From a virus, in the IMG/VR virus record IMGVR_UViG_3300040801_004562, positions 34,253-98,252 of that record: a stretch of 64,000 nucleotides of DNA; one strand, given 5' to 3'. Position numbers and translations under genes: made by a program. The notes beneath the pieces were generated by a model that saw only the letters and a program-made list of their open reading frames with translations, ran no database searches and was not told the origin of the DNA. Shown here one piece after another: positions 1 through 64,000 of the stretch; positions within the stretch are counted from its first letter, which is position 1, and the number at the start of each line of letters is the position of its first letter.

Positions 1-2
1 AT

Positions 3-713
3 GGGACCGGCAAGACCCTGACGGCCCTGCTTGCTGCCAAGTGCTGCCTGGAGAATGGCTGGACGTTTATGAACGTTCTGCCCGGCGGGTCGATTACGCA
101 CGCCATTGATTTTGCGAATCGCTACCAGCCCGCGCTGGTGTTCTTCGAAGACATCGATATGGTGGCGGGGCACGGCAGAACCAGCGGGGTGAATGAAATC
201 CTGAATGTGGTGGACGGGTTCCTGTCGAAGCAGTCCAAGGTGATGATTGTTCTCACGACGAACCACACCGACAAGATTGAGAAAGCCATGCTCCGGCCGG
301 GACGGATCGATGCCGTTATCAAGATGGGGGATGTAGACGCCAATGTCCTGCTGAAAATGATCCAGTCGTACTGCCCGAATATGACGAACGGACTGGATAT
401 TGGCTCGCTGGTCAAGGCGTCTGAGGGATTCACCCCGTCCTTTGTTGCGGAAGCCTGCCAGCGCTCGGTGCTCTATGCTCTGGAGCGGTCACGCGGGAAC
501 GGCGGGGAGCTGAAGATTGCCTCCGAAGACATCGAAGCCTCGCTGATCGGACTGCGCGACCAGTTTGAACTGATGACTGCGAAGGCGAATATCCCGCCGA
601 CCCCGATGGATGCGGTCTTTGCCGGGATGCTGGAGCACCACCTTGCCGGGCTGCGGAACCAGATATCGACGATGCTGGAGAAGGAGTTCGGTATGGAGAG
701 GGAGGACCGATGA
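3..713 (+). CDS. AAA+ ATPase (5'-truncated by window edge)
   Basis: Frame is open from nt 3: Walker A GTGKT, Walker B VFFEDID, sensor TTN, arginine-finger motif RPGRID. Confidence 0.9.
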   Translation, partial: GTGKTLTALLAAKCCLENGWTFMNVLPGGSITHAIDFANRYQPALVFFEDIDMVAGHGRTSGVNEILNVVDGFLSKQSKVMIVLTTNHTDKIEKAMLRPGRIDAVIKMGDVDANVLLKMIQSYCPNMTNGLDIGSLVKASEGFTPSFVAEACQRSVLYALERSRGNGGELKIASEDIEASLIGLRDQFELMTAKANIPPTPMDAVFAGMLEHHLAGLRNQISTMLEKEFGMEREDR

Positions 714-907
714 CCGCTGCCTGGACCTTGGAGGTTTGCATCCACGGGGTGCGAGAGGAGCCGGACGGCCACCCTTGCCCAGAATGCCAGAAAATTGCAG
801 CGTCGCTGGGATGGGAGGTGGTGCCCGGAATTGCCACCTATATTTTCACGGAGGATTGGGTACGGAGGAACAAGAAAAAATTTCCAGAATTACTACCGAA
901 TGAGTAA
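710..907 (+). CDS. small hypothetical protein (CIHG...CPEC possible Zn site)
   Basis: ATGA overlap with the upstream stop; SD GGAGG. Confidence 0.6.
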   Translation: MTAAWTLEVCIHGVREEPDGHPCPECQKIAASLGWEVVPGIATYIFTEDWVRRNKKKFPELLPNE

Positions 908-998
908 TCTTACGGGAGAGCACAGCCTGAATGTCTACCGCTGAGCAATTCTACGGGAGAGCACAGCCGGTATTACTACCGAGTGAGTAATACCGGCT
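889..998. repeat. short tandem/inverted repeat cluster
   Basis: TACGGGAGAGCACAGCC at 911-927 and 952-968; ATTACT-N8-AGTAAT at 889-908 and inside the hairpin 965-998 (AGCCGGTATTACT/AGTAATACCGGCT); exact 20-mer copy at 62256-62275. Confidence 0.85.
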
Positions 999-1073
999 TC
1001 TCCGTTTCTTCTTTCCTCAGTTTACTCCGATACCGTAGAGCATGTAGTAAATCACCGCCGTTTTCCCTCGCGA

Positions 1074-1365
1074 CGAAATTTTTGACGAAAAATCCAGGCA
1101 TTGCTTTTGCTTTCAGGTTTTCCGTTCAGAAGTCGTCGCAAATCCACTAATACCAACGCTTTCCCGAACGACGCCGCATTTGACCAGCAAGGAACTTTCG
1201 ACCCGACCGCCTTCCCCTTATATTGACCTCCGCGATACCGTATATAACGAATCTTTGTCAAGATCTTCGAACTTTAGAGCGGCGATGCTCGGCGAGAAGT
1301 GGCGACGGGACATTCAAAACCCAGGCCACCAGTTTACGTCAAAAAAACCCGAAAATTTTTTTGGG
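1074..1365. repeat. diverged non-coding duplication, copy 1 (copy 2 at ~62047-62360)
   Basis: Colinear shared blocks CCACTAATACCAACG, GCATTTGAC, ATTGACCT, ATAACGAA, GTCAAGATC, TTTAGAGC, GGACATTCAAA. Confidence 0.8.
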
Positions 1366-1405
1366 TCCCACCTTTTGCCCCCTTTGAGCCGTTGAGCAAT
1401 TCATT

Positions 1406-1421
1406 TTGCAAACGTTTGCAA
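1406..1421. promoter_or_regulatory. 16-bp palindrome TTGCAAACGTTTGCAA, copy 1 of 10
   Basis: Perfect palindrome, intergenic. Confidence 0.85.
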
Positions 1422-1491
1422 ATTCCAGAAGACCACAGACCCGACACCTTTATATAGGCGCTCCCGCCAGACGAAAATTGCCGAAAGACGC

Positions 1492-1550
1492 TTTTTTTGC
1501 TTTAGTCGTCGAAACTTCTTGACGAAAAGAATAACATAGGGTAAATTGAA
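1492..1550 (+). promoter_or_regulatory. repeated early sigma70 promoter cassette, copy 1
   Basis: TTGACG(1519)-17 bp-TAAATT within a ~55-bp element repeated 5 times. Confidence 0.85.
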
Positions 1551-1589
1551 ACCATGATCACAAACCCCAACAGCATAGGAGGCGCCACC

Positions 1590-1910
1590 ATGTCAGACTT
1601 CCAAGTTGTCGGTGTCAAAGTCCAAAAAGCGGAGAAGGCCAGTCAGAAATGTCGGATTTACATCCATCCGGAGAGCTTCTCGGTTGCCCAGAATTTTATT
1701 GATCGGGCCTACCGGGGCGGGGCTGTCGAGCCCCACAAGATCTACAGAAAACTGGTCCTGCCGGAGGTTCTTGAGAAACTCGGCCTGCCTGCGGATGGTG
1801 TGAAGTTTGGGTGGAGCCGCAAGGCCGGTTGCTCCTGCGGCTGCAGCCCCGGCTTTGTCTGCAACAGCGGGCATCTGTTCGGCAAGGATGTCTTTGTCAC
1901 CATCAAATAA
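1590..1910 (+). CDS. hypothetical protein with WSxxAGCxCGCSPGF motif (paralog of 2710..3015)
   Basis: SD AGGAGG; shared motif with paralog. Confidence 0.8.
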   Translation: MSDFQVVGVKVQKAEKASQKCRIYIHPESFSVAQNFIDRAYRGGAVEPHKIYRKLVLPEVLEKLGLPADGVKFGWSRKAGCSCGCSPGFVCNSGHLFGKDVFVTIK

Positions 1911-1917
1911 TTCAGCC

Positions 1918-1935
1918 GGGGGGCTTCGGCCCCCC
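1918..1935 (+). repeat. intergenic GGGGGGC-TTCG-GCCCCCC hairpin (family also at 2214, 2650, 3022, 4653, 4999, 5359)
   Basis: 7 similar GC hairpins, each just after a stop codon. Confidence 0.85.
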
Positions 1936-1951
1936 TGAAAGGAGATCAAAA

Positions 1952-2194
1952 ATGTTCGTGACCCAGCCTGCAAAGAGACAGCCCGTTTCCCGGAAACTCT
2001 ATTATGCCATCTACAAAACCCAGGACGGCCTGGAGTTTCATGTCGGCCGTAAGATCCTGGAGGTTGCCCGCAGAGAGTCCCTGTCCCAGTCGATCCCTTC
2101 TGCTTCCCCTCTCAGAGAGATGGTTCTCAGTGACTGGAGACGTCAGGTTAGGATTTACCGCATGGCCAAGGTTGCTGATGAGAGCGAGTCCTGA
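1952..2194 (+). CDS. hypothetical protein
   Basis: SD AAGGAG before ATG 1952; flanked by hairpins. Confidence 0.65.
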   Translation: MFVTQPAKRQPVSRKLYYAIYKTQDGLEFHVGRKILEVARRESLSQSIPSASPLREMVLSDWRRQVRIYRMAKVADESES

Positions 2195-2213
2195 TCAATC
2201 CCGCTGCTGATCC

Positions 2214-2240
2214 GGGGGGCTTCGGCCCCCCTCTTTTTTT
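2214..2240 (+). terminator. rho-independent terminator
   Basis: GC hairpin with UUCG loop followed by a T-tract. Confidence 0.8.
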
Positions 2241-2252
2241 GCCGAAAGACGA

Positions 2253-2335
2253 TTTTTTTGCTTTAGTCGACGAAACTTCTTGACGAAAAGAATAATATAG
2301 GGTAAATTGAATCAAAACTTGAAACAAACAAGGAG
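2253..2335 (+). promoter_or_regulatory. repeated early promoter cassette, copy 2
   Basis: TTGACG(2280)-17-TAAATT plus shared leader to SD AAGGAG. Confidence 0.85.
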
Positions 2336-2342
2336 ACCACCC

Positions 2343-2642
2343 ATGAAAAAAATCAGCAAGAAAGACCTTTTCACTCCCGGAATGAAAGTGACGGAGACCA
2401 AGGAGATGGGCGGGACCATGTACGGATGGCGGATGATCGGCGGCCACATGGGGGCGCGCATCATTGACACCATGCTGAACAAAGCCCGAGCCCTTGGTCT
2501 GGAGTGCTTCCTGCCTCCTGCCTATGAGGGGCCTGTTACCTATCGTTCGGAAGACCACAGTGTGGTCCTGACTGTCCGGAAGCACTATGCCCGGACGGCC
2601 AGCAAGAACATGTTCACTGCGGCCCTGTGGATTAGGGACTGA
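2343..2642 (+). CDS. hypothetical protein
   Basis: SD AAGGAG; follows promoter cassette. Confidence 0.7.
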   Translation: MKKISKKDLFTPGMKVTETKEMGGTMYGWRMIGGHMGARIIDTMLNKARALGLECFLPPAYEGPVTYRSEDHSVVLTVRKHYARTASKNMFTAALWIRD

Positions 2643-2709
2643 TGGAGCCGGGGGGCTTCGGCCCCCTTCATTTATAACCTGCACCCCAACGCTCAAGGAG
2701 ACAGCCAAC

Positions 2710-3015
2710 ATGCTTAAAGTCACCGGAATCAGCGTACGCAAGTATTACAACATTGATCGGGTCGGGAGAGTCTACTGCCAGCCCCCTGCTGGAATCATCG
2801 CTGCCCAGATTTCAGAGTCTTCGGCCACCCTCCAGCGCCTCTACCGCGAGCAGCTCCTGCCGGTCCTGTGCGAGAAATTCAAGCTCCCGGCTGATGAGGT
2901 TAAGTTCTCGTGGAGCAAGGTTGCGGGTTGCAAGTGCGGGTGCAGTCCCGGTTTCATCTGCAAGAGCAACCACCTGAAGGGAGTGGACGTCACTGTTCAT
3001 TACGCGGTTGAGTAG
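2710..3015 (+). CDS. hypothetical protein, paralog of 1590..1910
   Basis: WSKVAGCKCGCSPGF motif; SD AAGGAG. Confidence 0.8.
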   Translation: MLKVTGISVRKYYNIDRVGRVYCQPPAGIIAAQISESSATLQRLYREQLLPVLCEKFKLPADEVKFSWSKVAGCKCGCSPGFICKSNHLKGVDVTVHYAVE

Positions 3016-3057
3016 AACTTTGGGGGGCTCCGGCCCCCTCCAAAAGGAGACAGTCAA

Positions 3058-3462
3058 ATGTACGCATTGATCCACCAAGAAAAGACGGAGAGCCAGAAGG
3101 AGAGCCTCGGTGGGTACAACTCCCTTCCTCCCAACTGGGCGGAGATCACAGAGAAGGAGTTTTCCCAGTCGAACTTCTTCTCCTACACCCCGGAGTTTGT
3201 GGAGTTCCGGCAGGCCCCTCTGGATGGGACGTTTACTGGAATCCATCTTTTCCACTTCTTTGATGGGACCGGGGTGGCGCTGACGCGGGACTACTGGAAG
3301 GGGACGGTTCGTTACTTCAAGTTTGCGGCCTGTGAACACTCCCTTGTTGAGCTTTCCGGGGAGGATTGTCGGGCTGCTGGGATTCACCACGCGGGAAACT
3401 GTTACCATGTTTACCGCTGCACGAAATGCGGTTTTGTCCAGTCGATGGACAGCTCGGGCTGA
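3058..3462 (+). CDS. hypothetical protein with C-terminal Zn-ribbon-like motif
   Basis: SD AAGGAG; CEH...CTKCG. Confidence 0.75.
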   Translation: MYALIHQEKTESQKESLGGYNSLPPNWAEITEKEFSQSNFFSYTPEFVEFRQAPLDGTFTGIHLFHFFDGTGVALTRDYWKGTVRYFKFAACEHSLVELSGEDCRAAGIHHAGNCYHVYRCTKCGFVQSMDSSG

Positions 3463-3512
3463 TCACTCCAAACCGGCCACCATCAGCAGGGGCCAAATAG
3501 AAGGGAGACGGT

Positions 3513-3683
3513 ATGAAACGCGAAGTGTGGTCTGTCTGGAAAGAGGAAGACGGCTGGTGGAGGGTCCAGCTCCCCAACGGGCGGTTGGAATACAAGACCA
3601 AGCGTCAGGCGCGGCTGGTTGCTGACGCGATGAAATCCATGCACGACTCATTCAAAAAGGAGGCGACTGGGGAGCACGCCTGA
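3513..3683 (+). CDS. small hypothetical protein (56 aa, below ORF-track cutoff)
   Basis: Hand translation MKREVWSVWKEEDGWWRVQLPNG...; SD GGGAG. Confidence 0.6.
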   Translation: MKREVWSVWKEEDGWWRVQLPNGRLEYKTKRQARLVADAMKSMHDSFKKEATGEHA

Positions 3684-3689
3684 TCCATT

Positions 3690-3705
3690 TTGCAAACGTT
3701 TGCAA
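3690..3705. promoter_or_regulatory. 16-bp palindrome, copy 2
   Basis: Perfect; extends to 20 bp; right after a stop codon. Confidence 0.85.
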
Positions 3706-3736
3706 AACGCGGGAGGATTTTTTTATTCCCCCCGCG

Positions 3737-3795
3737 TTTTTTTTGCTTTAGTCGCCGAAACTTATTGACGAAAAGAATAACATAGGGTAAAATGA
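3737..3795 (+). promoter_or_regulatory. repeated early promoter cassette, copy 3 (preceded by terminator-like hairpin 3708-3744)
   Basis: TTGACG(3765)-17-TAAAAT. Confidence 0.85.
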
Positions 3796-3989
3796 AGCCA
3801 TGAAAATGAGGAAACCCCACAGACCACAAAAAGCAGAGTCAGAATAGGGGGAGCAGGGATGGTTGGAGTGATCACAAAAAAACATTGGTTGATGGTCGGA
3901 AAGACATTTGGATGGCGGAAAGCGGTCCGGCTGCTGCTGAGCCGCAAGCCCGTGGCACTCTCAATTCTTATGGCATAAGGAGAACGGAC

Positions 3990-4640
3990 ATGACGCACAA
4001 AGACCACATTGAAAAACTTGATGGATTGCTGGGGAAGCTCGCTCCGAGAGACAAAGTTTTTGCCTCCAGCCTTTCACAACAGTTCAAGAGTCGCGGGAAG
4101 CTGTCTTCAAAACAGTGGGCGTGGGTTGCAAAACTGATCGAGCGTGCTGAGGCGCCGCCTCCACCGCCACCCAAAAAAATGGAGGTTGGAGATCTGCAGG
4201 CCCTTTATCGGATGTTCGGGTTTGCCAAACAGCACCTCAAGTACCCGAAGATCCACCTGCAGGCCGGTGACCAGCCGGTGATGCTTGCGGTTGCCGGGGA
4301 GCGGTCAAAATACAATGGCAAGATCATGGTGACGGACGGACAACCCTACGGCCGCAACAAATGGTGGGGAGCCATTGACGCCTCCGGTTGCTGGGAACAC
4401 CCGAGAGCCGGTGTCCCCGATGCGGTTGTCGACCTGATCCGCCGGATGGCTGCTGATCCTTCCGGGACGGCCACCGCGCACGGTTCCCTCACTGGTCACT
4501 GCTGCTTTTGCAATTCCAAGTTGACCGACGGCCGGAGCAAGGTGGTTGGGTACGGCCCCACTTGCGCGAAAAATTTCAACCTTGCCTGGGGGACGGCGAA
4601 ACAAGCCAGGGAGATGGAGCGAGAGTGGGCCACTGCCTGA
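3990..4640 (+). CDS. DUF6011-like domain protein
   Basis: C-terminal CCFCNSKLTD...GYGPTCA motif; SD AAGGAG. Confidence 0.75.
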   Translation: MTHKDHIEKLDGLLGKLAPRDKVFASSLSQQFKSRGKLSSKQWAWVAKLIERAEAPPPPPPKKMEVGDLQALYRMFGFAKQHLKYPKIHLQAGDQPVMLAVAGERSKYNGKIMVTDGQPYGRNKWWGAIDASGCWEHPRAGVPDAVVDLIRRMAADPSGTATAHGSLTGHCCFCNSKLTDGRSKVVGYGPTCAKNFNLAWGTAKQAREMEREWATA

Positions 4641-4652
4641 TCTGCTGACCAC

Positions 4653-4682
4653 GGGGGGCTTCGGCCCCCCACAGTTTTTTTT
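4653..4682 (+). terminator. rho-independent terminator
   Basis: UUCG hairpin followed by a T-tract. Confidence 0.75.
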
Positions 4683-4702
4683 CGAAATGTCGATAAAAAA
4701 CA

Positions 4703-4777
4703 CTTTAGTCGACGAAACTTCTTGACGAAAAGAATAACATAGGGTAAATTGAATCAAAACTTGAAACAAACAAGGAG
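4703..4777 (+). promoter_or_regulatory. repeated early promoter cassette, copy 4
   Basis: TTGACG(4722)-17-TAAATT. Confidence 0.85.
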
Positions 4778-4783
4778 AGCAAA

Positions 4784-4984
4784 ATGAAGAAAGACTGCCG
4801 GTACACCTTCTGCCACAAGAATGACGGAACCCTGATGGAAGTTGCTTGGAACCAGGGCGCGAAAGAATGGTACGGTGAAAACGGGCGGTTTGACTTCAGC
4901 AGAAAGTCAGCCAAGGAAGCCAAGGCGATGCTGGATCGCTGGGGGTATGACCTGAAACCCATTGCGGTGTCAAAACTTCGGTAG
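4784..4984 (+). CDS. hypothetical protein
   Basis: SD AAGGAG after the promoter. Confidence 0.7.
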   Translation: MKKDCRYTFCHKNDGTLMEVAWNQGAKEWYGENGRFDFSRKSAKEAKAMLDRWGYDLKPIAVSKLR

Positions 4985-5032
4985 ACCTCAACCTGAACGG
5001 GGGGCACAGCCCCCCAAAAAAGGAGGCCCCAC

Positions 5033-5344
5033 ATGACCAGACAGACCATGAAAAACCGGATCAACAAGGTTCTTCACAGCAGCACCAAAGGAATCCACCG
5101 GGATGATTCTTGGATTCCGGTGCATGATGCCTTCAGAGCCCTGGAGTCCAGCGGGTACCCAGTCATCATCGTTGGAACCTCGTACCGCACGGACGAGAAC
5201 GGAAACCCCTGCCAGAAGCGCTGGAACTTCACGGTTCCCCATCCTGACGGTGGAAAGCCCTTTTCCGGGATTGTGGTCGCCTCCGGGTGCGGCACTGTCG
5301 CAGATCCCCTGTCCCAGTATGATGTTGTAGCGTATGTCTCTTAA
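5033..5344 (+). CDS. hypothetical protein
   Basis: SD AGGAGG; flanked by hairpins. Confidence 0.7.
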   Translation: MTRQTMKNRINKVLHSSTKGIHRDDSWIPVHDAFRALESSGYPVIIVGTSYRTDENGNPCQKRWNFTVPHPDGGKPFSGIVVASGCGTVADPLSQYDVVAYVS

Positions 5345-5390
5345 CCTGCTTTGTGAACGGGGGGCTCCGGCCCCCCAGAAAGGCGGATCG

Positions 5391-5618
5391 ATGAAAACGG
5401 ACAAAACCTTGATGGCCGGAAAAATTGACGTGGTTGTCGCTGGTAGACTCTTGGAGGCGGAGTATGTGCTGTACACTCCCCACCGTTACTCGACGGTGGA
5501 GCACCTGGATATCCTGGGTGCCTGGGAAAAGAATGGCGTGAGACTCGGGGAGGATGAGCTTGACGCCCTGGACTTTGATCTTGCGGTAGAGGTGGAGCGC
5601 GCTCTCGGACTGACGTGA
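5391..5618 (+). CDS. hypothetical protein
   Basis: ATG after hairpin and SD-like AAGGCGG. Confidence 0.6.
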   Translation: MKTDKTLMAGKIDVVVAGRLLEAEYVLYTPHRYSTVEHLDILGAWEKNGVRLGEDELDALDFDLAVEVERALGLT

Positions 5619-5648
5619 TCCACCCTGCCTGGAGAGGGGGTGAGTTCG

Positions 5649-5741
5649 ATGATGTCGGCGATTTTTTGGAACCCTTGGGTGTGGGCGATTATCAACCTGC
5701 TGATTTGGCAGCGGGTTATCGCGGCGATCCTGAACTTCTGA
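5649..5741 (+). CDS. possible 30-aa hydrophobic membrane peptide
   Basis: MMSAIFWNPWVWAIINLLIWQRVIAAILNF fills the gap between neighbours. Confidence 0.4.
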   Translation: MMSAIFWNPWVWAIINLLIWQRVIAAILNF

Positions 5742-5752
5742 TGGAGGAATAG

Positions 5753-5971
5753 ATGAAGAGTTACACGGTTACGTTATCTGGGCCTGAGATGGACCGGCTG
5801 CTGTCGGTTGTCCAATACCACAACGCGAAGCGGTTCCTGGATGCCCAGGATGCCCCGAGCCTTTGGCCGAAGGAGGACAGAGCCCTTGACGAGTCGATTG
5901 CCGGGAAACTGGCCACTGTTGAATTCGAAATTTGGATGGAGAGGAGGAAGAACCCGATCCTGCCCTGGTGA
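5753..5971 (+). CDS. hypothetical protein
   Basis: SD GGAGG. Confidence 0.65.
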   Translation: MKSYTVTLSGPEMDRLLSVVQYHNAKRFLDAQDAPSLWPKEDRALDESIAGKLATVEFEIWMERRKNPILPW

Positions 5972-5973
5972 TT

Positions 5974-5989
5974 TTGCAAACGTTTGCAA
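5974..5989. promoter_or_regulatory. 16-bp palindrome, copy 3
   Basis: Perfect; right after a stop codon, before terminator 5998-6030. Confidence 0.85.
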
Positions 5990-6023
5990 ATTTTGGAGCG
6001 CACGAAATTTACGTTTCGTGCGC

Positions 6024-6100
6024 TTTTTTTGCTTTAGTCGACGAAACTTCTTGACGAAAAGAATAACATAGGGTAAATTGAATCAAAACCTGAAACAAAC
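6024..6100 (+). promoter_or_regulatory. repeated early promoter cassette, copy 5
   Basis: TTGACG(6051)-17-TAAATT. Confidence 0.85.
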
Positions 6101-6120
6101 CTTTAACCAAGGAGCCGAAA

Positions 6121-6798
6121 ATGAGGAAAGAGCGAGTAGAAGACAATTTCCGGGGAATCGGGGATTGCAAGCTTGCCCGTGGCCATTACTCCTACGGTGT
6201 GATTCTGGAGAGCGAGCGTGAAGCGCAAGAGATCGCGGATCGCATCTGTGATGAATTCGGAGAGAAGCGGTGGAATGTCTTTTTCCATTCCTCCAATGCC
6301 CGGCGTTTGATGGGGACGGCGAACCGGAGCTACCGGAGAATTCGCCTCTACCCAGCCGGACGGAATGCCGGAGTCCTCCTGCACGAGTTGGCGCATGAAT
6401 ACGGTCGGCACCATGATTCGGAGTTTAAGGCGTATCAATCCCATATTTTGCGCGCCTTTGAAAAACTTTACCCCTATTCCTCCATCCAGTCCCTGCGGAC
6501 CCCACGGGCCGACTGGAGTGACGTGCCCATTGTCACCTTCACCTTTCCCGCACAGCCCGCGATCCCTGCTGCTCCTGCTCCTGCCGCGCCTGCTCCTGCC
6601 CCGTATGTCCCTGATGAGGGGGAGACGGATGACATTTTGGAGACGGTTGTTGACATGGCGATAGAGAGCGCAAGTGGCGGGATCGTGAGTGCTCTGTTCA
6701 TTCACCGCATGCTGAAGGAGTGGGGAGTCAGCAACGGTGCCAATTACAATCTGGTCCGTGAGCTGGTAGAGACTGCCGGTGTCCGGGTTGCTGTCTGA
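6121..6798 (+). CDS. HEXXH zinc metallopeptidase-like protein (SprT/DUF45-like)
   Basis: LLHELAH...HDSEF motif; Pro/Ala linker. Confidence 0.7.
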   Translation: MRKERVEDNFRGIGDCKLARGHYSYGVILESEREAQEIADRICDEFGEKRWNVFFHSSNARRLMGTANRSYRRIRLYPAGRNAGVLLHELAHEYGRHHDSEFKAYQSHILRAFEKLYPYSSIQSLRTPRADWSDVPIVTFTFPAQPAIPAAPAPAAPAPAPYVPDEGETDDILETVVDMAIESASGGIVSALFIHRMLKEWGVSNGANYNLVRELVETAGVRVAV

Positions 6799-6824
6799 AA
6801 ACCCTTCAAAACAGGGGACGGAAA

Positions 6825-7010
6825 ATGGAAAAACAGTGGAAAAAAGACTGCATCAAAAAGGGCAAGTTTGACTATTACCCAATCAAAGAAAAAGAGTTTT
6901 TCGCCCGCTACCGGTCCTACCTCCGGGGAGCCACGGTGAGCGAGACAATGGGGCCAAACTGGAAACCAATCGTTTGGCTCGGTGGCCGCCCGCTGACCTG
7001 GGAAAAATAA
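6825..7010 (+). CDS. hypothetical protein
   Basis: ORF packing. Confidence 0.55.
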   Translation: MEKQWKKDCIKKGKFDYYPIKEKEFFARYRSYLRGATVSETMGPNWKPIVWLGGRPLTWEK

Positions 7011-7043
7011 ATCTTGCAAACCCTTCAATCAAGGAGTCGAAAA

Positions 7044-7340
7044 ATGGAGAAAAGAACTGAATCCAAACTTCACAGATTTGCGGCTGCAGTGCAGGCGATG
7101 AATGACAGCGAGCTTGATGAGGCCGTCCGCTGGTTTAACGCCCACATGAGAGAGCGCTCTTCTGCCCGTGCCCGGATTGCCAGCCGTAAGTTCGAACGGG
7201 GACAGCGGGTTATCTGGGATTACCGTGACCGGCTTTACCACGGAACCATTTTGAACCTGAACACCAAAACCGCGAGCGTTCGTGCTGAGGACGGAACCAA
7301 GTGGCGTATCGCCTACTCCAATCTGGCTGCCGCGATCTGA
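7044..7340 (+). CDS. hypothetical protein with SH3/KOW-like C-terminus
   Basis: FERGQRVIW...GTILNLNTKTASV pattern; SD AAGGAG. Confidence 0.65.
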   Translation: MEKRTESKLHRFAAAVQAMNDSELDEAVRWFNAHMRERSSARARIASRKFERGQRVIWDYRDRLYHGTILNLNTKTASVRAEDGTKWRIAYSNLAAAI

Positions 7341-7353
7341 CAGGCGAATCTGC

Positions 7354-7382
7354 TTGACAAAAACCATTACCTTTGATAACTA
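7354..7382 (+). promoter_or_regulatory. second promoter class TTGACAAAA-N8-CTTTG-N-TA (also 12133, 50469, variant 62400)
   Basis: Shared motif upstream of ligase, PolX and the PolA operon. Confidence 0.6.
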
Positions 7383-7400
7383 CAATCCAGGAGGCAACAA

Positions 7401-8381
7401 ATGCGCGATCTCAGAAACGAGTTTTCAATCGATGCTCCCAGATGTCGCGGCGGGTACCTTGAAACCTTACCCGAGGGGATTCTGGGAAATCCGGACTATG
7501 CCCTTGAAATCAAGGAGGACGGTACCCGGATCACCATGCAGATCGGAGCCGAGCGCTCCCTGCTGGTCGGACGGAACCGACAGGATTTCCTGAAGGGTGT
7601 CCAGAATGCCGGTCCCTTCCGGGACCTGTCCCATGAGAACCAAGTCCTTTCAGCCTTTGCGGTCCCTGAACTTGACGGCACCGTCCTGGATGGCGAGCTG
7701 ACTGAATCCTACAATCAAGATGGCTTTATGACCAAAAGTACCCGTCGGCGGAGAGACAACGGCGAGTATGTCGGATACACCGTTTGGGGCGTCCTGTTCT
7801 ACAAGTACCGCGATGTCCGGTCCCTGCCTGATGATGACCGATTTCGGCTTGCTTCCCAGATCGTCTATGGCCTCGTTGGAGACCACAAGTCCCCCATGAT
7901 TCGCATGGTCAAGCGATTTCCCTGCACCGAGCAAAACCTTGAAAAAATCTTCATGGCCGGGTTCGAGGGTGGGATAGCCAAGCATCGTAAGATGCCCATC
8001 CCCGCCAATCAGCGGACCAACTCCTGGTGGTGGAAACTGAAGGGCAACGACAAGCGGACTGTTGATGCTTTCGTGGTTGGCGCGAGCGAAGCCAGCTCCG
8101 GGGGATCCGGTCTGACCGGGATCAAACCCACGAAAAACGGCAAGGCTGCCACCTTCACCATTGCAATGGTTCGCGATGGGCAAGTTGTCGAGGTAGGGAA
8201 AATGACCAACCTGCCGAAAGATGCCCGCGCCAACGGACTTTCCGATTTCGGCAAGTATAAATTCCGGGTTGCTGAACTGGTCGTCAGCGGGTGGGATGGG
8301 GAGCGATTCCGGTGGCCACGCTTCAAGAAATGGCGTGAGGATAAATCCCCTTCTGACTGCATCTTTACGGAGCAAGTATGA
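7401..8381 (+). CDS. ATP-dependent DNA ligase
   Basis: Motifs I KEDG, III LDGEL, IV EGGIAK, V WWKLK, VI PRFKKWREDK. Confidence 0.9.
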   Translation: MRDLRNEFSIDAPRCRGGYLETLPEGILGNPDYALEIKEDGTRITMQIGAERSLLVGRNRQDFLKGVQNAGPFRDLSHENQVLSAFAVPELDGTVLDGELTESYNQDGFMTKSTRRRRDNGEYVGYTVWGVLFYKYRDVRSLPDDDRFRLASQIVYGLVGDHKSPMIRMVKRFPCTEQNLEKIFMAGFEGGIAKHRKMPIPANQRTNSWWWKLKGNDKRTVDAFVVGASEASSGGSGLTGIKPTKNGKAATFTIAMVRDGQVVEVGKMTNLPKDARANGLSDFGKYKFRVAELVVSGWDGERFRWPRFKKWREDKSPSDCIFTEQV

Positions 8382-9115
8382 CGGGAAAAGACGAAAAATC
8401 ACCGCTGGACGGTGTAACCGTTGACGGTGTTTCCGTTGAAGAGTGGCTTGGGAAGAAACGGGTCTCTGAGAAAACCCTTGAAATAGAACGGGAGCGCCGA
8501 GCTGCGGAGAGAATGTCGCGGGGACGGCACCGCCCGTACATGCCCAAAACCAAAGAAGGCGGGCCTCGGGTTGCCCGGAGGGTTGTCCACCTAACCGACA
8601 GACAGATCAGAAAGGAGTATGGCATCATGCAAAAACCGTTTGAAACGAAGGCGGAAAATACGTTGTGGTTGATCTTTGAGCAGGGGCCGGTCACGAGCCG
8701 GGATATCATGGCAGCGCTGCCTTCCCCGACCCAACTGAACTCTTTGACCGCGCTGCTCGCGTCGCTGTGGAAGACTTTGGGGGATTCCGGTGCCAGGATC
8801 ATTGACCGTGAGCGCAGGAATGGGGTGTATTTCTACAGCAAGAAGCCCGGTGTTGACGTGTCCGTAGAATCTGCTGCTGAGAAATACCGAGCGGCCTTGC
8901 GTAGGGAGCGCATTGAACTGAAAGCCTCCCAGGAAATTGACGCGTTGCCTTCTCAGGATCGTCCGGAACCCGATCAGATTGAAGAGCCGCGCCCTGAGCC
9001 CCCCACCGGAAAACCCGTTGCTGATCTGCTGTCCACCGCCTGCCGAAACTACGGTTTGAACGTTACCTTTGGCGGCCGGGTCGAGATCGTCTTCCGTTTT
9101 AAGATTGGAGATTGA
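8378..9115 (+). CDS. winged-helix (BlaI/MecI/CopY-like) DNA-binding protein
   Basis: LIFEQGPVTSRDIMAAL...IIDRERRNGVYFYS resembles the BlaI wHTH. Confidence 0.55.
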   Translation: MTGKDEKSPLDGVTVDGVSVEEWLGKKRVSEKTLEIERERRAAERMSRGRHRPYMPKTKEGGPRVARRVVHLTDRQIRKEYGIMQKPFETKAENTLWLIFEQGPVTSRDIMAALPSPTQLNSLTALLASLWKTLGDSGARIIDRERRNGVYFYSKKPGVDVSVESAAEKYRAALRRERIELKASQEIDALPSQDRPEPDQIEEPRPEPPTGKPVADLLSTACRNYGLNVTFGGRVEIVFRFKIGD

Positions 9116-9116
9116 T

Positions 9117-9374
9117 ATGCTCTTGAAAACCTCGTTTTTCCTGCTGCTTGCTGCTGGGGTTGCGGTTGCCGGGGACATTCGGCCTGATCCCCTCTTGAAA
9201 GATCGACAGTACCAAGTGCGGGATGACCAGGGAAGGACTGTCCAGACGATTCGGAAAGACCCTGTGGTCGATGGGCAGTTCCGAGTTTATGATAAAGACG
9301 GTCGGCTGACCGGGACCATACGGCGGGACGTGCTCTTCCCGGAAAGGATGGTGCAGCGAAATGATCCCAAGTGA
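9117..9374 (+). CDS. small secreted protein
   Basis: N-terminal signal peptide ending AVA; internal YQVRDDQGR/FRVYDKDGR repeat. Confidence 0.65.
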   Translation: MLLKTSFFLLLAAGVAVAGDIRPDPLLKDRQYQVRDDQGRTVQTIRKDPVVDGQFRVYDKDGRLTGTIRRDVLFPERMVQRNDPK

Positions 9375-9858
9375 GACTACAATGATAACCTCCATAGTTG
9401 GGGATGAGGAGACGGTTATGACCGGGACCGAGACCTACCGGATCTTTGGATCCAAGCTCACCCGTGATCAACTGCGCTGCATTTACGAGGGGTGCGCCGG
9501 TCTGAATCTGTACTGGGACTGCCTCCGAAAAGCGTTTATCGTCAAACAGTATCTTGGATTTGGGGTGGTTGTCGCCGGGCGCTGCATGATTCTTAGCGCT
9601 GACGGCTCGTCCTCGTATGGACATTACTGGAACCCACCCTATGAATTCCACGCATGGTGGCAGCCATGGTTCAAACGAGGAATTTCCACGGACATCATTG
9701 ACGTCGCCCTCCCCGGACTGATCCTGAAGGGGAGCAGCAGCCAGGATAAAATTGGCTTCATGCTGACCGGGCGGTCTCCCGTTGTCCTGGCCGGGCCCCA
9801 TGCGGATTGGATGGCCTATGACGGCGCGATCGAGGTTGCGGACGTGGACATCATCTGA
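9361..9858 (+). CDS. hypothetical protein
   Basis: ORF packing; start uncertain. Confidence 0.6.
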   Translation: MIPSETTMITSIVGDEETVMTGTETYRIFGSKLTRDQLRCIYEGCAGLNLYWDCLRKAFIVKQYLGFGVVVAGRCMILSADGSSSYGHYWNPPYEFHAWWQPWFKRGISTDIIDVALPGLILKGSSSQDKIGFMLTGRSPVVLAGPHADWMAYDGAIEVADVDII

Positions 9859-9870
9859 AAGAGGACAGCC

Positions 9871-10044
9871 ATGGACGAGAGAATTGAAAAAGCGAAACGC
9901 ATTCTGAACCAGGGGCTGCGGTCCCAGTTGCTGCGTGGGGATAGGACCCTTCAGCAGTGCTGGCTGATCAGCCTGAACTGCATTGAACGGGCGCTTGAAG
10001 AGCTGAACCAGATTGAAGAGGAGGTGGCGGATGCTGGTGATTGA
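9871..10044 (+). CDS. small hypothetical protein (57 aa)
   Basis: Hand translation MDERIEKAKRILNQ...; SD GAGGA. Confidence 0.55.
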   Translation: MDERIEKAKRILNQGLRSQLLRGDRTLQQCWLISLNCIERALEELNQIEEEVADAGD

Positions 10045-10456
10045 TAACAAGACGGCGGCGGAGATTGAACGACTGTCGGACAAGATGAGCCACATTCTGG
10101 AGCGTGTGGTCTCTCTCGGCCAACTCGACCCGATGGCGAGCGATGGATCTGCCGAGACGGCCATGATGACCTTCGCGGCAGAAATGTACGAGCTTGGAGG
10201 ACAGTCGGATGTACGTCGCGCCTATGAGCTGTTTAAGAACATCGCGAATATGAGAACCGACATCCACATGCTGCGGATTTATCCTGAACTGGTGAAGCTG
10301 CGTAGAATGCTGGACATGTCGGTGCGGAATGAGTTTGGCCCGTATGACGACCCACCTTCTGATGAATGGGTGGGGAAGCGGATCGATGAGTATGAATCCG
10401 CTGTGAAGGAAATCCTAAGAGAGGAAGACATGCTGAAAGGAGAATCGAATGGCTGA
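10031..10456 (+). CDS. hypothetical protein
   Basis: SD GGAGGT; ORF packing. Confidence 0.65.
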   Translation: MLVIDNKTAAEIERLSDKMSHILERVVSLGQLDPMASDGSAETAMMTFAAEMYELGGQSDVRRAYELFKNIANMRTDIHMLRIYPELVKLRRMLDMSVRNEFGPYDDPPSDEWVGKRIDEYESAVKEILREEDMLKGESNG

Positions 10457-10955
10457 AGAACGGTATTCACACGCTGGAAAACTGACGGAGATGCAGCGGA
10501 AGATCCAGAAGGAGAAGGAGGATTTGCTCAAAGGAACGCTGATTGAGGAGACGGTCAACTCGGCTGAATCTGAACCCACTGCAAAGATCGATTCAGAGGA
10601 GACAGTGGTCGGAGAAATGACGAACTGGGAGGTCAGGCTTTACACTGCTTCCACCAGATATCGCAAAATTTCTGACATGATCCAGGTCAAGGTTCGGTGG
10701 GATCCTATCACGGCGGAGGAGAAGGACAAGCTTATGTCGGATGTTTCCATAGCGAACGAAACCGGCAGGACGCTTATGAAGCTCTTGTGGGCAGAGATCA
10801 GACACCGGCTCGACATTGGGGATGTCAATCTCGGGGTCCGTTCCGGGCGTAAGATTGTAACGTTTGAGCGAGATTCCGACGCCACGGAAATTACCGGCAA
10901 CATGAAGGATAAGATGCTCCAGGCGTTATACGAGGCACTCAGACCGAAATCCTGA
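10449..10955 (+). CDS. hypothetical protein
   Basis: SD AAGGAG; overlap with the upstream stop. Confidence 0.7.
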   Translation: MAEERYSHAGKLTEMQRKIQKEKEDLLKGTLIEETVNSAESEPTAKIDSEETVVGEMTNWEVRLYTASTRYRKISDMIQVKVRWDPITAEEKDKLMSDVSIANETGRTLMKLLWAEIRHRLDIGDVNLGVRSGRKIVTFERDSDATEITGNMKDKMLQALYEALRPKS

Positions 10956-10978
10956 TCATCCTATTGCGGAGGCGGAGA

Positions 10979-11467
10979 ATGAAGTTTTCAGTGGAGATCA
11001 ATGTGGACAAAATGAGTTCCGGGATGACTGCTGGAGTGGTTGACCGGCTGCGGTGGCTGGCGGACAGGATTGAATCCACCCTCGATCTGTCTGGGCTGGT
11101 CATTGATCCTGAGCGTGGTGATGAGATTGGAGTGTACGGTGTTGACCGGGCCTGGGCCTGGGGAGGGGACGGGGCCATTGCCATCGAACAGGAGATGCTG
11201 CCTGGGATATTCCGGGGGAGTCTCGGGGTTTCTATCGCCGGGAAGCAGGCGTGGATCTGCATCGACGGTGCCGCAGCCATTCGGTTTTCTTCCCGGCTGC
11301 TCGTCAGCCAAATGATGAAACCAAGACCCCTTAGGACGAACCAACTGCAGGAGCTTTGCTGTGAACTGCTGTCCCTGGTTGACGATGCCGGGCTGAGAGC
11401 CAAAGCTATGGCGGTTCTCGGCCCGACTGCTATGGAGAAGATCAATGCTGCGGTGCCCGAGAAGTGA
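10979..11467 (+). CDS. hypothetical protein
   Basis: SD GGAGG. Confidence 0.6.
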   Translation: MKFSVEINVDKMSSGMTAGVVDRLRWLADRIESTLDLSGLVIDPERGDEIGVYGVDRAWAWGGDGAIAIEQEMLPGIFRGSLGVSIAGKQAWICIDGAAAIRFSSRLLVSQMMKPRPLRTNQLQELCCELLSLVDDAGLRAKAMAVLGPTAMEKINAAVPEK

Positions 11468-11684
11468 GTTTCTGCTGCTCGCGCAAGGAATCCTGTTGGA
11501 GCGTGGCCCTGACCGGAAGGTGTATGTTGGCGATACGCCGGAGGCCAGGGCTGCACTTGAAGCCCACGACCGTGGAGAGACCGTCGCACTGACGGCCGGT
11601 CGATATGGGCGGGTGGTCTCCTATGTCTGCAACGGTGTTGAAACCTACGAGAACCAGAAAGGCGGTGACGATTGGGAGACTTGA
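11445..11684 (+). CDS. hypothetical protein
   Basis: ORF packing. Confidence 0.5.
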   Translation: MLRCPRSEFLLLAQGILLERGPDRKVYVGDTPEARAALEAHDRGETVALTAGRYGRVVSYVCNGVETYENQKGGDDWET

Positions 11685-12136
11685 GGCTGCATCCAAAACT
11701 CGGCGTAAATCCGAAACTGACTTATTGCCCCCGGTGTGGTGGTGAGTCGCGTGAACTGCTTCTGATCGGAATCCACACTGGAATGTACGAGTGCCGGACA
11801 TGCGGAAAGAAATGTCTCGGGTACCCGATGGGAGGACTTTGCCAGGATCCCTCCTGCCGGGCGCATGTCGTGAAGGTTGGGGAGATCGGGGAGAATGACC
11901 GGCTGCCTGCCTCTGAACCTTGTGATGCGTGCAAGGCGGAGATTGCTGAGCACAAGCGGCTGGTTGCGGAAGGAGGGGTTTACTGGCGCTGTCTGAAATG
12001 CGGTAGCGAGGGCGTCATCAAGGACAGTGAGTTTGCTCAGAATATCCGCAAGATGTCGAATCATCCGGCCCCGGAACCTGTCGGGATCGAGTTTAATGGG
12101 CCGCCTCAGTGCCCGACGTGCGTGAAAAACGCTTGA
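11672..12136 (+). CDS. multi-CxxC zinc-finger protein
   Basis: CPRC, CRTC, CDAC, CLKC, CPTC. Confidence 0.75.
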   Translation: MGDLRLHPKLGVNPKLTYCPRCGGESRELLLIGIHTGMYECRTCGKKCLGYPMGGLCQDPSCRAHVVKVGEIGENDRLPASEPCDACKAEIAEHKRLVAEGGVYWRCLKCGSEGVIKDSEFAQNIRKMSNHPAPEPVGIEFNGPPQCPTCVKNA

Positions 12137-12181
12137 CAAAAAATCTTATCTTTGCTAATTAAAAGATAGGAGGATTTTGTT

Positions 12182-12709
12182 ATGCCGAGCTTTAAAGTGA
12201 AAATGCCGAGAAATGAGGCCCTTCCGATTGCCCGTGACCTGCTCGCGGCCCTTGACAGTAAAGGATTTACCCCCCATCTGTGCGGTTCCCTTCGGAGGAA
12301 CTGCCCAGTCATCGGGGATATCGACATCGCGTGTGCCGGTCCCATCTCGGCTGCTGTCTCTTCAATCGTGGAGGGGGTTGACCGGGAGGTTACGGTTTTG
12401 ACCAATATGGATCGGGCACAGAAGGCGGCCACCCTTATTATTGACGGTACCCAGCTCAATCTCTACGTGGCTGAGTATGGGGCGTTCGGCGCCATGATCC
12501 TTTTCCTGACCGGAAACCAGATTTTTAACGTTGTGATCAGAAAACTCGCCAAGAACCAGGGGTACAAATTGAACCAATACGGCCTTTGGCATGGTGTGGA
12601 GCTTTTGGCTGCAAAGACGGAGCGACAGATATTTGATGCACTCGGGATTAAATATCTGGAGCCGGAAGAGCGAACCCTCAATTACGGTGCCCGCCTCGCT
12701 GTGCTATGA
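12182..12709 (+). CDS. minimal family X DNA polymerase (palm and C-terminal subdomain only)
   Basis: GSLRR...GDIDI, FLTGN, LNQYGL, ERQIFDALGIKYLEPEER. Confidence 0.88.
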   Translation: MPSFKVKMPRNEALPIARDLLAALDSKGFTPHLCGSLRRNCPVIGDIDIACAGPISAAVSSIVEGVDREVTVLTNMDRAQKAATLIIDGTQLNLYVAEYGAFGAMILFLTGNQIFNVVIRKLAKNQGYKLNQYGLWHGVELLAAKTERQIFDALGIKYLEPEERTLNYGARLAVL

Positions 12710-12741
12710 AACCAATCAGAATTATAAGGCTTGGAGGAGAG

Positions 12742-13221
12742 ATGAAAAAACAGATTCGAAAGATGAGACTTGGGGAGGAATCGGTCCCCTTGAGAGTACG
12801 GGACTTGTCCACCCTACTGAACCCCCACGCAGACCAGGAGGCGATGGTGAAGAGCCTGAAGGATTCCGAGGTCTCTCTCCTGATCGATGCAGGGGCTGAG
12901 GCCGACGCCATCAGGAAAGAAAAAGATGCCATCGCCAAGGCGGCCAAAGCTCTTTTGAGGGAGCACGCCCGGCTTCATTCCTGGAAGACGCGTGCCGGGA
13001 ACACCGCCACCTGTTCAATCAAACCGTCCACCTCCACGAAAATCGATCCTGTCGCCCTGCTGACCGAAATGAAGCGACAGAATAAGCAGACGCTTTTCGG
13101 AACTGTCTTCTCCGTGCTTGTCGGGAAGGCGAAAGAATACCTCGGACGCGATCTTGTCGATCAGGTTGCTGAAGAGGTGACTGAAGAATACGGATCCGTA
13201 TCTCTCAAGCAGTTGAAGTGA
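12742..13221 (+). CDS. hypothetical protein
   Basis: SD GGAGG. Confidence 0.7.
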   Translation: MKKQIRKMRLGEESVPLRVRDLSTLLNPHADQEAMVKSLKDSEVSLLIDAGAEADAIRKEKDAIAKAAKALLREHARLHSWKTRAGNTATCSIKPSTSTKIDPVALLTEMKRQNKQTLFGTVFSVLVGKAKEYLGRDLVDQVAEEVTEEYGSVSLKQLK

Positions 13222-13235
13222 CCCATTCCCCCAAA

Positions 13236-13272
13236 AGGGCCACGGTTTAAAGTGGCCCTCTCTCCCTCTTTT
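13236..13272 (+). terminator. probable terminator ending the early region
   Basis: AGGGCCAC/GTGGCCCT stem followed by a pyrimidine/T-tract. Confidence 0.6.
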
Positions 13273-13370
13273 GCGTTAAGAAGTCTTAAGTTCCGCCCTT
13301 CTGCTGCCGATCTCTCTGCTTATATGGGGTTGCCCGGTGGTGGGAACAGATTGGTCTCTTAAGACTCATT

Positions 13371-13386
13371 TTGCAAACGTTTGCAA
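13371..13386. promoter_or_regulatory. 16-bp palindrome, copy 4
   Basis: Perfect; upstream of the head operon. Confidence 0.85.
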
Positions 13387-13573
13387 AGATAGACCCCCGA
13401 AAATTCTCGCCCCGGGTTCCCCGAAGAAGGTAGAGCTTTCCTTTTATCCGTATCCAGGGTCCCCACCTCAAGACTTTGAATTGACTCCGGAATCCAACAA
13501 ATAGCTTGACAACTACTCCCAGGTCGTAGGAGTATCTGACCACCTGAAATCTCAACGTTTTGGAGGAGGGTGC

Positions 13574-14176
13574 GTGGAGGAGAAAAAAGCTCGAATCGTC
13601 GTCAAATCCCATGAGAGGCGTCTTGTTTACGGGGAGGTTTATGCCCCACTTCGCGTGGATACCGACGCTGAGGCCATGACTGCTGATGAGATCGAGAAAA
13701 TGGCGCACAACTTCTTGGCGAGTGGACGAACCGATAAGATTGACGTTCAACACGGTTTTAAAGAATCGGGTTGTATGGTGGTGGAATCCTTCATTGCGCG
13801 AAAGGACGACCCTGACGGTTTTGTGGAGGGAGCGTGGGTTTTGGGCGTGAAGGTACTTCCAGATGCCTTGTGGGAAGCCGTTAAGTCCGGGGAGCTTAAC
13901 GGCTTTTCTTTTGCCGGAAATCTGGGGAACAGAATAGAGACCCGATCGGTGGTTATGATGACCCGACGTCTTGAGGGTGAAACGGAAAAGTCTGCCGACT
14001 CCGGTCCCCTCCCTCCCCACGAGCACCACCTTTCCCTTGCCCTTGATCATAACGGCAGAATAATTCCCACGGAGAGTGGGGAGACCCTCGGACACCGGCA
14101 CAATATACGGAAGGCAACTGCGACCGAGCCCGAGTTCGACCATGCCCACCGAATGATTCTGATCCAAAACGAATAG
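13574..14176 (+). CDS. XkdF-like prohead serine protease
   Basis: RLVYGEVYAP...EIEKMAHNFL...IDVQH...GELNGFS; HxH-rich C-terminus. Confidence 0.85.
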   Translation: MEEKKARIVVKSHERRLVYGEVYAPLRVDTDAEAMTADEIEKMAHNFLASGRTDKIDVQHGFKESGCMVVESFIARKDDPDGFVEGAWVLGVKVLPDALWEAVKSGELNGFSFAGNLGNRIETRSVVMMTRRLEGETEKSADSGPLPPHEHHLSLALDHNGRIIPTESGETLGHRHNIRKATATEPEFDHAHRMILIQNE

Positions 14177-14185
14177 GAGGACCCA

Positions 14186-15298
14186 ATGCCGGTACGAGTG
14201 ATTGAGGAGACCGTTGAAAAGGACGTCGCCTTCCTGGAGGACGTTGACGTCAAGTTTGTGTCTCTCGTACGTCACGGCGCCAACCAAATGCCTTTTCGGG
14301 TTTTGAAATCCGAAAAGACGGAAGGAGGTGATCAAGACATGATGGTGGTTCAAAGTATTTTGGTTTCGAAGCATGTTGACCCTTCTGCCTTGCCGGAAAC
14401 GGAAGGGCTGGAATGGTTGTCCGAGGCCAAGATGGATCGAGGACGTGAGTACGAGAGTTACCGGAAGTTTGACCAGACGGACCTGGACGCCTTTGATGAT
14501 TCCACCCTGAAAATGGTGAAGCTGCACGATGACGGGGTTTGGGCGCTCGCCGGGGTTTTGAAGGAGGCCGCCAAGACGGAGAGGGTTCTTACCCTCAACT
14601 CGGCCCAGGCGGTCGCTGCGAACAAGATGCCCGTTCCCCCTCTGGATGAACCGGTACCCCCCACCACTGCTGCGGCGGTGACGTCTTTTCGTGATCTATT
14701 CTATTCGGAGCTGGACAGCATGATTGCGGTCCTCACCGGTGCATTGAACCAGAGCGGTGGGGATATGAAGAAACGCAAGTCCACCGTCCTCAACGCGCTT
14801 GATGCTTTCAGAGCTTTCCTGTCCTTTGGTCTGGATGCTCTGGGCAGCGAGTCAGCAAAAATGGAGGCCCGAGATCCCGTGGCCAAAGAACCCAAGGAGG
14901 TAGAAAAAATGGAATTGTTTAAGACGAAGGAAGAGTTTGCGGAGTCTGTCACTGCCATCCTGACGGAGACGCTCCCCGGACTCATCGACGAGAAGGTAAG
15001 CGAGAAGGTCGAGGCCCTGAAAGCCGCTCTCCAGGAAGAGAAGGCAGCCAAGACCGAGCCTGCCCCTGCTGCGGAACCCACTGCAGCCAAGTCGGATGAC
15101 GACCCGATGGAGAAAATTACCGCTGCGGTCGCCAAACTGACAGAGCGTGTGGACGAGATCGCCCTGAAATGGGACAACGGTCTTGCCACCCAGCCTGCAG
15201 GAAACCGGACTGATGAGGCCGCGACAAGCAAATCCGACAAGACTGAGACGAAGAGGTCTGTCTTTTCCGGACTTCTTGTTCCCGCGCCCCAGGAATGA
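14186..15298 (+). CDS. capsid scaffold/assembly protein (internal in-frame starts at 14339 and 14909)
   Basis: VSLVRHGAN motif; acidic coiled C-terminus; directly before the major capsid gene. Confidence 0.7.
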   Translation: MPVRVIEETVEKDVAFLEDVDVKFVSLVRHGANQMPFRVLKSEKTEGGDQDMMVVQSILVSKHVDPSALPETEGLEWLSEAKMDRGREYESYRKFDQTDLDAFDDSTLKMVKLHDDGVWALAGVLKEAAKTERVLTLNSAQAVAANKMPVPPLDEPVPPTTAAAVTSFRDLFYSELDSMIAVLTGALNQSGGDMKKRKSTVLNALDAFRAFLSFGLDALGSESAKMEARDPVAKEPKEVEKMELFKTKEEFAESVTAILTETLPGLIDEKVSEKVEALKAALQEEKAAKTEPAPAAEPTAAKSDDDPMEKITAAVAKLTERVDEIALKWDNGLATQPAGNRTDEAATSKSDKTETKRSVFSGLLVPAPQE

Positions 15299-15336
15299 TC
15301 ACCCACAACTGATAATTTTTTAGGAGGTAAAAGGCG

Positions 15337-16278
15337 ATGAGCCCGAGTACAAAGACTATCCTGGAGAAGGCCGATATGGCGGTTGCCGATCTGGTTTCCA
15401 ACGGCGGCTACCTGAACCCGATGCAGGCGAACACGTTCATTCGGATGATGATTGAACAGCCCACCCTGCTGAATGAAATCCGCGTGGTTCCTATGAACGC
15501 GCCGACGATGGAGATCAACAAGATCGGCTTTGCCGACCGGATCCTTCGTCGCGCTCCTGCCAGCGGCACCGCCCTTTCTGCAAGTGACCGCAGCAAGCCC
15601 TCCACCGACAAGGTGGAACTCGCGACGAAAGAGATCATCGCCGAGGTGCACATTCCGTACGACGTCCTGGAGGATAACATCGAGACCGGGCGCCTGGAAG
15701 ACACCATCATGGCGCTGATTGCCGAGCGTTCTTCGCTGGACCTGGAAGAGCTGCTTCTTCAAGGCGACCTCGGCTCAGGGGACAGTTACCTTTCCCTGAT
15801 GAACGGGATGCTGAATCAGGCGCAGTCCCACGTTGTCGATTTTGTCTCTGTCCAGCCTACGATCACCAAAGCGGTTTTCAAGGCCGGGCTGAAAACCATG
15901 CCCAACAAGTACCTCCGCAATCGGTCCGCGATGCGTTTCTACGTGTCCCCCCATGCGGAGATTGAGTATGCCGACAGCCTCGCCAACCGTGAAACTCCGT
16001 TCGGCGATACCAAGATCACCGGGTGGACCCCGAACTTTGCGTATGGAGTGCCTGTCAAGGCGGCTGCTTTGATGCCGAATGACAAGTACCTGTTCACATG
16101 GCCGAAGAATTTCATTCTGGGTATCCAGCGGAAGATTATGATCGAGACCGATCGCGACATCCGTGCCCGAGTGCTGATTGTCGTCCTGACCATGCGGATC
16201 GACATCAAGTACGAGGAGGAAGATGCCGTTGTGAAGTGCCTCGGCCTGAATGTTGGTAACGTTTCCACCACAACGTAA
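15337..16278 (+). CDS. major capsid protein (HK97 fold, XkdG/P2-N-like); ends STTT
   Basis: GGYLNPMQANTFI, EVHIPYDVLEDNIE, size and synteny. Confidence 0.92.
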   Translation: MSPSTKTILEKADMAVADLVSNGGYLNPMQANTFIRMMIEQPTLLNEIRVVPMNAPTMEINKIGFADRILRRAPASGTALSASDRSKPSTDKVELATKEIIAEVHIPYDVLEDNIETGRLEDTIMALIAERSSLDLEELLLQGDLGSGDSYLSLMNGMLNQAQSHVVDFVSVQPTITKAVFKAGLKTMPNKYLRNRSAMRFYVSPHAEIEYADSLANRETPFGDTKITGWTPNFAYGVPVKAAALMPNDKYLFTWPKNFILGIQRKIMIETDRDIRARVLIVVLTMRIDIKYEEEDAVVKCLGLNVGNVSTTT

Positions 16279-16301
16279 TTCGCAGTAGCGGAGGTGAATA
16301 G

Positions 16302-16601
16302 ATGTCTTTGCCGAAAGTGACACTGCTCGGAGCCCCTGGAAATACGTACACGATCGCCTACGGTACCGGTACCTATGAGTTCACCGCAGGGGTCACCCGG
16401 AAGGTTCCAGTACCGATCGCCCTCGAAGCGAGAAAACGGAAGACACGGGACGGTCGGCCTATGTTCGACATTTCCATGCCTGCCACCATTCTTGACGAGG
16501 CTCGGGCTGAAACCAAGGTACGGATTCCCAAGAAGGCGAAAGCCGCCAGTGAAAAGCAGACTGCACCGGCAGCGCCTCAACAGACCAAGTTAGAGTTGTA
16601 G
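16302..16601 (+). CDS. hypothetical head-associated protein
   Basis: SD GGAGGT; synteny. Confidence 0.65.
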   Translation: MSLPKVTLLGAPGNTYTIAYGTGTYEFTAGVTRKVPVPIALEARKRKTRDGRPMFDISMPATILDEARAETKVRIPKKAKAASEKQTAPAAPQQTKLEL

Positions 16602-16603
16602 CC

Positions 16604-17191
16604 ATGGCTCTTACCACCCATATCGGCGGGGGCGAATCCGACAGCTTCGTTACAGTTGAAGAGGCTGACGGCATCGTTGATTCCCTCTTTACTGACGCCA
16701 GTTTCTGGGAGGATTTATCGGAAACCCAGAAGGAGCTGCGGCTGCAGTTGGGAGCCCAGTTGCTGGGACATTTCCCGTTGCGGGGGCGTCCGGTATTCAG
16801 GAATCAGCGTCTGTGCTTTCCCCGTGATTGCGTGCCCTACGGACAACGGTTCTCAATCCCTGCTGACGTCAAAAAGGCCCAGGTCTGGCTCGCGGCCGAT
16901 GCTGTTCACCGCGCCCTTTCCTCCCTGCCTGATGCTGAAGCCGGGCTTCCGTCGTTGTACGGCAGGCCGTCGCAGATCTCCCTCGGTGGCCTCCTGTCGG
17001 TTTCTTTTTCCGGGGACTCCACGGCTGGGGGATCTCTCGTCGAGCGGATCGCTGCCTCCCTTCCCTTCACAATCCAGATGCAGATGAAAAAGTATATGGC
17101 CCAGATCCGTGGGGGATCTGTTGGAGAGGAGCGAACTTTGTCCACTACCACAACGGTTTTGGTGACCCCAACGACCACCACGACGATTTAG
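16604..17191 (+). CDS. head-tail adaptor (DnaT-like phage family); ends TPTTTTTI
   Basis: SFVTVEEAD...QRLCFPR...IPADVKKAQ. Confidence 0.8.
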   Translation: MALTTHIGGGESDSFVTVEEADGIVDSLFTDASFWEDLSETQKELRLQLGAQLLGHFPLRGRPVFRNQRLCFPRDCVPYGQRFSIPADVKKAQVWLAADAVHRALSSLPDAEAGLPSLYGRPSQISLGGLLSVSFSGDSTAGGSLVERIAASLPFTIQMQMKKYMAQIRGGSVGEERTLSTTTTVLVTPTTTTTI

Positions 17192-17206
17192 TATGGAGGT
17201 GCTGAA

Positions 17207-17371
17207 ATGACCATTGGAAAAGGTACCGGACGATCCGGCCCCACGATCGGTTCCGGGAAGAGCGCTGGACCGATCGGTTCGAGTAAATCGATACACGGCT
17301 CAGCCCTGACACTCGATCAGGACAAAACAAAAGTCGGGTATCCTCTGACCACCACCACAACCGCCGGTTAA
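17207..17371 (+). CDS. 54-aa Gly/Ser-rich protein ending PLTTTTTAG (missed by ORF track)
   Basis: SD GGAGGT; hand translation MTIGKGTGRSGPTIGSGKSAGPIGSSKSIHGSALTLDQDKTKVGYPLTTTTTAG. Confidence 0.75.
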   Translation: MTIGKGTGRSGPTIGSGKSAGPIGSSKSIHGSALTLDQDKTKVGYPLTTTTTAG

Positions 17372-17384
17372 CCTGGAGCCTGAC

Positions 17385-17765
17385 GTGTCCCTGTTTTCCC
17401 AGATCATCCCCCCGACGAAGTGGGTGGTTTCTCAGCTTCTGTTTGATCAGAACTTTGCAGAAGACGTGACGCTGAGAATCCGTACTGGGCAGGCGTTCGA
17501 CCCGACGGATGGGTTCGTGGTTGATCAATACACGGATTATCCTCTCCGGGCTGTTCGGATGCGGCACACCCAGGAGAGTGTTGGTGTTTCCTCTTCTGAC
17601 GTCGAGATCGGAGACACTCTGTTCTTTTTCGGGATTGATGGTTTCCCTGTGGAGTGCTCAACCAAAGACGTCATCATTGATAGCGACGGTGTTGAATTTG
17701 GGATCAAAGGAATAGATCACATCTTTGCAGTTGCCGTGGCCATTACGGTAGTTGGTGCCCAATGA
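17385..17765 (+). CDS. head closure/joining protein
   Basis: Size, synteny, FDPTDG motif. Confidence 0.65.
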   Translation: MSLFSQIIPPTKWVVSQLLFDQNFAEDVTLRIRTGQAFDPTDGFVVDQYTDYPLRAVRMRHTQESVGVSSSDVEIGDTLFFFGIDGFPVECSTKDVIIDSDGVEFGIKGIDHIFAVAVAITVVGAQ

Positions 17766-18172
17766 TCGAGACGTCGGTAGAAATAGATGGGTTGGCTGTT
17801 GTACTCAGAGCACTGGAGTCCATCCCTGATGCTTTTGCCGCTGGGGTTTTCGACTCGGCCAAGACGTTGCGACTCCTTGCCCAGGGGAGAACCCCATACA
17901 AGACTGGTCACGCGAAGCGAAGCTGGGGAGCGGTAGAGACCGCTGCAGGCGGGTACTCCTTCAAAAACCCTGTTGATTACACGGTGACCCTTGAAGAAGG
18001 TGGCTACCCGAGAGCAGGGCCGAGAACCATTGAAGTTGACGGACAGGTTTACAGCCGACAAGCAGTACGGGGAATTCTGACCCCCCTTGTCAGCCAAGAC
18101 AGAACGTTGACCAGGATTGCCCAACTCATAGCCGACGAGATCGAGCGGGGAATAAACCGTGCAGGAACGTGA
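17762..18172 (+). CDS. HK97 gp10-like tail completion protein
   Basis: TPYKTGHAKRSW...NPVDY..LEEG. Confidence 0.8.
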   Translation: MIETSVEIDGLAVVLRALESIPDAFAAGVFDSAKTLRLLAQGRTPYKTGHAKRSWGAVETAAGGYSFKNPVDYTVTLEEGGYPRAGPRTIEVDGQVYSRQAVRGILTPLVSQDRTLTRIAQLIADEIERGINRAGT

Positions 18173-18605
18173 GAAGATCGTTGTTCGACTCTGGCAGTTG
18201 CTGAGTGGCGTTTCTGGGGTCCGTATGACCTCCAGGAATCCCATCAACCCGCCAAGAGAATCGGATCTACCTTGCATCAATTTCTTCGAGATGGCCGATA
18301 CCGTCAAGGATGTACAGAAAAGAGGGGCCTCCCAATTCCCCGCCTACAAGCGTGAGCTGTCCGTTGTAATAGAAGCGTTCCAGGTTGGAGAATCGGAGCA
18401 TGCGGCCTCCAGTGCAGTCGTTGACTTCATGTCCGAAATAAAAAAGAGCATTTATTCCAGCGGGGTCACTCTCGGGCTTCCTGGAGTTGAGATCGTTGAG
18501 AAAGACGCCGGAAGGATACTGAGGCCCCCCGGACTCGAAAAGGTTGCCGGTTTGGGGATCTCGGTTGGAATCCGTTATATCGAAGATGTCTCGAAACTGT
18601 TTTAA
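18159..18605 (+). CDS. tail terminator
   Basis: DLPCINF motif; synteny before the tail tube. Confidence 0.65.
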   Translation: MQEREKIVVRLWQLLSGVSGVRMTSRNPINPPRESDLPCINFFEMADTVKDVQKRGASQFPAYKRELSVVIEAFQVGESEHAASSAVVDFMSEIKKSIYSSGVTLGLPGVEIVEKDAGRILRPPGLEKVAGLGISVGIRYIEDVSKLF

Positions 18606-18607
18606 AA

Positions 18608-18623
18608 TTGCAAACGTTTGCAA
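18608..18623. promoter_or_regulatory. 16-bp palindrome, copy 5
   Basis: Perfect; between tail terminator and tail tube genes. Confidence 0.85.
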
Positions 18624-18640
18624 AATGGAGGACTTAAATC

Positions 18641-19183
18641 ATGCCTGCTAACCCGCACAGTACGACCCTCTACCAGCTCGGGAAGGGCATTCTGTACATT
18701 GCAGAATGGAATGGATCGACTCCGCCCGATGTTGGTGCCTTCTCAGACGTCGGCAACTGCCCCCGTTTTGAGGTGGAGGTCTCCGAGGAGAAGCTGGACC
18801 ACTACAGCTCCCGGTCCGGAGTCAAGCAGAAGGACAAGACCGTTACCCTGGAGATTGGGTACACGGTGAACTTTGATCTGGATGAGGTTTCTATCGGCAA
18901 CCTCGCCCGGTACCTGCGCGGCACCCTTACCGGGAGCAAGATCAATGCGCTGACGGCCCTGGACAAGGAGTACGCTCTGAAGTTTGTCTCCGACAACCCG
19001 GTCGGGGAGAACGAGAAATGGGAGATGTGGCGCGTCCGACTGACCCCTGGAGGACCCTTCAACCTGATTTCTGACGAGTGGAACGTGATGTCCTTCTCCG
19101 GTGAAGGTCTTGCCGACACCACGAATCACGCTATCAGCCCGTACTTTGACGTGAGCTGGTTCACCACCACTACCACAGTATAA
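18641..19183 (+). CDS. major tail tube protein; ends FTTTTTV
   Basis: LGKGILYI...DVGNCPRFE...HYSSRSG motifs; synteny. Confidence 0.85.
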   Translation: MPANPHSTTLYQLGKGILYIAEWNGSTPPDVGAFSDVGNCPRFEVEVSEEKLDHYSSRSGVKQKDKTVTLEIGYTVNFDLDEVSIGNLARYLRGTLTGSKINALTALDKEYALKFVSDNPVGENEKWEMWRVRLTPGGPFNLISDEWNVMSFSGEGLADTTNHAISPYFDVSWFTTTTTV

Positions 19184-19316
19184 GTCGAGACCGCTCAACG
19201 TCCGCACTTCCCGGTGCAAGGCGGAGCACCCTCGGCACCCACCTGATTCAGTTTAATGGCGCAGACCTTCTGGCCGCAAGCCCACGAAGCTGCGTAACAT
19301 TATGAATGGAGGCAAC

Positions 19317-19709
19317 ATGACGGACCCCACACCCACGAGGGACCCCCTCGAAGTTTTATTCCCTGAAAAAACTCTGACCGCCAGCGGTCTTACCATCAAA
19401 ATTACCCCCCTGAGTTTGCAGAATCTGCCCAAGGTTGTGGAGGCATTCGGTGTCCTTATGCGACTTGCCGAGGCCAATATGCCGCCCTCTCAGATTGCAA
19501 CGGCGGCGATGAAAGAGCTGCTCGAAATCTTACCCTATTGCCTTGACGTTCCGATTGAGAAAATTCCCGCTTCTTTGGCCCCCGAGATAATTGATATCGT
19601 TCTTGATCAAAACTTGACCGAGGCCGTCGTGGGAAAGTGGACAGCTCTGATCCAAAGAATCGCAAAGTCCGTCACGCAGGGTCAGAGCCAAATAGTGACA
19701 GAACACTAA
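19317..19709 (+). CDS. tail assembly chaperone (gpG-like)
   Basis: Between tube and tape measure; contains an in-frame G GGA AAG. Confidence 0.8.
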   Translation: MTDPTPTRDPLEVLFPEKTLTASGLTIKITPLSLQNLPKVVEAFGVLMRLAEANMPPSQIATAAMKELLEILPYCLDVPIEKIPASLAPEIIDIVLDQNLTEAVVGKWTALIQRIAKSVTQGQSQIVTEH

Positions 19710-19984
19710 GCGAACTTGTTGCCCTGCACGTGGAGTTGCTCATCAGTGAGGGGCACAGCTTCTCTGAGATCAAAGGATACTCGTTTCCGCAACTCCTGCT
19801 TTTTGTCAGCCTGATCCATGACAGATGGCGGAGGGAGGCCGAGGCCATCCGATCCCAGGACGGGAAAAAGACCGATGGCGACGAAGGACGTACAATTAAG
19901 ACTAGTTATCTCGGCCGTAAACGAGGCCGGGGCGAAGCTGAAGGAAATCGGAAACCAGCTAAGCTCCGTCAGCAAAAACGCTGA
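19631..19984 (+). CDS. tail chaperone frameshift extension (gpGT-like), -1 shift at GGGAAAG 19631-19637
   Basis: Slippery heptamer identical to lambda G-T; the -1 frame is open to 19984. Confidence 0.8.
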   Translation, partial: GKVDSSDPKNRKVRHAGSEPNSDRTLSELVALHVELLISEGHSFSEIKGYSFPQLLLFVSLIHDRWRREAEAIRSQDGKKTDGDEGRTIKTSYLGRKRGRGEAEGNRKPAKLRQQKR

Positions 19985-22900
19985 AGAGGTTACCAAAGCG
20001 TCCAAAAAAATCGGCGATGCAGGTGCTGCAAGCGTTGATAAATTCGGGAAGGCCCTCGACGACCTGAAGACCAAGATGGAGGGGGTCAAAAAGGTCGGGG
20101 ACAAGATGGTGAGCTTCGGCACCCAGCTCTCCCTTGTGGGAGCCGGGATGCTGAGCACCCTTGTCTTTCCTGTCACCAACGCCGCCAAGTTTGAGAAGCA
20201 GATGTCTGGGGTCCGTGCGGTAACTGAGGGGACCGCAGAGCAGTTTGTGACCCTTGCGAACAAGGCCAAGAAACTCGGTGCGGAGACCAAGTTTACTGCT
20301 GTCCAGGCTGCTGAAGGTCTGAAACTCCTGGGGCAGGGCGGTCTCAATGCCGAGCAGGCTCTGATTGCTTTGGAGCCCGTTCTGAACCTTGCCGCTGCCG
20401 GTGAGCTGGAACTGGCGGAGGCAGCCTCTGTTGCCATGAGCGTCATGCAGGGGCTGGAGATGCCGGTCACGGAACTCGGTCGGATCACCGACGTCCTCGC
20501 CAAAGCCGCCGCAGTATCCACCACTGAAGTCTCCGATATGGGTGAGGCGTTCTCCTATGTTGCCGGGGACATTGCCACTGTCCGTATGCCACTTGAGCAG
20601 GCCGGTGCTTTTCTTGCCGTCCTGGCTGATGGTGCCCAGAAGGGCACCCGTGGCGGTACGGCCCTTCGAGGTGTCCTGTCTGGTCTTGCCGGGCGGATCG
20701 TCCCCCGGGCGGCTGAGGCTTTTGATCGTCTCGGTGTCTCCGTCTCCCGGAACGCGGACGGTACGGTTGACTTCATAAAAACCCTGGAGGACCTGCACAA
20801 AGCCGGGGCCGGACTACCGGAATGGCAGGTGATCTTTGGGGAAAGCTACGGCGCGTACGCTGCCGGGCTTGCCCGGAATGTGGACAAACTCAGGAAGAAC
20901 GAACAGGTACTCAAGGATGCGACCGGGGCCGGGAAGGAGATGGCCCATATTCTTGAGGACAATTTGGTCGGTGCGTTTACCCGCCTGAAATCTGCTGCAG
21001 AAGGGGCTTCCATTGCAATCGGTGACCCGCTTCTGAAGCCCCTCAAAGAGATTACGGATGCGGTCGCTGGGGTGATGGGGGCCATTACCAAGTGGATGAA
21101 CTTGAACCCAATCTTTGCCTCCACCATGGCCACCGTGATCGGCGGGATTGGAGGGATAGCCCTTGCCATCGGAGCGGTTCTGATCCCCCTCGGCCTGCTT
21201 GTCCGTTTGGTCGCCACTGCTTTGGGGGGTCTCGGGGTTTTGCGTACGGCCTCCATTGCGGCCGCTGCCGGTCTCCGGAACTTTGCCGCCGCGACCTACG
21301 CGGCAGCCACGGCAGGAACCGCCCTTTCCACTGCCTTTGTCGCCCTCGCTGCTGCCTGGGGCGCCTTCCAGATTTATAAAGCGGTCGAAGCCTTTATCCA
21401 GTGGCGGCAGGCCGCAGCCATGGCGGCCGAGTCCACCCGCCGACTTGTTGAACAATCTGAAGCCCTCCTTTCCAAGCATGCCGGTTTGAAGGATTTCAAG
21501 CTCCCGGCTGATTTTGCATCCAAATCAAACGAGGAGTTGAAGGACTTCCGGTCAAAACTCTGGGCTGCGACCACGTACGCCATGAGCCTGAAAAATCTCC
21601 TTGAGGAGAAAGCCAAGGAGACGAACTGGCTCGGGATGGTGACCGACGAGGCCAAAGCCGCAGAGGCGGAGCTGGTCGTTGTAAAGAAGCGCCTGGAGGA
21701 GCTGCAGGGTGCCCGGGCCGCCCTCGCTGCTGAACAACAGAAACGCGCTCCGGCGGCGGCTGTTCCAGAAGCCGAGCCCATAGATCCCAGAGCTGCGGCT
21801 GAGAAAAGAGCGGATGCTATCAAGGCAACCGAGAAGCTGCGTGTCTCCTTGATGGAGGAGGGCATCGCGAAGGTCAACGCCCTCCGGAAACTTGAACTTG
21901 CAGAGTTTGAGGCTTCCGAGGAAAAGAGGGTTTTGACCGCCCAGGAAGCACAGGATCGAATTAACCTGATCAACCAGTCTTTTGACAAGAAGATCGATGA
22001 GACCAAGAAGGCGCTTGCGGAAAAATCGATCAACGTCACCAGACAGATTCGGGAAAAGGAGATCCAGGTTGCCCGTGAGATGTCGGAAACTGAACTTCGG
22101 GCGCTCGAAGATGGGTACCAGCGGGGCAATGTCTCCCTTGCCGCCTTCCTTGAAGAGCGGCGCGAAATCAAGCTTTCGAGTTACGACGCGGACATAGCAG
22201 AGATCAACAAGAAGATCGAAGAGGAACTCGACCCGGACAAGAAGCGGGTTATCCAATTTGAACTCCAGGTTGCAGAGGCAAAACGCGCCTCGGCCTCTAC
22301 GGAACTCGATATTCAGGACCGGCAAGCCTATGAATCCAAACTCCAGCAGGAGAGGGATTTCCAGACTGAACTGAACCAAATCAAGCAGGAGGTTGCCGGG
22401 GCCTTTGACGTTGAAGCGGCCTTTGAACTTGAAAAACAGGCCATTATCAAACAGAACGAGTGGAGGCTTGCTGAATACGAGAGGATGGGGATCGAGAAGG
22501 GGCAGCTCCTGGAGATGGCGGCGGCCCAGGAGGAACAGCTCCAACTTCGGGTGGCCGAGCACGAGAAGCAGGTTCTGACGGCGCGGCTTGATGCTGCGTC
22601 AGAGATCGCCGGTAACATAGAGTCCACCTTTGCTGACCTGTACTCGGCCTCTGATGAGCAGGTCAAGGCGTTCTTTTACATCCAGAAGGCTGCCGCCTTT
22701 GCCGAAGCCCTGATCAGCGCGTACTCTGCGGCGAATAAGGCCCTGAACTCCCCTCTTGCCTCCGTATCCCCGACCATGGCACAGGCCATGTCTGCCACCA
22801 TCCTTGCTGCTGGTATGGCACGGGCTGCGATGATTGCGGCCACCACGATCAAAGCGGCTGAGGGCGGGCTGATCAAAGTCGACCGTCCAAATGGGCCCCC

Positions 22901-23531
22901 CATCCTGGTGCGGAGATTTGCGGACGGAGGCTCAACTTCTGGAAGGAAAGCCCCGGTTAAAGCTTCCTCGGTAACCCGCCTCACCCCCGCTGCAAAGAGA
23001 AAGTCCAAGGAGCACCCTGTTGAAATCCTTGTTCGTGCCCGGGAGCTGGGGGCTGCACTCACCCCGACCCGCCTGCCGACGACCACCAGATCTGGGATTG
23101 TTCGGGGGCCGAAGGGACGTGACGTCATCCCGGCGTGGTTGACCGACAATGAGTATGTGATGAACCCGAGGGCGGTGGAAAAATACGGTGTCGGGTTTAT
23201 GGAGGCACTGAACCGCCGGTTGATTGACATGCGCGATATCATGTCCCCGACTGTTCGCCTCTCCAGGACCGTGGTGCTTGCGAAGCATGGCGTACCGGTT
23301 TACCGGGCTGAGGGCGGTCCGGTAGGATCAGCGCCGTCAAGCCGGGGCGGGTCGGCCGGTGGGGGAGGTTCCGGCCAGGGTGCTGCGGCCCAGCCGGTCA
23401 ATATTGTCAATGTCGTTGATTCCAGCCTGATGGATCAGTACCTGTCGAGCAATTCCGGCCAAAAGATGGTGCTGAATATCCTGTCGGCCAATCAGCCCGC
23501 CGCTCAGCGTGCGATCATGGGGAGAACGTAA
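19875..23531 (+). CDS. tape measure protein (TP901-type)
   Basis: FEKQMSGVRAV...ETKFTAVQAAEGL...GTRGGTALR; Ala-rich helical; ~1218 aa from the likely start. Confidence 0.93.
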   Translation: MATKDVQLRLVISAVNEAGAKLKEIGNQLSSVSKNAEEVTKASKKIGDAGAASVDKFGKALDDLKTKMEGVKKVGDKMVSFGTQLSLVGAGMLSTLVFPVTNAAKFEKQMSGVRAVTEGTAEQFVTLANKAKKLGAETKFTAVQAAEGLKLLGQGGLNAEQALIALEPVLNLAAAGELELAEAASVAMSVMQGLEMPVTELGRITDVLAKAAAVSTTEVSDMGEAFSYVAGDIATVRMPLEQAGAFLAVLADGAQKGTRGGTALRGVLSGLAGRIVPRAAEAFDRLGVSVSRNADGTVDFIKTLEDLHKAGAGLPEWQVIFGESYGAYAAGLARNVDKLRKNEQVLKDATGAGKEMAHILEDNLVGAFTRLKSAAEGASIAIGDPLLKPLKEITDAVAGVMGAITKWMNLNPIFASTMATVIGGIGGIALAIGAVLIPLGLLVRLVATALGGLGVLRTASIAAAAGLRNFAAATYAAATAGTALSTAFVALAAAWGAFQIYKAVEAFIQWRQAAAMAAESTRRLVEQSEALLSKHAGLKDFKLPADFASKSNEELKDFRSKLWAATTYAMSLKNLLEEKAKETNWLGMVTDEAKAAEAELVVVKKRLEELQGARAALAAEQQKRAPAAAVPEAEPIDPRAAAEKRADAIKATEKLRVSLMEEGIAKVNALRKLELAEFEASEEKRVLTAQEAQDRINLINQSFDKKIDETKKALAEKSINVTRQIREKEIQVAREMSETELRALEDGYQRGNVSLAAFLEERREIKLSSYDADIAEINKKIEEELDPDKKRVIQFELQVAEAKRASASTELDIQDRQAYESKLQQERDFQTELNQIKQEVAGAFDVEAAFELEKQAIIKQNEWRLAEYERMGIEKGQLLEMAAAQEEQLQLRVAEHEKQVLTARLDAASEIAGNIESTFADLYSASDEQVKAFFYIQKAAAFAEALISAYSAANKALNSPLASVSPTMAQAMSATILAAGMARAAMIAATTIKAAEGGLIKVDRPNGPPILVRRFADGGSTSGRKAPVKASSVTRLTPAAKRKSKEHPVEILVRARELGAALTPTRLPTTTRSGIVRGPKGRDVIPAWLTDNEYVMNPRAVEKYGVGFMEALNRRLIDMRDIMSPTVRLSRTVVLAKHGVPVYRAEGGPVGSAPSSRGGSAGGGGSGQGAAAQPVNIVNVVDSSLMDQYLSSNSGQKMVLNILSANQPAAQRAIMGRT

Positions 23532-24503
23532 ATGAGTTTGTTGATCACTCCGGCTTACACGACCGGATCGGTTCCAGGGTTCGCAGGTGCCACCGGCCTG
23601 CTGCAGACGATCGTTGCCTACGTGACCGGTGCTCCAGGTACTCCCGGTCGGGACTGGACCGTGGAGATGAACCGGGACATCACCGACAACGTTGGAAACC
23701 CGATTGTTACCTCGCCGCAGTTGAAAGAGGTGATCCTGTCCAATACTGGAATTTCTGGGCTGGAGAACATCATAGTGGCGATGCGGGAGTACCAATACCC
23801 GTCGAACTCGGAATGGGGAATCGAGCTGAATGGCCACGTTGTCGTTCCAAGCGGCTGGAATGCTGATGCTGCAGCCACGCATAACAAGATAGGCTGGGAT
23901 GCTGACCGTAAGCACTGGAAAGACCTCCCGCACGTTCAGGCTGCTGATCAGCAGATGGACTACTGGATTTATTCGACCCAGGAGTTCATTGGGTTCTGTG
24001 TCCGTGTGGGGACGTCCTACTTCCAAGGCTACCTCGGAAACGGTGCCCGCCTTGGAACTCCGTCCGAGTACCCGAATCCGCTTTACATCGCAGGATCTGA
24101 AGTCGGGAATATTTCGTATCAGGCGGGAGGAAACGGACCAGTCCGGCCGAAGGATAACACGTATTTCCTTGTTGATCCAAATGGCGCTTTTCGATCCGGA
24201 ACAGACTGTGAAGTCCTGCCGATGCAGTTGGCTCCGATGTACACGGACAACACGCAAGTTGATGTGGCTCCAAACGGTGCGCTTGTCCTCTCCCCGGTTT
24301 ATGTCACCACGTCGCAGATTTTAGCCTTCCAGCTATGGAATACGTTCGCTGTGAGAGTGATGGCCCCGCAGCCAGAGAATTACTACGACGACATCAACGG
24401 ATTGCGATTCCGAATCTGGCCGCAGGGCAAGAACGACTACAATTACGACTTTATGGCGTTCTACGAGATTGATGCCGGGTATCTGACCTCGACGACCGTT
24501 TAA
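23532..24503 (+). CDS. virion tail structural protein; ends LTSTTV
   Basis: Follows tape measure; beta-rich. Confidence 0.75.
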   Translation: MSLLITPAYTTGSVPGFAGATGLLQTIVAYVTGAPGTPGRDWTVEMNRDITDNVGNPIVTSPQLKEVILSNTGISGLENIIVAMREYQYPSNSEWGIELNGHVVVPSGWNADAAATHNKIGWDADRKHWKDLPHVQAADQQMDYWIYSTQEFIGFCVRVGTSYFQGYLGNGARLGTPSEYPNPLYIAGSEVGNISYQAGGNGPVRPKDNTYFLVDPNGAFRSGTDCEVLPMQLAPMYTDNTQVDVAPNGALVLSPVYVTTSQILAFQLWNTFAVRVMAPQPENYYDDINGLRFRIWPQGKNDYNYDFMAFYEIDAGYLTSTTV

Positions 24504-24514
24504 GGAGAATTCCG

Positions 24515-25612
24515 TTGCTGCTGGATTACGTTACATACACGAACTTGACCGGATGTTCTGATTTCTTCAACAAGCTTCGCCTCTGGGCTGTATCTAAAGG
24601 GTGGACCCAAGAGGAGTGGTTGGAGAATGTGACTTGGGGAACGTCTCCTTATGGTTGGAAGACAGATTCAAGAGCGGATTTTCTTCAGCTCTCCAAGACC
24701 GGCTATGGGACTCAGAATTTGATCGCTGCTATTTCCTCTATGATAAAGGAGGATTATCCGTCGTGTAGCCTTGCCATCTGTATGCGGAGCCAGACTGCGT
24801 ACGAAACATCCTCTAGCAAGCATCCGATGAACCAGAACCCGCTGGTTGGAATGATAAGTTCGCTAACTGCGGACAGCTTGTTTTATCAAGGAGTAAATAA
24901 TGCTTGTGGCGGTCTTGATCTCACCGCGTCGGATAACATCCCACAAGCGTGGTTTTTTGCGGGGCCACACTGGATTTGTGCCGTCGCTAAAATGAGTGAA
25001 GAGTTCTGTCAGATGATGCACTTCGGGTCGTTTGAGATGTTTGAAGACAACCCGTCTCAGGGCCAGTGTTTCGGCATGACCACCACTGTTTATGGTCCTG
25101 GTTCTTATGAGTACGATACAAGTTGGAAGACTGGATGGGAGCGCCGTCTCTTCTTTACCACCCCCTTTTCTTCCGGGAAGAAGAGTGGATTCAGCTACTA
25201 CACGAACCACGGACTCGGGTTTTACTACTTCAACCGTGCGTCGATTGCTCCGTACGGAACGAATTACATTTACCATCGCGACAACTGCCACGTTTACTTT
25301 GGGGATTACTGGTCCGCATCGTCCGGAGGGAATGAGCTGCTTGGCGTTTCTGGGGCAGTTCTTTCGAACCACTTTTCAGCAAAGCGACCAATGATCAAGC
25401 CGATTTTTGCCATCCAACGTCCTGCTGATAGCGTTTGGGTTCCTGTTTTCAAAGCTCCTGTTTGGTGCCTAAATACTGCGGGGCTTGAAATTGGACAGCA
25501 GCTTGAGCAGGACGGATCGAAGTACCTCGTATTTCCGTTCCCGACGATTTATACCCCGCAGGGATACGCCTTTTGTATTGATGACGGCACCCTTACCACG
25601 ACGACGGTTTAA
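24515..25612 (+). CDS. virion tail structural protein (paralog A); ends TLTTTTV
   Basis: Strong similarity to 25624..26721. Confidence 0.8.
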   Translation: MLLDYVTYTNLTGCSDFFNKLRLWAVSKGWTQEEWLENVTWGTSPYGWKTDSRADFLQLSKTGYGTQNLIAAISSMIKEDYPSCSLAICMRSQTAYETSSSKHPMNQNPLVGMISSLTADSLFYQGVNNACGGLDLTASDNIPQAWFFAGPHWICAVAKMSEEFCQMMHFGSFEMFEDNPSQGQCFGMTTTVYGPGSYEYDTSWKTGWERRLFFTTPFSSGKKSGFSYYTNHGLGFYYFNRASIAPYGTNYIYHRDNCHVYFGDYWSASSGGNELLGVSGAVLSNHFSAKRPMIKPIFAIQRPADSVWVPVFKAPVWCLNTAGLEIGQQLEQDGSKYLVFPFPTIYTPQGYAFCIDDGTLTTTTV

Positions 25613-25623
25613 GGAGGTCAGTT

Positions 25624-26721
25624 TTGCTGTTGGATTACACGGTTTACACGAACGTCGTTGGACTGGCGGACTTCTTCGATAAGCTTCGTGGATGGTGCAT
25701 TTCCCACGGATGGACGGAGGAGGAGTGGATTCCAGAAGTCACCTGGGCGACTATAACGGGCACGGGTGCATGGAGATCCTATTCTGACGGCGGTTTCCTT
25801 CAAATGTCAAAGACCGGTTATGGGACTCAGAATCTGATCGTATCCCTTGCCTGCGTTGCTCGGGAGGCATTTGGTGCTCATGGGATCAATGGTAGCATGC
25901 GAAGCCAGCTCGCTTATGAGGCGAATTATTTTGGCGCCCAGGAAAATCCGATATGCCAGAACGCTATTGCGGGTCCGCCTGTATCGTGTGCCGAAAATTT
26001 ATTCTACAGCCTGGGGAATAATACTGGTGGGTTTGATGTTGGCCGATCTTCACTTATACCGAAAGTTTGGTTCTTTGCTGGGCCTCATTGGATTTGCGTC
26101 GTTACCCAGATGAATTCGGTTTACTCGCAAATGATGCACTTTGGCTCATTTGAGATGTACGAGGACAACCCATCCCAAGGTCAGGTTTTCGGGTTGTCGA
26201 CGCAGAATCTGTCGGTCAAAATTGGATCAACGTACTACGACAATTGGGCATGGAGTGTGTATCCGTCGTTGTCGAAGGCCGTGATTCCGTTTTCTACTGG
26301 GTACGTGGGTAGTTTTGGTTACGACTGGATTTTTGGCAGCTACTTTTACTACCACTCCAGAACTGAGAACCACACGTACGATAACATATGGAGAATGCGC
26401 GATAACTGCAATATTGATGAGACGAATTATGGGTCGGAGAGCAACTTGGGAATTCCCGTTATGGATCTTGGACCGGCCGTCAAGGCGAATCATTACTCAG
26501 AAAAGCGCCCTCTGCTAAAGCCTGTTTATTACATCTCTCATCCTGTTGAGAACGGTCCGTTGGATAATGTCTGGCAGCCGATCTGCCGCGCCCCTGTCTG
26601 GTGCACTCGGTTCAGCGGTCTGCAAATCGGATCTGAACTGACCTACGGAAGTGAAAAGTATCTTGTATTTCCGGCTCGGACTGTAAACTCGACCTACGGA
26701 TACGCGTTTAGGATAGCATGA
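25624..26721 (+). CDS. virion tail structural protein (paralog B); no Thr tag
   Basis: Shares MLLDY, SKTGYGTQNLI, WFFAGPHWIC, QMMHFGSFEM with paralog A. Confidence 0.8.
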   Translation: MLLDYTVYTNVVGLADFFDKLRGWCISHGWTEEEWIPEVTWATITGTGAWRSYSDGGFLQMSKTGYGTQNLIVSLACVAREAFGAHGINGSMRSQLAYEANYFGAQENPICQNAIAGPPVSCAENLFYSLGNNTGGFDVGRSSLIPKVWFFAGPHWICVVTQMNSVYSQMMHFGSFEMYEDNPSQGQVFGLSTQNLSVKIGSTYYDNWAWSVYPSLSKAVIPFSTGYVGSFGYDWIFGSYFYYHSRTENHTYDNIWRMRDNCNIDETNYGSESNLGIPVMDLGPAVKANHYSEKRPLLKPVYYISHPVENGPLDNVWQPICRAPVWCTRFSGLQIGSELTYGSEKYLVFPARTVNSTYGYAFRIA

Positions 26722-27806
26722 GCAAATATCTGACGATCCATTCCGATGCCCCCGCAGGTGATGGGGGAGTTTTGGCTCAGGCTACTGTAGCTGATGTCAT
26801 TCCGAAAGATATGTCGGTTGCTGTTACGGACATGCTGGCCGAGACAACCGAAGAATATCCGATGGACACTGGTGGAGAAGTCACGATCTTTCGGAAGCCG
26901 AGCCATAAAGAGCCTGACCTTGCATTTTCCGAATTGTCAGCAGGAGACCTGATTTACAACCGAATTTGGACGACGCAGCATATCGACTTCGCGCTGATCA
27001 ACGAAGAGATGTCCAATGTGATTTCGATCTGGAACGCCTACATAGACCGCAGCGTTGAACTGACCACCATCAATGATCCAGGTGAATCTGGACTGTTTCT
27101 TTCCACCGTGACGACGCCGTTTTCGATGACGCCGAATTACGAAGTTACCTTGACTGTGACGGCCTACCCGTCCGGGCCTGCGGTTCAGGAGACGACGTAT
27201 TCGTTCTTGGTTGACGGCCTCACCTTTGAAACGCTGGTTGAAGGCTGGCGGATTATCCAGTGGCTGGTGCATCCGGATTGGAGCCAGGGGGTGACGATCG
27301 AGTATGCCTTCAAAACGATCCTTTCCGCGAATCCGAAAAGAGCGAATGAGCAGCGCCGCCCGTTGTACGACAAATGGCTCAGGGCTGCCGAGTTTCAACT
27401 GTGGGAGAAGGGCCGGGCAGCGCACCGGGCACTGAATGATGTCAATGCCCATGCCGGGAAGATCTTCGCGGTGCCGATCTGGCCGGAGCGCTGCACGACG
27501 AATTCGACGATCTTTCAGCAGACTGCCCTTGTGATCAACGAAGACCTGTCGACAAAGATCAATATGCTGAACACTCAGTACATCATCGTGATTGACCCGG
27601 TTTTGCGGCTTGGGGAGGTGAAGGAGGTCAGCAACATTACTGGGCAGGTGGTGACTGTCGGGCTGTCTTTCAAGGTGAACTTTGCCCCCTCCCGTGCTGT
27701 GATCTACCCGGTCTTTTTGGGGATTCTGGAGAATTCCGGCCCCAGGTCCCTGACCGACAACGTGCTGAGTATGGGGATGCGGTTTCAGGAGGTGTTCGTT
27801 GGCTGA
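26718..27806 (+). CDS. minor tail protein
   Basis: PDWSQGVTIEYAFKT...EQRRPL motif; synteny. Confidence 0.75.
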   Translation: MSKYLTIHSDAPAGDGGVLAQATVADVIPKDMSVAVTDMLAETTEEYPMDTGGEVTIFRKPSHKEPDLAFSELSAGDLIYNRIWTTQHIDFALINEEMSNVISIWNAYIDRSVELTTINDPGESGLFLSTVTTPFSMTPNYEVTLTVTAYPSGPAVQETTYSFLVDGLTFETLVEGWRIIQWLVHPDWSQGVTIEYAFKTILSANPKRANEQRRPLYDKWLRAAEFQLWEKGRAAHRALNDVNAHAGKIFAVPIWPERCTTNSTIFQQTALVINEDLSTKINMLNTQYIIVIDPVLRLGEVKEVSNITGQVVTVGLSFKVNFAPSRAVIYPVFLGILENSGPRSLTDNVLSMGMRFQEVFVG

Positions 27807-28425
27807 TTCCATCACCGGTCTGGGAACGGGGATTCCGATCTTTTCTGCCCCGCTGGAGTGGAGTAAGGATGTTGCGTATGGGCTTGCGCCCTTTCGAACC
27901 ATTATCCAGTATCCAGGAACGATTACCTCGCTTTACGACAACGAGGAGATGAAGCCTGAATCCTTCTCGTTTACCGTCACCTTGATGGACGAAAGTGAGA
28001 TCTTTGCTTTCCTCGACTTCTTCAAGGCCCGGATGGGACGGTGGCAGAAGTTCTGGTACTTCATAGACCGGTCGGATTTCCTGCCACAAGACGATTTTGA
28101 CGTTGGGTCCTCCAGCATCAAGGTGCTCAATGATGGGTACGCCGCCTTTGAGAACCACCGGCTTTGCATCTACTTGTGGAATGGGGACAAGATCGTCCGG
28201 GAGATAACGAATGCAGTCCCTGCCCTTGACGGATCGTACATCAGTCTGGATCTGGACTTGGCCATGGATCGGACCGTTCTGATGGACGACGTGATGATGA
28301 TTGGACGGGTCGTACTGTGCCGGTTCGACGTTGACAGCATTCAGATGGAGTACCTGTCTGTCTCCAAGGCGATCGCCAGCATCAGGTTCTATGAGCTGGT
28401 GAAAGAATATTCGGAGGTTGCATGA
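27799..28425 (+). CDS. distal tail-like protein (DUF2460-like)
   Basis: FLDFFKARMGRWQKFW motif. Confidence 0.7.
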   Translation: MADSITGLGTGIPIFSAPLEWSKDVAYGLAPFRTIIQYPGTITSLYDNEEMKPESFSFTVTLMDESEIFAFLDFFKARMGRWQKFWYFIDRSDFLPQDDFDVGSSSIKVLNDGYAAFENHRLCIYLWNGDKIVREITNAVPALDGSYISLDLDLAMDRTVLMDDVMMIGRVVLCRFDVDSIQMEYLSVSKAIASIRFYELVKEYSEVA

Positions 28426-29216
28426 CCACTCCTGCTGAAAATATGCTGAGGACGGAGCAGTATCCGTTCGCTGAGTTGTACGAGATCATTACAGGAACCG
28501 CAGTTGCCAGGTACACGTCGTATCACCAAGCGTTGATCGTGGCTGACCTTGAGTATAAGCCTGCCTCCATCCGCCGGTCTGGTCTGAGCTTCGATACAGC
28601 CATGGGAGATGTTCGTGTGACGCTGACCTCCACGGTGCTGGCAGAGCTGGCTGTCTTCATTGCGAACAACCCGACTGAATCCACCCTGATCCGGTGCCTG
28701 CGTGCGGTGACAGACGCTCTTGATGACTGGGTGATCCTTTTCCAGGGGCCGGTGGTGTCGGTTGGGTTCGAAGAAGAACGGGCCTCGGCAACGATCTCCG
28801 CGAGCGGAAATGTGCTGAATAACATCCTGCCGCCGTTCATGTATCAGGCCCGATGTAACCATTTCCTGTTTGACGGAGGTTGTCAGGTCAACAAGTACTT
28901 TTACGAGGTGGAAGGTCCGGTGGTGGTGTCTGGGTCGAACCTTGTTGTCGCCGCCTGCGCCTCTTACGACGATGGCTATTTCACGCAGGGATTTGTCGAG
29001 TACCAGAATGATTCACGCCTGATCCTGAAGCATGTCGGAAACACGTTGACACTGCATGTCCCGTTTGATTCCAGGGTGTACGATGGGGTGACGGCAAAGA
29101 TCTACCCCGGCTGCGACGGCTCTCCGGAAACCTGCAAGACGAAGTACAATAACTGGGTCCGTTTTGTCGGAATGCCAATGATTCCGTCGAAAAGCCCGGT
29201 GGTGTGGGGAATATGA
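28422..29216 (+). CDS. tail hub protein, DUF2163/BR0599 family (Cys-ligated Fe-S)
   Basis: YQARCNHFLFDGGC...PGCDGSPETCKTKYNN..RFVGMP. Confidence 0.88.
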   Translation: MTTPAENMLRTEQYPFAELYEIITGTAVARYTSYHQALIVADLEYKPASIRRSGLSFDTAMGDVRVTLTSTVLAELAVFIANNPTESTLIRCLRAVTDALDDWVILFQGPVVSVGFEEERASATISASGNVLNNILPPFMYQARCNHFLFDGGCQVNKYFYEVEGPVVVSGSNLVVAACASYDDGYFTQGFVEYQNDSRLILKHVGNTLTLHVPFDSRVYDGVTAKIYPGCDGSPETCKTKYNNWVRFVGMPMIPSKSPVVWGI

Positions 29217-29704
29217 CGCGCTGGTACTTTGAAAGCGAAGAGCGCTGGCTGCCTGTGAAAGATGAACTGCTTTCATGGGACGGCACCCCGCACCGGCACA
29301 TGCAGGCCGTAAAAGGCCGCGCTGCTGATTGCTCCCTCTTCCTTTTGCAAACGTTTGCAAAATTCGGTCTTGCTGGGGAGTGCCCGGTTCCTGAACTGCA
29401 GACAGATTGGTGGCTGCACTCGGACCGGGAGGTTTTGATCGAATGCTGGGAGGAATGTCTGAGCGCCACCCATCCTGACGGCCTATGGTGGCACTCGCTC
29501 GATCCGGATCGGGAAGAGGCTTTCCGGGGAGACCTGCTGCTGTTCAATATGGATCTGAATGTCTCGACCCACGCGGCGGTGTTCATGGGTCCGAACCTGA
29601 TCCACAGCGTGAACCGGTCAAGAAGTGGGGTTTGCCAATCCACGTACTGCCTTTGGTGGAAGAAGAGGATTACACGAATGTTCCGGCTGGGGGACCTTGA
29701 ATAA
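29213..29704 (+). CDS. NlpC/P60 tail-associated peptidase
   Basis: WDGTPHRH...ADCSLF...GDLLLF...HAAVFMG...IHS. Confidence 0.85.
   Translation: MTRWYFESEERWLPVKDELLSWDGTPHRHMQAVKGRAADCSLFLLQTFAKFGLAGECPVPELQTDWWLHSDREVLIECWEECLSATHPDGLWWHSLDPDREEAFRGDLLLFNMDLNVSTHAAVFMGPNLIHSVNRSRSGVCQSTYCLWWKKRITRMFRLGDLE
29345..29360. promoter_or_regulatory. 16-bp palindrome, copy 6 (inside CDS)
   Basis: Perfect; encodes LQTFAK in the NlpC/P60 gene. Confidence 0.8.
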
Positions 29705-32340
29705 TGGGGATTGAGATTGCCACCGCATTGACGTACGCCTACTACGCGATTGTCGTCGCTGGCATCGTCTACTCGATTTACATGATGTCGAAGGGCGCCG
29801 GGACCCCAGAGAATATGTCTCCGAACAAGCTCGGTGACTTCAATATTACGACGGCCCAGGAAGGCATGACAGTCCCGAAGGTCTTCGGTCGCTGGAAGAT
29901 CACCGGCAACATTATGTGGTATGGGAATCTGAAGACCGAGGAGATCAAGGAGAAGGTTGACGGGGGCGGCGGTCTGTTCGGGGGTGGGTCTTCGAAGGTG
30001 GTTGTCGGGTACAAGTATTTCCTCGACATCTGGCAGGGACTGGCGATGGGGAAGCTTGCCATCATCACGACCTATATCCAGGAAGAGGAGAAGGACGTCG
30101 ATTACTCGACGATTCTGTTCAATGATGGGGAGAATGGGGTTTACCCGACGTACCCCGGTGAGTACGCCTCTGTCCTGCCGGGGATCAGCCACGTCTTTTA
30201 CCGCCGAATGTATATCGGAGACAACGTGACGTATGTTCCGACTGTGCATTTCGTGGTTGAAAGCACGCTGCCGACATCGGTGACCGGGAATATAGATTAC
30301 GCGCAGATGACCGACGGACAGAATCCGGCTGCCATCATTTATGCGCTTTTGAGAGATGCCGGTGCGCTCGCAACCGATATCAACCTTGTCTCGTTCAATA
30401 CCGCTGCGGCTTATTGGAACACGAAGGGGTACGCCCTGAATGTTGTCTTCACCAAGCAGCAGAAATGCCGGGAGATGATCGAATACGTCCTCTCGTTTGT
30501 GGGTGGAGCGTTTGGCCAGGATGAAAACTGGCAGTATTACCTGAATCCGTTCGACGAGGCTGACACCCCGGAGTTCACTCTGTCTGATGCCGCCGGTGAT
30601 TTCCTGAAGTTCAAGTTCAAGCGGAAGACATGGGAGGACGTCCACAGCCATTTTACCGCGAAGTATATCGATTCCGCGCAGGATTACACCGAGCGGACTG
30701 TCAGCACCTACAACCCGGCGGTATACCAGATCACCAAGGTGAAGAAGCACCTGTCACTTGATCTGACAGCCTTTCGGACTGTGGACGGGGCGTCGAAGCG
30801 GATATGGGAGGTGATGAAAGAGGCGAGCTACCCGTACGCCGAGCTGGAGATCACCACCAGTTTGAAGTGGTACCGGCTGAATATCGGGGCAGCTGTCTAC
30901 ATTGAGAATGCCCGGTACGGGATTTCGAATGCGCCCTTTCGTGTGATCAGAAAAGAGCTTGGGGGGATTGATTCAAATGAGATCACCCTGTATCTGCGCC
31001 AAATGACAGAGAAGCTCTTCGACGCGAATTATGTGGCATCTGGTGGAACCTACTGGCAGAATCCGGACTATTCCCCAGATCCGCTTGCCTACTCCCGAAT
31101 TTTTGAGCTTCCGTACATGGGAGGCGTGCTGGCTGTCCGTTACCTTCTTCTGGCCGCCCGGACGAATGTCTTTGAAACCGGCTTCTCTGTCTGGACTTCG
31201 GTTGGAGGGGCAGAATATGTGCTGGAGGGGCAGTACTCGACCTTTGCCCAGCGAGGAACTTTGAGCGAAGCCTGCCCCGGTCCTGGGGAGGTGGAGGAGA
31301 TCGATTTCACGACCGGCATCTTGTATGCGACGACCCAGGAAGATCCGGTTTTCTCGACGATCTCAATCGAAGCCGCCTTGTCCGCACCCCGGATTGCCAT
31401 CATTGAAAACGAGATTATCGGGTTTGCAACGGTTGCTTATGAAGGCGGCTCCGACATCCGGCTGACAGGCGTGATCCGGGGAATGTTCAACACGACGATT
31501 GCCTCTCATGCCTCCGGGACCGAGATCTGGCTGGTGGAGCTGAACAGTAATATTCTGGATGGCATGACCGAGCCGACCTTCAATGTGAAGCTTTGCCCGT
31601 ACTCCCATCAAGGTGCTCTTGATCCGGCGAGTGTTGGCTATACGACGGTGACGAAGACGAATCTGGCGCTGAAGCCTCTGCCCCCCAATTTCCGAATGAT
31701 ACGCCGATCGACGAACCTCGACTACATCGAACTCGACATCGACGTTGTTCTCAAGAATGGGACCGGTGCCGGGCTTGAGCTTGCATCTGTTGCCGACTTC
31801 GCCACAATGGGTTCTGATCACAAAGTGGAGTACCAGTTTTACAACGCCAACGGTGCTTGGGTAATCCATGAAACGACCTCTCCCAAGGTGTATCACTATG
31901 TGTCTGGAACTGATAACACCGCCGATATAAACAAGGTTCGGATGCGAACTGTTCATGTTCCGAGCAACACGTATTCGGATTACACGCCAGAGCTTGTCTG
32001 CTCTGATTTCCCAAGGTCGGTCGATACAGAAAATTTGAACGTTTGGTATTGGATACCACGAACGTCGCTTTACGCCGGTTCTGGGGACATCATGCTTTCT
32101 AAGTTGAGATTCGGCCAGTCTGCCTTTTCGCGAACGGTTGACCGATTCTTTTTGGATCTTGCGGAGACGATCAGTATCTTGAACTTTCCGGACGTTAATC
32201 CGACCGGAATCTGGGACCAGTATGTCCTTATCTGGGATGCGGCCACCGAGAAGTTTGTTGCCGTTCACAGAGATACTGTTTCATGGTTCCCGCCGACGAC
32301 GACCACTGAACCACCGCCGACCACGACGACCACGGTATAG
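29704..32340 (+). CDS. central tail tip/host-specificity protein; ends PPTTTTEPPPTTTTTV
   Basis: EGMTVPKVFG...GNIMWYG, NPAAIIYALL, LTGVIRGMFNT motifs. Confidence 0.85.
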   Translation: MGIEIATALTYAYYAIVVAGIVYSIYMMSKGAGTPENMSPNKLGDFNITTAQEGMTVPKVFGRWKITGNIMWYGNLKTEEIKEKVDGGGGLFGGGSSKVVVGYKYFLDIWQGLAMGKLAIITTYIQEEEKDVDYSTILFNDGENGVYPTYPGEYASVLPGISHVFYRRMYIGDNVTYVPTVHFVVESTLPTSVTGNIDYAQMTDGQNPAAIIYALLRDAGALATDINLVSFNTAAAYWNTKGYALNVVFTKQQKCREMIEYVLSFVGGAFGQDENWQYYLNPFDEADTPEFTLSDAAGDFLKFKFKRKTWEDVHSHFTAKYIDSAQDYTERTVSTYNPAVYQITKVKKHLSLDLTAFRTVDGASKRIWEVMKEASYPYAELEITTSLKWYRLNIGAAVYIENARYGISNAPFRVIRKELGGIDSNEITLYLRQMTEKLFDANYVASGGTYWQNPDYSPDPLAYSRIFELPYMGGVLAVRYLLLAARTNVFETGFSVWTSVGGAEYVLEGQYSTFAQRGTLSEACPGPGEVEEIDFTTGILYATTQEDPVFSTISIEAALSAPRIAIIENEIIGFATVAYEGGSDIRLTGVIRGMFNTTIASHASGTEIWLVELNSNILDGMTEPTFNVKLCPYSHQGALDPASVGYTTVTKTNLALKPLPPNFRMIRRSTNLDYIELDIDVVLKNGTGAGLELASVADFATMGSDHKVEYQFYNANGAWVIHETTSPKVYHYVSGTDNTADINKVRMRTVHVPSNTYSDYTPELVCSDFPRSVDTENLNVWYWIPRTSLYAGSGDIMLSKLRFGQSAFSRTVDRFFLDLAETISILNFPDVNPTGIWDQYVLIWDAATEKFVAVHRDTVSWFPPTTTTEPPPTTTTTV

Positions 32341-32349
32341 GAGGAGATA

Positions 32350-32568
32350 ATGGCACTCGCGACTATAACTGGAGGTTGGTACTACAAGCTGGCTACTCCG
32401 TTGGTTTTGAACTGGCATCATGTCTTTAACGCCAACGTGGACAAGCTGTACCGGGATCATCTCAAGTTTGCAGAGCTTCGGAATGTAGATACCACCGGAC
32501 TACAAGACGGGGACGCCCTGGAGTGGGACACCACCACGTCCAAGTGGATTGTCCGGAGAACTTACTGA
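32350..32568 (+). CDS. small tail-fibre-associated protein
   Basis: ELRNVDTTGLQDGDALEWD...KW motif; SD GGAGG. Confidence 0.7.
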   Translation: MALATITGGWYYKLATPLVLNWHHVFNANVDKLYRDHLKFAELRNVDTTGLQDGDALEWDTTTSKWIVRRTY

Positions 32569-33401
32569 TGACGTATTACGCTACCCCTGCCACCGGACTT
32601 TACTTTTTGATCTTTGATGGCCTTTCGCCGACCAATTTTGCTGCAAATGTCGATGCAAACTGGCAGAAGCTCTATGACCGTTGGAATGTCCCGTACATGC
32701 CGGATTGGAAAGGCGATCCTGTCGATGACGGCAAGGTGATGGTATATGATCCGGCTTACCCTGGATTCGGTACGTGGATTCCAGCACCACCCGAAGATCT
32801 GTCGATATATGAATACAATGCTCTGAATCTTTCGGATCAAGGTAGCGCCAATTTCATAGAGTCAGTTGATGGGCTGACTTTCACGACGGTGGACGTCAAT
32901 GACTCTTGGAACGGCTGCAGGTGCAATTTTGGTGTTTCCTCCGGAAAGTGGTACTGGGAGATGAAAGTCGGCTCCTTGGACAACTACCTCGGGGTTGGGG
33001 TTTGTACGCCGACCGCAAGCCTGGAGAGTTATGTCGGAAACACTGCTGATGGGTGGATGTGGTCTGACAACTACGGCGCGACCAGGAACAATGGTACGAA
33101 CTATTGTACCGGCTGCAGCTGTGCGGCGAACGATATCATCATGTGCGCCTTGGATATGGATAATCGCAAGTTCTTTGTAGGGAAAAACGGCGTGTGGTGC
33201 GGGGCTGGAAATCCGGCGGCCGGGACCGGCTACTGTGGTCCGTTACTGCCAGAGGCAACGGAGATGTTTCCTGCAGTGATCTTGTACAATAACTATCCAC
33301 GTACCGGGACTTTGAACTTTGGGTATAGCGGGTTTACCTACAATGCGCCTGCCGGGTTTTATCAAATGAGGCGATTGAAGTTGACGACGACCACAGTGTA
33401 A
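32568..33401 (+). CDS. SPRY/ConA-like domain virion protein; ends KLTTTTV
   Basis: GKWYWEMKV...GVGVCT...DIIMCALDMDNRK...LNFG; TGATG coupling. Confidence 0.8.
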   Translation: MTYYATPATGLYFLIFDGLSPTNFAANVDANWQKLYDRWNVPYMPDWKGDPVDDGKVMVYDPAYPGFGTWIPAPPEDLSIYEYNALNLSDQGSANFIESVDGLTFTTVDVNDSWNGCRCNFGVSSGKWYWEMKVGSLDNYLGVGVCTPTASLESYVGNTADGWMWSDNYGATRNNGTNYCTGCSCAANDIIMCALDMDNRKFFVGKNGVWCGAGNPAAGTGYCGPLLPEATEMFPAVILYNNYPRTGTLNFGYSGFTYNAPAGFYQMRRLKLTTTTV

Positions 33402-33403
33402 TT

Positions 33404-33419
33404 TTGCAAACGTTTGCAA
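33404..33419. promoter_or_regulatory. 16-bp palindrome, copy 7
   Basis: Perfect; upstream of the GT4-like gene. Confidence 0.85.
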
Positions 33420-33459
33420 ATGCGGCTGTTCGACAGAACTGCATGCAAAAGGAGGATCG

Positions 33460-34728
33460 ATGAAAGAGAAGATTGCCATCCTGACCACCTTTCGGGAATT
33501 TATCCCCGGATACAGTTTAACAGGCATCGTCTGGGACCAGTATAAACTGCTGACTCGGCAGGGCCATCAGGTGGATATTTTCGTTGCGGAGGATTACCAC
33601 GGCAGGGGAACCCCTCCGGACTTCAAGGGCATCGAGGAGCAGATGCAGAGGAGGATCCCGAAAGCCAAACTGACCGATTACCAATCTCTGAAGCAGATGT
33701 CGACCGAGCACAGAGACGTTGCCACCAGAATGGAGGTCATGTGCCTGGAAGTCCTTTCCTCCTACCACGCGGTTTTTACCCATGATCTTATTTTTACCGG
33801 CTGGAACCTCCCGTACGGCCAGGGGATCAGGAAAGCCTCCCCCTCCATGCCGAACACGAAGTGGCTGCACTGGATTCACTCGATCCCGAGTGGTTTCAGA
33901 GACTTCTGGAATATGCGGGCTTTCGGACCAAGGCATCGATTGATCTACCCCAACCGTACAGACCTCCGGAGGGTGGCTGAGCAGTTCCGAACAGAGATTG
34001 AATCTTGCCGTGTTATTCCCCACCCAAAAGATCTCAGGAGCTGGTTCGAGTTTTCGGACCTGACGTGCTCATTTATTGACGACTTTCCGGGGATGATGGA
34101 GGCGGATATTATTCAGCTTTACCCCGCTTCATCCGATCGTTTGGAAGCGAAGGGAGTGCAGGACCTGATCCTTATTTTTGCCTGGATGAAAAAATGCGGC
34201 TTCAATGTATGTCTCACCATTGCAAACCAGCACGCAACAGATCGGGTTGCTGCGTCTTCTCCTGCAAAGATGCAGGCGATCGCAGGAAGGAATGGACTAT
34301 CAAGTTCCGAGGTGATATTTACGTCGAATTGGAGGGAGGGTGAGTTCAAATCCGGTCTGCCCAAGAGGACTATCCGTGAGCTTTTTCAGTGCTCCAATCT
34401 GTTCATATTCCCGACAAATCACGAGACATTTGGGTTGGTGTTGCCCGAGGCAGTTCTTGCTGGCGGGGTGCTCCCGGTGCTGAACAAATCCTTGGGAATG
34501 ATGGCGGAGGTTACCGGATTGAACGCTGATTATATCGACTTCGGCGCCTTCAATGCGGTCACGAATCGGGCGCCGCGCTTCCACGAAGGAGTTGCGCGGA
34601 GTGTTATTGGAAGACTGCAGAGAAATGAGGCTGTTATGACCAAAACCTATATTCGTCAACGGTACAACTGGGACAACCTGTACCGACGGTTTTATCAGCC
34701 GATCATTGCGGAGTCTGAAAACTGGTAG
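33460..34728 (+). CDS. glycosyltransferase, GT-B/GT4-like
   Basis: LFIFPTNHETFGLVLPEA (E-X7-E), GHQVDIF, KG motif. Confidence 0.88.
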   Translation: MKEKIAILTTFREFIPGYSLTGIVWDQYKLLTRQGHQVDIFVAEDYHGRGTPPDFKGIEEQMQRRIPKAKLTDYQSLKQMSTEHRDVATRMEVMCLEVLSSYHAVFTHDLIFTGWNLPYGQGIRKASPSMPNTKWLHWIHSIPSGFRDFWNMRAFGPRHRLIYPNRTDLRRVAEQFRTEIESCRVIPHPKDLRSWFEFSDLTCSFIDDFPGMMEADIIQLYPASSDRLEAKGVQDLILIFAWMKKCGFNVCLTIANQHATDRVAASSPAKMQAIAGRNGLSSSEVIFTSNWREGEFKSGLPKRTIRELFQCSNLFIFPTNHETFGLVLPEAVLAGGVLPVLNKSLGMMAEVTGLNADYIDFGAFNAVTNRAPRFHEGVARSVIGRLQRNEAVMTKTYIRQRYNWDNLYRRFYQPIIAESENW

Positions 34729-34749
34729 TTAAACTGGAGGGAACGAATT

Positions 34750-36693
34750 ATGGCCATTGGTGACGATTTCAGTGTGAACGCTGCCGGGGACATCCGCCAC
34801 GTTGCGAACACCAATACGTACACGGTGTTGGAGCTGCACCGCTGGTTGCAGGACTTGGCGGATGACGCAGAGGCGTCTGGTAACGACGTTATCGACATTT
34901 CCCGGTCCACCCCGTCTGAACGGTCGACAGACCAGATTATTCAGCTTCTTGGGTCGTACAATATCGACGACGATGCTGCTGAATATCTCTATGGTGGGTC
35001 GATCAAACAAGGATCAGGAGCTACCGAAGAGATTTACGCGGGGCTGAAGATCCTCGGTGCTGTGAACAATTCGAACACGCAGCTGATGGTGATCCAGAAC
35101 AACGATTATTATCAGTTCACGACGACTCCGACTGCCCCGTTCTGGGGGGATCAGTCGACAGGCGGGTTGAACGGTAACGCCCAGGAAGGTGTGCTCGCTC
35201 AATTCCTGGTGAAATGCCGGATCGCTGGTGTGGACATCGACAAGCGCCAGATTCGGGTGCAGGCCCGCGAATGGGGCGACACGTACGACTTCTTCAATGT
35301 GACCCTTGGAGAAGGTGAGTCGGTGGCGGCTATCGGTACCACAGCCGACGCTCAGAACGACACTGCCATCGGAACCGTCCAGGCGTGGGCCGGTGGGGAC
35401 ATCCCGACGAATACGGAAGGCTACCAGACCATTGATCTGAACAATGGCAACGGGGCCAAGCCGTATTACAGCAAGTGGACGTTCAATTCGAACACGGCCG
35501 GGTTGAAGGCGATCTGGGAGTACATCAAGGAGATCACCGGAAACAACAGCCCGGAAGCTGCAGCTCCCCACAGCATGAATGGTGAGCTTTTTCTCGGCAT
35601 CACGCACAGCTTTGGCTACGATGCGGGCGGGGCCTTTACCGAAGATGAGCTTGTCGTCTGGGGAACTGACGTCACTTACGACACGCTGGTTGGGGGCACC
35701 TTCACTGTTGGGAATCTGGTCCGGTTCTCCGGTGGGGCTGCGGGGCAGGTCGTTTACGACAACGGGACGACAAGCCTCAAGTTTATGACCGAGGACGTCG
35801 CCGACACGATCGCCAACGACGAGACGATTACCGAGTATGATCCTTCCACCGGGGCGGCAACTGGTGTCACTGCTGCTGTCAATGTCACGGTTGCCGGTGC
35901 GGATAAGGAAGGCGGCGTTGGAAGGGTGCTCGGGGCAACTGGGGCCGCGACCGGCTCGCTGTATATCCAACTGCTGAAGGGCAAGGCGCCTGTCGACAAC
36001 TTGCCGATTCGGGGCATGACTTCGGCCCAAACTGCCGACGTGGCTGGGTCGGTGTCGATCAAGACCGTGCCGAAGATCTTTCTGGGGTCGTATACCGGCT
36101 CCCTGATTGGTGCTTACGGCATCGGTGTGGATGCTGCTGATCTGTCAGCCTCTGATCGTCTCACCGCCTTGGATGGTACAGACCAGCAGCCCCCGAACAA
36201 TGTCACCTTCACCCTGTCCGGTCTGGTTGTTGGAGACCGGGTGCTTGTCGGGAAGAAGGCGGCGGGGAGCGACTTCGACTTTGCCGAGATGACGCTGGCT
36301 ACCTCCCTGACTGGTGCCGCAGTAACCTCGGTTGTGGTCAATGCCATCCCTGCTGATGCGCCGCAGATCGGCGTCCTGAGAATCACCCTGGATGACGGGC
36401 GAATTCGCCGGGTGCCTTATACGTCCCACAACGGATCGAACACCTTCACGATCGGATCGACCAGCTTTGTCGACCCGAATGACGCCACCAGCGGCAACGG
36501 CGTCATGTTGGCCTTCATCGACAAGGCGGCCGAGGATATCTCCGAAGCCTTCACCGTCGTCTACAATGCTCCGCGAACCCTGTGGGTCCGGGTTCGGGAT
36601 GGCGGGGCAAGCCCCATCAAAACGTACGAGTCCCAGGCGGCGCTCGGTTCCGGCGGTGGTGCTGCCACGGCCCTTCGAATCAGTGACGCATGA
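34750..36693 (+). CDS. large virion fibre/spike-associated protein
   Basis: Gly/Thr/Asp-rich beta protein in the tail module. Confidence 0.65.
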   Translation: MAIGDDFSVNAAGDIRHVANTNTYTVLELHRWLQDLADDAEASGNDVIDISRSTPSERSTDQIIQLLGSYNIDDDAAEYLYGGSIKQGSGATEEIYAGLKILGAVNNSNTQLMVIQNNDYYQFTTTPTAPFWGDQSTGGLNGNAQEGVLAQFLVKCRIAGVDIDKRQIRVQAREWGDTYDFFNVTLGEGESVAAIGTTADAQNDTAIGTVQAWAGGDIPTNTEGYQTIDLNNGNGAKPYYSKWTFNSNTAGLKAIWEYIKEITGNNSPEAAAPHSMNGELFLGITHSFGYDAGGAFTEDELVVWGTDVTYDTLVGGTFTVGNLVRFSGGAAGQVVYDNGTTSLKFMTEDVADTIANDETITEYDPSTGAATGVTAAVNVTVAGADKEGGVGRVLGATGAATGSLYIQLLKGKAPVDNLPIRGMTSAQTADVAGSVSIKTVPKIFLGSYTGSLIGAYGIGVDAADLSASDRLTALDGTDQQPPNNVTFTLSGLVVGDRVLVGKKAAGSDFDFAEMTLATSLTGAAVTSVVVNAIPADAPQIGVLRITLDDGRIRRVPYTSHNGSNTFTIGSTSFVDPNDATSGNGVMLAFIDKAAEDISEAFTVVYNAPRTLWVRVRDGGASPIKTYESQAALGSGGGAATALRISDA

Positions 36694-37166
36694 TGAAGAA
36701 CTGCGATCAATGCGCCCTGTGCTGCAAGCTGCTGGACGTCCCCGGACTTGCGGCCCCTGGCGCATGGTGTCCGCACTGCAAACCCGGAAAGGCCGGGGGC
36801 GGCTGTACGATTCACGCTGACCGCCCTCCGGTCTGTTCCGGTTTTGACTGTCTGTGGAGAACCTCCAGCGTTATGGATGAGCCGCTGCGGCCGGATCGCT
36901 GCGGGATCGTCTTTGAACTGTTCACGCCGGAGAAGTTTGTGGTCGCGATGGTGGATCAGCATAGACGGGATGCGTGGAAGTCCGGTAGGGCGGCACTGTT
37001 GATCCAGCAAATGTTGCGAGATGGCTTCTTTGTCTGGATCATGGTTGGAAAAGACAGAACCCTGTTGCTGCCCACCGGATGCACCGAACGGGAGGCACAT
37101 GCCCGTTCTGCCGAAGCCTATAAGCGAAAAGTAGGAGCTGGAAATGACAGCGCCCAGCTACACTGA
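36690..37166 (+). CDS. YkgJ-like CxxCxxCC cysteine-cluster protein
   Basis: CDQCALCC...CTIHADRPPVC..FDCLW. Confidence 0.8.
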   Translation: MMKNCDQCALCCKLLDVPGLAAPGAWCPHCKPGKAGGGCTIHADRPPVCSGFDCLWRTSSVMDEPLRPDRCGIVFELFTPEKFVVAMVDQHRRDAWKSGRAALLIQQMLRDGFFVWIMVGKDRTLLLPTGCTEREAHARSAEAYKRKVGAGNDSAQLH

Positions 37167-38982
37167 GGACCTGACCGATTTAGATCTGGCGGAAGCGACT
37201 ACCAACTGGGCAGAGTCGAGTGACGGCAGCTGGGATGACGGCGGCACCCCGACCTTGGATACGGACTATCCGTATTTGCAAGGAAATGGGGCCATTTCCC
37301 AGACGATGACCAAGACCACAATTTGCTCGCTGATGGCGAACTACGGGTCTGGGATCTCGCTGCCGACTGATGGGGCTTACTTTGTCTGGCAAAACTGGAT
37401 GTCGCCCACCGGCTTGAACACTTACGCCAGTGGCGGCATCCGCATTATGGTGGGAAGTGGGACCGGGGCGTTTAAGTGGTGGGCGGTTGGCGGGTCAGAT
37501 CGTGGCCGTAACCCGTATGGTGGTTGGCAGAATAACGTTGTGAATCCGACCATCTCAGCGGATGGGACGGTTGGAAGTCCTACATCTACAGAGCAGTATG
37601 TCGGCTCTGCCATGAATCCGCTTTCTGCCCCGAGTAAAGGTAACCCGCATCAGGTTGACGCTATTCGCTTTGGCAGAGGATCTTCGATCTTTGAGTATGG
37701 AGACGTGGCCAACGGCTACTGTACCTTTGCCGGTTTTGCGGCCCAGAATGACGCCGTTGCCAACCGGTGGGGCCTGATCCAGGCGGCCCAAGGTGGGTAT
37801 CTGTACAAGGGGAAGCTGACCCTTGGGACGACGAGTAATCCGTGCGATTTCAGGGACGCCAATGTCCTTGTCCTGATTGACGACACCCCGAAGGTTACGA
37901 CGAACTTCAATACGCTGGAGGTGAACAACGCTTCCAGCCGGATTGACTGGTCGAATGTTATTTTCAAGGCGCTCGGAACGCAGTCCCCCGGAAGGCTGGT
38001 GTGCAATGCCAATGCTGATCTGAATTGGGACGCATGCCAGTTCTTCAATATGGGGGCCTTTACGCTCGGAGGAAGCGGGAGTGAGCTGCTCAACTGTATT
38101 TGGAACGCCTGTGGCCTGATCACTGTTGCCGGTGGAAAGATCAACGGCAGCAAGATCATCACGCCGACTGTTGCAGCGGATGCTTCGGCGGTAGGCTGGG
38201 ATGTTGCCACAAACCCGGACGGCTACCTCGACGACCTGACCATTTCGCGTGGGGCCAATGCTCACCATGCCATTGGATTCGGCACCTCGTCCCCGTCGAG
38301 TATAACGATTCGCGGCCTGACTGCCACTGGCTTCAATGCGGCGAATGGGCAGAACGATTCGACGTTCTACATCGCCGATTCGAATACCGGAAACAGCTAC
38401 ACGATTTCATGTGTCGGCTGCTCCGGCAACATGACGTACAAAACCGCCGGGGCTTCGGTGACGATTGTCCAGGACCCGGTGACTGTCCGAGTGACTGTTA
38501 CCGACGTTCTCGGCAACACGATTGACGGCGCCCGCGTGCTGGTGAAGGCGTCCAATGCCACCGGCCCCTTTCCGTATCAGGAGTCGATAACGATCAGCAA
38601 CTCTGGAACGACTGCCACTGTGACCCACACCGGCCACGGGATGGCGACGAATGATCATGTTCTGATCGAAGGCGCCTCCTTGCTGGCGAATAATGGTGTC
38701 CACCAGATCACGAAGATAAGCGACAACAGCTATTCGTACACGATGTCGTCTTCGCCCGGAAGCAGCCCGACCGGGACGATAACGGCCACGTTTGTTGCCC
38801 TGTACGGCACCACTTCTGGCGGGGTGGTGTCTACGTCCAGGGTGTACAGCTCAGACCAACCGGTGACCGGCTGGGCGCGGAAAGCGTCCGGAACTCCCTA
38901 TTACAAGCCCGGCCCGATTGTTGGTCCGGTAGATTCGACTGACGGCCTGAACGCAACAGCCGTTATGATCGTGGACGAATAA
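37144..38982 (+). CDS. virion fibre/spike protein (beta-helix-like)
   Basis: Gly/Ser/Thr/Asn-rich; TATVTHTGHG motif. Confidence 0.65.
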   Translation: MTAPSYTEDLTDLDLAEATTNWAESSDGSWDDGGTPTLDTDYPYLQGNGAISQTMTKTTICSLMANYGSGISLPTDGAYFVWQNWMSPTGLNTYASGGIRIMVGSGTGAFKWWAVGGSDRGRNPYGGWQNNVVNPTISADGTVGSPTSTEQYVGSAMNPLSAPSKGNPHQVDAIRFGRGSSIFEYGDVANGYCTFAGFAAQNDAVANRWGLIQAAQGGYLYKGKLTLGTTSNPCDFRDANVLVLIDDTPKVTTNFNTLEVNNASSRIDWSNVIFKALGTQSPGRLVCNANADLNWDACQFFNMGAFTLGGSGSELLNCIWNACGLITVAGGKINGSKIITPTVAADASAVGWDVATNPDGYLDDLTISRGANAHHAIGFGTSSPSSITIRGLTATGFNAANGQNDSTFYIADSNTGNSYTISCVGCSGNMTYKTAGASVTIVQDPVTVRVTVTDVLGNTIDGARVLVKASNATGPFPYQESITISNSGTTATVTHTGHGMATNDHVLIEGASLLANNGVHQITKISDNSYSYTMSSSPGSSPTGTITATFVALYGTTSGGVVSTSRVYSSDQPVTGWARKASGTPYYKPGPIVGPVDSTDGLNATAVMIVDE

Positions 38983-39278
38983 TGAATGATAAACTGCTGA
39001 AAGAAGAACTGGAGAAGTGGAAGACGCTTTATACCGGGGCCGGAGTTGTAATCCGGTCCCTGGAAAGGCAGCTCGCTGATCTGTCGACGAAGCTGAGCGT
39101 TGCCGAATCCAACCTGAGCAATGCTCAGAATGCGGTTGCCATCAACAAGACGATCCTGCGACAGGTCACCGAAGAGCACAACCGCAAGGAGAAGGACCTG
39201 ATCGAATTTATGAACCGTCTCAAGGCAAAACTGAGGGAGATGGGATACGATGGCAGTTTCGATCGACTGGGGCAGTAG
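38982..39278 (+). CDS. coiled-coil protein
   Basis: Heptad pattern; TAATG coupling. Confidence 0.7.
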   Translation: MNDKLLKEELEKWKTLYTGAGVVIRSLERQLADLSTKLSVAESNLSNAQNAVAINKTILRQVTEEHNRKEKDLIEFMNRLKAKLREMGYDGSFDRLGQ

Positions 39279-40608
39279 GGTCATCTTTGTTCCGAAGGCT
39301 GACCTGACCCTGATCCAAGCCACCCCGACAGAGATCCGAGAGATGAATCTCGACTGGTTCCGTTTTCAGCTGAAGGGGCTGGAAGACGATCCGGAAGGGA
39401 TGCCCTTTCCCGATACCCACCGGCACAATACAGAGGCCACCGTTGCCGGTCTGACCCTTGCCCGAGTTATCGAGATCATCAACGATTACACGGTGACCTT
39501 TGAAGACGGTCAGTATGCTGTGAACCTCGTTGGGGCGAACAGCAACGTCGGTGATGTGGTCAACGTGAATCAGGTCTCGGTCCGGTCGTTCAACTCCGCA
39601 GGACTGATCTCCAACCCGGCCATCGAGTACGCCTCCTACAACGGCGGGGTGACGGTGGACAAGAACTCGGCGTACTCCGGAACGCTTTACCCGGTCGGGA
39701 CTCCACGACAGCCGGTGAACAACCTTGCCGACGCTTTGCTGATCGCCCAGTATCGGGGTTTCACGACGTTCTATATCATCGGCGACATGGTGATCGACAG
39801 TGCCGGAAATTATGGCGGCTTCATTTTCGTTGGGGAGTCGGAGTCGAAATCGATGCTTGAAATTGATTCTGACGCCTCCGTTTCGGAGTGTGAGTTTTAT
39901 GATGCCCACATAGAGGGCATTCTGGACGGCAACGCGAAACTGAAGAACTGTATCATTGAAGACCTGCAGTACATCTACGGAATGGTGGAGCAATGTTTGC
40001 TACAGGCAGGAACCATCGTGCTCGGCGGGTCCAACGTGGCCCATTTCATAGACTGCTGGAGCGGGTCAGCGGACAAAAATGTCATCCCCTACATCGATAT
40101 GGGAGGGGCTGGGCAAGATCTGATTTTGCGAAACTACAACGGGGCAATCGGCATCAAAAACCTGACCGGGGCCACCAACAAGGTGAGCATAGACCTGAAC
40201 TCGGGGGTGGTGGTTCTGGACCCAACGGTGACGGCGGGAGAGGTGGTGGTCAGGGGAGTGGGAACAGTGGTGAATAATTCCGTTGGCGCCACGGTCGACA
40301 CCCACGACCTGATCAACCCGTCTGTAATCACCACGAAGGTGTGGGATGAGCCGACCGCCGACCGGCAGACGCCAGGAACGATCGGAGGCGACTATTTCCA
40401 GATGCTGCAGGCCATGCCCAGGATGCTCGGGCTTGTCCAGGAGAATTACAAGCTCGACCAGACAGTCTATGATGCAAACGGCAACTTGACCAGCGGCAGG
40501 ATCCAGATCTTTACCGACGCCACGATGACCACGGTGATGGCGTCTTACCAGATAACTGCTGTATTTACGGCTGGGCGCCTAACCAGCTATCAGGTGGTGA
40601 AACAGTAG
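39250..40608 (+). CDS. virion spike-like protein
   Basis: GTPRQPVNNLADAL motif and beta-helix-like repeats. Confidence 0.65.
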   Translation: MAVSIDWGSRVIFVPKADLTLIQATPTEIREMNLDWFRFQLKGLEDDPEGMPFPDTHRHNTEATVAGLTLARVIEIINDYTVTFEDGQYAVNLVGANSNVGDVVNVNQVSVRSFNSAGLISNPAIEYASYNGGVTVDKNSAYSGTLYPVGTPRQPVNNLADALLIAQYRGFTTFYIIGDMVIDSAGNYGGFIFVGESESKSMLEIDSDASVSECEFYDAHIEGILDGNAKLKNCIIEDLQYIYGMVEQCLLQAGTIVLGGSNVAHFIDCWSGSADKNVIPYIDMGGAGQDLILRNYNGAIGIKNLTGATNKVSIDLNSGVVVLDPTVTAGEVVVRGVGTVVNNSVGATVDTHDLINPSVITTKVWDEPTADRQTPGTIGGDYFQMLQAMPRMLGLVQENYKLDQTVYDANGNLTSGRIQIFTDATMTTVMASYQITAVFTAGRLTSYQVVKQ

Positions 40609-40618
40609 AGGAGGCGGG

Positions 40619-41047
40619 ATGGCAAGGATAGTGTTGGTGTTGATGGTCACGACGTCGTTGGCAATGGCTGCCCTGGCGGCGGCCGAAGAGATTCACTATG
40701 CGAACAGAACCACGCTGCAATGGAAAATGACCTGGGCGGAAGGACAGACTCCTGCCCCGGAATCGGAGATGGCATACAAGGTTTACCGGACACTGGCAAC
40801 GGCTCCGGACAAGGAGAACCCGGAGTTCCTGGCCGAGATTCGCGGAAAGGACACCTTCCCTGTTGCGTTCGCGAAAGAGGGCAAGTATATCCTTGGGGTC
40901 CGGGCTGTCCGGTACAAACCAGGGAAAGAGGAGCCAATCGAATCCCCCATTGGGTGGTCTGACGTTCCCGAGAACACGTACGACAAGCCGTTTTCTGTTC
41001 AATTTGACCTCCCCCCTGAAGCACCGACCGAAGTAAAAGCTGAATGA
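40619..41047 (+). CDS. secreted FN3/Ig-like protein
   Basis: Signal peptide; LQW...YKVYR...YILGVRAV...ES. Confidence 0.7.
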   Translation: MARIVLVLMVTTSLAMAALAAAEEIHYANRTTLQWKMTWAEGQTPAPESEMAYKVYRTLATAPDKENPEFLAEIRGKDTFPVAFAKEGKYILGVRAVRYKPGKEEPIESPIGWSDVPENTYDKPFSVQFDLPPEAPTEVKAE

Positions 41048-41050
41048 TTG

Positions 41051-41182
41051 AAGTCTCCCGAGCCGAGACCGTTTGGACTGAACGGCAAGTAGGCGAATTC
41101 GTGGTAACTGACTTCTGACAGGTAAATTCGCAAGATCCTGCTCGGATCGAAGGAAAGTCAGATCTGCACGATAGGGAGACTT
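41051..41182 (+). ncRNA. candidate structured RNA (multi-stem with possible pseudoknot)
   Basis: AAGTCTCCC/GGGAGACTT closing stem; internal CCGTT/AACGG, GCGAATT/AATTCGC, GATCC/GGATC; loop CTGACTT complementary to AAGTCAG. Confidence 0.5.
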
Positions 41183-41199
41183 GCATGCAAGGAGGCTGA

Positions 41200-41445
41200 A
41201 TGTCCATATCACTTGCCACGAAGGGGGTCATCAGTTACGGGTCGAGTCCTGGGGATGTCATTTACGTGGACCGGTGGCACATCGAAACCCCGGTTGACGT
41301 TGATCTTGAAGAAATAGCTGTGTCTGTGGAAAGTGAGGAATTGCAAACGTTTGCAAATCTGACCGACCCGGAGGTGGTTATCGAGAGCACCGCAGATGAA
41401 GTCGCAATCGGGCCTTTAGAAGATTCCGTTACAGTGGAGGTATGA
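41200..41445 (+). CDS. small acidic protein (contains palindrome copy 8 at 41341-41356)
   Basis: SD AAGGAGG; MSISLATKGVI start. Confidence 0.65.
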   Translation: MSISLATKGVISYGSSPGDVIYVDRWHIETPVDVDLEEIAVSVESEELQTFANLTDPEVVIESTADEVAIGPLEDSVTVEV

Positions 41446-41446
41446 G

Positions 41447-41791
41447 ATGGCTGACACCATTATTGAATTGAAGAAGGGCGAGGGGAAGTGGATAAAATTC
41501 ACCGTAGTCCGGGGCGGGGCGGCTGTTGACCTCACCTCTGCCACCCTTGCCTTTGGGGTGAAAAAGAAGATCTCCGATGCCGCATACATCCACTACGTCA
41601 GCGATCTGGACTTCGATAAAGCCTCCGCTGCAGCTGGGATTGTCCGAGCGAACATCCCGTCCACCTTGACCGCCTCCTTGCCGGTTGGGGATTACGACGG
41701 AGAGCTGAAGATCATCCTGACAGCGGATACCGATGTGGACAAGAGCCACCGGGTGGTTTTGAAAATCCGCCCTGCCATCATCCACGACTGA
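41447..41791 (+). CDS. BppU N-terminal-like baseplate/fibre adaptor
   Basis: GAAVDLTSATL...GIVRANI...LPVGDYDGELKI. Confidence 0.7.
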   Translation: MADTIIELKKGEGKWIKFTVVRGGAAVDLTSATLAFGVKKKISDAAYIHYVSDLDFDKASAAAGIVRANIPSTLTASLPVGDYDGELKIILTADTDVDKSHRVVLKIRPAIIHD

Positions 41792-41798
41792 GGAAGCC

Positions 41799-42332
41799 AT
41801 GGATGCAACGCAATTCGATCTTTTGATTCAGGTTATCTCCCAGGCGACCTCGGTGCTTGGATGGGTGGTCGGCACTTTTTTGGCAGTTCTGATTACAGTG
41901 GTTGGCGGCTCTCTGGGGCTTGTCTCCAGAATGTGGGGGCAGAGACTTGATGCGATTAACGCCATTGCGGAGAGGGCTGTGACAGTAGCGGAGACGGCAA
42001 CGATGCAGTCGACGAGACTTTCAGAAGCTGCTCAGCAAGGGCTGCACCAAGCCGGTGTCCATTGCTCTGAACTCCGGTCCGCCTGTAGAGAACAAATCCT
42101 TGAGAAATACGTGGACAGAAAGGAAATAAAAGAGATGGAGCATGAGTTCAAGGGACTGGTCCAGTCTGTTTTATCCCGGCTTGAGGGAGGGGTCAGGGAG
42201 AACCGGGACCTGATCCTGAAAAAACTCGACGACTTCACCAAGAGGCAGGATTCCCGGCTGGGAGAGTTTCTCGAAACGGTCCACAAACACGAGCACACGG
42301 AGGACGGGAAGAGTGTGGTGGTCAAGAGATGA
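41799..42332 (+). CDS. membrane-anchored coiled-coil protein (holin/antiholin-like)
   Basis: One N-terminal TM helix followed by coiled coil. Confidence 0.55.
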   Translation: MDATQFDLLIQVISQATSVLGWVVGTFLAVLITVVGGSLGLVSRMWGQRLDAINAIAERAVTVAETATMQSTRLSEAAQQGLHQAGVHCSELRSACREQILEKYVDRKEIKEMEHEFKGLVQSVLSRLEGGVRENRDLILKKLDDFTKRQDSRLGEFLETVHKHEHTEDGKSVVVKR

Positions 42333-43255
42333 GGGTTTTGCTTCTCGGGACAAACCAGGAGAGCCGGTACAATTCCGGGCATCAACTTTTCAAGAACGAG
42401 GTTGCCAGGCAGACGAATGCCCGATTTTACGGTCCGGGGCATAAGTTCTGGGATCCGAGCAGGGCTCACATCAACCAAATCCTGCGGGTGTTGGAGTTTC
42501 AGCCGGATGTCGTCCTGACGTACATGGGGAAATACTGCAAGTGGGTCGTGGGGCTGGATGAGATCAAACTCCCCAAGGCCCATATCGTTGTTGATTATTT
42601 CCCGTGGAACTTCAAAGATGAGGACAGCTTTATCACCGCGTCCAAGCCTGATGTCGTTTTCCCGGTTGTCCTGCATGAATTGAGGGAGCTGGAGCGACGG
42701 CACCCAGACCTGAGAGTGAAGCACCTCCCATTTTCTGTTGATGCAAACTTCTTCCGCTGCACCGGAAGGGAGAGGAAATATGATCTGATGGCTGTGATGA
42801 GCGCTATAAGCTGGTGTTACCCGACCAGAGGGAGCATCATCACGGAGGCCAAGAGCCTGAACCTCCCAGGAATATATCGGGCGAGCTGGCCAGCGAACAG
42901 ACTCATGCCTGATGATTACGTCAAAAGTCTCTGCAACTCAAAGATAGTCCTGAACGGAGTGGACAGTTACCGCTCCCTCAACTGGAAGTTTATGGAAGCC
43001 CCTGCCTGCGGCGCCCTCCTGATGACGGAAGCCGCTGAGGACATGAAGGCTCTGCGTTTTGTCGATGGGGAGAACTGCGTGGTTTTCAAGGGAATCCCGG
43101 ACATGGTAGAGAAAATCCGTTTCTACCTGAAAGATGCAGAAAGTCGATGCCGAATAGCCGCTGCCGGAATGGATCTGATCAACAGATTTCACACTACCGA
43201 GATACGTGTCCGCGAGATGCTCGCGAGATTCACGACGATCTTTGGGGTCGTGTGA
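42329..43255 (+). CDS. glycosyltransferase, CgeB-like GT-B
   Basis: HLPFSVD...SKIVLN...KFMEAPACGALLMT...HTTEIR. Confidence 0.85.
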   Translation: MRVLLLGTNQESRYNSGHQLFKNEVARQTNARFYGPGHKFWDPSRAHINQILRVLEFQPDVVLTYMGKYCKWVVGLDEIKLPKAHIVVDYFPWNFKDEDSFITASKPDVVFPVVLHELRELERRHPDLRVKHLPFSVDANFFRCTGRERKYDLMAVMSAISWCYPTRGSIITEAKSLNLPGIYRASWPANRLMPDDYVKSLCNSKIVLNGVDSYRSLNWKFMEAPACGALLMTEAAEDMKALRFVDGENCVVFKGIPDMVEKIRFYLKDAESRCRIAAAGMDLINRFHTTEIRVREMLARFTTIFGVV

Positions 43256-44185
43256 ATGATTGATGTCCTGTTTGTCGCTATCGACGACTGGGCGAATGTC
43301 GGGGCTCTGTGCGCCAAGGCTTGCCGTTCTGTTGGACTGAAGTCCAAGGCGGTGGCCCGGCGAATACACGAGTTTCATTACCCGACAAAGCCTGAGCTGT
43401 GGAGGTCGGTCGAGGACCTGCAGGCCCTGTGCGATCAGTCCAGAGCGATCGTGTTCATGCACTCCACCTTTATATCCGCCGTGAGGCTGAACCGGGAAAC
43501 GCAGAGGGTTGCTGTTTTCCACGGGGGGAGCGCATACCGGAGACGGCCCTGGAAAATTGCCCAGGCCCTGTTTGATAAGGTTGATCTGTCCTTTGTCCAG
43601 GACGGGACGCTTTTTGGGTTCGGCGGAAAGAATGAAACCCTGCTAATCCCCCCGGTTGACGATGAGTATTTCGTCCCGAGATACAGCCCTTTGCACACAC
43701 TTGCAAATCGGATCGTTGTTGGGAACTACCCCAGAGCCACCGGACACGGTTATGTAATGAAGGGCGCGAGGGTGGTGGTGAACGCTGTTCGGCCTCATGT
43801 TCTCAACGGATCTTGTATTTTTAAGCAGTCGACGACCGTCGTTCCTTGGATCCAGCAGCTCAGTAGGGTAAATGAGGTGGACGTTTACGTTGAAAAGATG
43901 GGACTTGAGGTCCGGGAGTGGGGGCTGGCAGCGCTGGAGGCCGCAGCTCTCGGGAAGGTGGTGGTGACGAACTGCGAACATCCGGAAGAATATGAGAAGG
44001 TTTATGGCAAGACCCCCTTCATAATTGCCAATTCACCAGATGAGCTGAGGGAGCGCGTTGGGGAGATTGTGGCCTTGCCTCCTGCTAAGATTCGAAAACT
44101 TCAAGAGGAGACCAGAACTTGGGTGATCAGGAATCACGGGATGGAGGCGACCGGGTACTATTTGGAGCAGGCCCTCCGCCATTAG
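43256..44185 (+). CDS. glycosyltransferase, GT-B
   Basis: MKG...WGLAALEAAALGKVVVT. Confidence 0.8.
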   Translation: MIDVLFVAIDDWANVGALCAKACRSVGLKSKAVARRIHEFHYPTKPELWRSVEDLQALCDQSRAIVFMHSTFISAVRLNRETQRVAVFHGGSAYRRRPWKIAQALFDKVDLSFVQDGTLFGFGGKNETLLIPPVDDEYFVPRYSPLHTLANRIVVGNYPRATGHGYVMKGARVVVNAVRPHVLNGSCIFKQSTTVVPWIQQLSRVNEVDVYVEKMGLEVREWGLAALEAAALGKVVVTNCEHPEEYEKVYGKTPFIIANSPDELRERVGEIVALPPAKIRKLQEETRTWVIRNHGMEATGYYLEQALRH

Positions 44186-44889
44186 GGCAGTTTACCTACA
44201 TCGAGTATCAAAGGATGCTGTTCGAGCTGGCCAAAGCCGGGTACAAAATGATCGGCTACCACGAGAATGCCGATCCCCCGTATGCGATGATTCGCCATGA
44301 TATAGATTTATCCCCGCCCCTGGCGCTGCCCCTTGCCGTTGTGGAAAACGCGCTTTCAATCAAAACCACCTACTGCTTTATGGTCCGGTCGAGCGCCTAC
44401 AACCTATTTTCGAAGGGGAGCGCGGCTGTCGTTCAGAAGCTCTTGGACCTCGGACATTTGGTCGGTCTTCATTTTGACTGTGACTCCTACCCCTCCGTAA
44501 GAACCCCAGCCGAGATAGCCGCTGCAGTCCGGGTGGAGGTTGGGATGCTGGAGAAGTGGTTTGGGCTTGACGTATCAATGGTCAGCTTCCACAAACCGAA
44601 TCAGTTGATTCTGGGCGGATCTCAGGAGCTGACTGATCCCCTGCCTCACGCTTACATGGGGAAGTTTCTTCGCGGTTCGGCGTACTTTTCTGATTCCTAC
44701 GGATTTTGGCGCTTCGGTCACCCGTTACGGTCGAACGCCTTTAAAGATCGAAAGCCGCTGTCTTTATGTTGCCATCCTGTCTGGTGGGGTCCTGAGCCGA
44801 CGTCTCCCTTGCTCGCAATGAGAGAGGTGGCCCTCCAGAAGAAGGAAGATATCCGTCAATACATGTTGACCAATATAGTGGGGGTGTGA
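44119..44889 (+). CDS. polysaccharide deacetylase-like (WbmS-like); start uncertain
   Basis: RHDID, GHLVGLHFD, SFHKP, HPVWW motifs. Confidence 0.75.
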   Translation: MGDQESRDGGDRVLFGAGPPPLGQFTYIEYQRMLFELAKAGYKMIGYHENADPPYAMIRHDIDLSPPLALPLAVVENALSIKTTYCFMVRSSAYNLFSKGSAAVVQKLLDLGHLVGLHFDCDSYPSVRTPAEIAAAVRVEVGMLEKWFGLDVSMVSFHKPNQLILGGSQELTDPLPHAYMGKFLRGSAYFSDSYGFWRFGHPLRSNAFKDRKPLSLCCHPVWWGPEPTSPLLAMREVALQKKEDIRQYMLTNIVGV

Positions 44890-45626
44890 TGAGAGAAGAA
44901 GTGGATCTTGTCCTGGCGGTCACTGAAGACGCCAAGCCGACCAGTGCGATTGATTGCCCAAAACCAGGGACCGTGACTTTTTGGCGCGGGAAGCTACCAT
45001 GCCCACGGCTCGGGTCAATGCGCTTGTGGGTTCTCACCTCATGCAAACAGTGTGAGGTAGCGTGGCCTGACCGAGTTCGCGCCATTTTTACCGAAACTCC
45101 GGAGTGGACGTTCTGGTGTTACCATAATTGGTACTGGGCGGGGAGATCGTTGCCAACGAGATCGGAGTGTGGGCTTGCCTGCAATATCCACCAATCTGCG
45201 GTTATCGGGGCCTCGGGGCTCAAGATTGTCAGGGGGCCGGAGAACCAGTTGCTGAAGGCGTTCCACTCAGGTCAGGTTGTGATCGGGGATCGAGTTGAAA
45301 TTGGGCCGAACAGCGTTGTTCACCGTGCGGTCCTGTCCGCCACGATTATTGGAAATGACGTGACTATCGGCTCCCTCTGCAATATCGGACACAACGTTCA
45401 GATCGGGGAGCGCTCGATCCTGACGGTTGGGGTATCCCTGAGTGGGTCGTCCAGCATCGGTGCTGACTGTTTTATCGGATCCGGTGTCACCGTTCTTGAG
45501 GGGGTCAGAGTTTGCGGAAAGGTTAAGATCGGGGCCGGGTCCGTTGTAACTCGGGACATTACCCATCCGGGGATCTACTTCGGGTCCCCTGCAAAATTCA
45601 AAGGAGACTGGGACGGGAGGTGGTGA
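44886..45626 (+). CDS. hexapeptide-repeat acyltransferase (LpxD-like C-terminus)
   Basis: GQVVIGDRVEIG...IGHNVQIG...GSPAK. Confidence 0.8.
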   Translation: MMREEVDLVLAVTEDAKPTSAIDCPKPGTVTFWRGKLPCPRLGSMRLWVLTSCKQCEVAWPDRVRAIFTETPEWTFWCYHNWYWAGRSLPTRSECGLACNIHQSAVIGASGLKIVRGPENQLLKAFHSGQVVIGDRVEIGPNSVVHRAVLSATIIGNDVTIGSLCNIGHNVQIGERSILTVGVSLSGSSSIGADCFIGSGVTVLEGVRVCGKVKIGAGSVVTRDITHPGIYFGSPAKFKGDWDGRW

Positions 45627-46081
45627 TGGCAAACACGCGGCAGAACCTGAAAATCGGATCGTGGGCGGTCATCGAACAGGGCTGCGAGATAGGCGATAAT
45701 GTCACGATTGGAAATTACGCCTACATCAAAAAAGGGACCCGAATTGGGGATAACACCGTGATCGGAAGTTATGTTCGCACCGGGGCGGACTGTTCGATCG
45801 GGAAGAATTGCGTGATCAAATGCAGGGCCACAATATCACCGGACTGCGTGATTGGAGATGGCGCTTTTCTCGGACCGCATGCCATGATGCTGCATCAATA
45901 CCCGAATGGGGAGCATAGGCCGTCCAGCATTGAAAAAAACGCGTGGATAGGGGCCTGTGCGCTGATCGGTCCAGGGGTGATCATTGGGGAGGGCGTGACG
46001 TTGGGAGCAATGTCGTATGCCCATACCTGCTGCATGGAGCCGGGGCTTTACATCGGGACCCCAGCCAGGAAGGTGAGGTAG
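45626..46081 (+). CDS. hexapeptide-repeat acetyltransferase
   Basis: Left-handed beta-helix repeats; GTPAR. Confidence 0.8.
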   Translation: MANTRQNLKIGSWAVIEQGCEIGDNVTIGNYAYIKKGTRIGDNTVIGSYVRTGADCSIGKNCVIKCRATISPDCVIGDGAFLGPHAMMLHQYPNGEHRPSSIEKNAWIGACALIGPGVIIGEGVTLGAMSYAHTCCMEPGLYIGTPARKVR

Positions 46082-46083
46082 CC

Positions 46084-46509
46084 ATGCCGGTCAACGCCGA
46101 GGTTGGGGAGGGGACGAAGATCTGGCACCCGGAGCTGGTCAATATTTACGGCTGCCTGATCGGGCGCGATTGCAATATTGGGTGCTTTGTAGAAATCGGT
46201 CCAGAAGTCGTGGTCGGGAACCGATGTAAAATACAGACGAAGGCGTACCTGCCGAAGGGGATACGTTTGGAGGATGACGTCTTTATCGGACCGGGGGTGA
46301 CGTTCCTGAATGATAAGCATCCCCCCTCCAATGGAGAGTGGGGGGAATGCACGACCATCGTCAAAGAGGGTGCTTCCATTGGGGGTGGGGCCTTGATCCT
46401 GCCCGGTGTCACCATCGGGCGCAGAGCCGTGATCGGGGCTGGTGCCGTGGTGACGAAAAATGTTGGGGATGGGGAAACAGTAGTCGGTGTCCCTGCCCGC
46501 TGCCTGTGA
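46084..46509 (+). CDS. sugar N-acetyltransferase (WbpD/WxcM-like)
   Basis: IWH..NIYGC.IG.DCNIG.FVEI...FLNDKHP...GVPAR. Confidence 0.82.
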   Translation: MPVNAEVGEGTKIWHPELVNIYGCLIGRDCNIGCFVEIGPEVVVGNRCKIQTKAYLPKGIRLEDDVFIGPGVTFLNDKHPPSNGEWGECTTIVKEGASIGGGALILPGVTIGRRAVIGAGAVVTKNVGDGETVVGVPARCL

Positions 46510-46524
46510 TCTTTCGGAGATAAG

Positions 46525-47244
46525 ATGAGCCTGAACTTTGGATTGATCGGAGACGGCAGGATTGCCACCCGGCACCGTAAAGCGATCGACGCCATCGGCT
46601 GCAAGCTGAAGAGGGTTTACGACCCCGGAAAAGACAGTTCCTGCAGAATTCTTGACCACGAGTTTTTCGACGGCCTCGACTGGGTTGCGATTGCTTCCCC
46701 CACCAACTGCCATTATGGCCACATCAAAGCGGCGCTGCAGTACGGGATGAAGGTTATCTGTGAGAAGCCTTATGTCCTGCCGTGGGAGCCTGTGATTGAT
46801 TCGGATGCCGTCTTCGTTGTGATGCAACTCCGTTGGCTTGACGGCCTCCCGGAGACCGCCAAACGGATCCGGATCATCGCTTCCCGAAATGAGGCGTATT
46901 TCAAGTCCTGGAAGGGAGACCCGCTGCTGACCGGGGGACTATTCTTTGACGTCTTCATTCATTACGTCGACTTGGCAAGGCGGTATGGCTGCGAGCTTGA
47001 GGCCCACGTCCAGTCTGAGGGAGAGCAGGGTCGGTGGATTGATGAATACAACCTCCTGAATGTCGATATGGATCAAGCCTATCGCTCAATGTACGAGGAT
47101 ATCGTTTACCGTGGGGTTGGAGTCCGGCCCCAGGATGTGGCCCGGCTGCATTGGATGCTGGGGAGGTACACGGAGCGGTTTGGCTTTGGGCGCGAAATAA
47201 TCGGGAAACAGATACTGGTGAGGCCAAATGGAGTGGTTCGCTGA
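46525..47244 (+). CDS. Gfo/Idh/MocA oxidoreductase (WbpB-like nucleotide-sugar 3-dehydrogenase)
   Basis: LIGDGRIA.RH, IASP..H, ICEKP, SWKGD...GG...HYVD. Confidence 0.8.
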   Translation: MSLNFGLIGDGRIATRHRKAIDAIGCKLKRVYDPGKDSSCRILDHEFFDGLDWVAIASPTNCHYGHIKAALQYGMKVICEKPYVLPWEPVIDSDAVFVVMQLRWLDGLPETAKRIRIIASRNEAYFKSWKGDPLLTGGLFFDVFIHYVDLARRYGCELEAHVQSEGEQGRWIDEYNLLNVDMDQAYRSMYEDIVYRGVGVRPQDVARLHWMLGRYTERFGFGREIIGKQILVRPNGVVR

Positions 47245-47632
47245 TTATTTGAAGAGGTTCGAGGCAGCCATTGCCGAGGGCGTGCGAAATGGGAGTTTCG
47301 GCTCATTCAAAATGGTCCCCGTCCTTCCGGGAAAATTGAGCACCCGTCGGATCGGGAAGACGCTCGGGCTGGTGATCGATACAGACGATCTCCTTGTGAT
47401 CGACTTTTACGGGTATCTCAAGAAGAGCCGTGGTTTCGCCGATCTCGCCAAGGAAGTTGCCTTCTCAATGTCCGGGAAGCAGGTGAAAATGGTGGAGGCC
47501 CCTGTCGTCCATTTTAACAGTGTTCGGCTTGAGGTAATTGCCAGAATAGACGGAGACCTCGTTCCAGACTTCGGGAGGTTCAAGAAGGCTGTGCTGGACG
47601 CCAGGGAATTTCAGCACAATTACAGCGCATAG
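47228..47632 (+). CDS. hypothetical protein
   Basis: ORF packing. Confidence 0.6.
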   Translation: MEWFADYLKRFEAAIAEGVRNGSFGSFKMVPVLPGKLSTRRIGKTLGLVIDTDDLLVIDFYGYLKKSRGFADLAKEVAFSMSGKQVKMVEAPVVHFNSVRLEVIARIDGDLVPDFGRFKKAVLDAREFQHNYSA

Positions 47633-47636
47633 GTGG

Positions 47637-47909
47637 GTGATGAAAAACGGAATTCGTACTACAGAATTTTGGTTGGTTGCCGGGGTGATGCTTTTCGCCC
47701 TGCTGGTTGCTTTCGGCGGGCTGACCCCGGAGAAGGTTCAGATCACGACGGTGAAGCTCCGGGAGACCACCGCCGCCCTGCCTGAACTGATCAATGCACT
47801 GCAGACGCTCGCAGAAAATCTGGGCCCCCTCCTGATCGCTGCCGGGTCGGTGTGGGCGTATCTCAAGAGGAGAACTGAACTGAAACAAGAGAAGGAGGTG
47901 ATCAAATGA
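47637..47909 (+). CDS. holin-like two-TM protein
   Basis: GIRTTEFW followed by a TM helix; second TM; basic C-terminus. Confidence 0.6.
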   Translation: MMKNGIRTTEFWLVAGVMLFALLVAFGGLTPEKVQITTVKLRETTAALPELINALQTLAENLGPLLIAAGSVWAYLKRRTELKQEKEVIK

Positions 47910-48103
47910 ACGAGCCTGAATTTCCGATTCCTGGGCCGATTCCACCGCCGTACATACCGCCGTATGTACCGCCAACGGATTCGAGGGTGAAGATTGCCCT
48001 CATGCTGTTGAAAACTGCAGTGGAGCTGTTGGATGATGCCGCCAACCAGCCTGTACCGTACTATACGACAGATAACGCGGCGCAAGAGCGAAAGGACGAA
48101 TGA
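47906..48103 (+). CDS. small Pro-rich hypothetical protein
   Basis: SD AAGGAGGT; ATGA overlap. Confidence 0.6.
   Translation: MNEPEFPIPGPIPPPYIPPYVPPTDSRVKIALMLLKTAVELLDDAANQPVPYYTTDNAAQERKDE

Positions 48104-64000: not shown

Follow-up and report, generated by a model that had tools for sequence, protein, structure and literature searches.

Amino-sugar cluster and its surroundings

What does a large tailed phage build with a cluster of amino-sugar genes, and which molecule receives the product? The window, the stretch of 64 kb analysed here, is the right-hand part of a 98-kb phage record with an estimated completeness of 80 %, thus gene absences in the record are not firm. The major capsid protein (MCP) stayed below 60 % identity to its counterparts in all 227 phage records that it matched. 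A Gram-negative host is probable, and MAG labels give a hint of Desulfobacterota. Between positions 42329 and 47244, seven plus-strand ORFs are co-directional and overlap or are tightly packed (Table 1). They code for two GT-B glycosyltransferases, a CE4-fold deacetylase-like enzyme, three hexapeptide acyltransferases, among them one LpxD-like and one of the WlbB/WbpD/QdtC class, and a short WbpB-like 3-dehydrogenase. Profile, PDB and AlphaFold2/Foldseek matches confirmed the cluster proposed in the initial annotation and most of its gene descriptions. Its placement in a late region was fair, with tail genes upstream and DNA polymerase and portal genes downstream. Of the flanking genes called holin-like, the hydrophobic segments were found, a family match for neither: the upstream product has a single N-terminal segment followed by a long polar tail and no family match above threshold, the downstream candidate one segment above the threshold used and no Pfam match. 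The conserved gene directly 3' of the cluster had no hydrophobic segment over threshold in the hydropathy scan and no family match, only weak bPH/GRAM-like leads. Near the cluster, the products of 40619-41047 and 48100-48846 each have an N-terminal hydrophobic segment, signal-peptide-like by eye.

Table 1 Features of the amino-sugar cluster, the tagged virion genes and the associated sugar genes (window positions unless marked as genome)
Feature	Position	Strand	Evidence or remark
WecB/WbpI-class 2-epimerase	genome 13752-14843		wecB-equivalog
WbpE-like DegT aminotransferase	genome 32267-33430		Pfam 1.3e-82; ~0.8 kb before window
Major capsid protein, C-terminus ...VSTTT	15337..16278	+	phrog_1623 8.6e-105
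Head-tail region protein, 195 aa, C-terminus TTTT...TTTTTI	16604..17191	+	
Protein, 54 aa, C-terminus TTTTTAG	17207..17371	+	
Protein, 180 aa, C-terminus TTTTTV	18641..19183	+	
Structural protein, C-terminus TLTTTTV	24515..25612	+	phrog_687
Tail protein, 878 aa, C-terminus TTTTEPPPTTTTTV	29704..32340	+	phrog_1101 7.5e-84
SPRY-domain virion protein, C-terminus KLTTTTV	32523..33401	+	
Core GT-B glycosyltransferase of tag system	33460..34728	+	weak GT1 matches
Upstream "holin-like" gene, 177 aa	41799..42332	+	hydropathy scan
Glycosyltransferase, Glyco_trans_1_2 type, 308 aa	42329..43255	+	Pfam PF13524
GT-B fold (GT4-like) glycosyltransferase, 309 aa	43256..44185	+	AF2 model and Foldseek
CE4-fold deacetylase-like enzyme, no curated family	44119..44889	+	AF2 model and Foldseek
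LpxD-like left-handed beta-helix acyltransferase, 246 aa	44886..45626	+	TIGR01853, 3eh0
Hexapeptide sugar N-acyltransferase, 153 aa	45620..46081	+	Hexapep 4.1e-40
WlbB/WbpD/QdtC-class 3-amino-sugar N-acetyltransferase, 142 aa	46081..46509	+	PDB matches
WbpB-like NAD-dependent sugar 3-dehydrogenase, short, 239 aa	46525..47244	+	PF01408, 3oa2
Conserved protein, 134 aa	47228..47632	+	directly 3' of cluster; accompanies core GT2 in relatives
Possible downstream "holin-like" gene, 90 aa	47637..47909	+	hydropathy scan
Core GT2 (GT-A) glycosyltransferase of tag system	49465..50472	+	PF00535 3.9e-10

Enzymes of the cluster

The dehydrogenase matched GFO_IDH_MocA (2.3e-10), and its best PDB matches were WbpB 3oa2 (4.2e-14) and 3o9z (1e-11). 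Unlike WbpB, it is about 75 residues shorter (312-318 aa in WbpB) and belongs to a family of its own, 62 proteins of mostly ~235-246 aa with E80-K81-P82 and H146 invariant. The adjoining N-acetyltransferase matched WxcM-like 4mzu (4e-32), 7s43 (1.9e-30) and WlbB 3mqg (7.1e-26); of 25 viral loci, 15 have a gene of this type together with the WbpB-like one. The LpxD-like protein matched TIGR01853 at 9.5e-39, but its 133 bits fell short of the cut-off of 242.5, and the match was confined to the helix, profile positions 157-308. In the alignment with E. coli LpxD (3eh0, 4.2e-27) the His of the IAHNV motif, which we take to be the catalytic one, is aligned to IGHNV. Unlike LpxD, which has a uridine-binding N-domain, the phage protein starts with an unrelated Cys-containing segment of ~85 aa of its own type. 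The third acyltransferase gave generic QdtC/AntD/LpxA-like matches (NeuD/PglB/VioB 2.3e-22, QdtC 3fs8 1e-13, 3vbn group 7.6e-11).

The first glycosyltransferase was well above the PF13524 cut-off (9.2e-21, 74.7 bits, cut-off 25). For the second, a Glycos_transf_1 match was sub-threshold by sequence (0.0085); its AlphaFold2 model (pLDDT 86.4) retrieved GT-B/GT4 enzymes in Foldseek, 8xsg as the best (E 4.7e-10), then PimB', BshA and MshA, with PglA lower. Homologues occurred in 6 of the 25 viral loci holding a WbpB-like gene. The deacetylase-like product had no sequence match in Pfam, PHROG, NCBIfam and PDB. Top matches of its model (pLDDT 96.3) were CE4 deacetylases, 2vyo being the best (E 2.3e-6, TM 0.51). 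HMMER collected 2844 representative relatives. Invariant His/Asp/Glu columns were seen; among ten fused relatives the partner was a UDP-GlcNAc 2-epimerase in seven, DegT in one and a formyltransferase in one. Conserved N-terminal columns fall upstream of ATG 44215, and translation probably starts at TTG 44119, overlapping the preceding gene.

Pathway genes in the remaining genome

Neither an aminotransferase nor a UDP-sugar 6-dehydrogenase was present among the window ORFs scanned. The suggestion that missing steps may be encoded outside the window held true: the same phage encodes a DegT aminotransferase and a 2-epimerase. The former, the sole DegT match in the whole record, matched WbpE 3nyu at 3.9e-62. 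Of the two genes that the initial annotation proposed to search for, WbpE was thus located and WbpA was not, as UDPG_MGDP_dh_N had no match across the 80 %-complete record. Either UDP-GlcNAcA comes from the host or UDP-GlcNAc feeds the pathway, and the uronic-acid form is unsupported. GnnA and GnnB constitute a route to UDP-GlcNAc3N. Farther upstream of the aminotransferase are the 2-epimerase, an SDR, a PIG-L deacetylase, a methyltransferase and another glycosyltransferase, the latter adjoined by a ParB_N-domain protein. Taken together, the sugar genes outside the cluster are spread over more than 60 kb and do not form one operon.

The closest known pathway leads to UDP-2,3-diacetamido-2,3-dideoxy-D-mannuronic acid and is present in Pseudomonas aeruginosa (WbpA, B, E, D, I) and Bordetella (Wlb); according to PMC10622841, the Wbp pathway requires all five Wbp enzymes. 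Homologues of four of these five types of enzyme are encoded in the phage: 3-dehydrogenase, 3-N-acetyltransferase, 3-aminotransferase and 2-epimerase, with the genes of the first two adjoining each other as a further likeness. Unlike the Wbp/Wlb route, the phage genes are scattered, the about 80 % complete record lacks the WbpA 6-dehydrogenase, Und-P machinery was not found in it, and two acyltransferases and two deacetylase-like enzymes are added.

Threonine tags and core glycosyltransferases

All nine runs of at least four Thr among 270 plus-strand ORFs are located in the last 15 residues of seven ORFs. Six of these T4-T5-ending ORFs belong to the virion module; the C-terminus of the MCP is TTT. 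Codons inside the runs vary. The control, 25 unrelated viral loci with 1,662 ORFs, showed no C-terminal run of at least four Thr. The 180-aa tagged protein is probably the tail tube, judged from its size and its position before the tape measure gene. Among relatives, 32 of 80 MCPs had at least three Thr within the last 12 residues, and 30 of 80 MCP-related loci carried C-terminal tags of at least four Thr on homologous capsid, connector-region and tube proteins. Tagged were 19 of 42 homologues of the 195-aa, 7 of 9 of the 54-aa and 23 of 30 of the 180-aa protein.

The gene directly 3' of the tagged tail genes encodes a GT-B; eight of the 27 related records, each of them tagged, have a homologue of it (44-64 % identity), and the alignment has 87 invariant columns. 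The GT2 was present in seven of the 27, again all tagged, and additionally in locus L005. By tag status, eight of the ten tagged records and none of the 17 untagged ones had the GT-B (Fisher p 2e-5). The two tagged records without it stop short of the expected position, so all eight that reach it have the gene. A close untagged relative (MCP 74 % identical) lacks both core glycosyltransferases. In the group L054-L060, MCPs end with TGTTTY, and the GT-B was missing in both records searched. On the MCP tree, tags and GT-B changed together only four times, two of these on well-supported branches, therefore a sign test cannot reach significance; independent joint changes of tags and glycosyltransferases number only two to four.

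The gene order in relatives is tagged tail genes, GT-B, a variable island, a homologue of the conserved 134-aa gene, and GT2. That homologue, with 36-57 % identity, was present in seven syntenic loci (L109-L112, L114, L115, L005) and adjoins the GT2 in L109, L111 and L115. The sugar-tailoring content of the island between the two core glycosyltransferases varies phage by phage: methyltransferases, radical SAM enzymes, glycosyltransferases, hexapeptide transferases, a UDP-sugar dehydrogenase, a sulfotransferase and LpxC were found. In the phage analysed here, the cluster constitutes the island. Tagged L109 and L115 share with it the first glycosyltransferase as well as LpxD-like and hexapeptide transferases, and L115 has a true LpxC (5.5e-63) beside three hexapeptide transferases. 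L004 and L013, two unrelated sugar clusters, also have homologues of the first glycosyltransferase.

Proposed function and alternatives

An unusual acylated sugar for a virion glycan had been suggested, and the poly-Thr tags on virion proteins together with the tag-linked glycosyltransferases flanking the cluster support it indirectly. With moderate confidence, we favour a cytoplasmic route to an N-acylated UDP-2,3-diamino-2,3-dideoxyhexose, which would be added to putative O-glycans on the tags. The variable island would serve O-glycosylation of the virion directed by the tags. UDP-GlcNAc of the host, or UDP-GlcNAcA should the host provide it, would be oxidized at C3, transaminated and N-acylated to a UDP-2,3-diamino-2,3-dideoxyhexose derivative, possibly 2-epimerised. 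In side steps, the CE4-fold protein and the PIG-L deacetylase may remove N-acetyl groups, and the LpxD-like and the second hexapeptide transferase may add another acyl group of unspecified kind. The GT-Bs of the cluster would extend a glycan begun by the conserved GT-B and GT2, with C-terminal Thr runs of capsid, connector-region, tail-tube and tail-tip proteins as presumed acceptors. All steps would take place in the cytoplasm, before assembly. This location is favoured by the hydropathy scan, which found no polytopic membrane protein in the record (at most two hydrophobic segments per protein), and by the lack of Bac_transf and Glycos_transf_4 matches in the record. Against the favoured reading stand the scatter of the remaining sugar genes, the TGTTTY-ending MCPs of L054-L060 with no GT-B in the two records searched, and the small number of joint changes on the MCP tree.

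Alternatively, the phage could use the genes as an auxiliary metabolic cassette to alter LPS, capsule or S-layer glycan of the host envelope in infection, e.g., as a superinfection block, with virion proteins not the target. O-antigen synthesis is the usual role of Wbp/Wlb-type enzymes according to PMC10622841, many unrelated viral contigs have the WbpB-like module and lack Thr tags, and the two neighbours with signal-peptide-like segments would fit. We consider this fairly unlikely: an initiating phosphoglycosyl transferase is missing from the record, and so are membrane proteins of flippase or polymerase type, as no product exceeds two hydrophobic segments. An integrase is missing too, which leaves the serotype conversion considered in the initial annotation unsupported, and the cluster lies inside an island flanked by two glycosyltransferases tracking virion tags.

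Tags and cluster could also be unrelated, the tags being flexible spacers or phosphorylation sites and the cluster decorating a small molecule or some other protein, of the phage or of the host. The few independent co-changes of tags and glycosyltransferases are in line with this, and none of the 27 related records searched, tagged or untagged, has the WbpB-like gene. Five consecutive Thr codons are absent from five other phage records with the WbpB-like module, hence it is not bound to tags and its acceptor could be a different one. Against such independence stand the GT-B in every tagged record reaching its position, the lack of both glycosyltransferases in the close untagged relative and the recurrence of three cluster gene types in tagged islands; we regard it as quite improbable. 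Glycosylation of phage DNA bases, a hypermodification against restriction that the initial annotation also considered, is very improbable: some phage glycosyltransferases do hypermodify DNA, as PMC12619734 states with reference to Pyle et al. 2024, and a ParB_N-domain protein neighbours the upstream glycosyltransferase, but the about 80 % complete record showed no thymidylate-synthase-like hydroxymethylase, an absence that is not firm, Pfam scans of 87 of its ORFs gave no DNA-modification family, and the core glycosyltransferases track protein tags.

The favoured tag glycosylation resembles virion O-glycosylation of mycobacteriophages in the phage-encoded glycosyltransferases (PMC12619734 and PMC13313380, both citing Freeman et al. 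2023). Mycobacteriophage capsid and tail-tube subunits bear C-terminal glycans (PMC12619734, citing Freeman et al. 2023); here the C-terminal tags would be the corresponding sites. Unlike mycobacteriophages, this phage belongs to another lineage with a probably Gram-negative host, has homopolymeric Thr tags on many virion proteins, and encodes a nucleotide-sugar pathway of its own as well as a variable island. The Raetz pathway (LpxA/LpxC/LpxD) shares the LpxD-like beta-helix and the logic of deacetylation and reacylation; unlike there, LpxC is not in this phage. Mimivirus-type giant viruses synthesize rare amino sugars for fibril glycosylation. The pathway proposed here would likewise provide virus-encoded, host-independent rare N-acylated amino sugars for particle decoration, unlike giant viruses in a bacterial virus, with other enzymes and with encoded Thr tags as presumed acceptors.

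The seven-gene cluster and its genomic setting

The source record, of which the window covers bases 34253-98252, is linear with 98,252 bp and a CheckV completeness of about 80%; all gene absences in it have to be read against this value and are hence not firm. It represents a siphovirus-like phage, whose capsid protein is less than 60% identical to that of any of 227 matching phage-collection records. When the cluster was compared by blastn with 50,697 phage records, no match resulted. The cluster described in the initial annotation proved to be real: seven plus-strand ORFs, abutting or overlapping, fill window positions 42329-47244. Scanning of 33000-51500 revealed fewer promoter-like and terminator-like sites than in shuffled sequence, thus operon boundaries could not be set. 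The products of the flanking genes, called holin-like in the initial annotation, are small, contain a hydrophobic segment and match no family. Downstream of the portal gene lies a gene for a 1,417-aa protein with a Mu F-like part.

Features of the phage record and of the islands of related loci
Feature	Position	Strand	Evidence
Window
Major capsid protein	15337-16278		phrog_1623, 8.6e-105
Tape measure protein	19818-23531		tail proteins follow up to 33401
Core GT-B	33460-34728
Glycosyltransferase	42329-43255	+	Glyco_trans_1_2, 9.2e-21
GT-B/GT4-like glycosyltransferase	43256-44185	+	GT1-like by sequence weakly (0.0085)
CE4-fold protein	44119-44889	+	no match in Pfam, PHROGs, NCBIfam or PDB sequences
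LpxD-like hexapeptide protein	44886-45626	+	helix like LpxD, 9.5e-39, below cut-off
Generic sugar N-acyltransferase (hexapeptide)	45620-46081	+
3-Amino-sugar N-acetyltransferase, QdtC/FdtD/WlbB class	46081-46509	+	closest matches QdtC/FdtD-type 4mzu 4e-32 and 7s43 1.9e-30; WlbB 3mqg 7.1e-26
GFO/IDH/MocA enzyme, 239 aa	46525-47244	+	best solved relatives WbpB, PDB 3oa2 4.2e-14 and 3o9z 1e-11
Small protein, 134 aa	47228-47632
HNH endonuclease	48912-49472		HNH_3, 1.7e-5
Core GT2	49465-50472
DNA polymerase	51158-53797
Portal	53809-55530
Mu F-like protein	56376-60629		C-terminal DUF3626 domain, 2.5e-13
Whole record
Methyltransferase	13049-13750
2-Epimerase	13752-14843		wecB equivalog cut-off passed (261.9 bits, cut-off 210.15)
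GalE-like SDR	14840-15790
PIG-L deacetylase	16444-17070
Further glycosyltransferase	17080-18591
DegT aminotransferase	32267-33430		DegT 1.3e-82; PDB 4qgr 3.8e-68; WbpE 3nyu 3.9e-62
Related loci
Radical SAM enzyme, L110	4780-5661	-
B12-binding radical SAM enzyme, L113	6281-7561	+
LpxC, L115	9567-10391	-	full, 5.5e-63

The structural model of the second cluster glycosyltransferase (seven homologues, pLDDT 86.4) matched GT-B/GT4 enzymes with a best E of 4.7e-10. For the third protein, 2,844 relatives were retrieved at E<=0.001 (HMMER, 1.84 billion representatives). Its model (pLDDT 96.3) matched CE4 deacetylases, best 2vyo with E 2.3e-6 and TM 0.51, with ArnD among the matches, and the leads from a protein atlas were 'polysaccharide deacetylase' and WbmS-like look-alikes. 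PF01522 did not match the product by sequence. The earlier label 'deacetylase-like' is therefore backed at the level of the fold only. Arg, His, Asp and Glu columns are invariant in 51 aligned family members, among them H28, D29, D31, H86, H126 and H187. This CE4-fold family (proteins P0066-P0217) is large, lacks a Pfam or NCBIfam model and is often fused to UDP-GlcNAc 2-epimerase; ten longer fused relatives carried this epimerase (seven), a DegT domain (one), a formyltransferase (one) or nothing recognisable (one).

The LpxD-like protein reached 133.2 bits, where the cut-off is 242.5, and aligned to profile positions 157-308 of 325 only. The match to E. coli LpxD (4.2e-27) included a His of the IAHNV motif. 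About the first 85 residues have no LpxD counterpart; a full-length match that takes in the N-terminal uridine-binding domain of LpxD was not obtained.

Pathway steps outside the window

The initial annotation had noted the absence of an aminotransferase and of a WbpA-like dehydrogenase from the window and expected missing steps in the host or elsewhere in the genome. The latter applied to the aminotransferase and a 2-epimerase, both encoded upstream of the window in the same phage. A DegT model search of the whole record found one gene, ending 822 bases before the window start; the other five sugar genes that the table lists for the whole record lie upstream of it. The wecB model does not split the specificity of WecB from that of WbpI, the non-hydrolysing UDP-sugar 2-epimerase of the pathway. 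WbpA was not recovered: PF03721 had no match at E<=1 in the 98-kb record (about 80% complete), with a control matching in 14/14 genomes. According to the available text of PMC10622841, the Wbp pathway comprises five enzymes, and predicted homologues of four of these are encoded by the phage. Compared to the Wbp/Wlb pathway to UDP-ManNAc3NAcA, the phage has homologues of the 3-dehydrogenase of the WbpB/WlbA type, the PLP-dependent 3-aminotransferase (WbpE) and the 3-N-acetyltransferase, a left-handed beta-helix protein of the WbpD/WlbB type, whereas WbpA was not found; the dehydrogenase is shorter than WbpB.

This short WbpB-like dehydrogenase represents a separate family, with 62 relatives in the protein collection, mostly of 235-246 aa. 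E80-K81-P82 and H146 were invariant among 19 aligned members. In a 518-aa form (P0218) the dehydrogenase follows an extra N-terminal part of about 270 aa. Scanning of viral contigs with the single sequence gave no relative; an alignment-based query detected the gene in 25 viral loci, including very large records of 268 kb and 179 kb (L010 and L013). Homologues of the phage sugar genes within 10 kb of the WbpB-like gene were counted in these loci: WlbB-class transferases and second hexapeptide transferases (15/25 each), DegT (11/25), SDR (8/25), LpxD-like proteins (7/25), glycosyltransferases of the 43256 type (6/25), CE4-fold proteins (4/25), PIG-L (3/25) and glycosyltransferases of the 42329 type (3/25). 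One of the loci, L005, is closely related and syntenic, with the order 43256-type glycosyltransferase, CE4-fold protein, LpxD-like protein, hexapeptide transferase, FkbM methyltransferase, WlbB-class transferase, WbpB-like dehydrogenase, homologue of the 134-aa protein, GT2, polymerase and portal; the methyltransferase is an addition relative to the cluster of our phage. The WbpB-like gene was absent from all 27 related records, which were searched whole, thus the cluster has to be seen as an accessory cassette rather than as conserved core.

Threonine runs on virion proteins

Among 270 plus-strand ORFs of at least 50 aa, nine runs of at least four threonines were present, all within the last 15 residues of seven ORFs. 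Six of these ORFs lie in the virion module (16604-17191, 17207-17371, 18641-19183, 24515-25612, 29704-32340 and 32523-33401), and the seventh, of 74 aa, upstream of the window. TTT forms the C-terminus of the capsid protein, and tag length in this phage ranges from T3 to T5. The threonine codons differ within the runs, which speaks for selection acting on the protein. No run of at least four threonines occurred in 1,662 ORFs of 25 unrelated viral loci. Among the best 80 of 155 capsid-related viral loci, 30 had C-terminal tags of at least four threonines, with runs of up to 17 (L029-L047, L053, L061-L065, L068, L069, L072, L078 and L087). The tag was present on 32 of 80 capsid homologues (criterion of at least three threonines), 19 of 42 homologues of the 195-aa protein, seven of nine homologues of the 54-aa protein and 23 of 30 homologues of the 180-aa protein, the putative tail tube. 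Two loci with capsids 74% identical to ours, L037 and L066, kept a short C-terminal capsid extension without threonine run. The record of L037 is without both core glycosyltransferases; tag and enzymes may have been lost jointly.

The record codes for five glycosyltransferases, starting at window positions 33460, 42329, 43256 and 49465 and at genome position 17080. Co-occurrence of the tags with the two core enzymes was determined in the 27 larger related records, searched whole. The core GT-B was present in eight, all of them tagged, and absent from all 17 untagged records, eight of which were rated at least 90% complete (Fisher p 2e-5). The two tagged records without GT-B (37% and 50% complete) stop short of the site at which near-identical sister records would place it. 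The core GT2 occurred in seven of the same tagged records; in one tagged relative, G001, one in-frame TAA interrupts the GT2 homologue (C1:40172-41104, minus strand). G008, a close untagged relative with a 74% identical capsid, lacks both core enzymes, and two searched records of relatives with capsids ending in TGTTTY lack the GT-B. In a tree of capsid sequences trimmed of their last 20 residues, tags and GT-B changed four times each, always together. Only two of the four independent pairs are on well-supported branches, hence significance cannot be claimed. Searches against solved structures gave no match for the core GT2, and marginal GT4 matches at 0.003 together with chance hits for the core GT-B profile. 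We consider the tags a lineage trait linked to the two glycosyltransferases, and this co-occurrence suggests that the C-terminal runs of capsid, putative tube and further virion proteins may serve as glycan acceptors.

The dehydrogenase module was not accompanied by tags elsewhere: runs of at least four threonines were absent from the 25 loci, and runs of five threonine codons from five whole records with the module (positive control, four in the genome of our phage).

A variable island between the core glycosyltransferases

Eight relatives shared the gene order tagged tail genes, GT-B, island, homologue of the 134-aa protein and GT2, with island contents that differ between the phages. Hexapeptide transferases and a 42329-type glycosyltransferase were present in L109, one methyltransferase in L111, and a UDP-sugar dehydrogenase, GT17, methyltransferases and GT1 in L114. 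The island of L110 holds a radical SAM enzyme, three methyltransferases, a hexapeptide transferase, GT2 and GT1, that of L113 GT1, a B12-radical SAM enzyme and methyltransferases. Radical SAM enzymes and several methyltransferases in the islands of tagged relatives suggest C- or O-methylated glycans. In the tagged relative L115, two 42329-type glycosyltransferases, a sulfotransferase, a GSCFA protein and three hexapeptide transferases were found, with LpxC beside these transferases and between the core enzymes.

In our phage, the seven-gene cluster lies within this island, and the core enzymes are 14.7 kb apart. Size, position and partial homologues indicate probable tail-fibre genes at 34750-41791 within the island. 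Homologues of the 134-aa protein were present in seven syntenic loci; their genes adjoin GT2 in three loci, and in another two they are located where the island borders on the GT-B. A role as specificity or adaptor subunit is conceivable. The protein atlas yielded weak bPH/GRAM-like leads only, and its model of the protein is poor (pLDDT 0.39). The proteins of 40619-41047 and 48100-48846 have signal-peptide-like N-terminal segments and no family match; a 26%-identical homologue of the latter adjoins the GT-B in L115. The HNH endonuclease gene directly precedes the core GT2, with which it overlaps.

Proposed route and alternatives

Homology shows enzyme classes, from which we infer a possible route. 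UDP-GlcNAc, or host-derived UDP-GlcNAcA, would be oxidised at C3 by the short dehydrogenase. Amination by the DegT protein and N-acetylation by the WlbB-class transferase would follow, perhaps with a 2-epimerisation. The presence of two deacetylase-like enzymes together with two further acyltransferases suggests that the N-acetyl group would be swapped for another acyl group, and LpxC beside LpxD-like genes in a relative points to the same exchange. Transfer of the sugar would fall to the two cluster GT-Bs, onto a glycan that the core glycosyltransferases had started on the threonine tags.

The initial annotation had named two findings that would speak against a virion glycan. One was the glycosylation of DNA bases, for which a hydroxymethyl-pyrimidine enzyme of the thymidylate-synthase type was sought; PF00303 had no match at E<=1 in the incomplete record, which weakens this alternative. 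The other, conversion of the host serotype in a lysogen, gained no support. A temperate phage of the Gtr/Oac type would have membrane-embedded glycosyl or acetyl transferases, but an integrase, a phosphoglycosyl transferase and ORFs with more than two hydrophobic segments were all absent from the record (about 80% complete), and a cytoplasmic process of the lytic cycle fits better than undecaprenyl phosphate (Und-P)-dependent envelope synthesis or serotype conversion. The virion glycan is retained as the preferred reading. A more far-reaching proposal is less likely than not: a siphovirus lineage of about 95-100 kb, probably infecting Desulfobacterota, would carry a mucin-like O-glycan coat on encoded C-terminal poly-threonine tags. 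Diversity of the coat would come from a hypervariable 'glycan serotype island', which two conserved glycosyltransferases flank and which would be the phage equivalent of O-antigen loci. In the present phage, the island and scattered genes would run a Raetz-like scheme of deacetylation and re-acylation on a 2,3-diamino sugar, giving a virion glycan whose N-acyl groups would be other than acetyl and possibly of the hydroxyacyl or fatty kind.

Known systems and host

The nearest known system is the virion glycosylation of mycobacteriophages, which, in the available text of PMC12619734 and PMC13313380, citing Freeman et al. 2023, affects capsid and tail-tube subunits at their C-termini. Phage virion glycosylation is documented there for actinobacteriophages, and titles and abstracts of the literature searched yielded no other case. 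Both systems have phage-encoded glycosyltransferases, and here capsid and putative tube have encoded C-terminal threonine runs. In contrast to the mycobacteriophage system, the phage lineage and the probable host are different, homopolymeric threonine runs occur on many virion proteins, the phage has a predicted diamino-sugar pathway of its own and the tailoring island varies between phages. A search of titles and abstracts, with subscription papers outside its coverage, yielded no paper about a Wbp-type pathway encoded by a phage or about phage capsids with threonine tags.

If the proposal holds, a second, unrelated phage lineage would use encoded threonine tags as acceptors and make its own rare diamino sugar, and its glycan coat would differ from phage to phage, as bacteria vary their O-antigens. 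The effect of phage surface glycans on adsorption, stability or recognition by the defences of host and predator would become testable. Compact enzymes for glyco-engineering would be at hand, i.e., the 239-aa dehydrogenase, the CE4-fold family without curated model and tag-specific glycosyltransferases.

As to the host, genome contigs scanned with a single sequence gave no match. Scanning with the core GT-B profile yielded seven phage-like contigs in MAG assemblies, with tail genes, threonine tags and GT2. Four of the seven were labelled Deltaproteobacteria, Thermodesulfobacteriota or Desulfobacteraceae, and these contig titles hint at a host among these groups.
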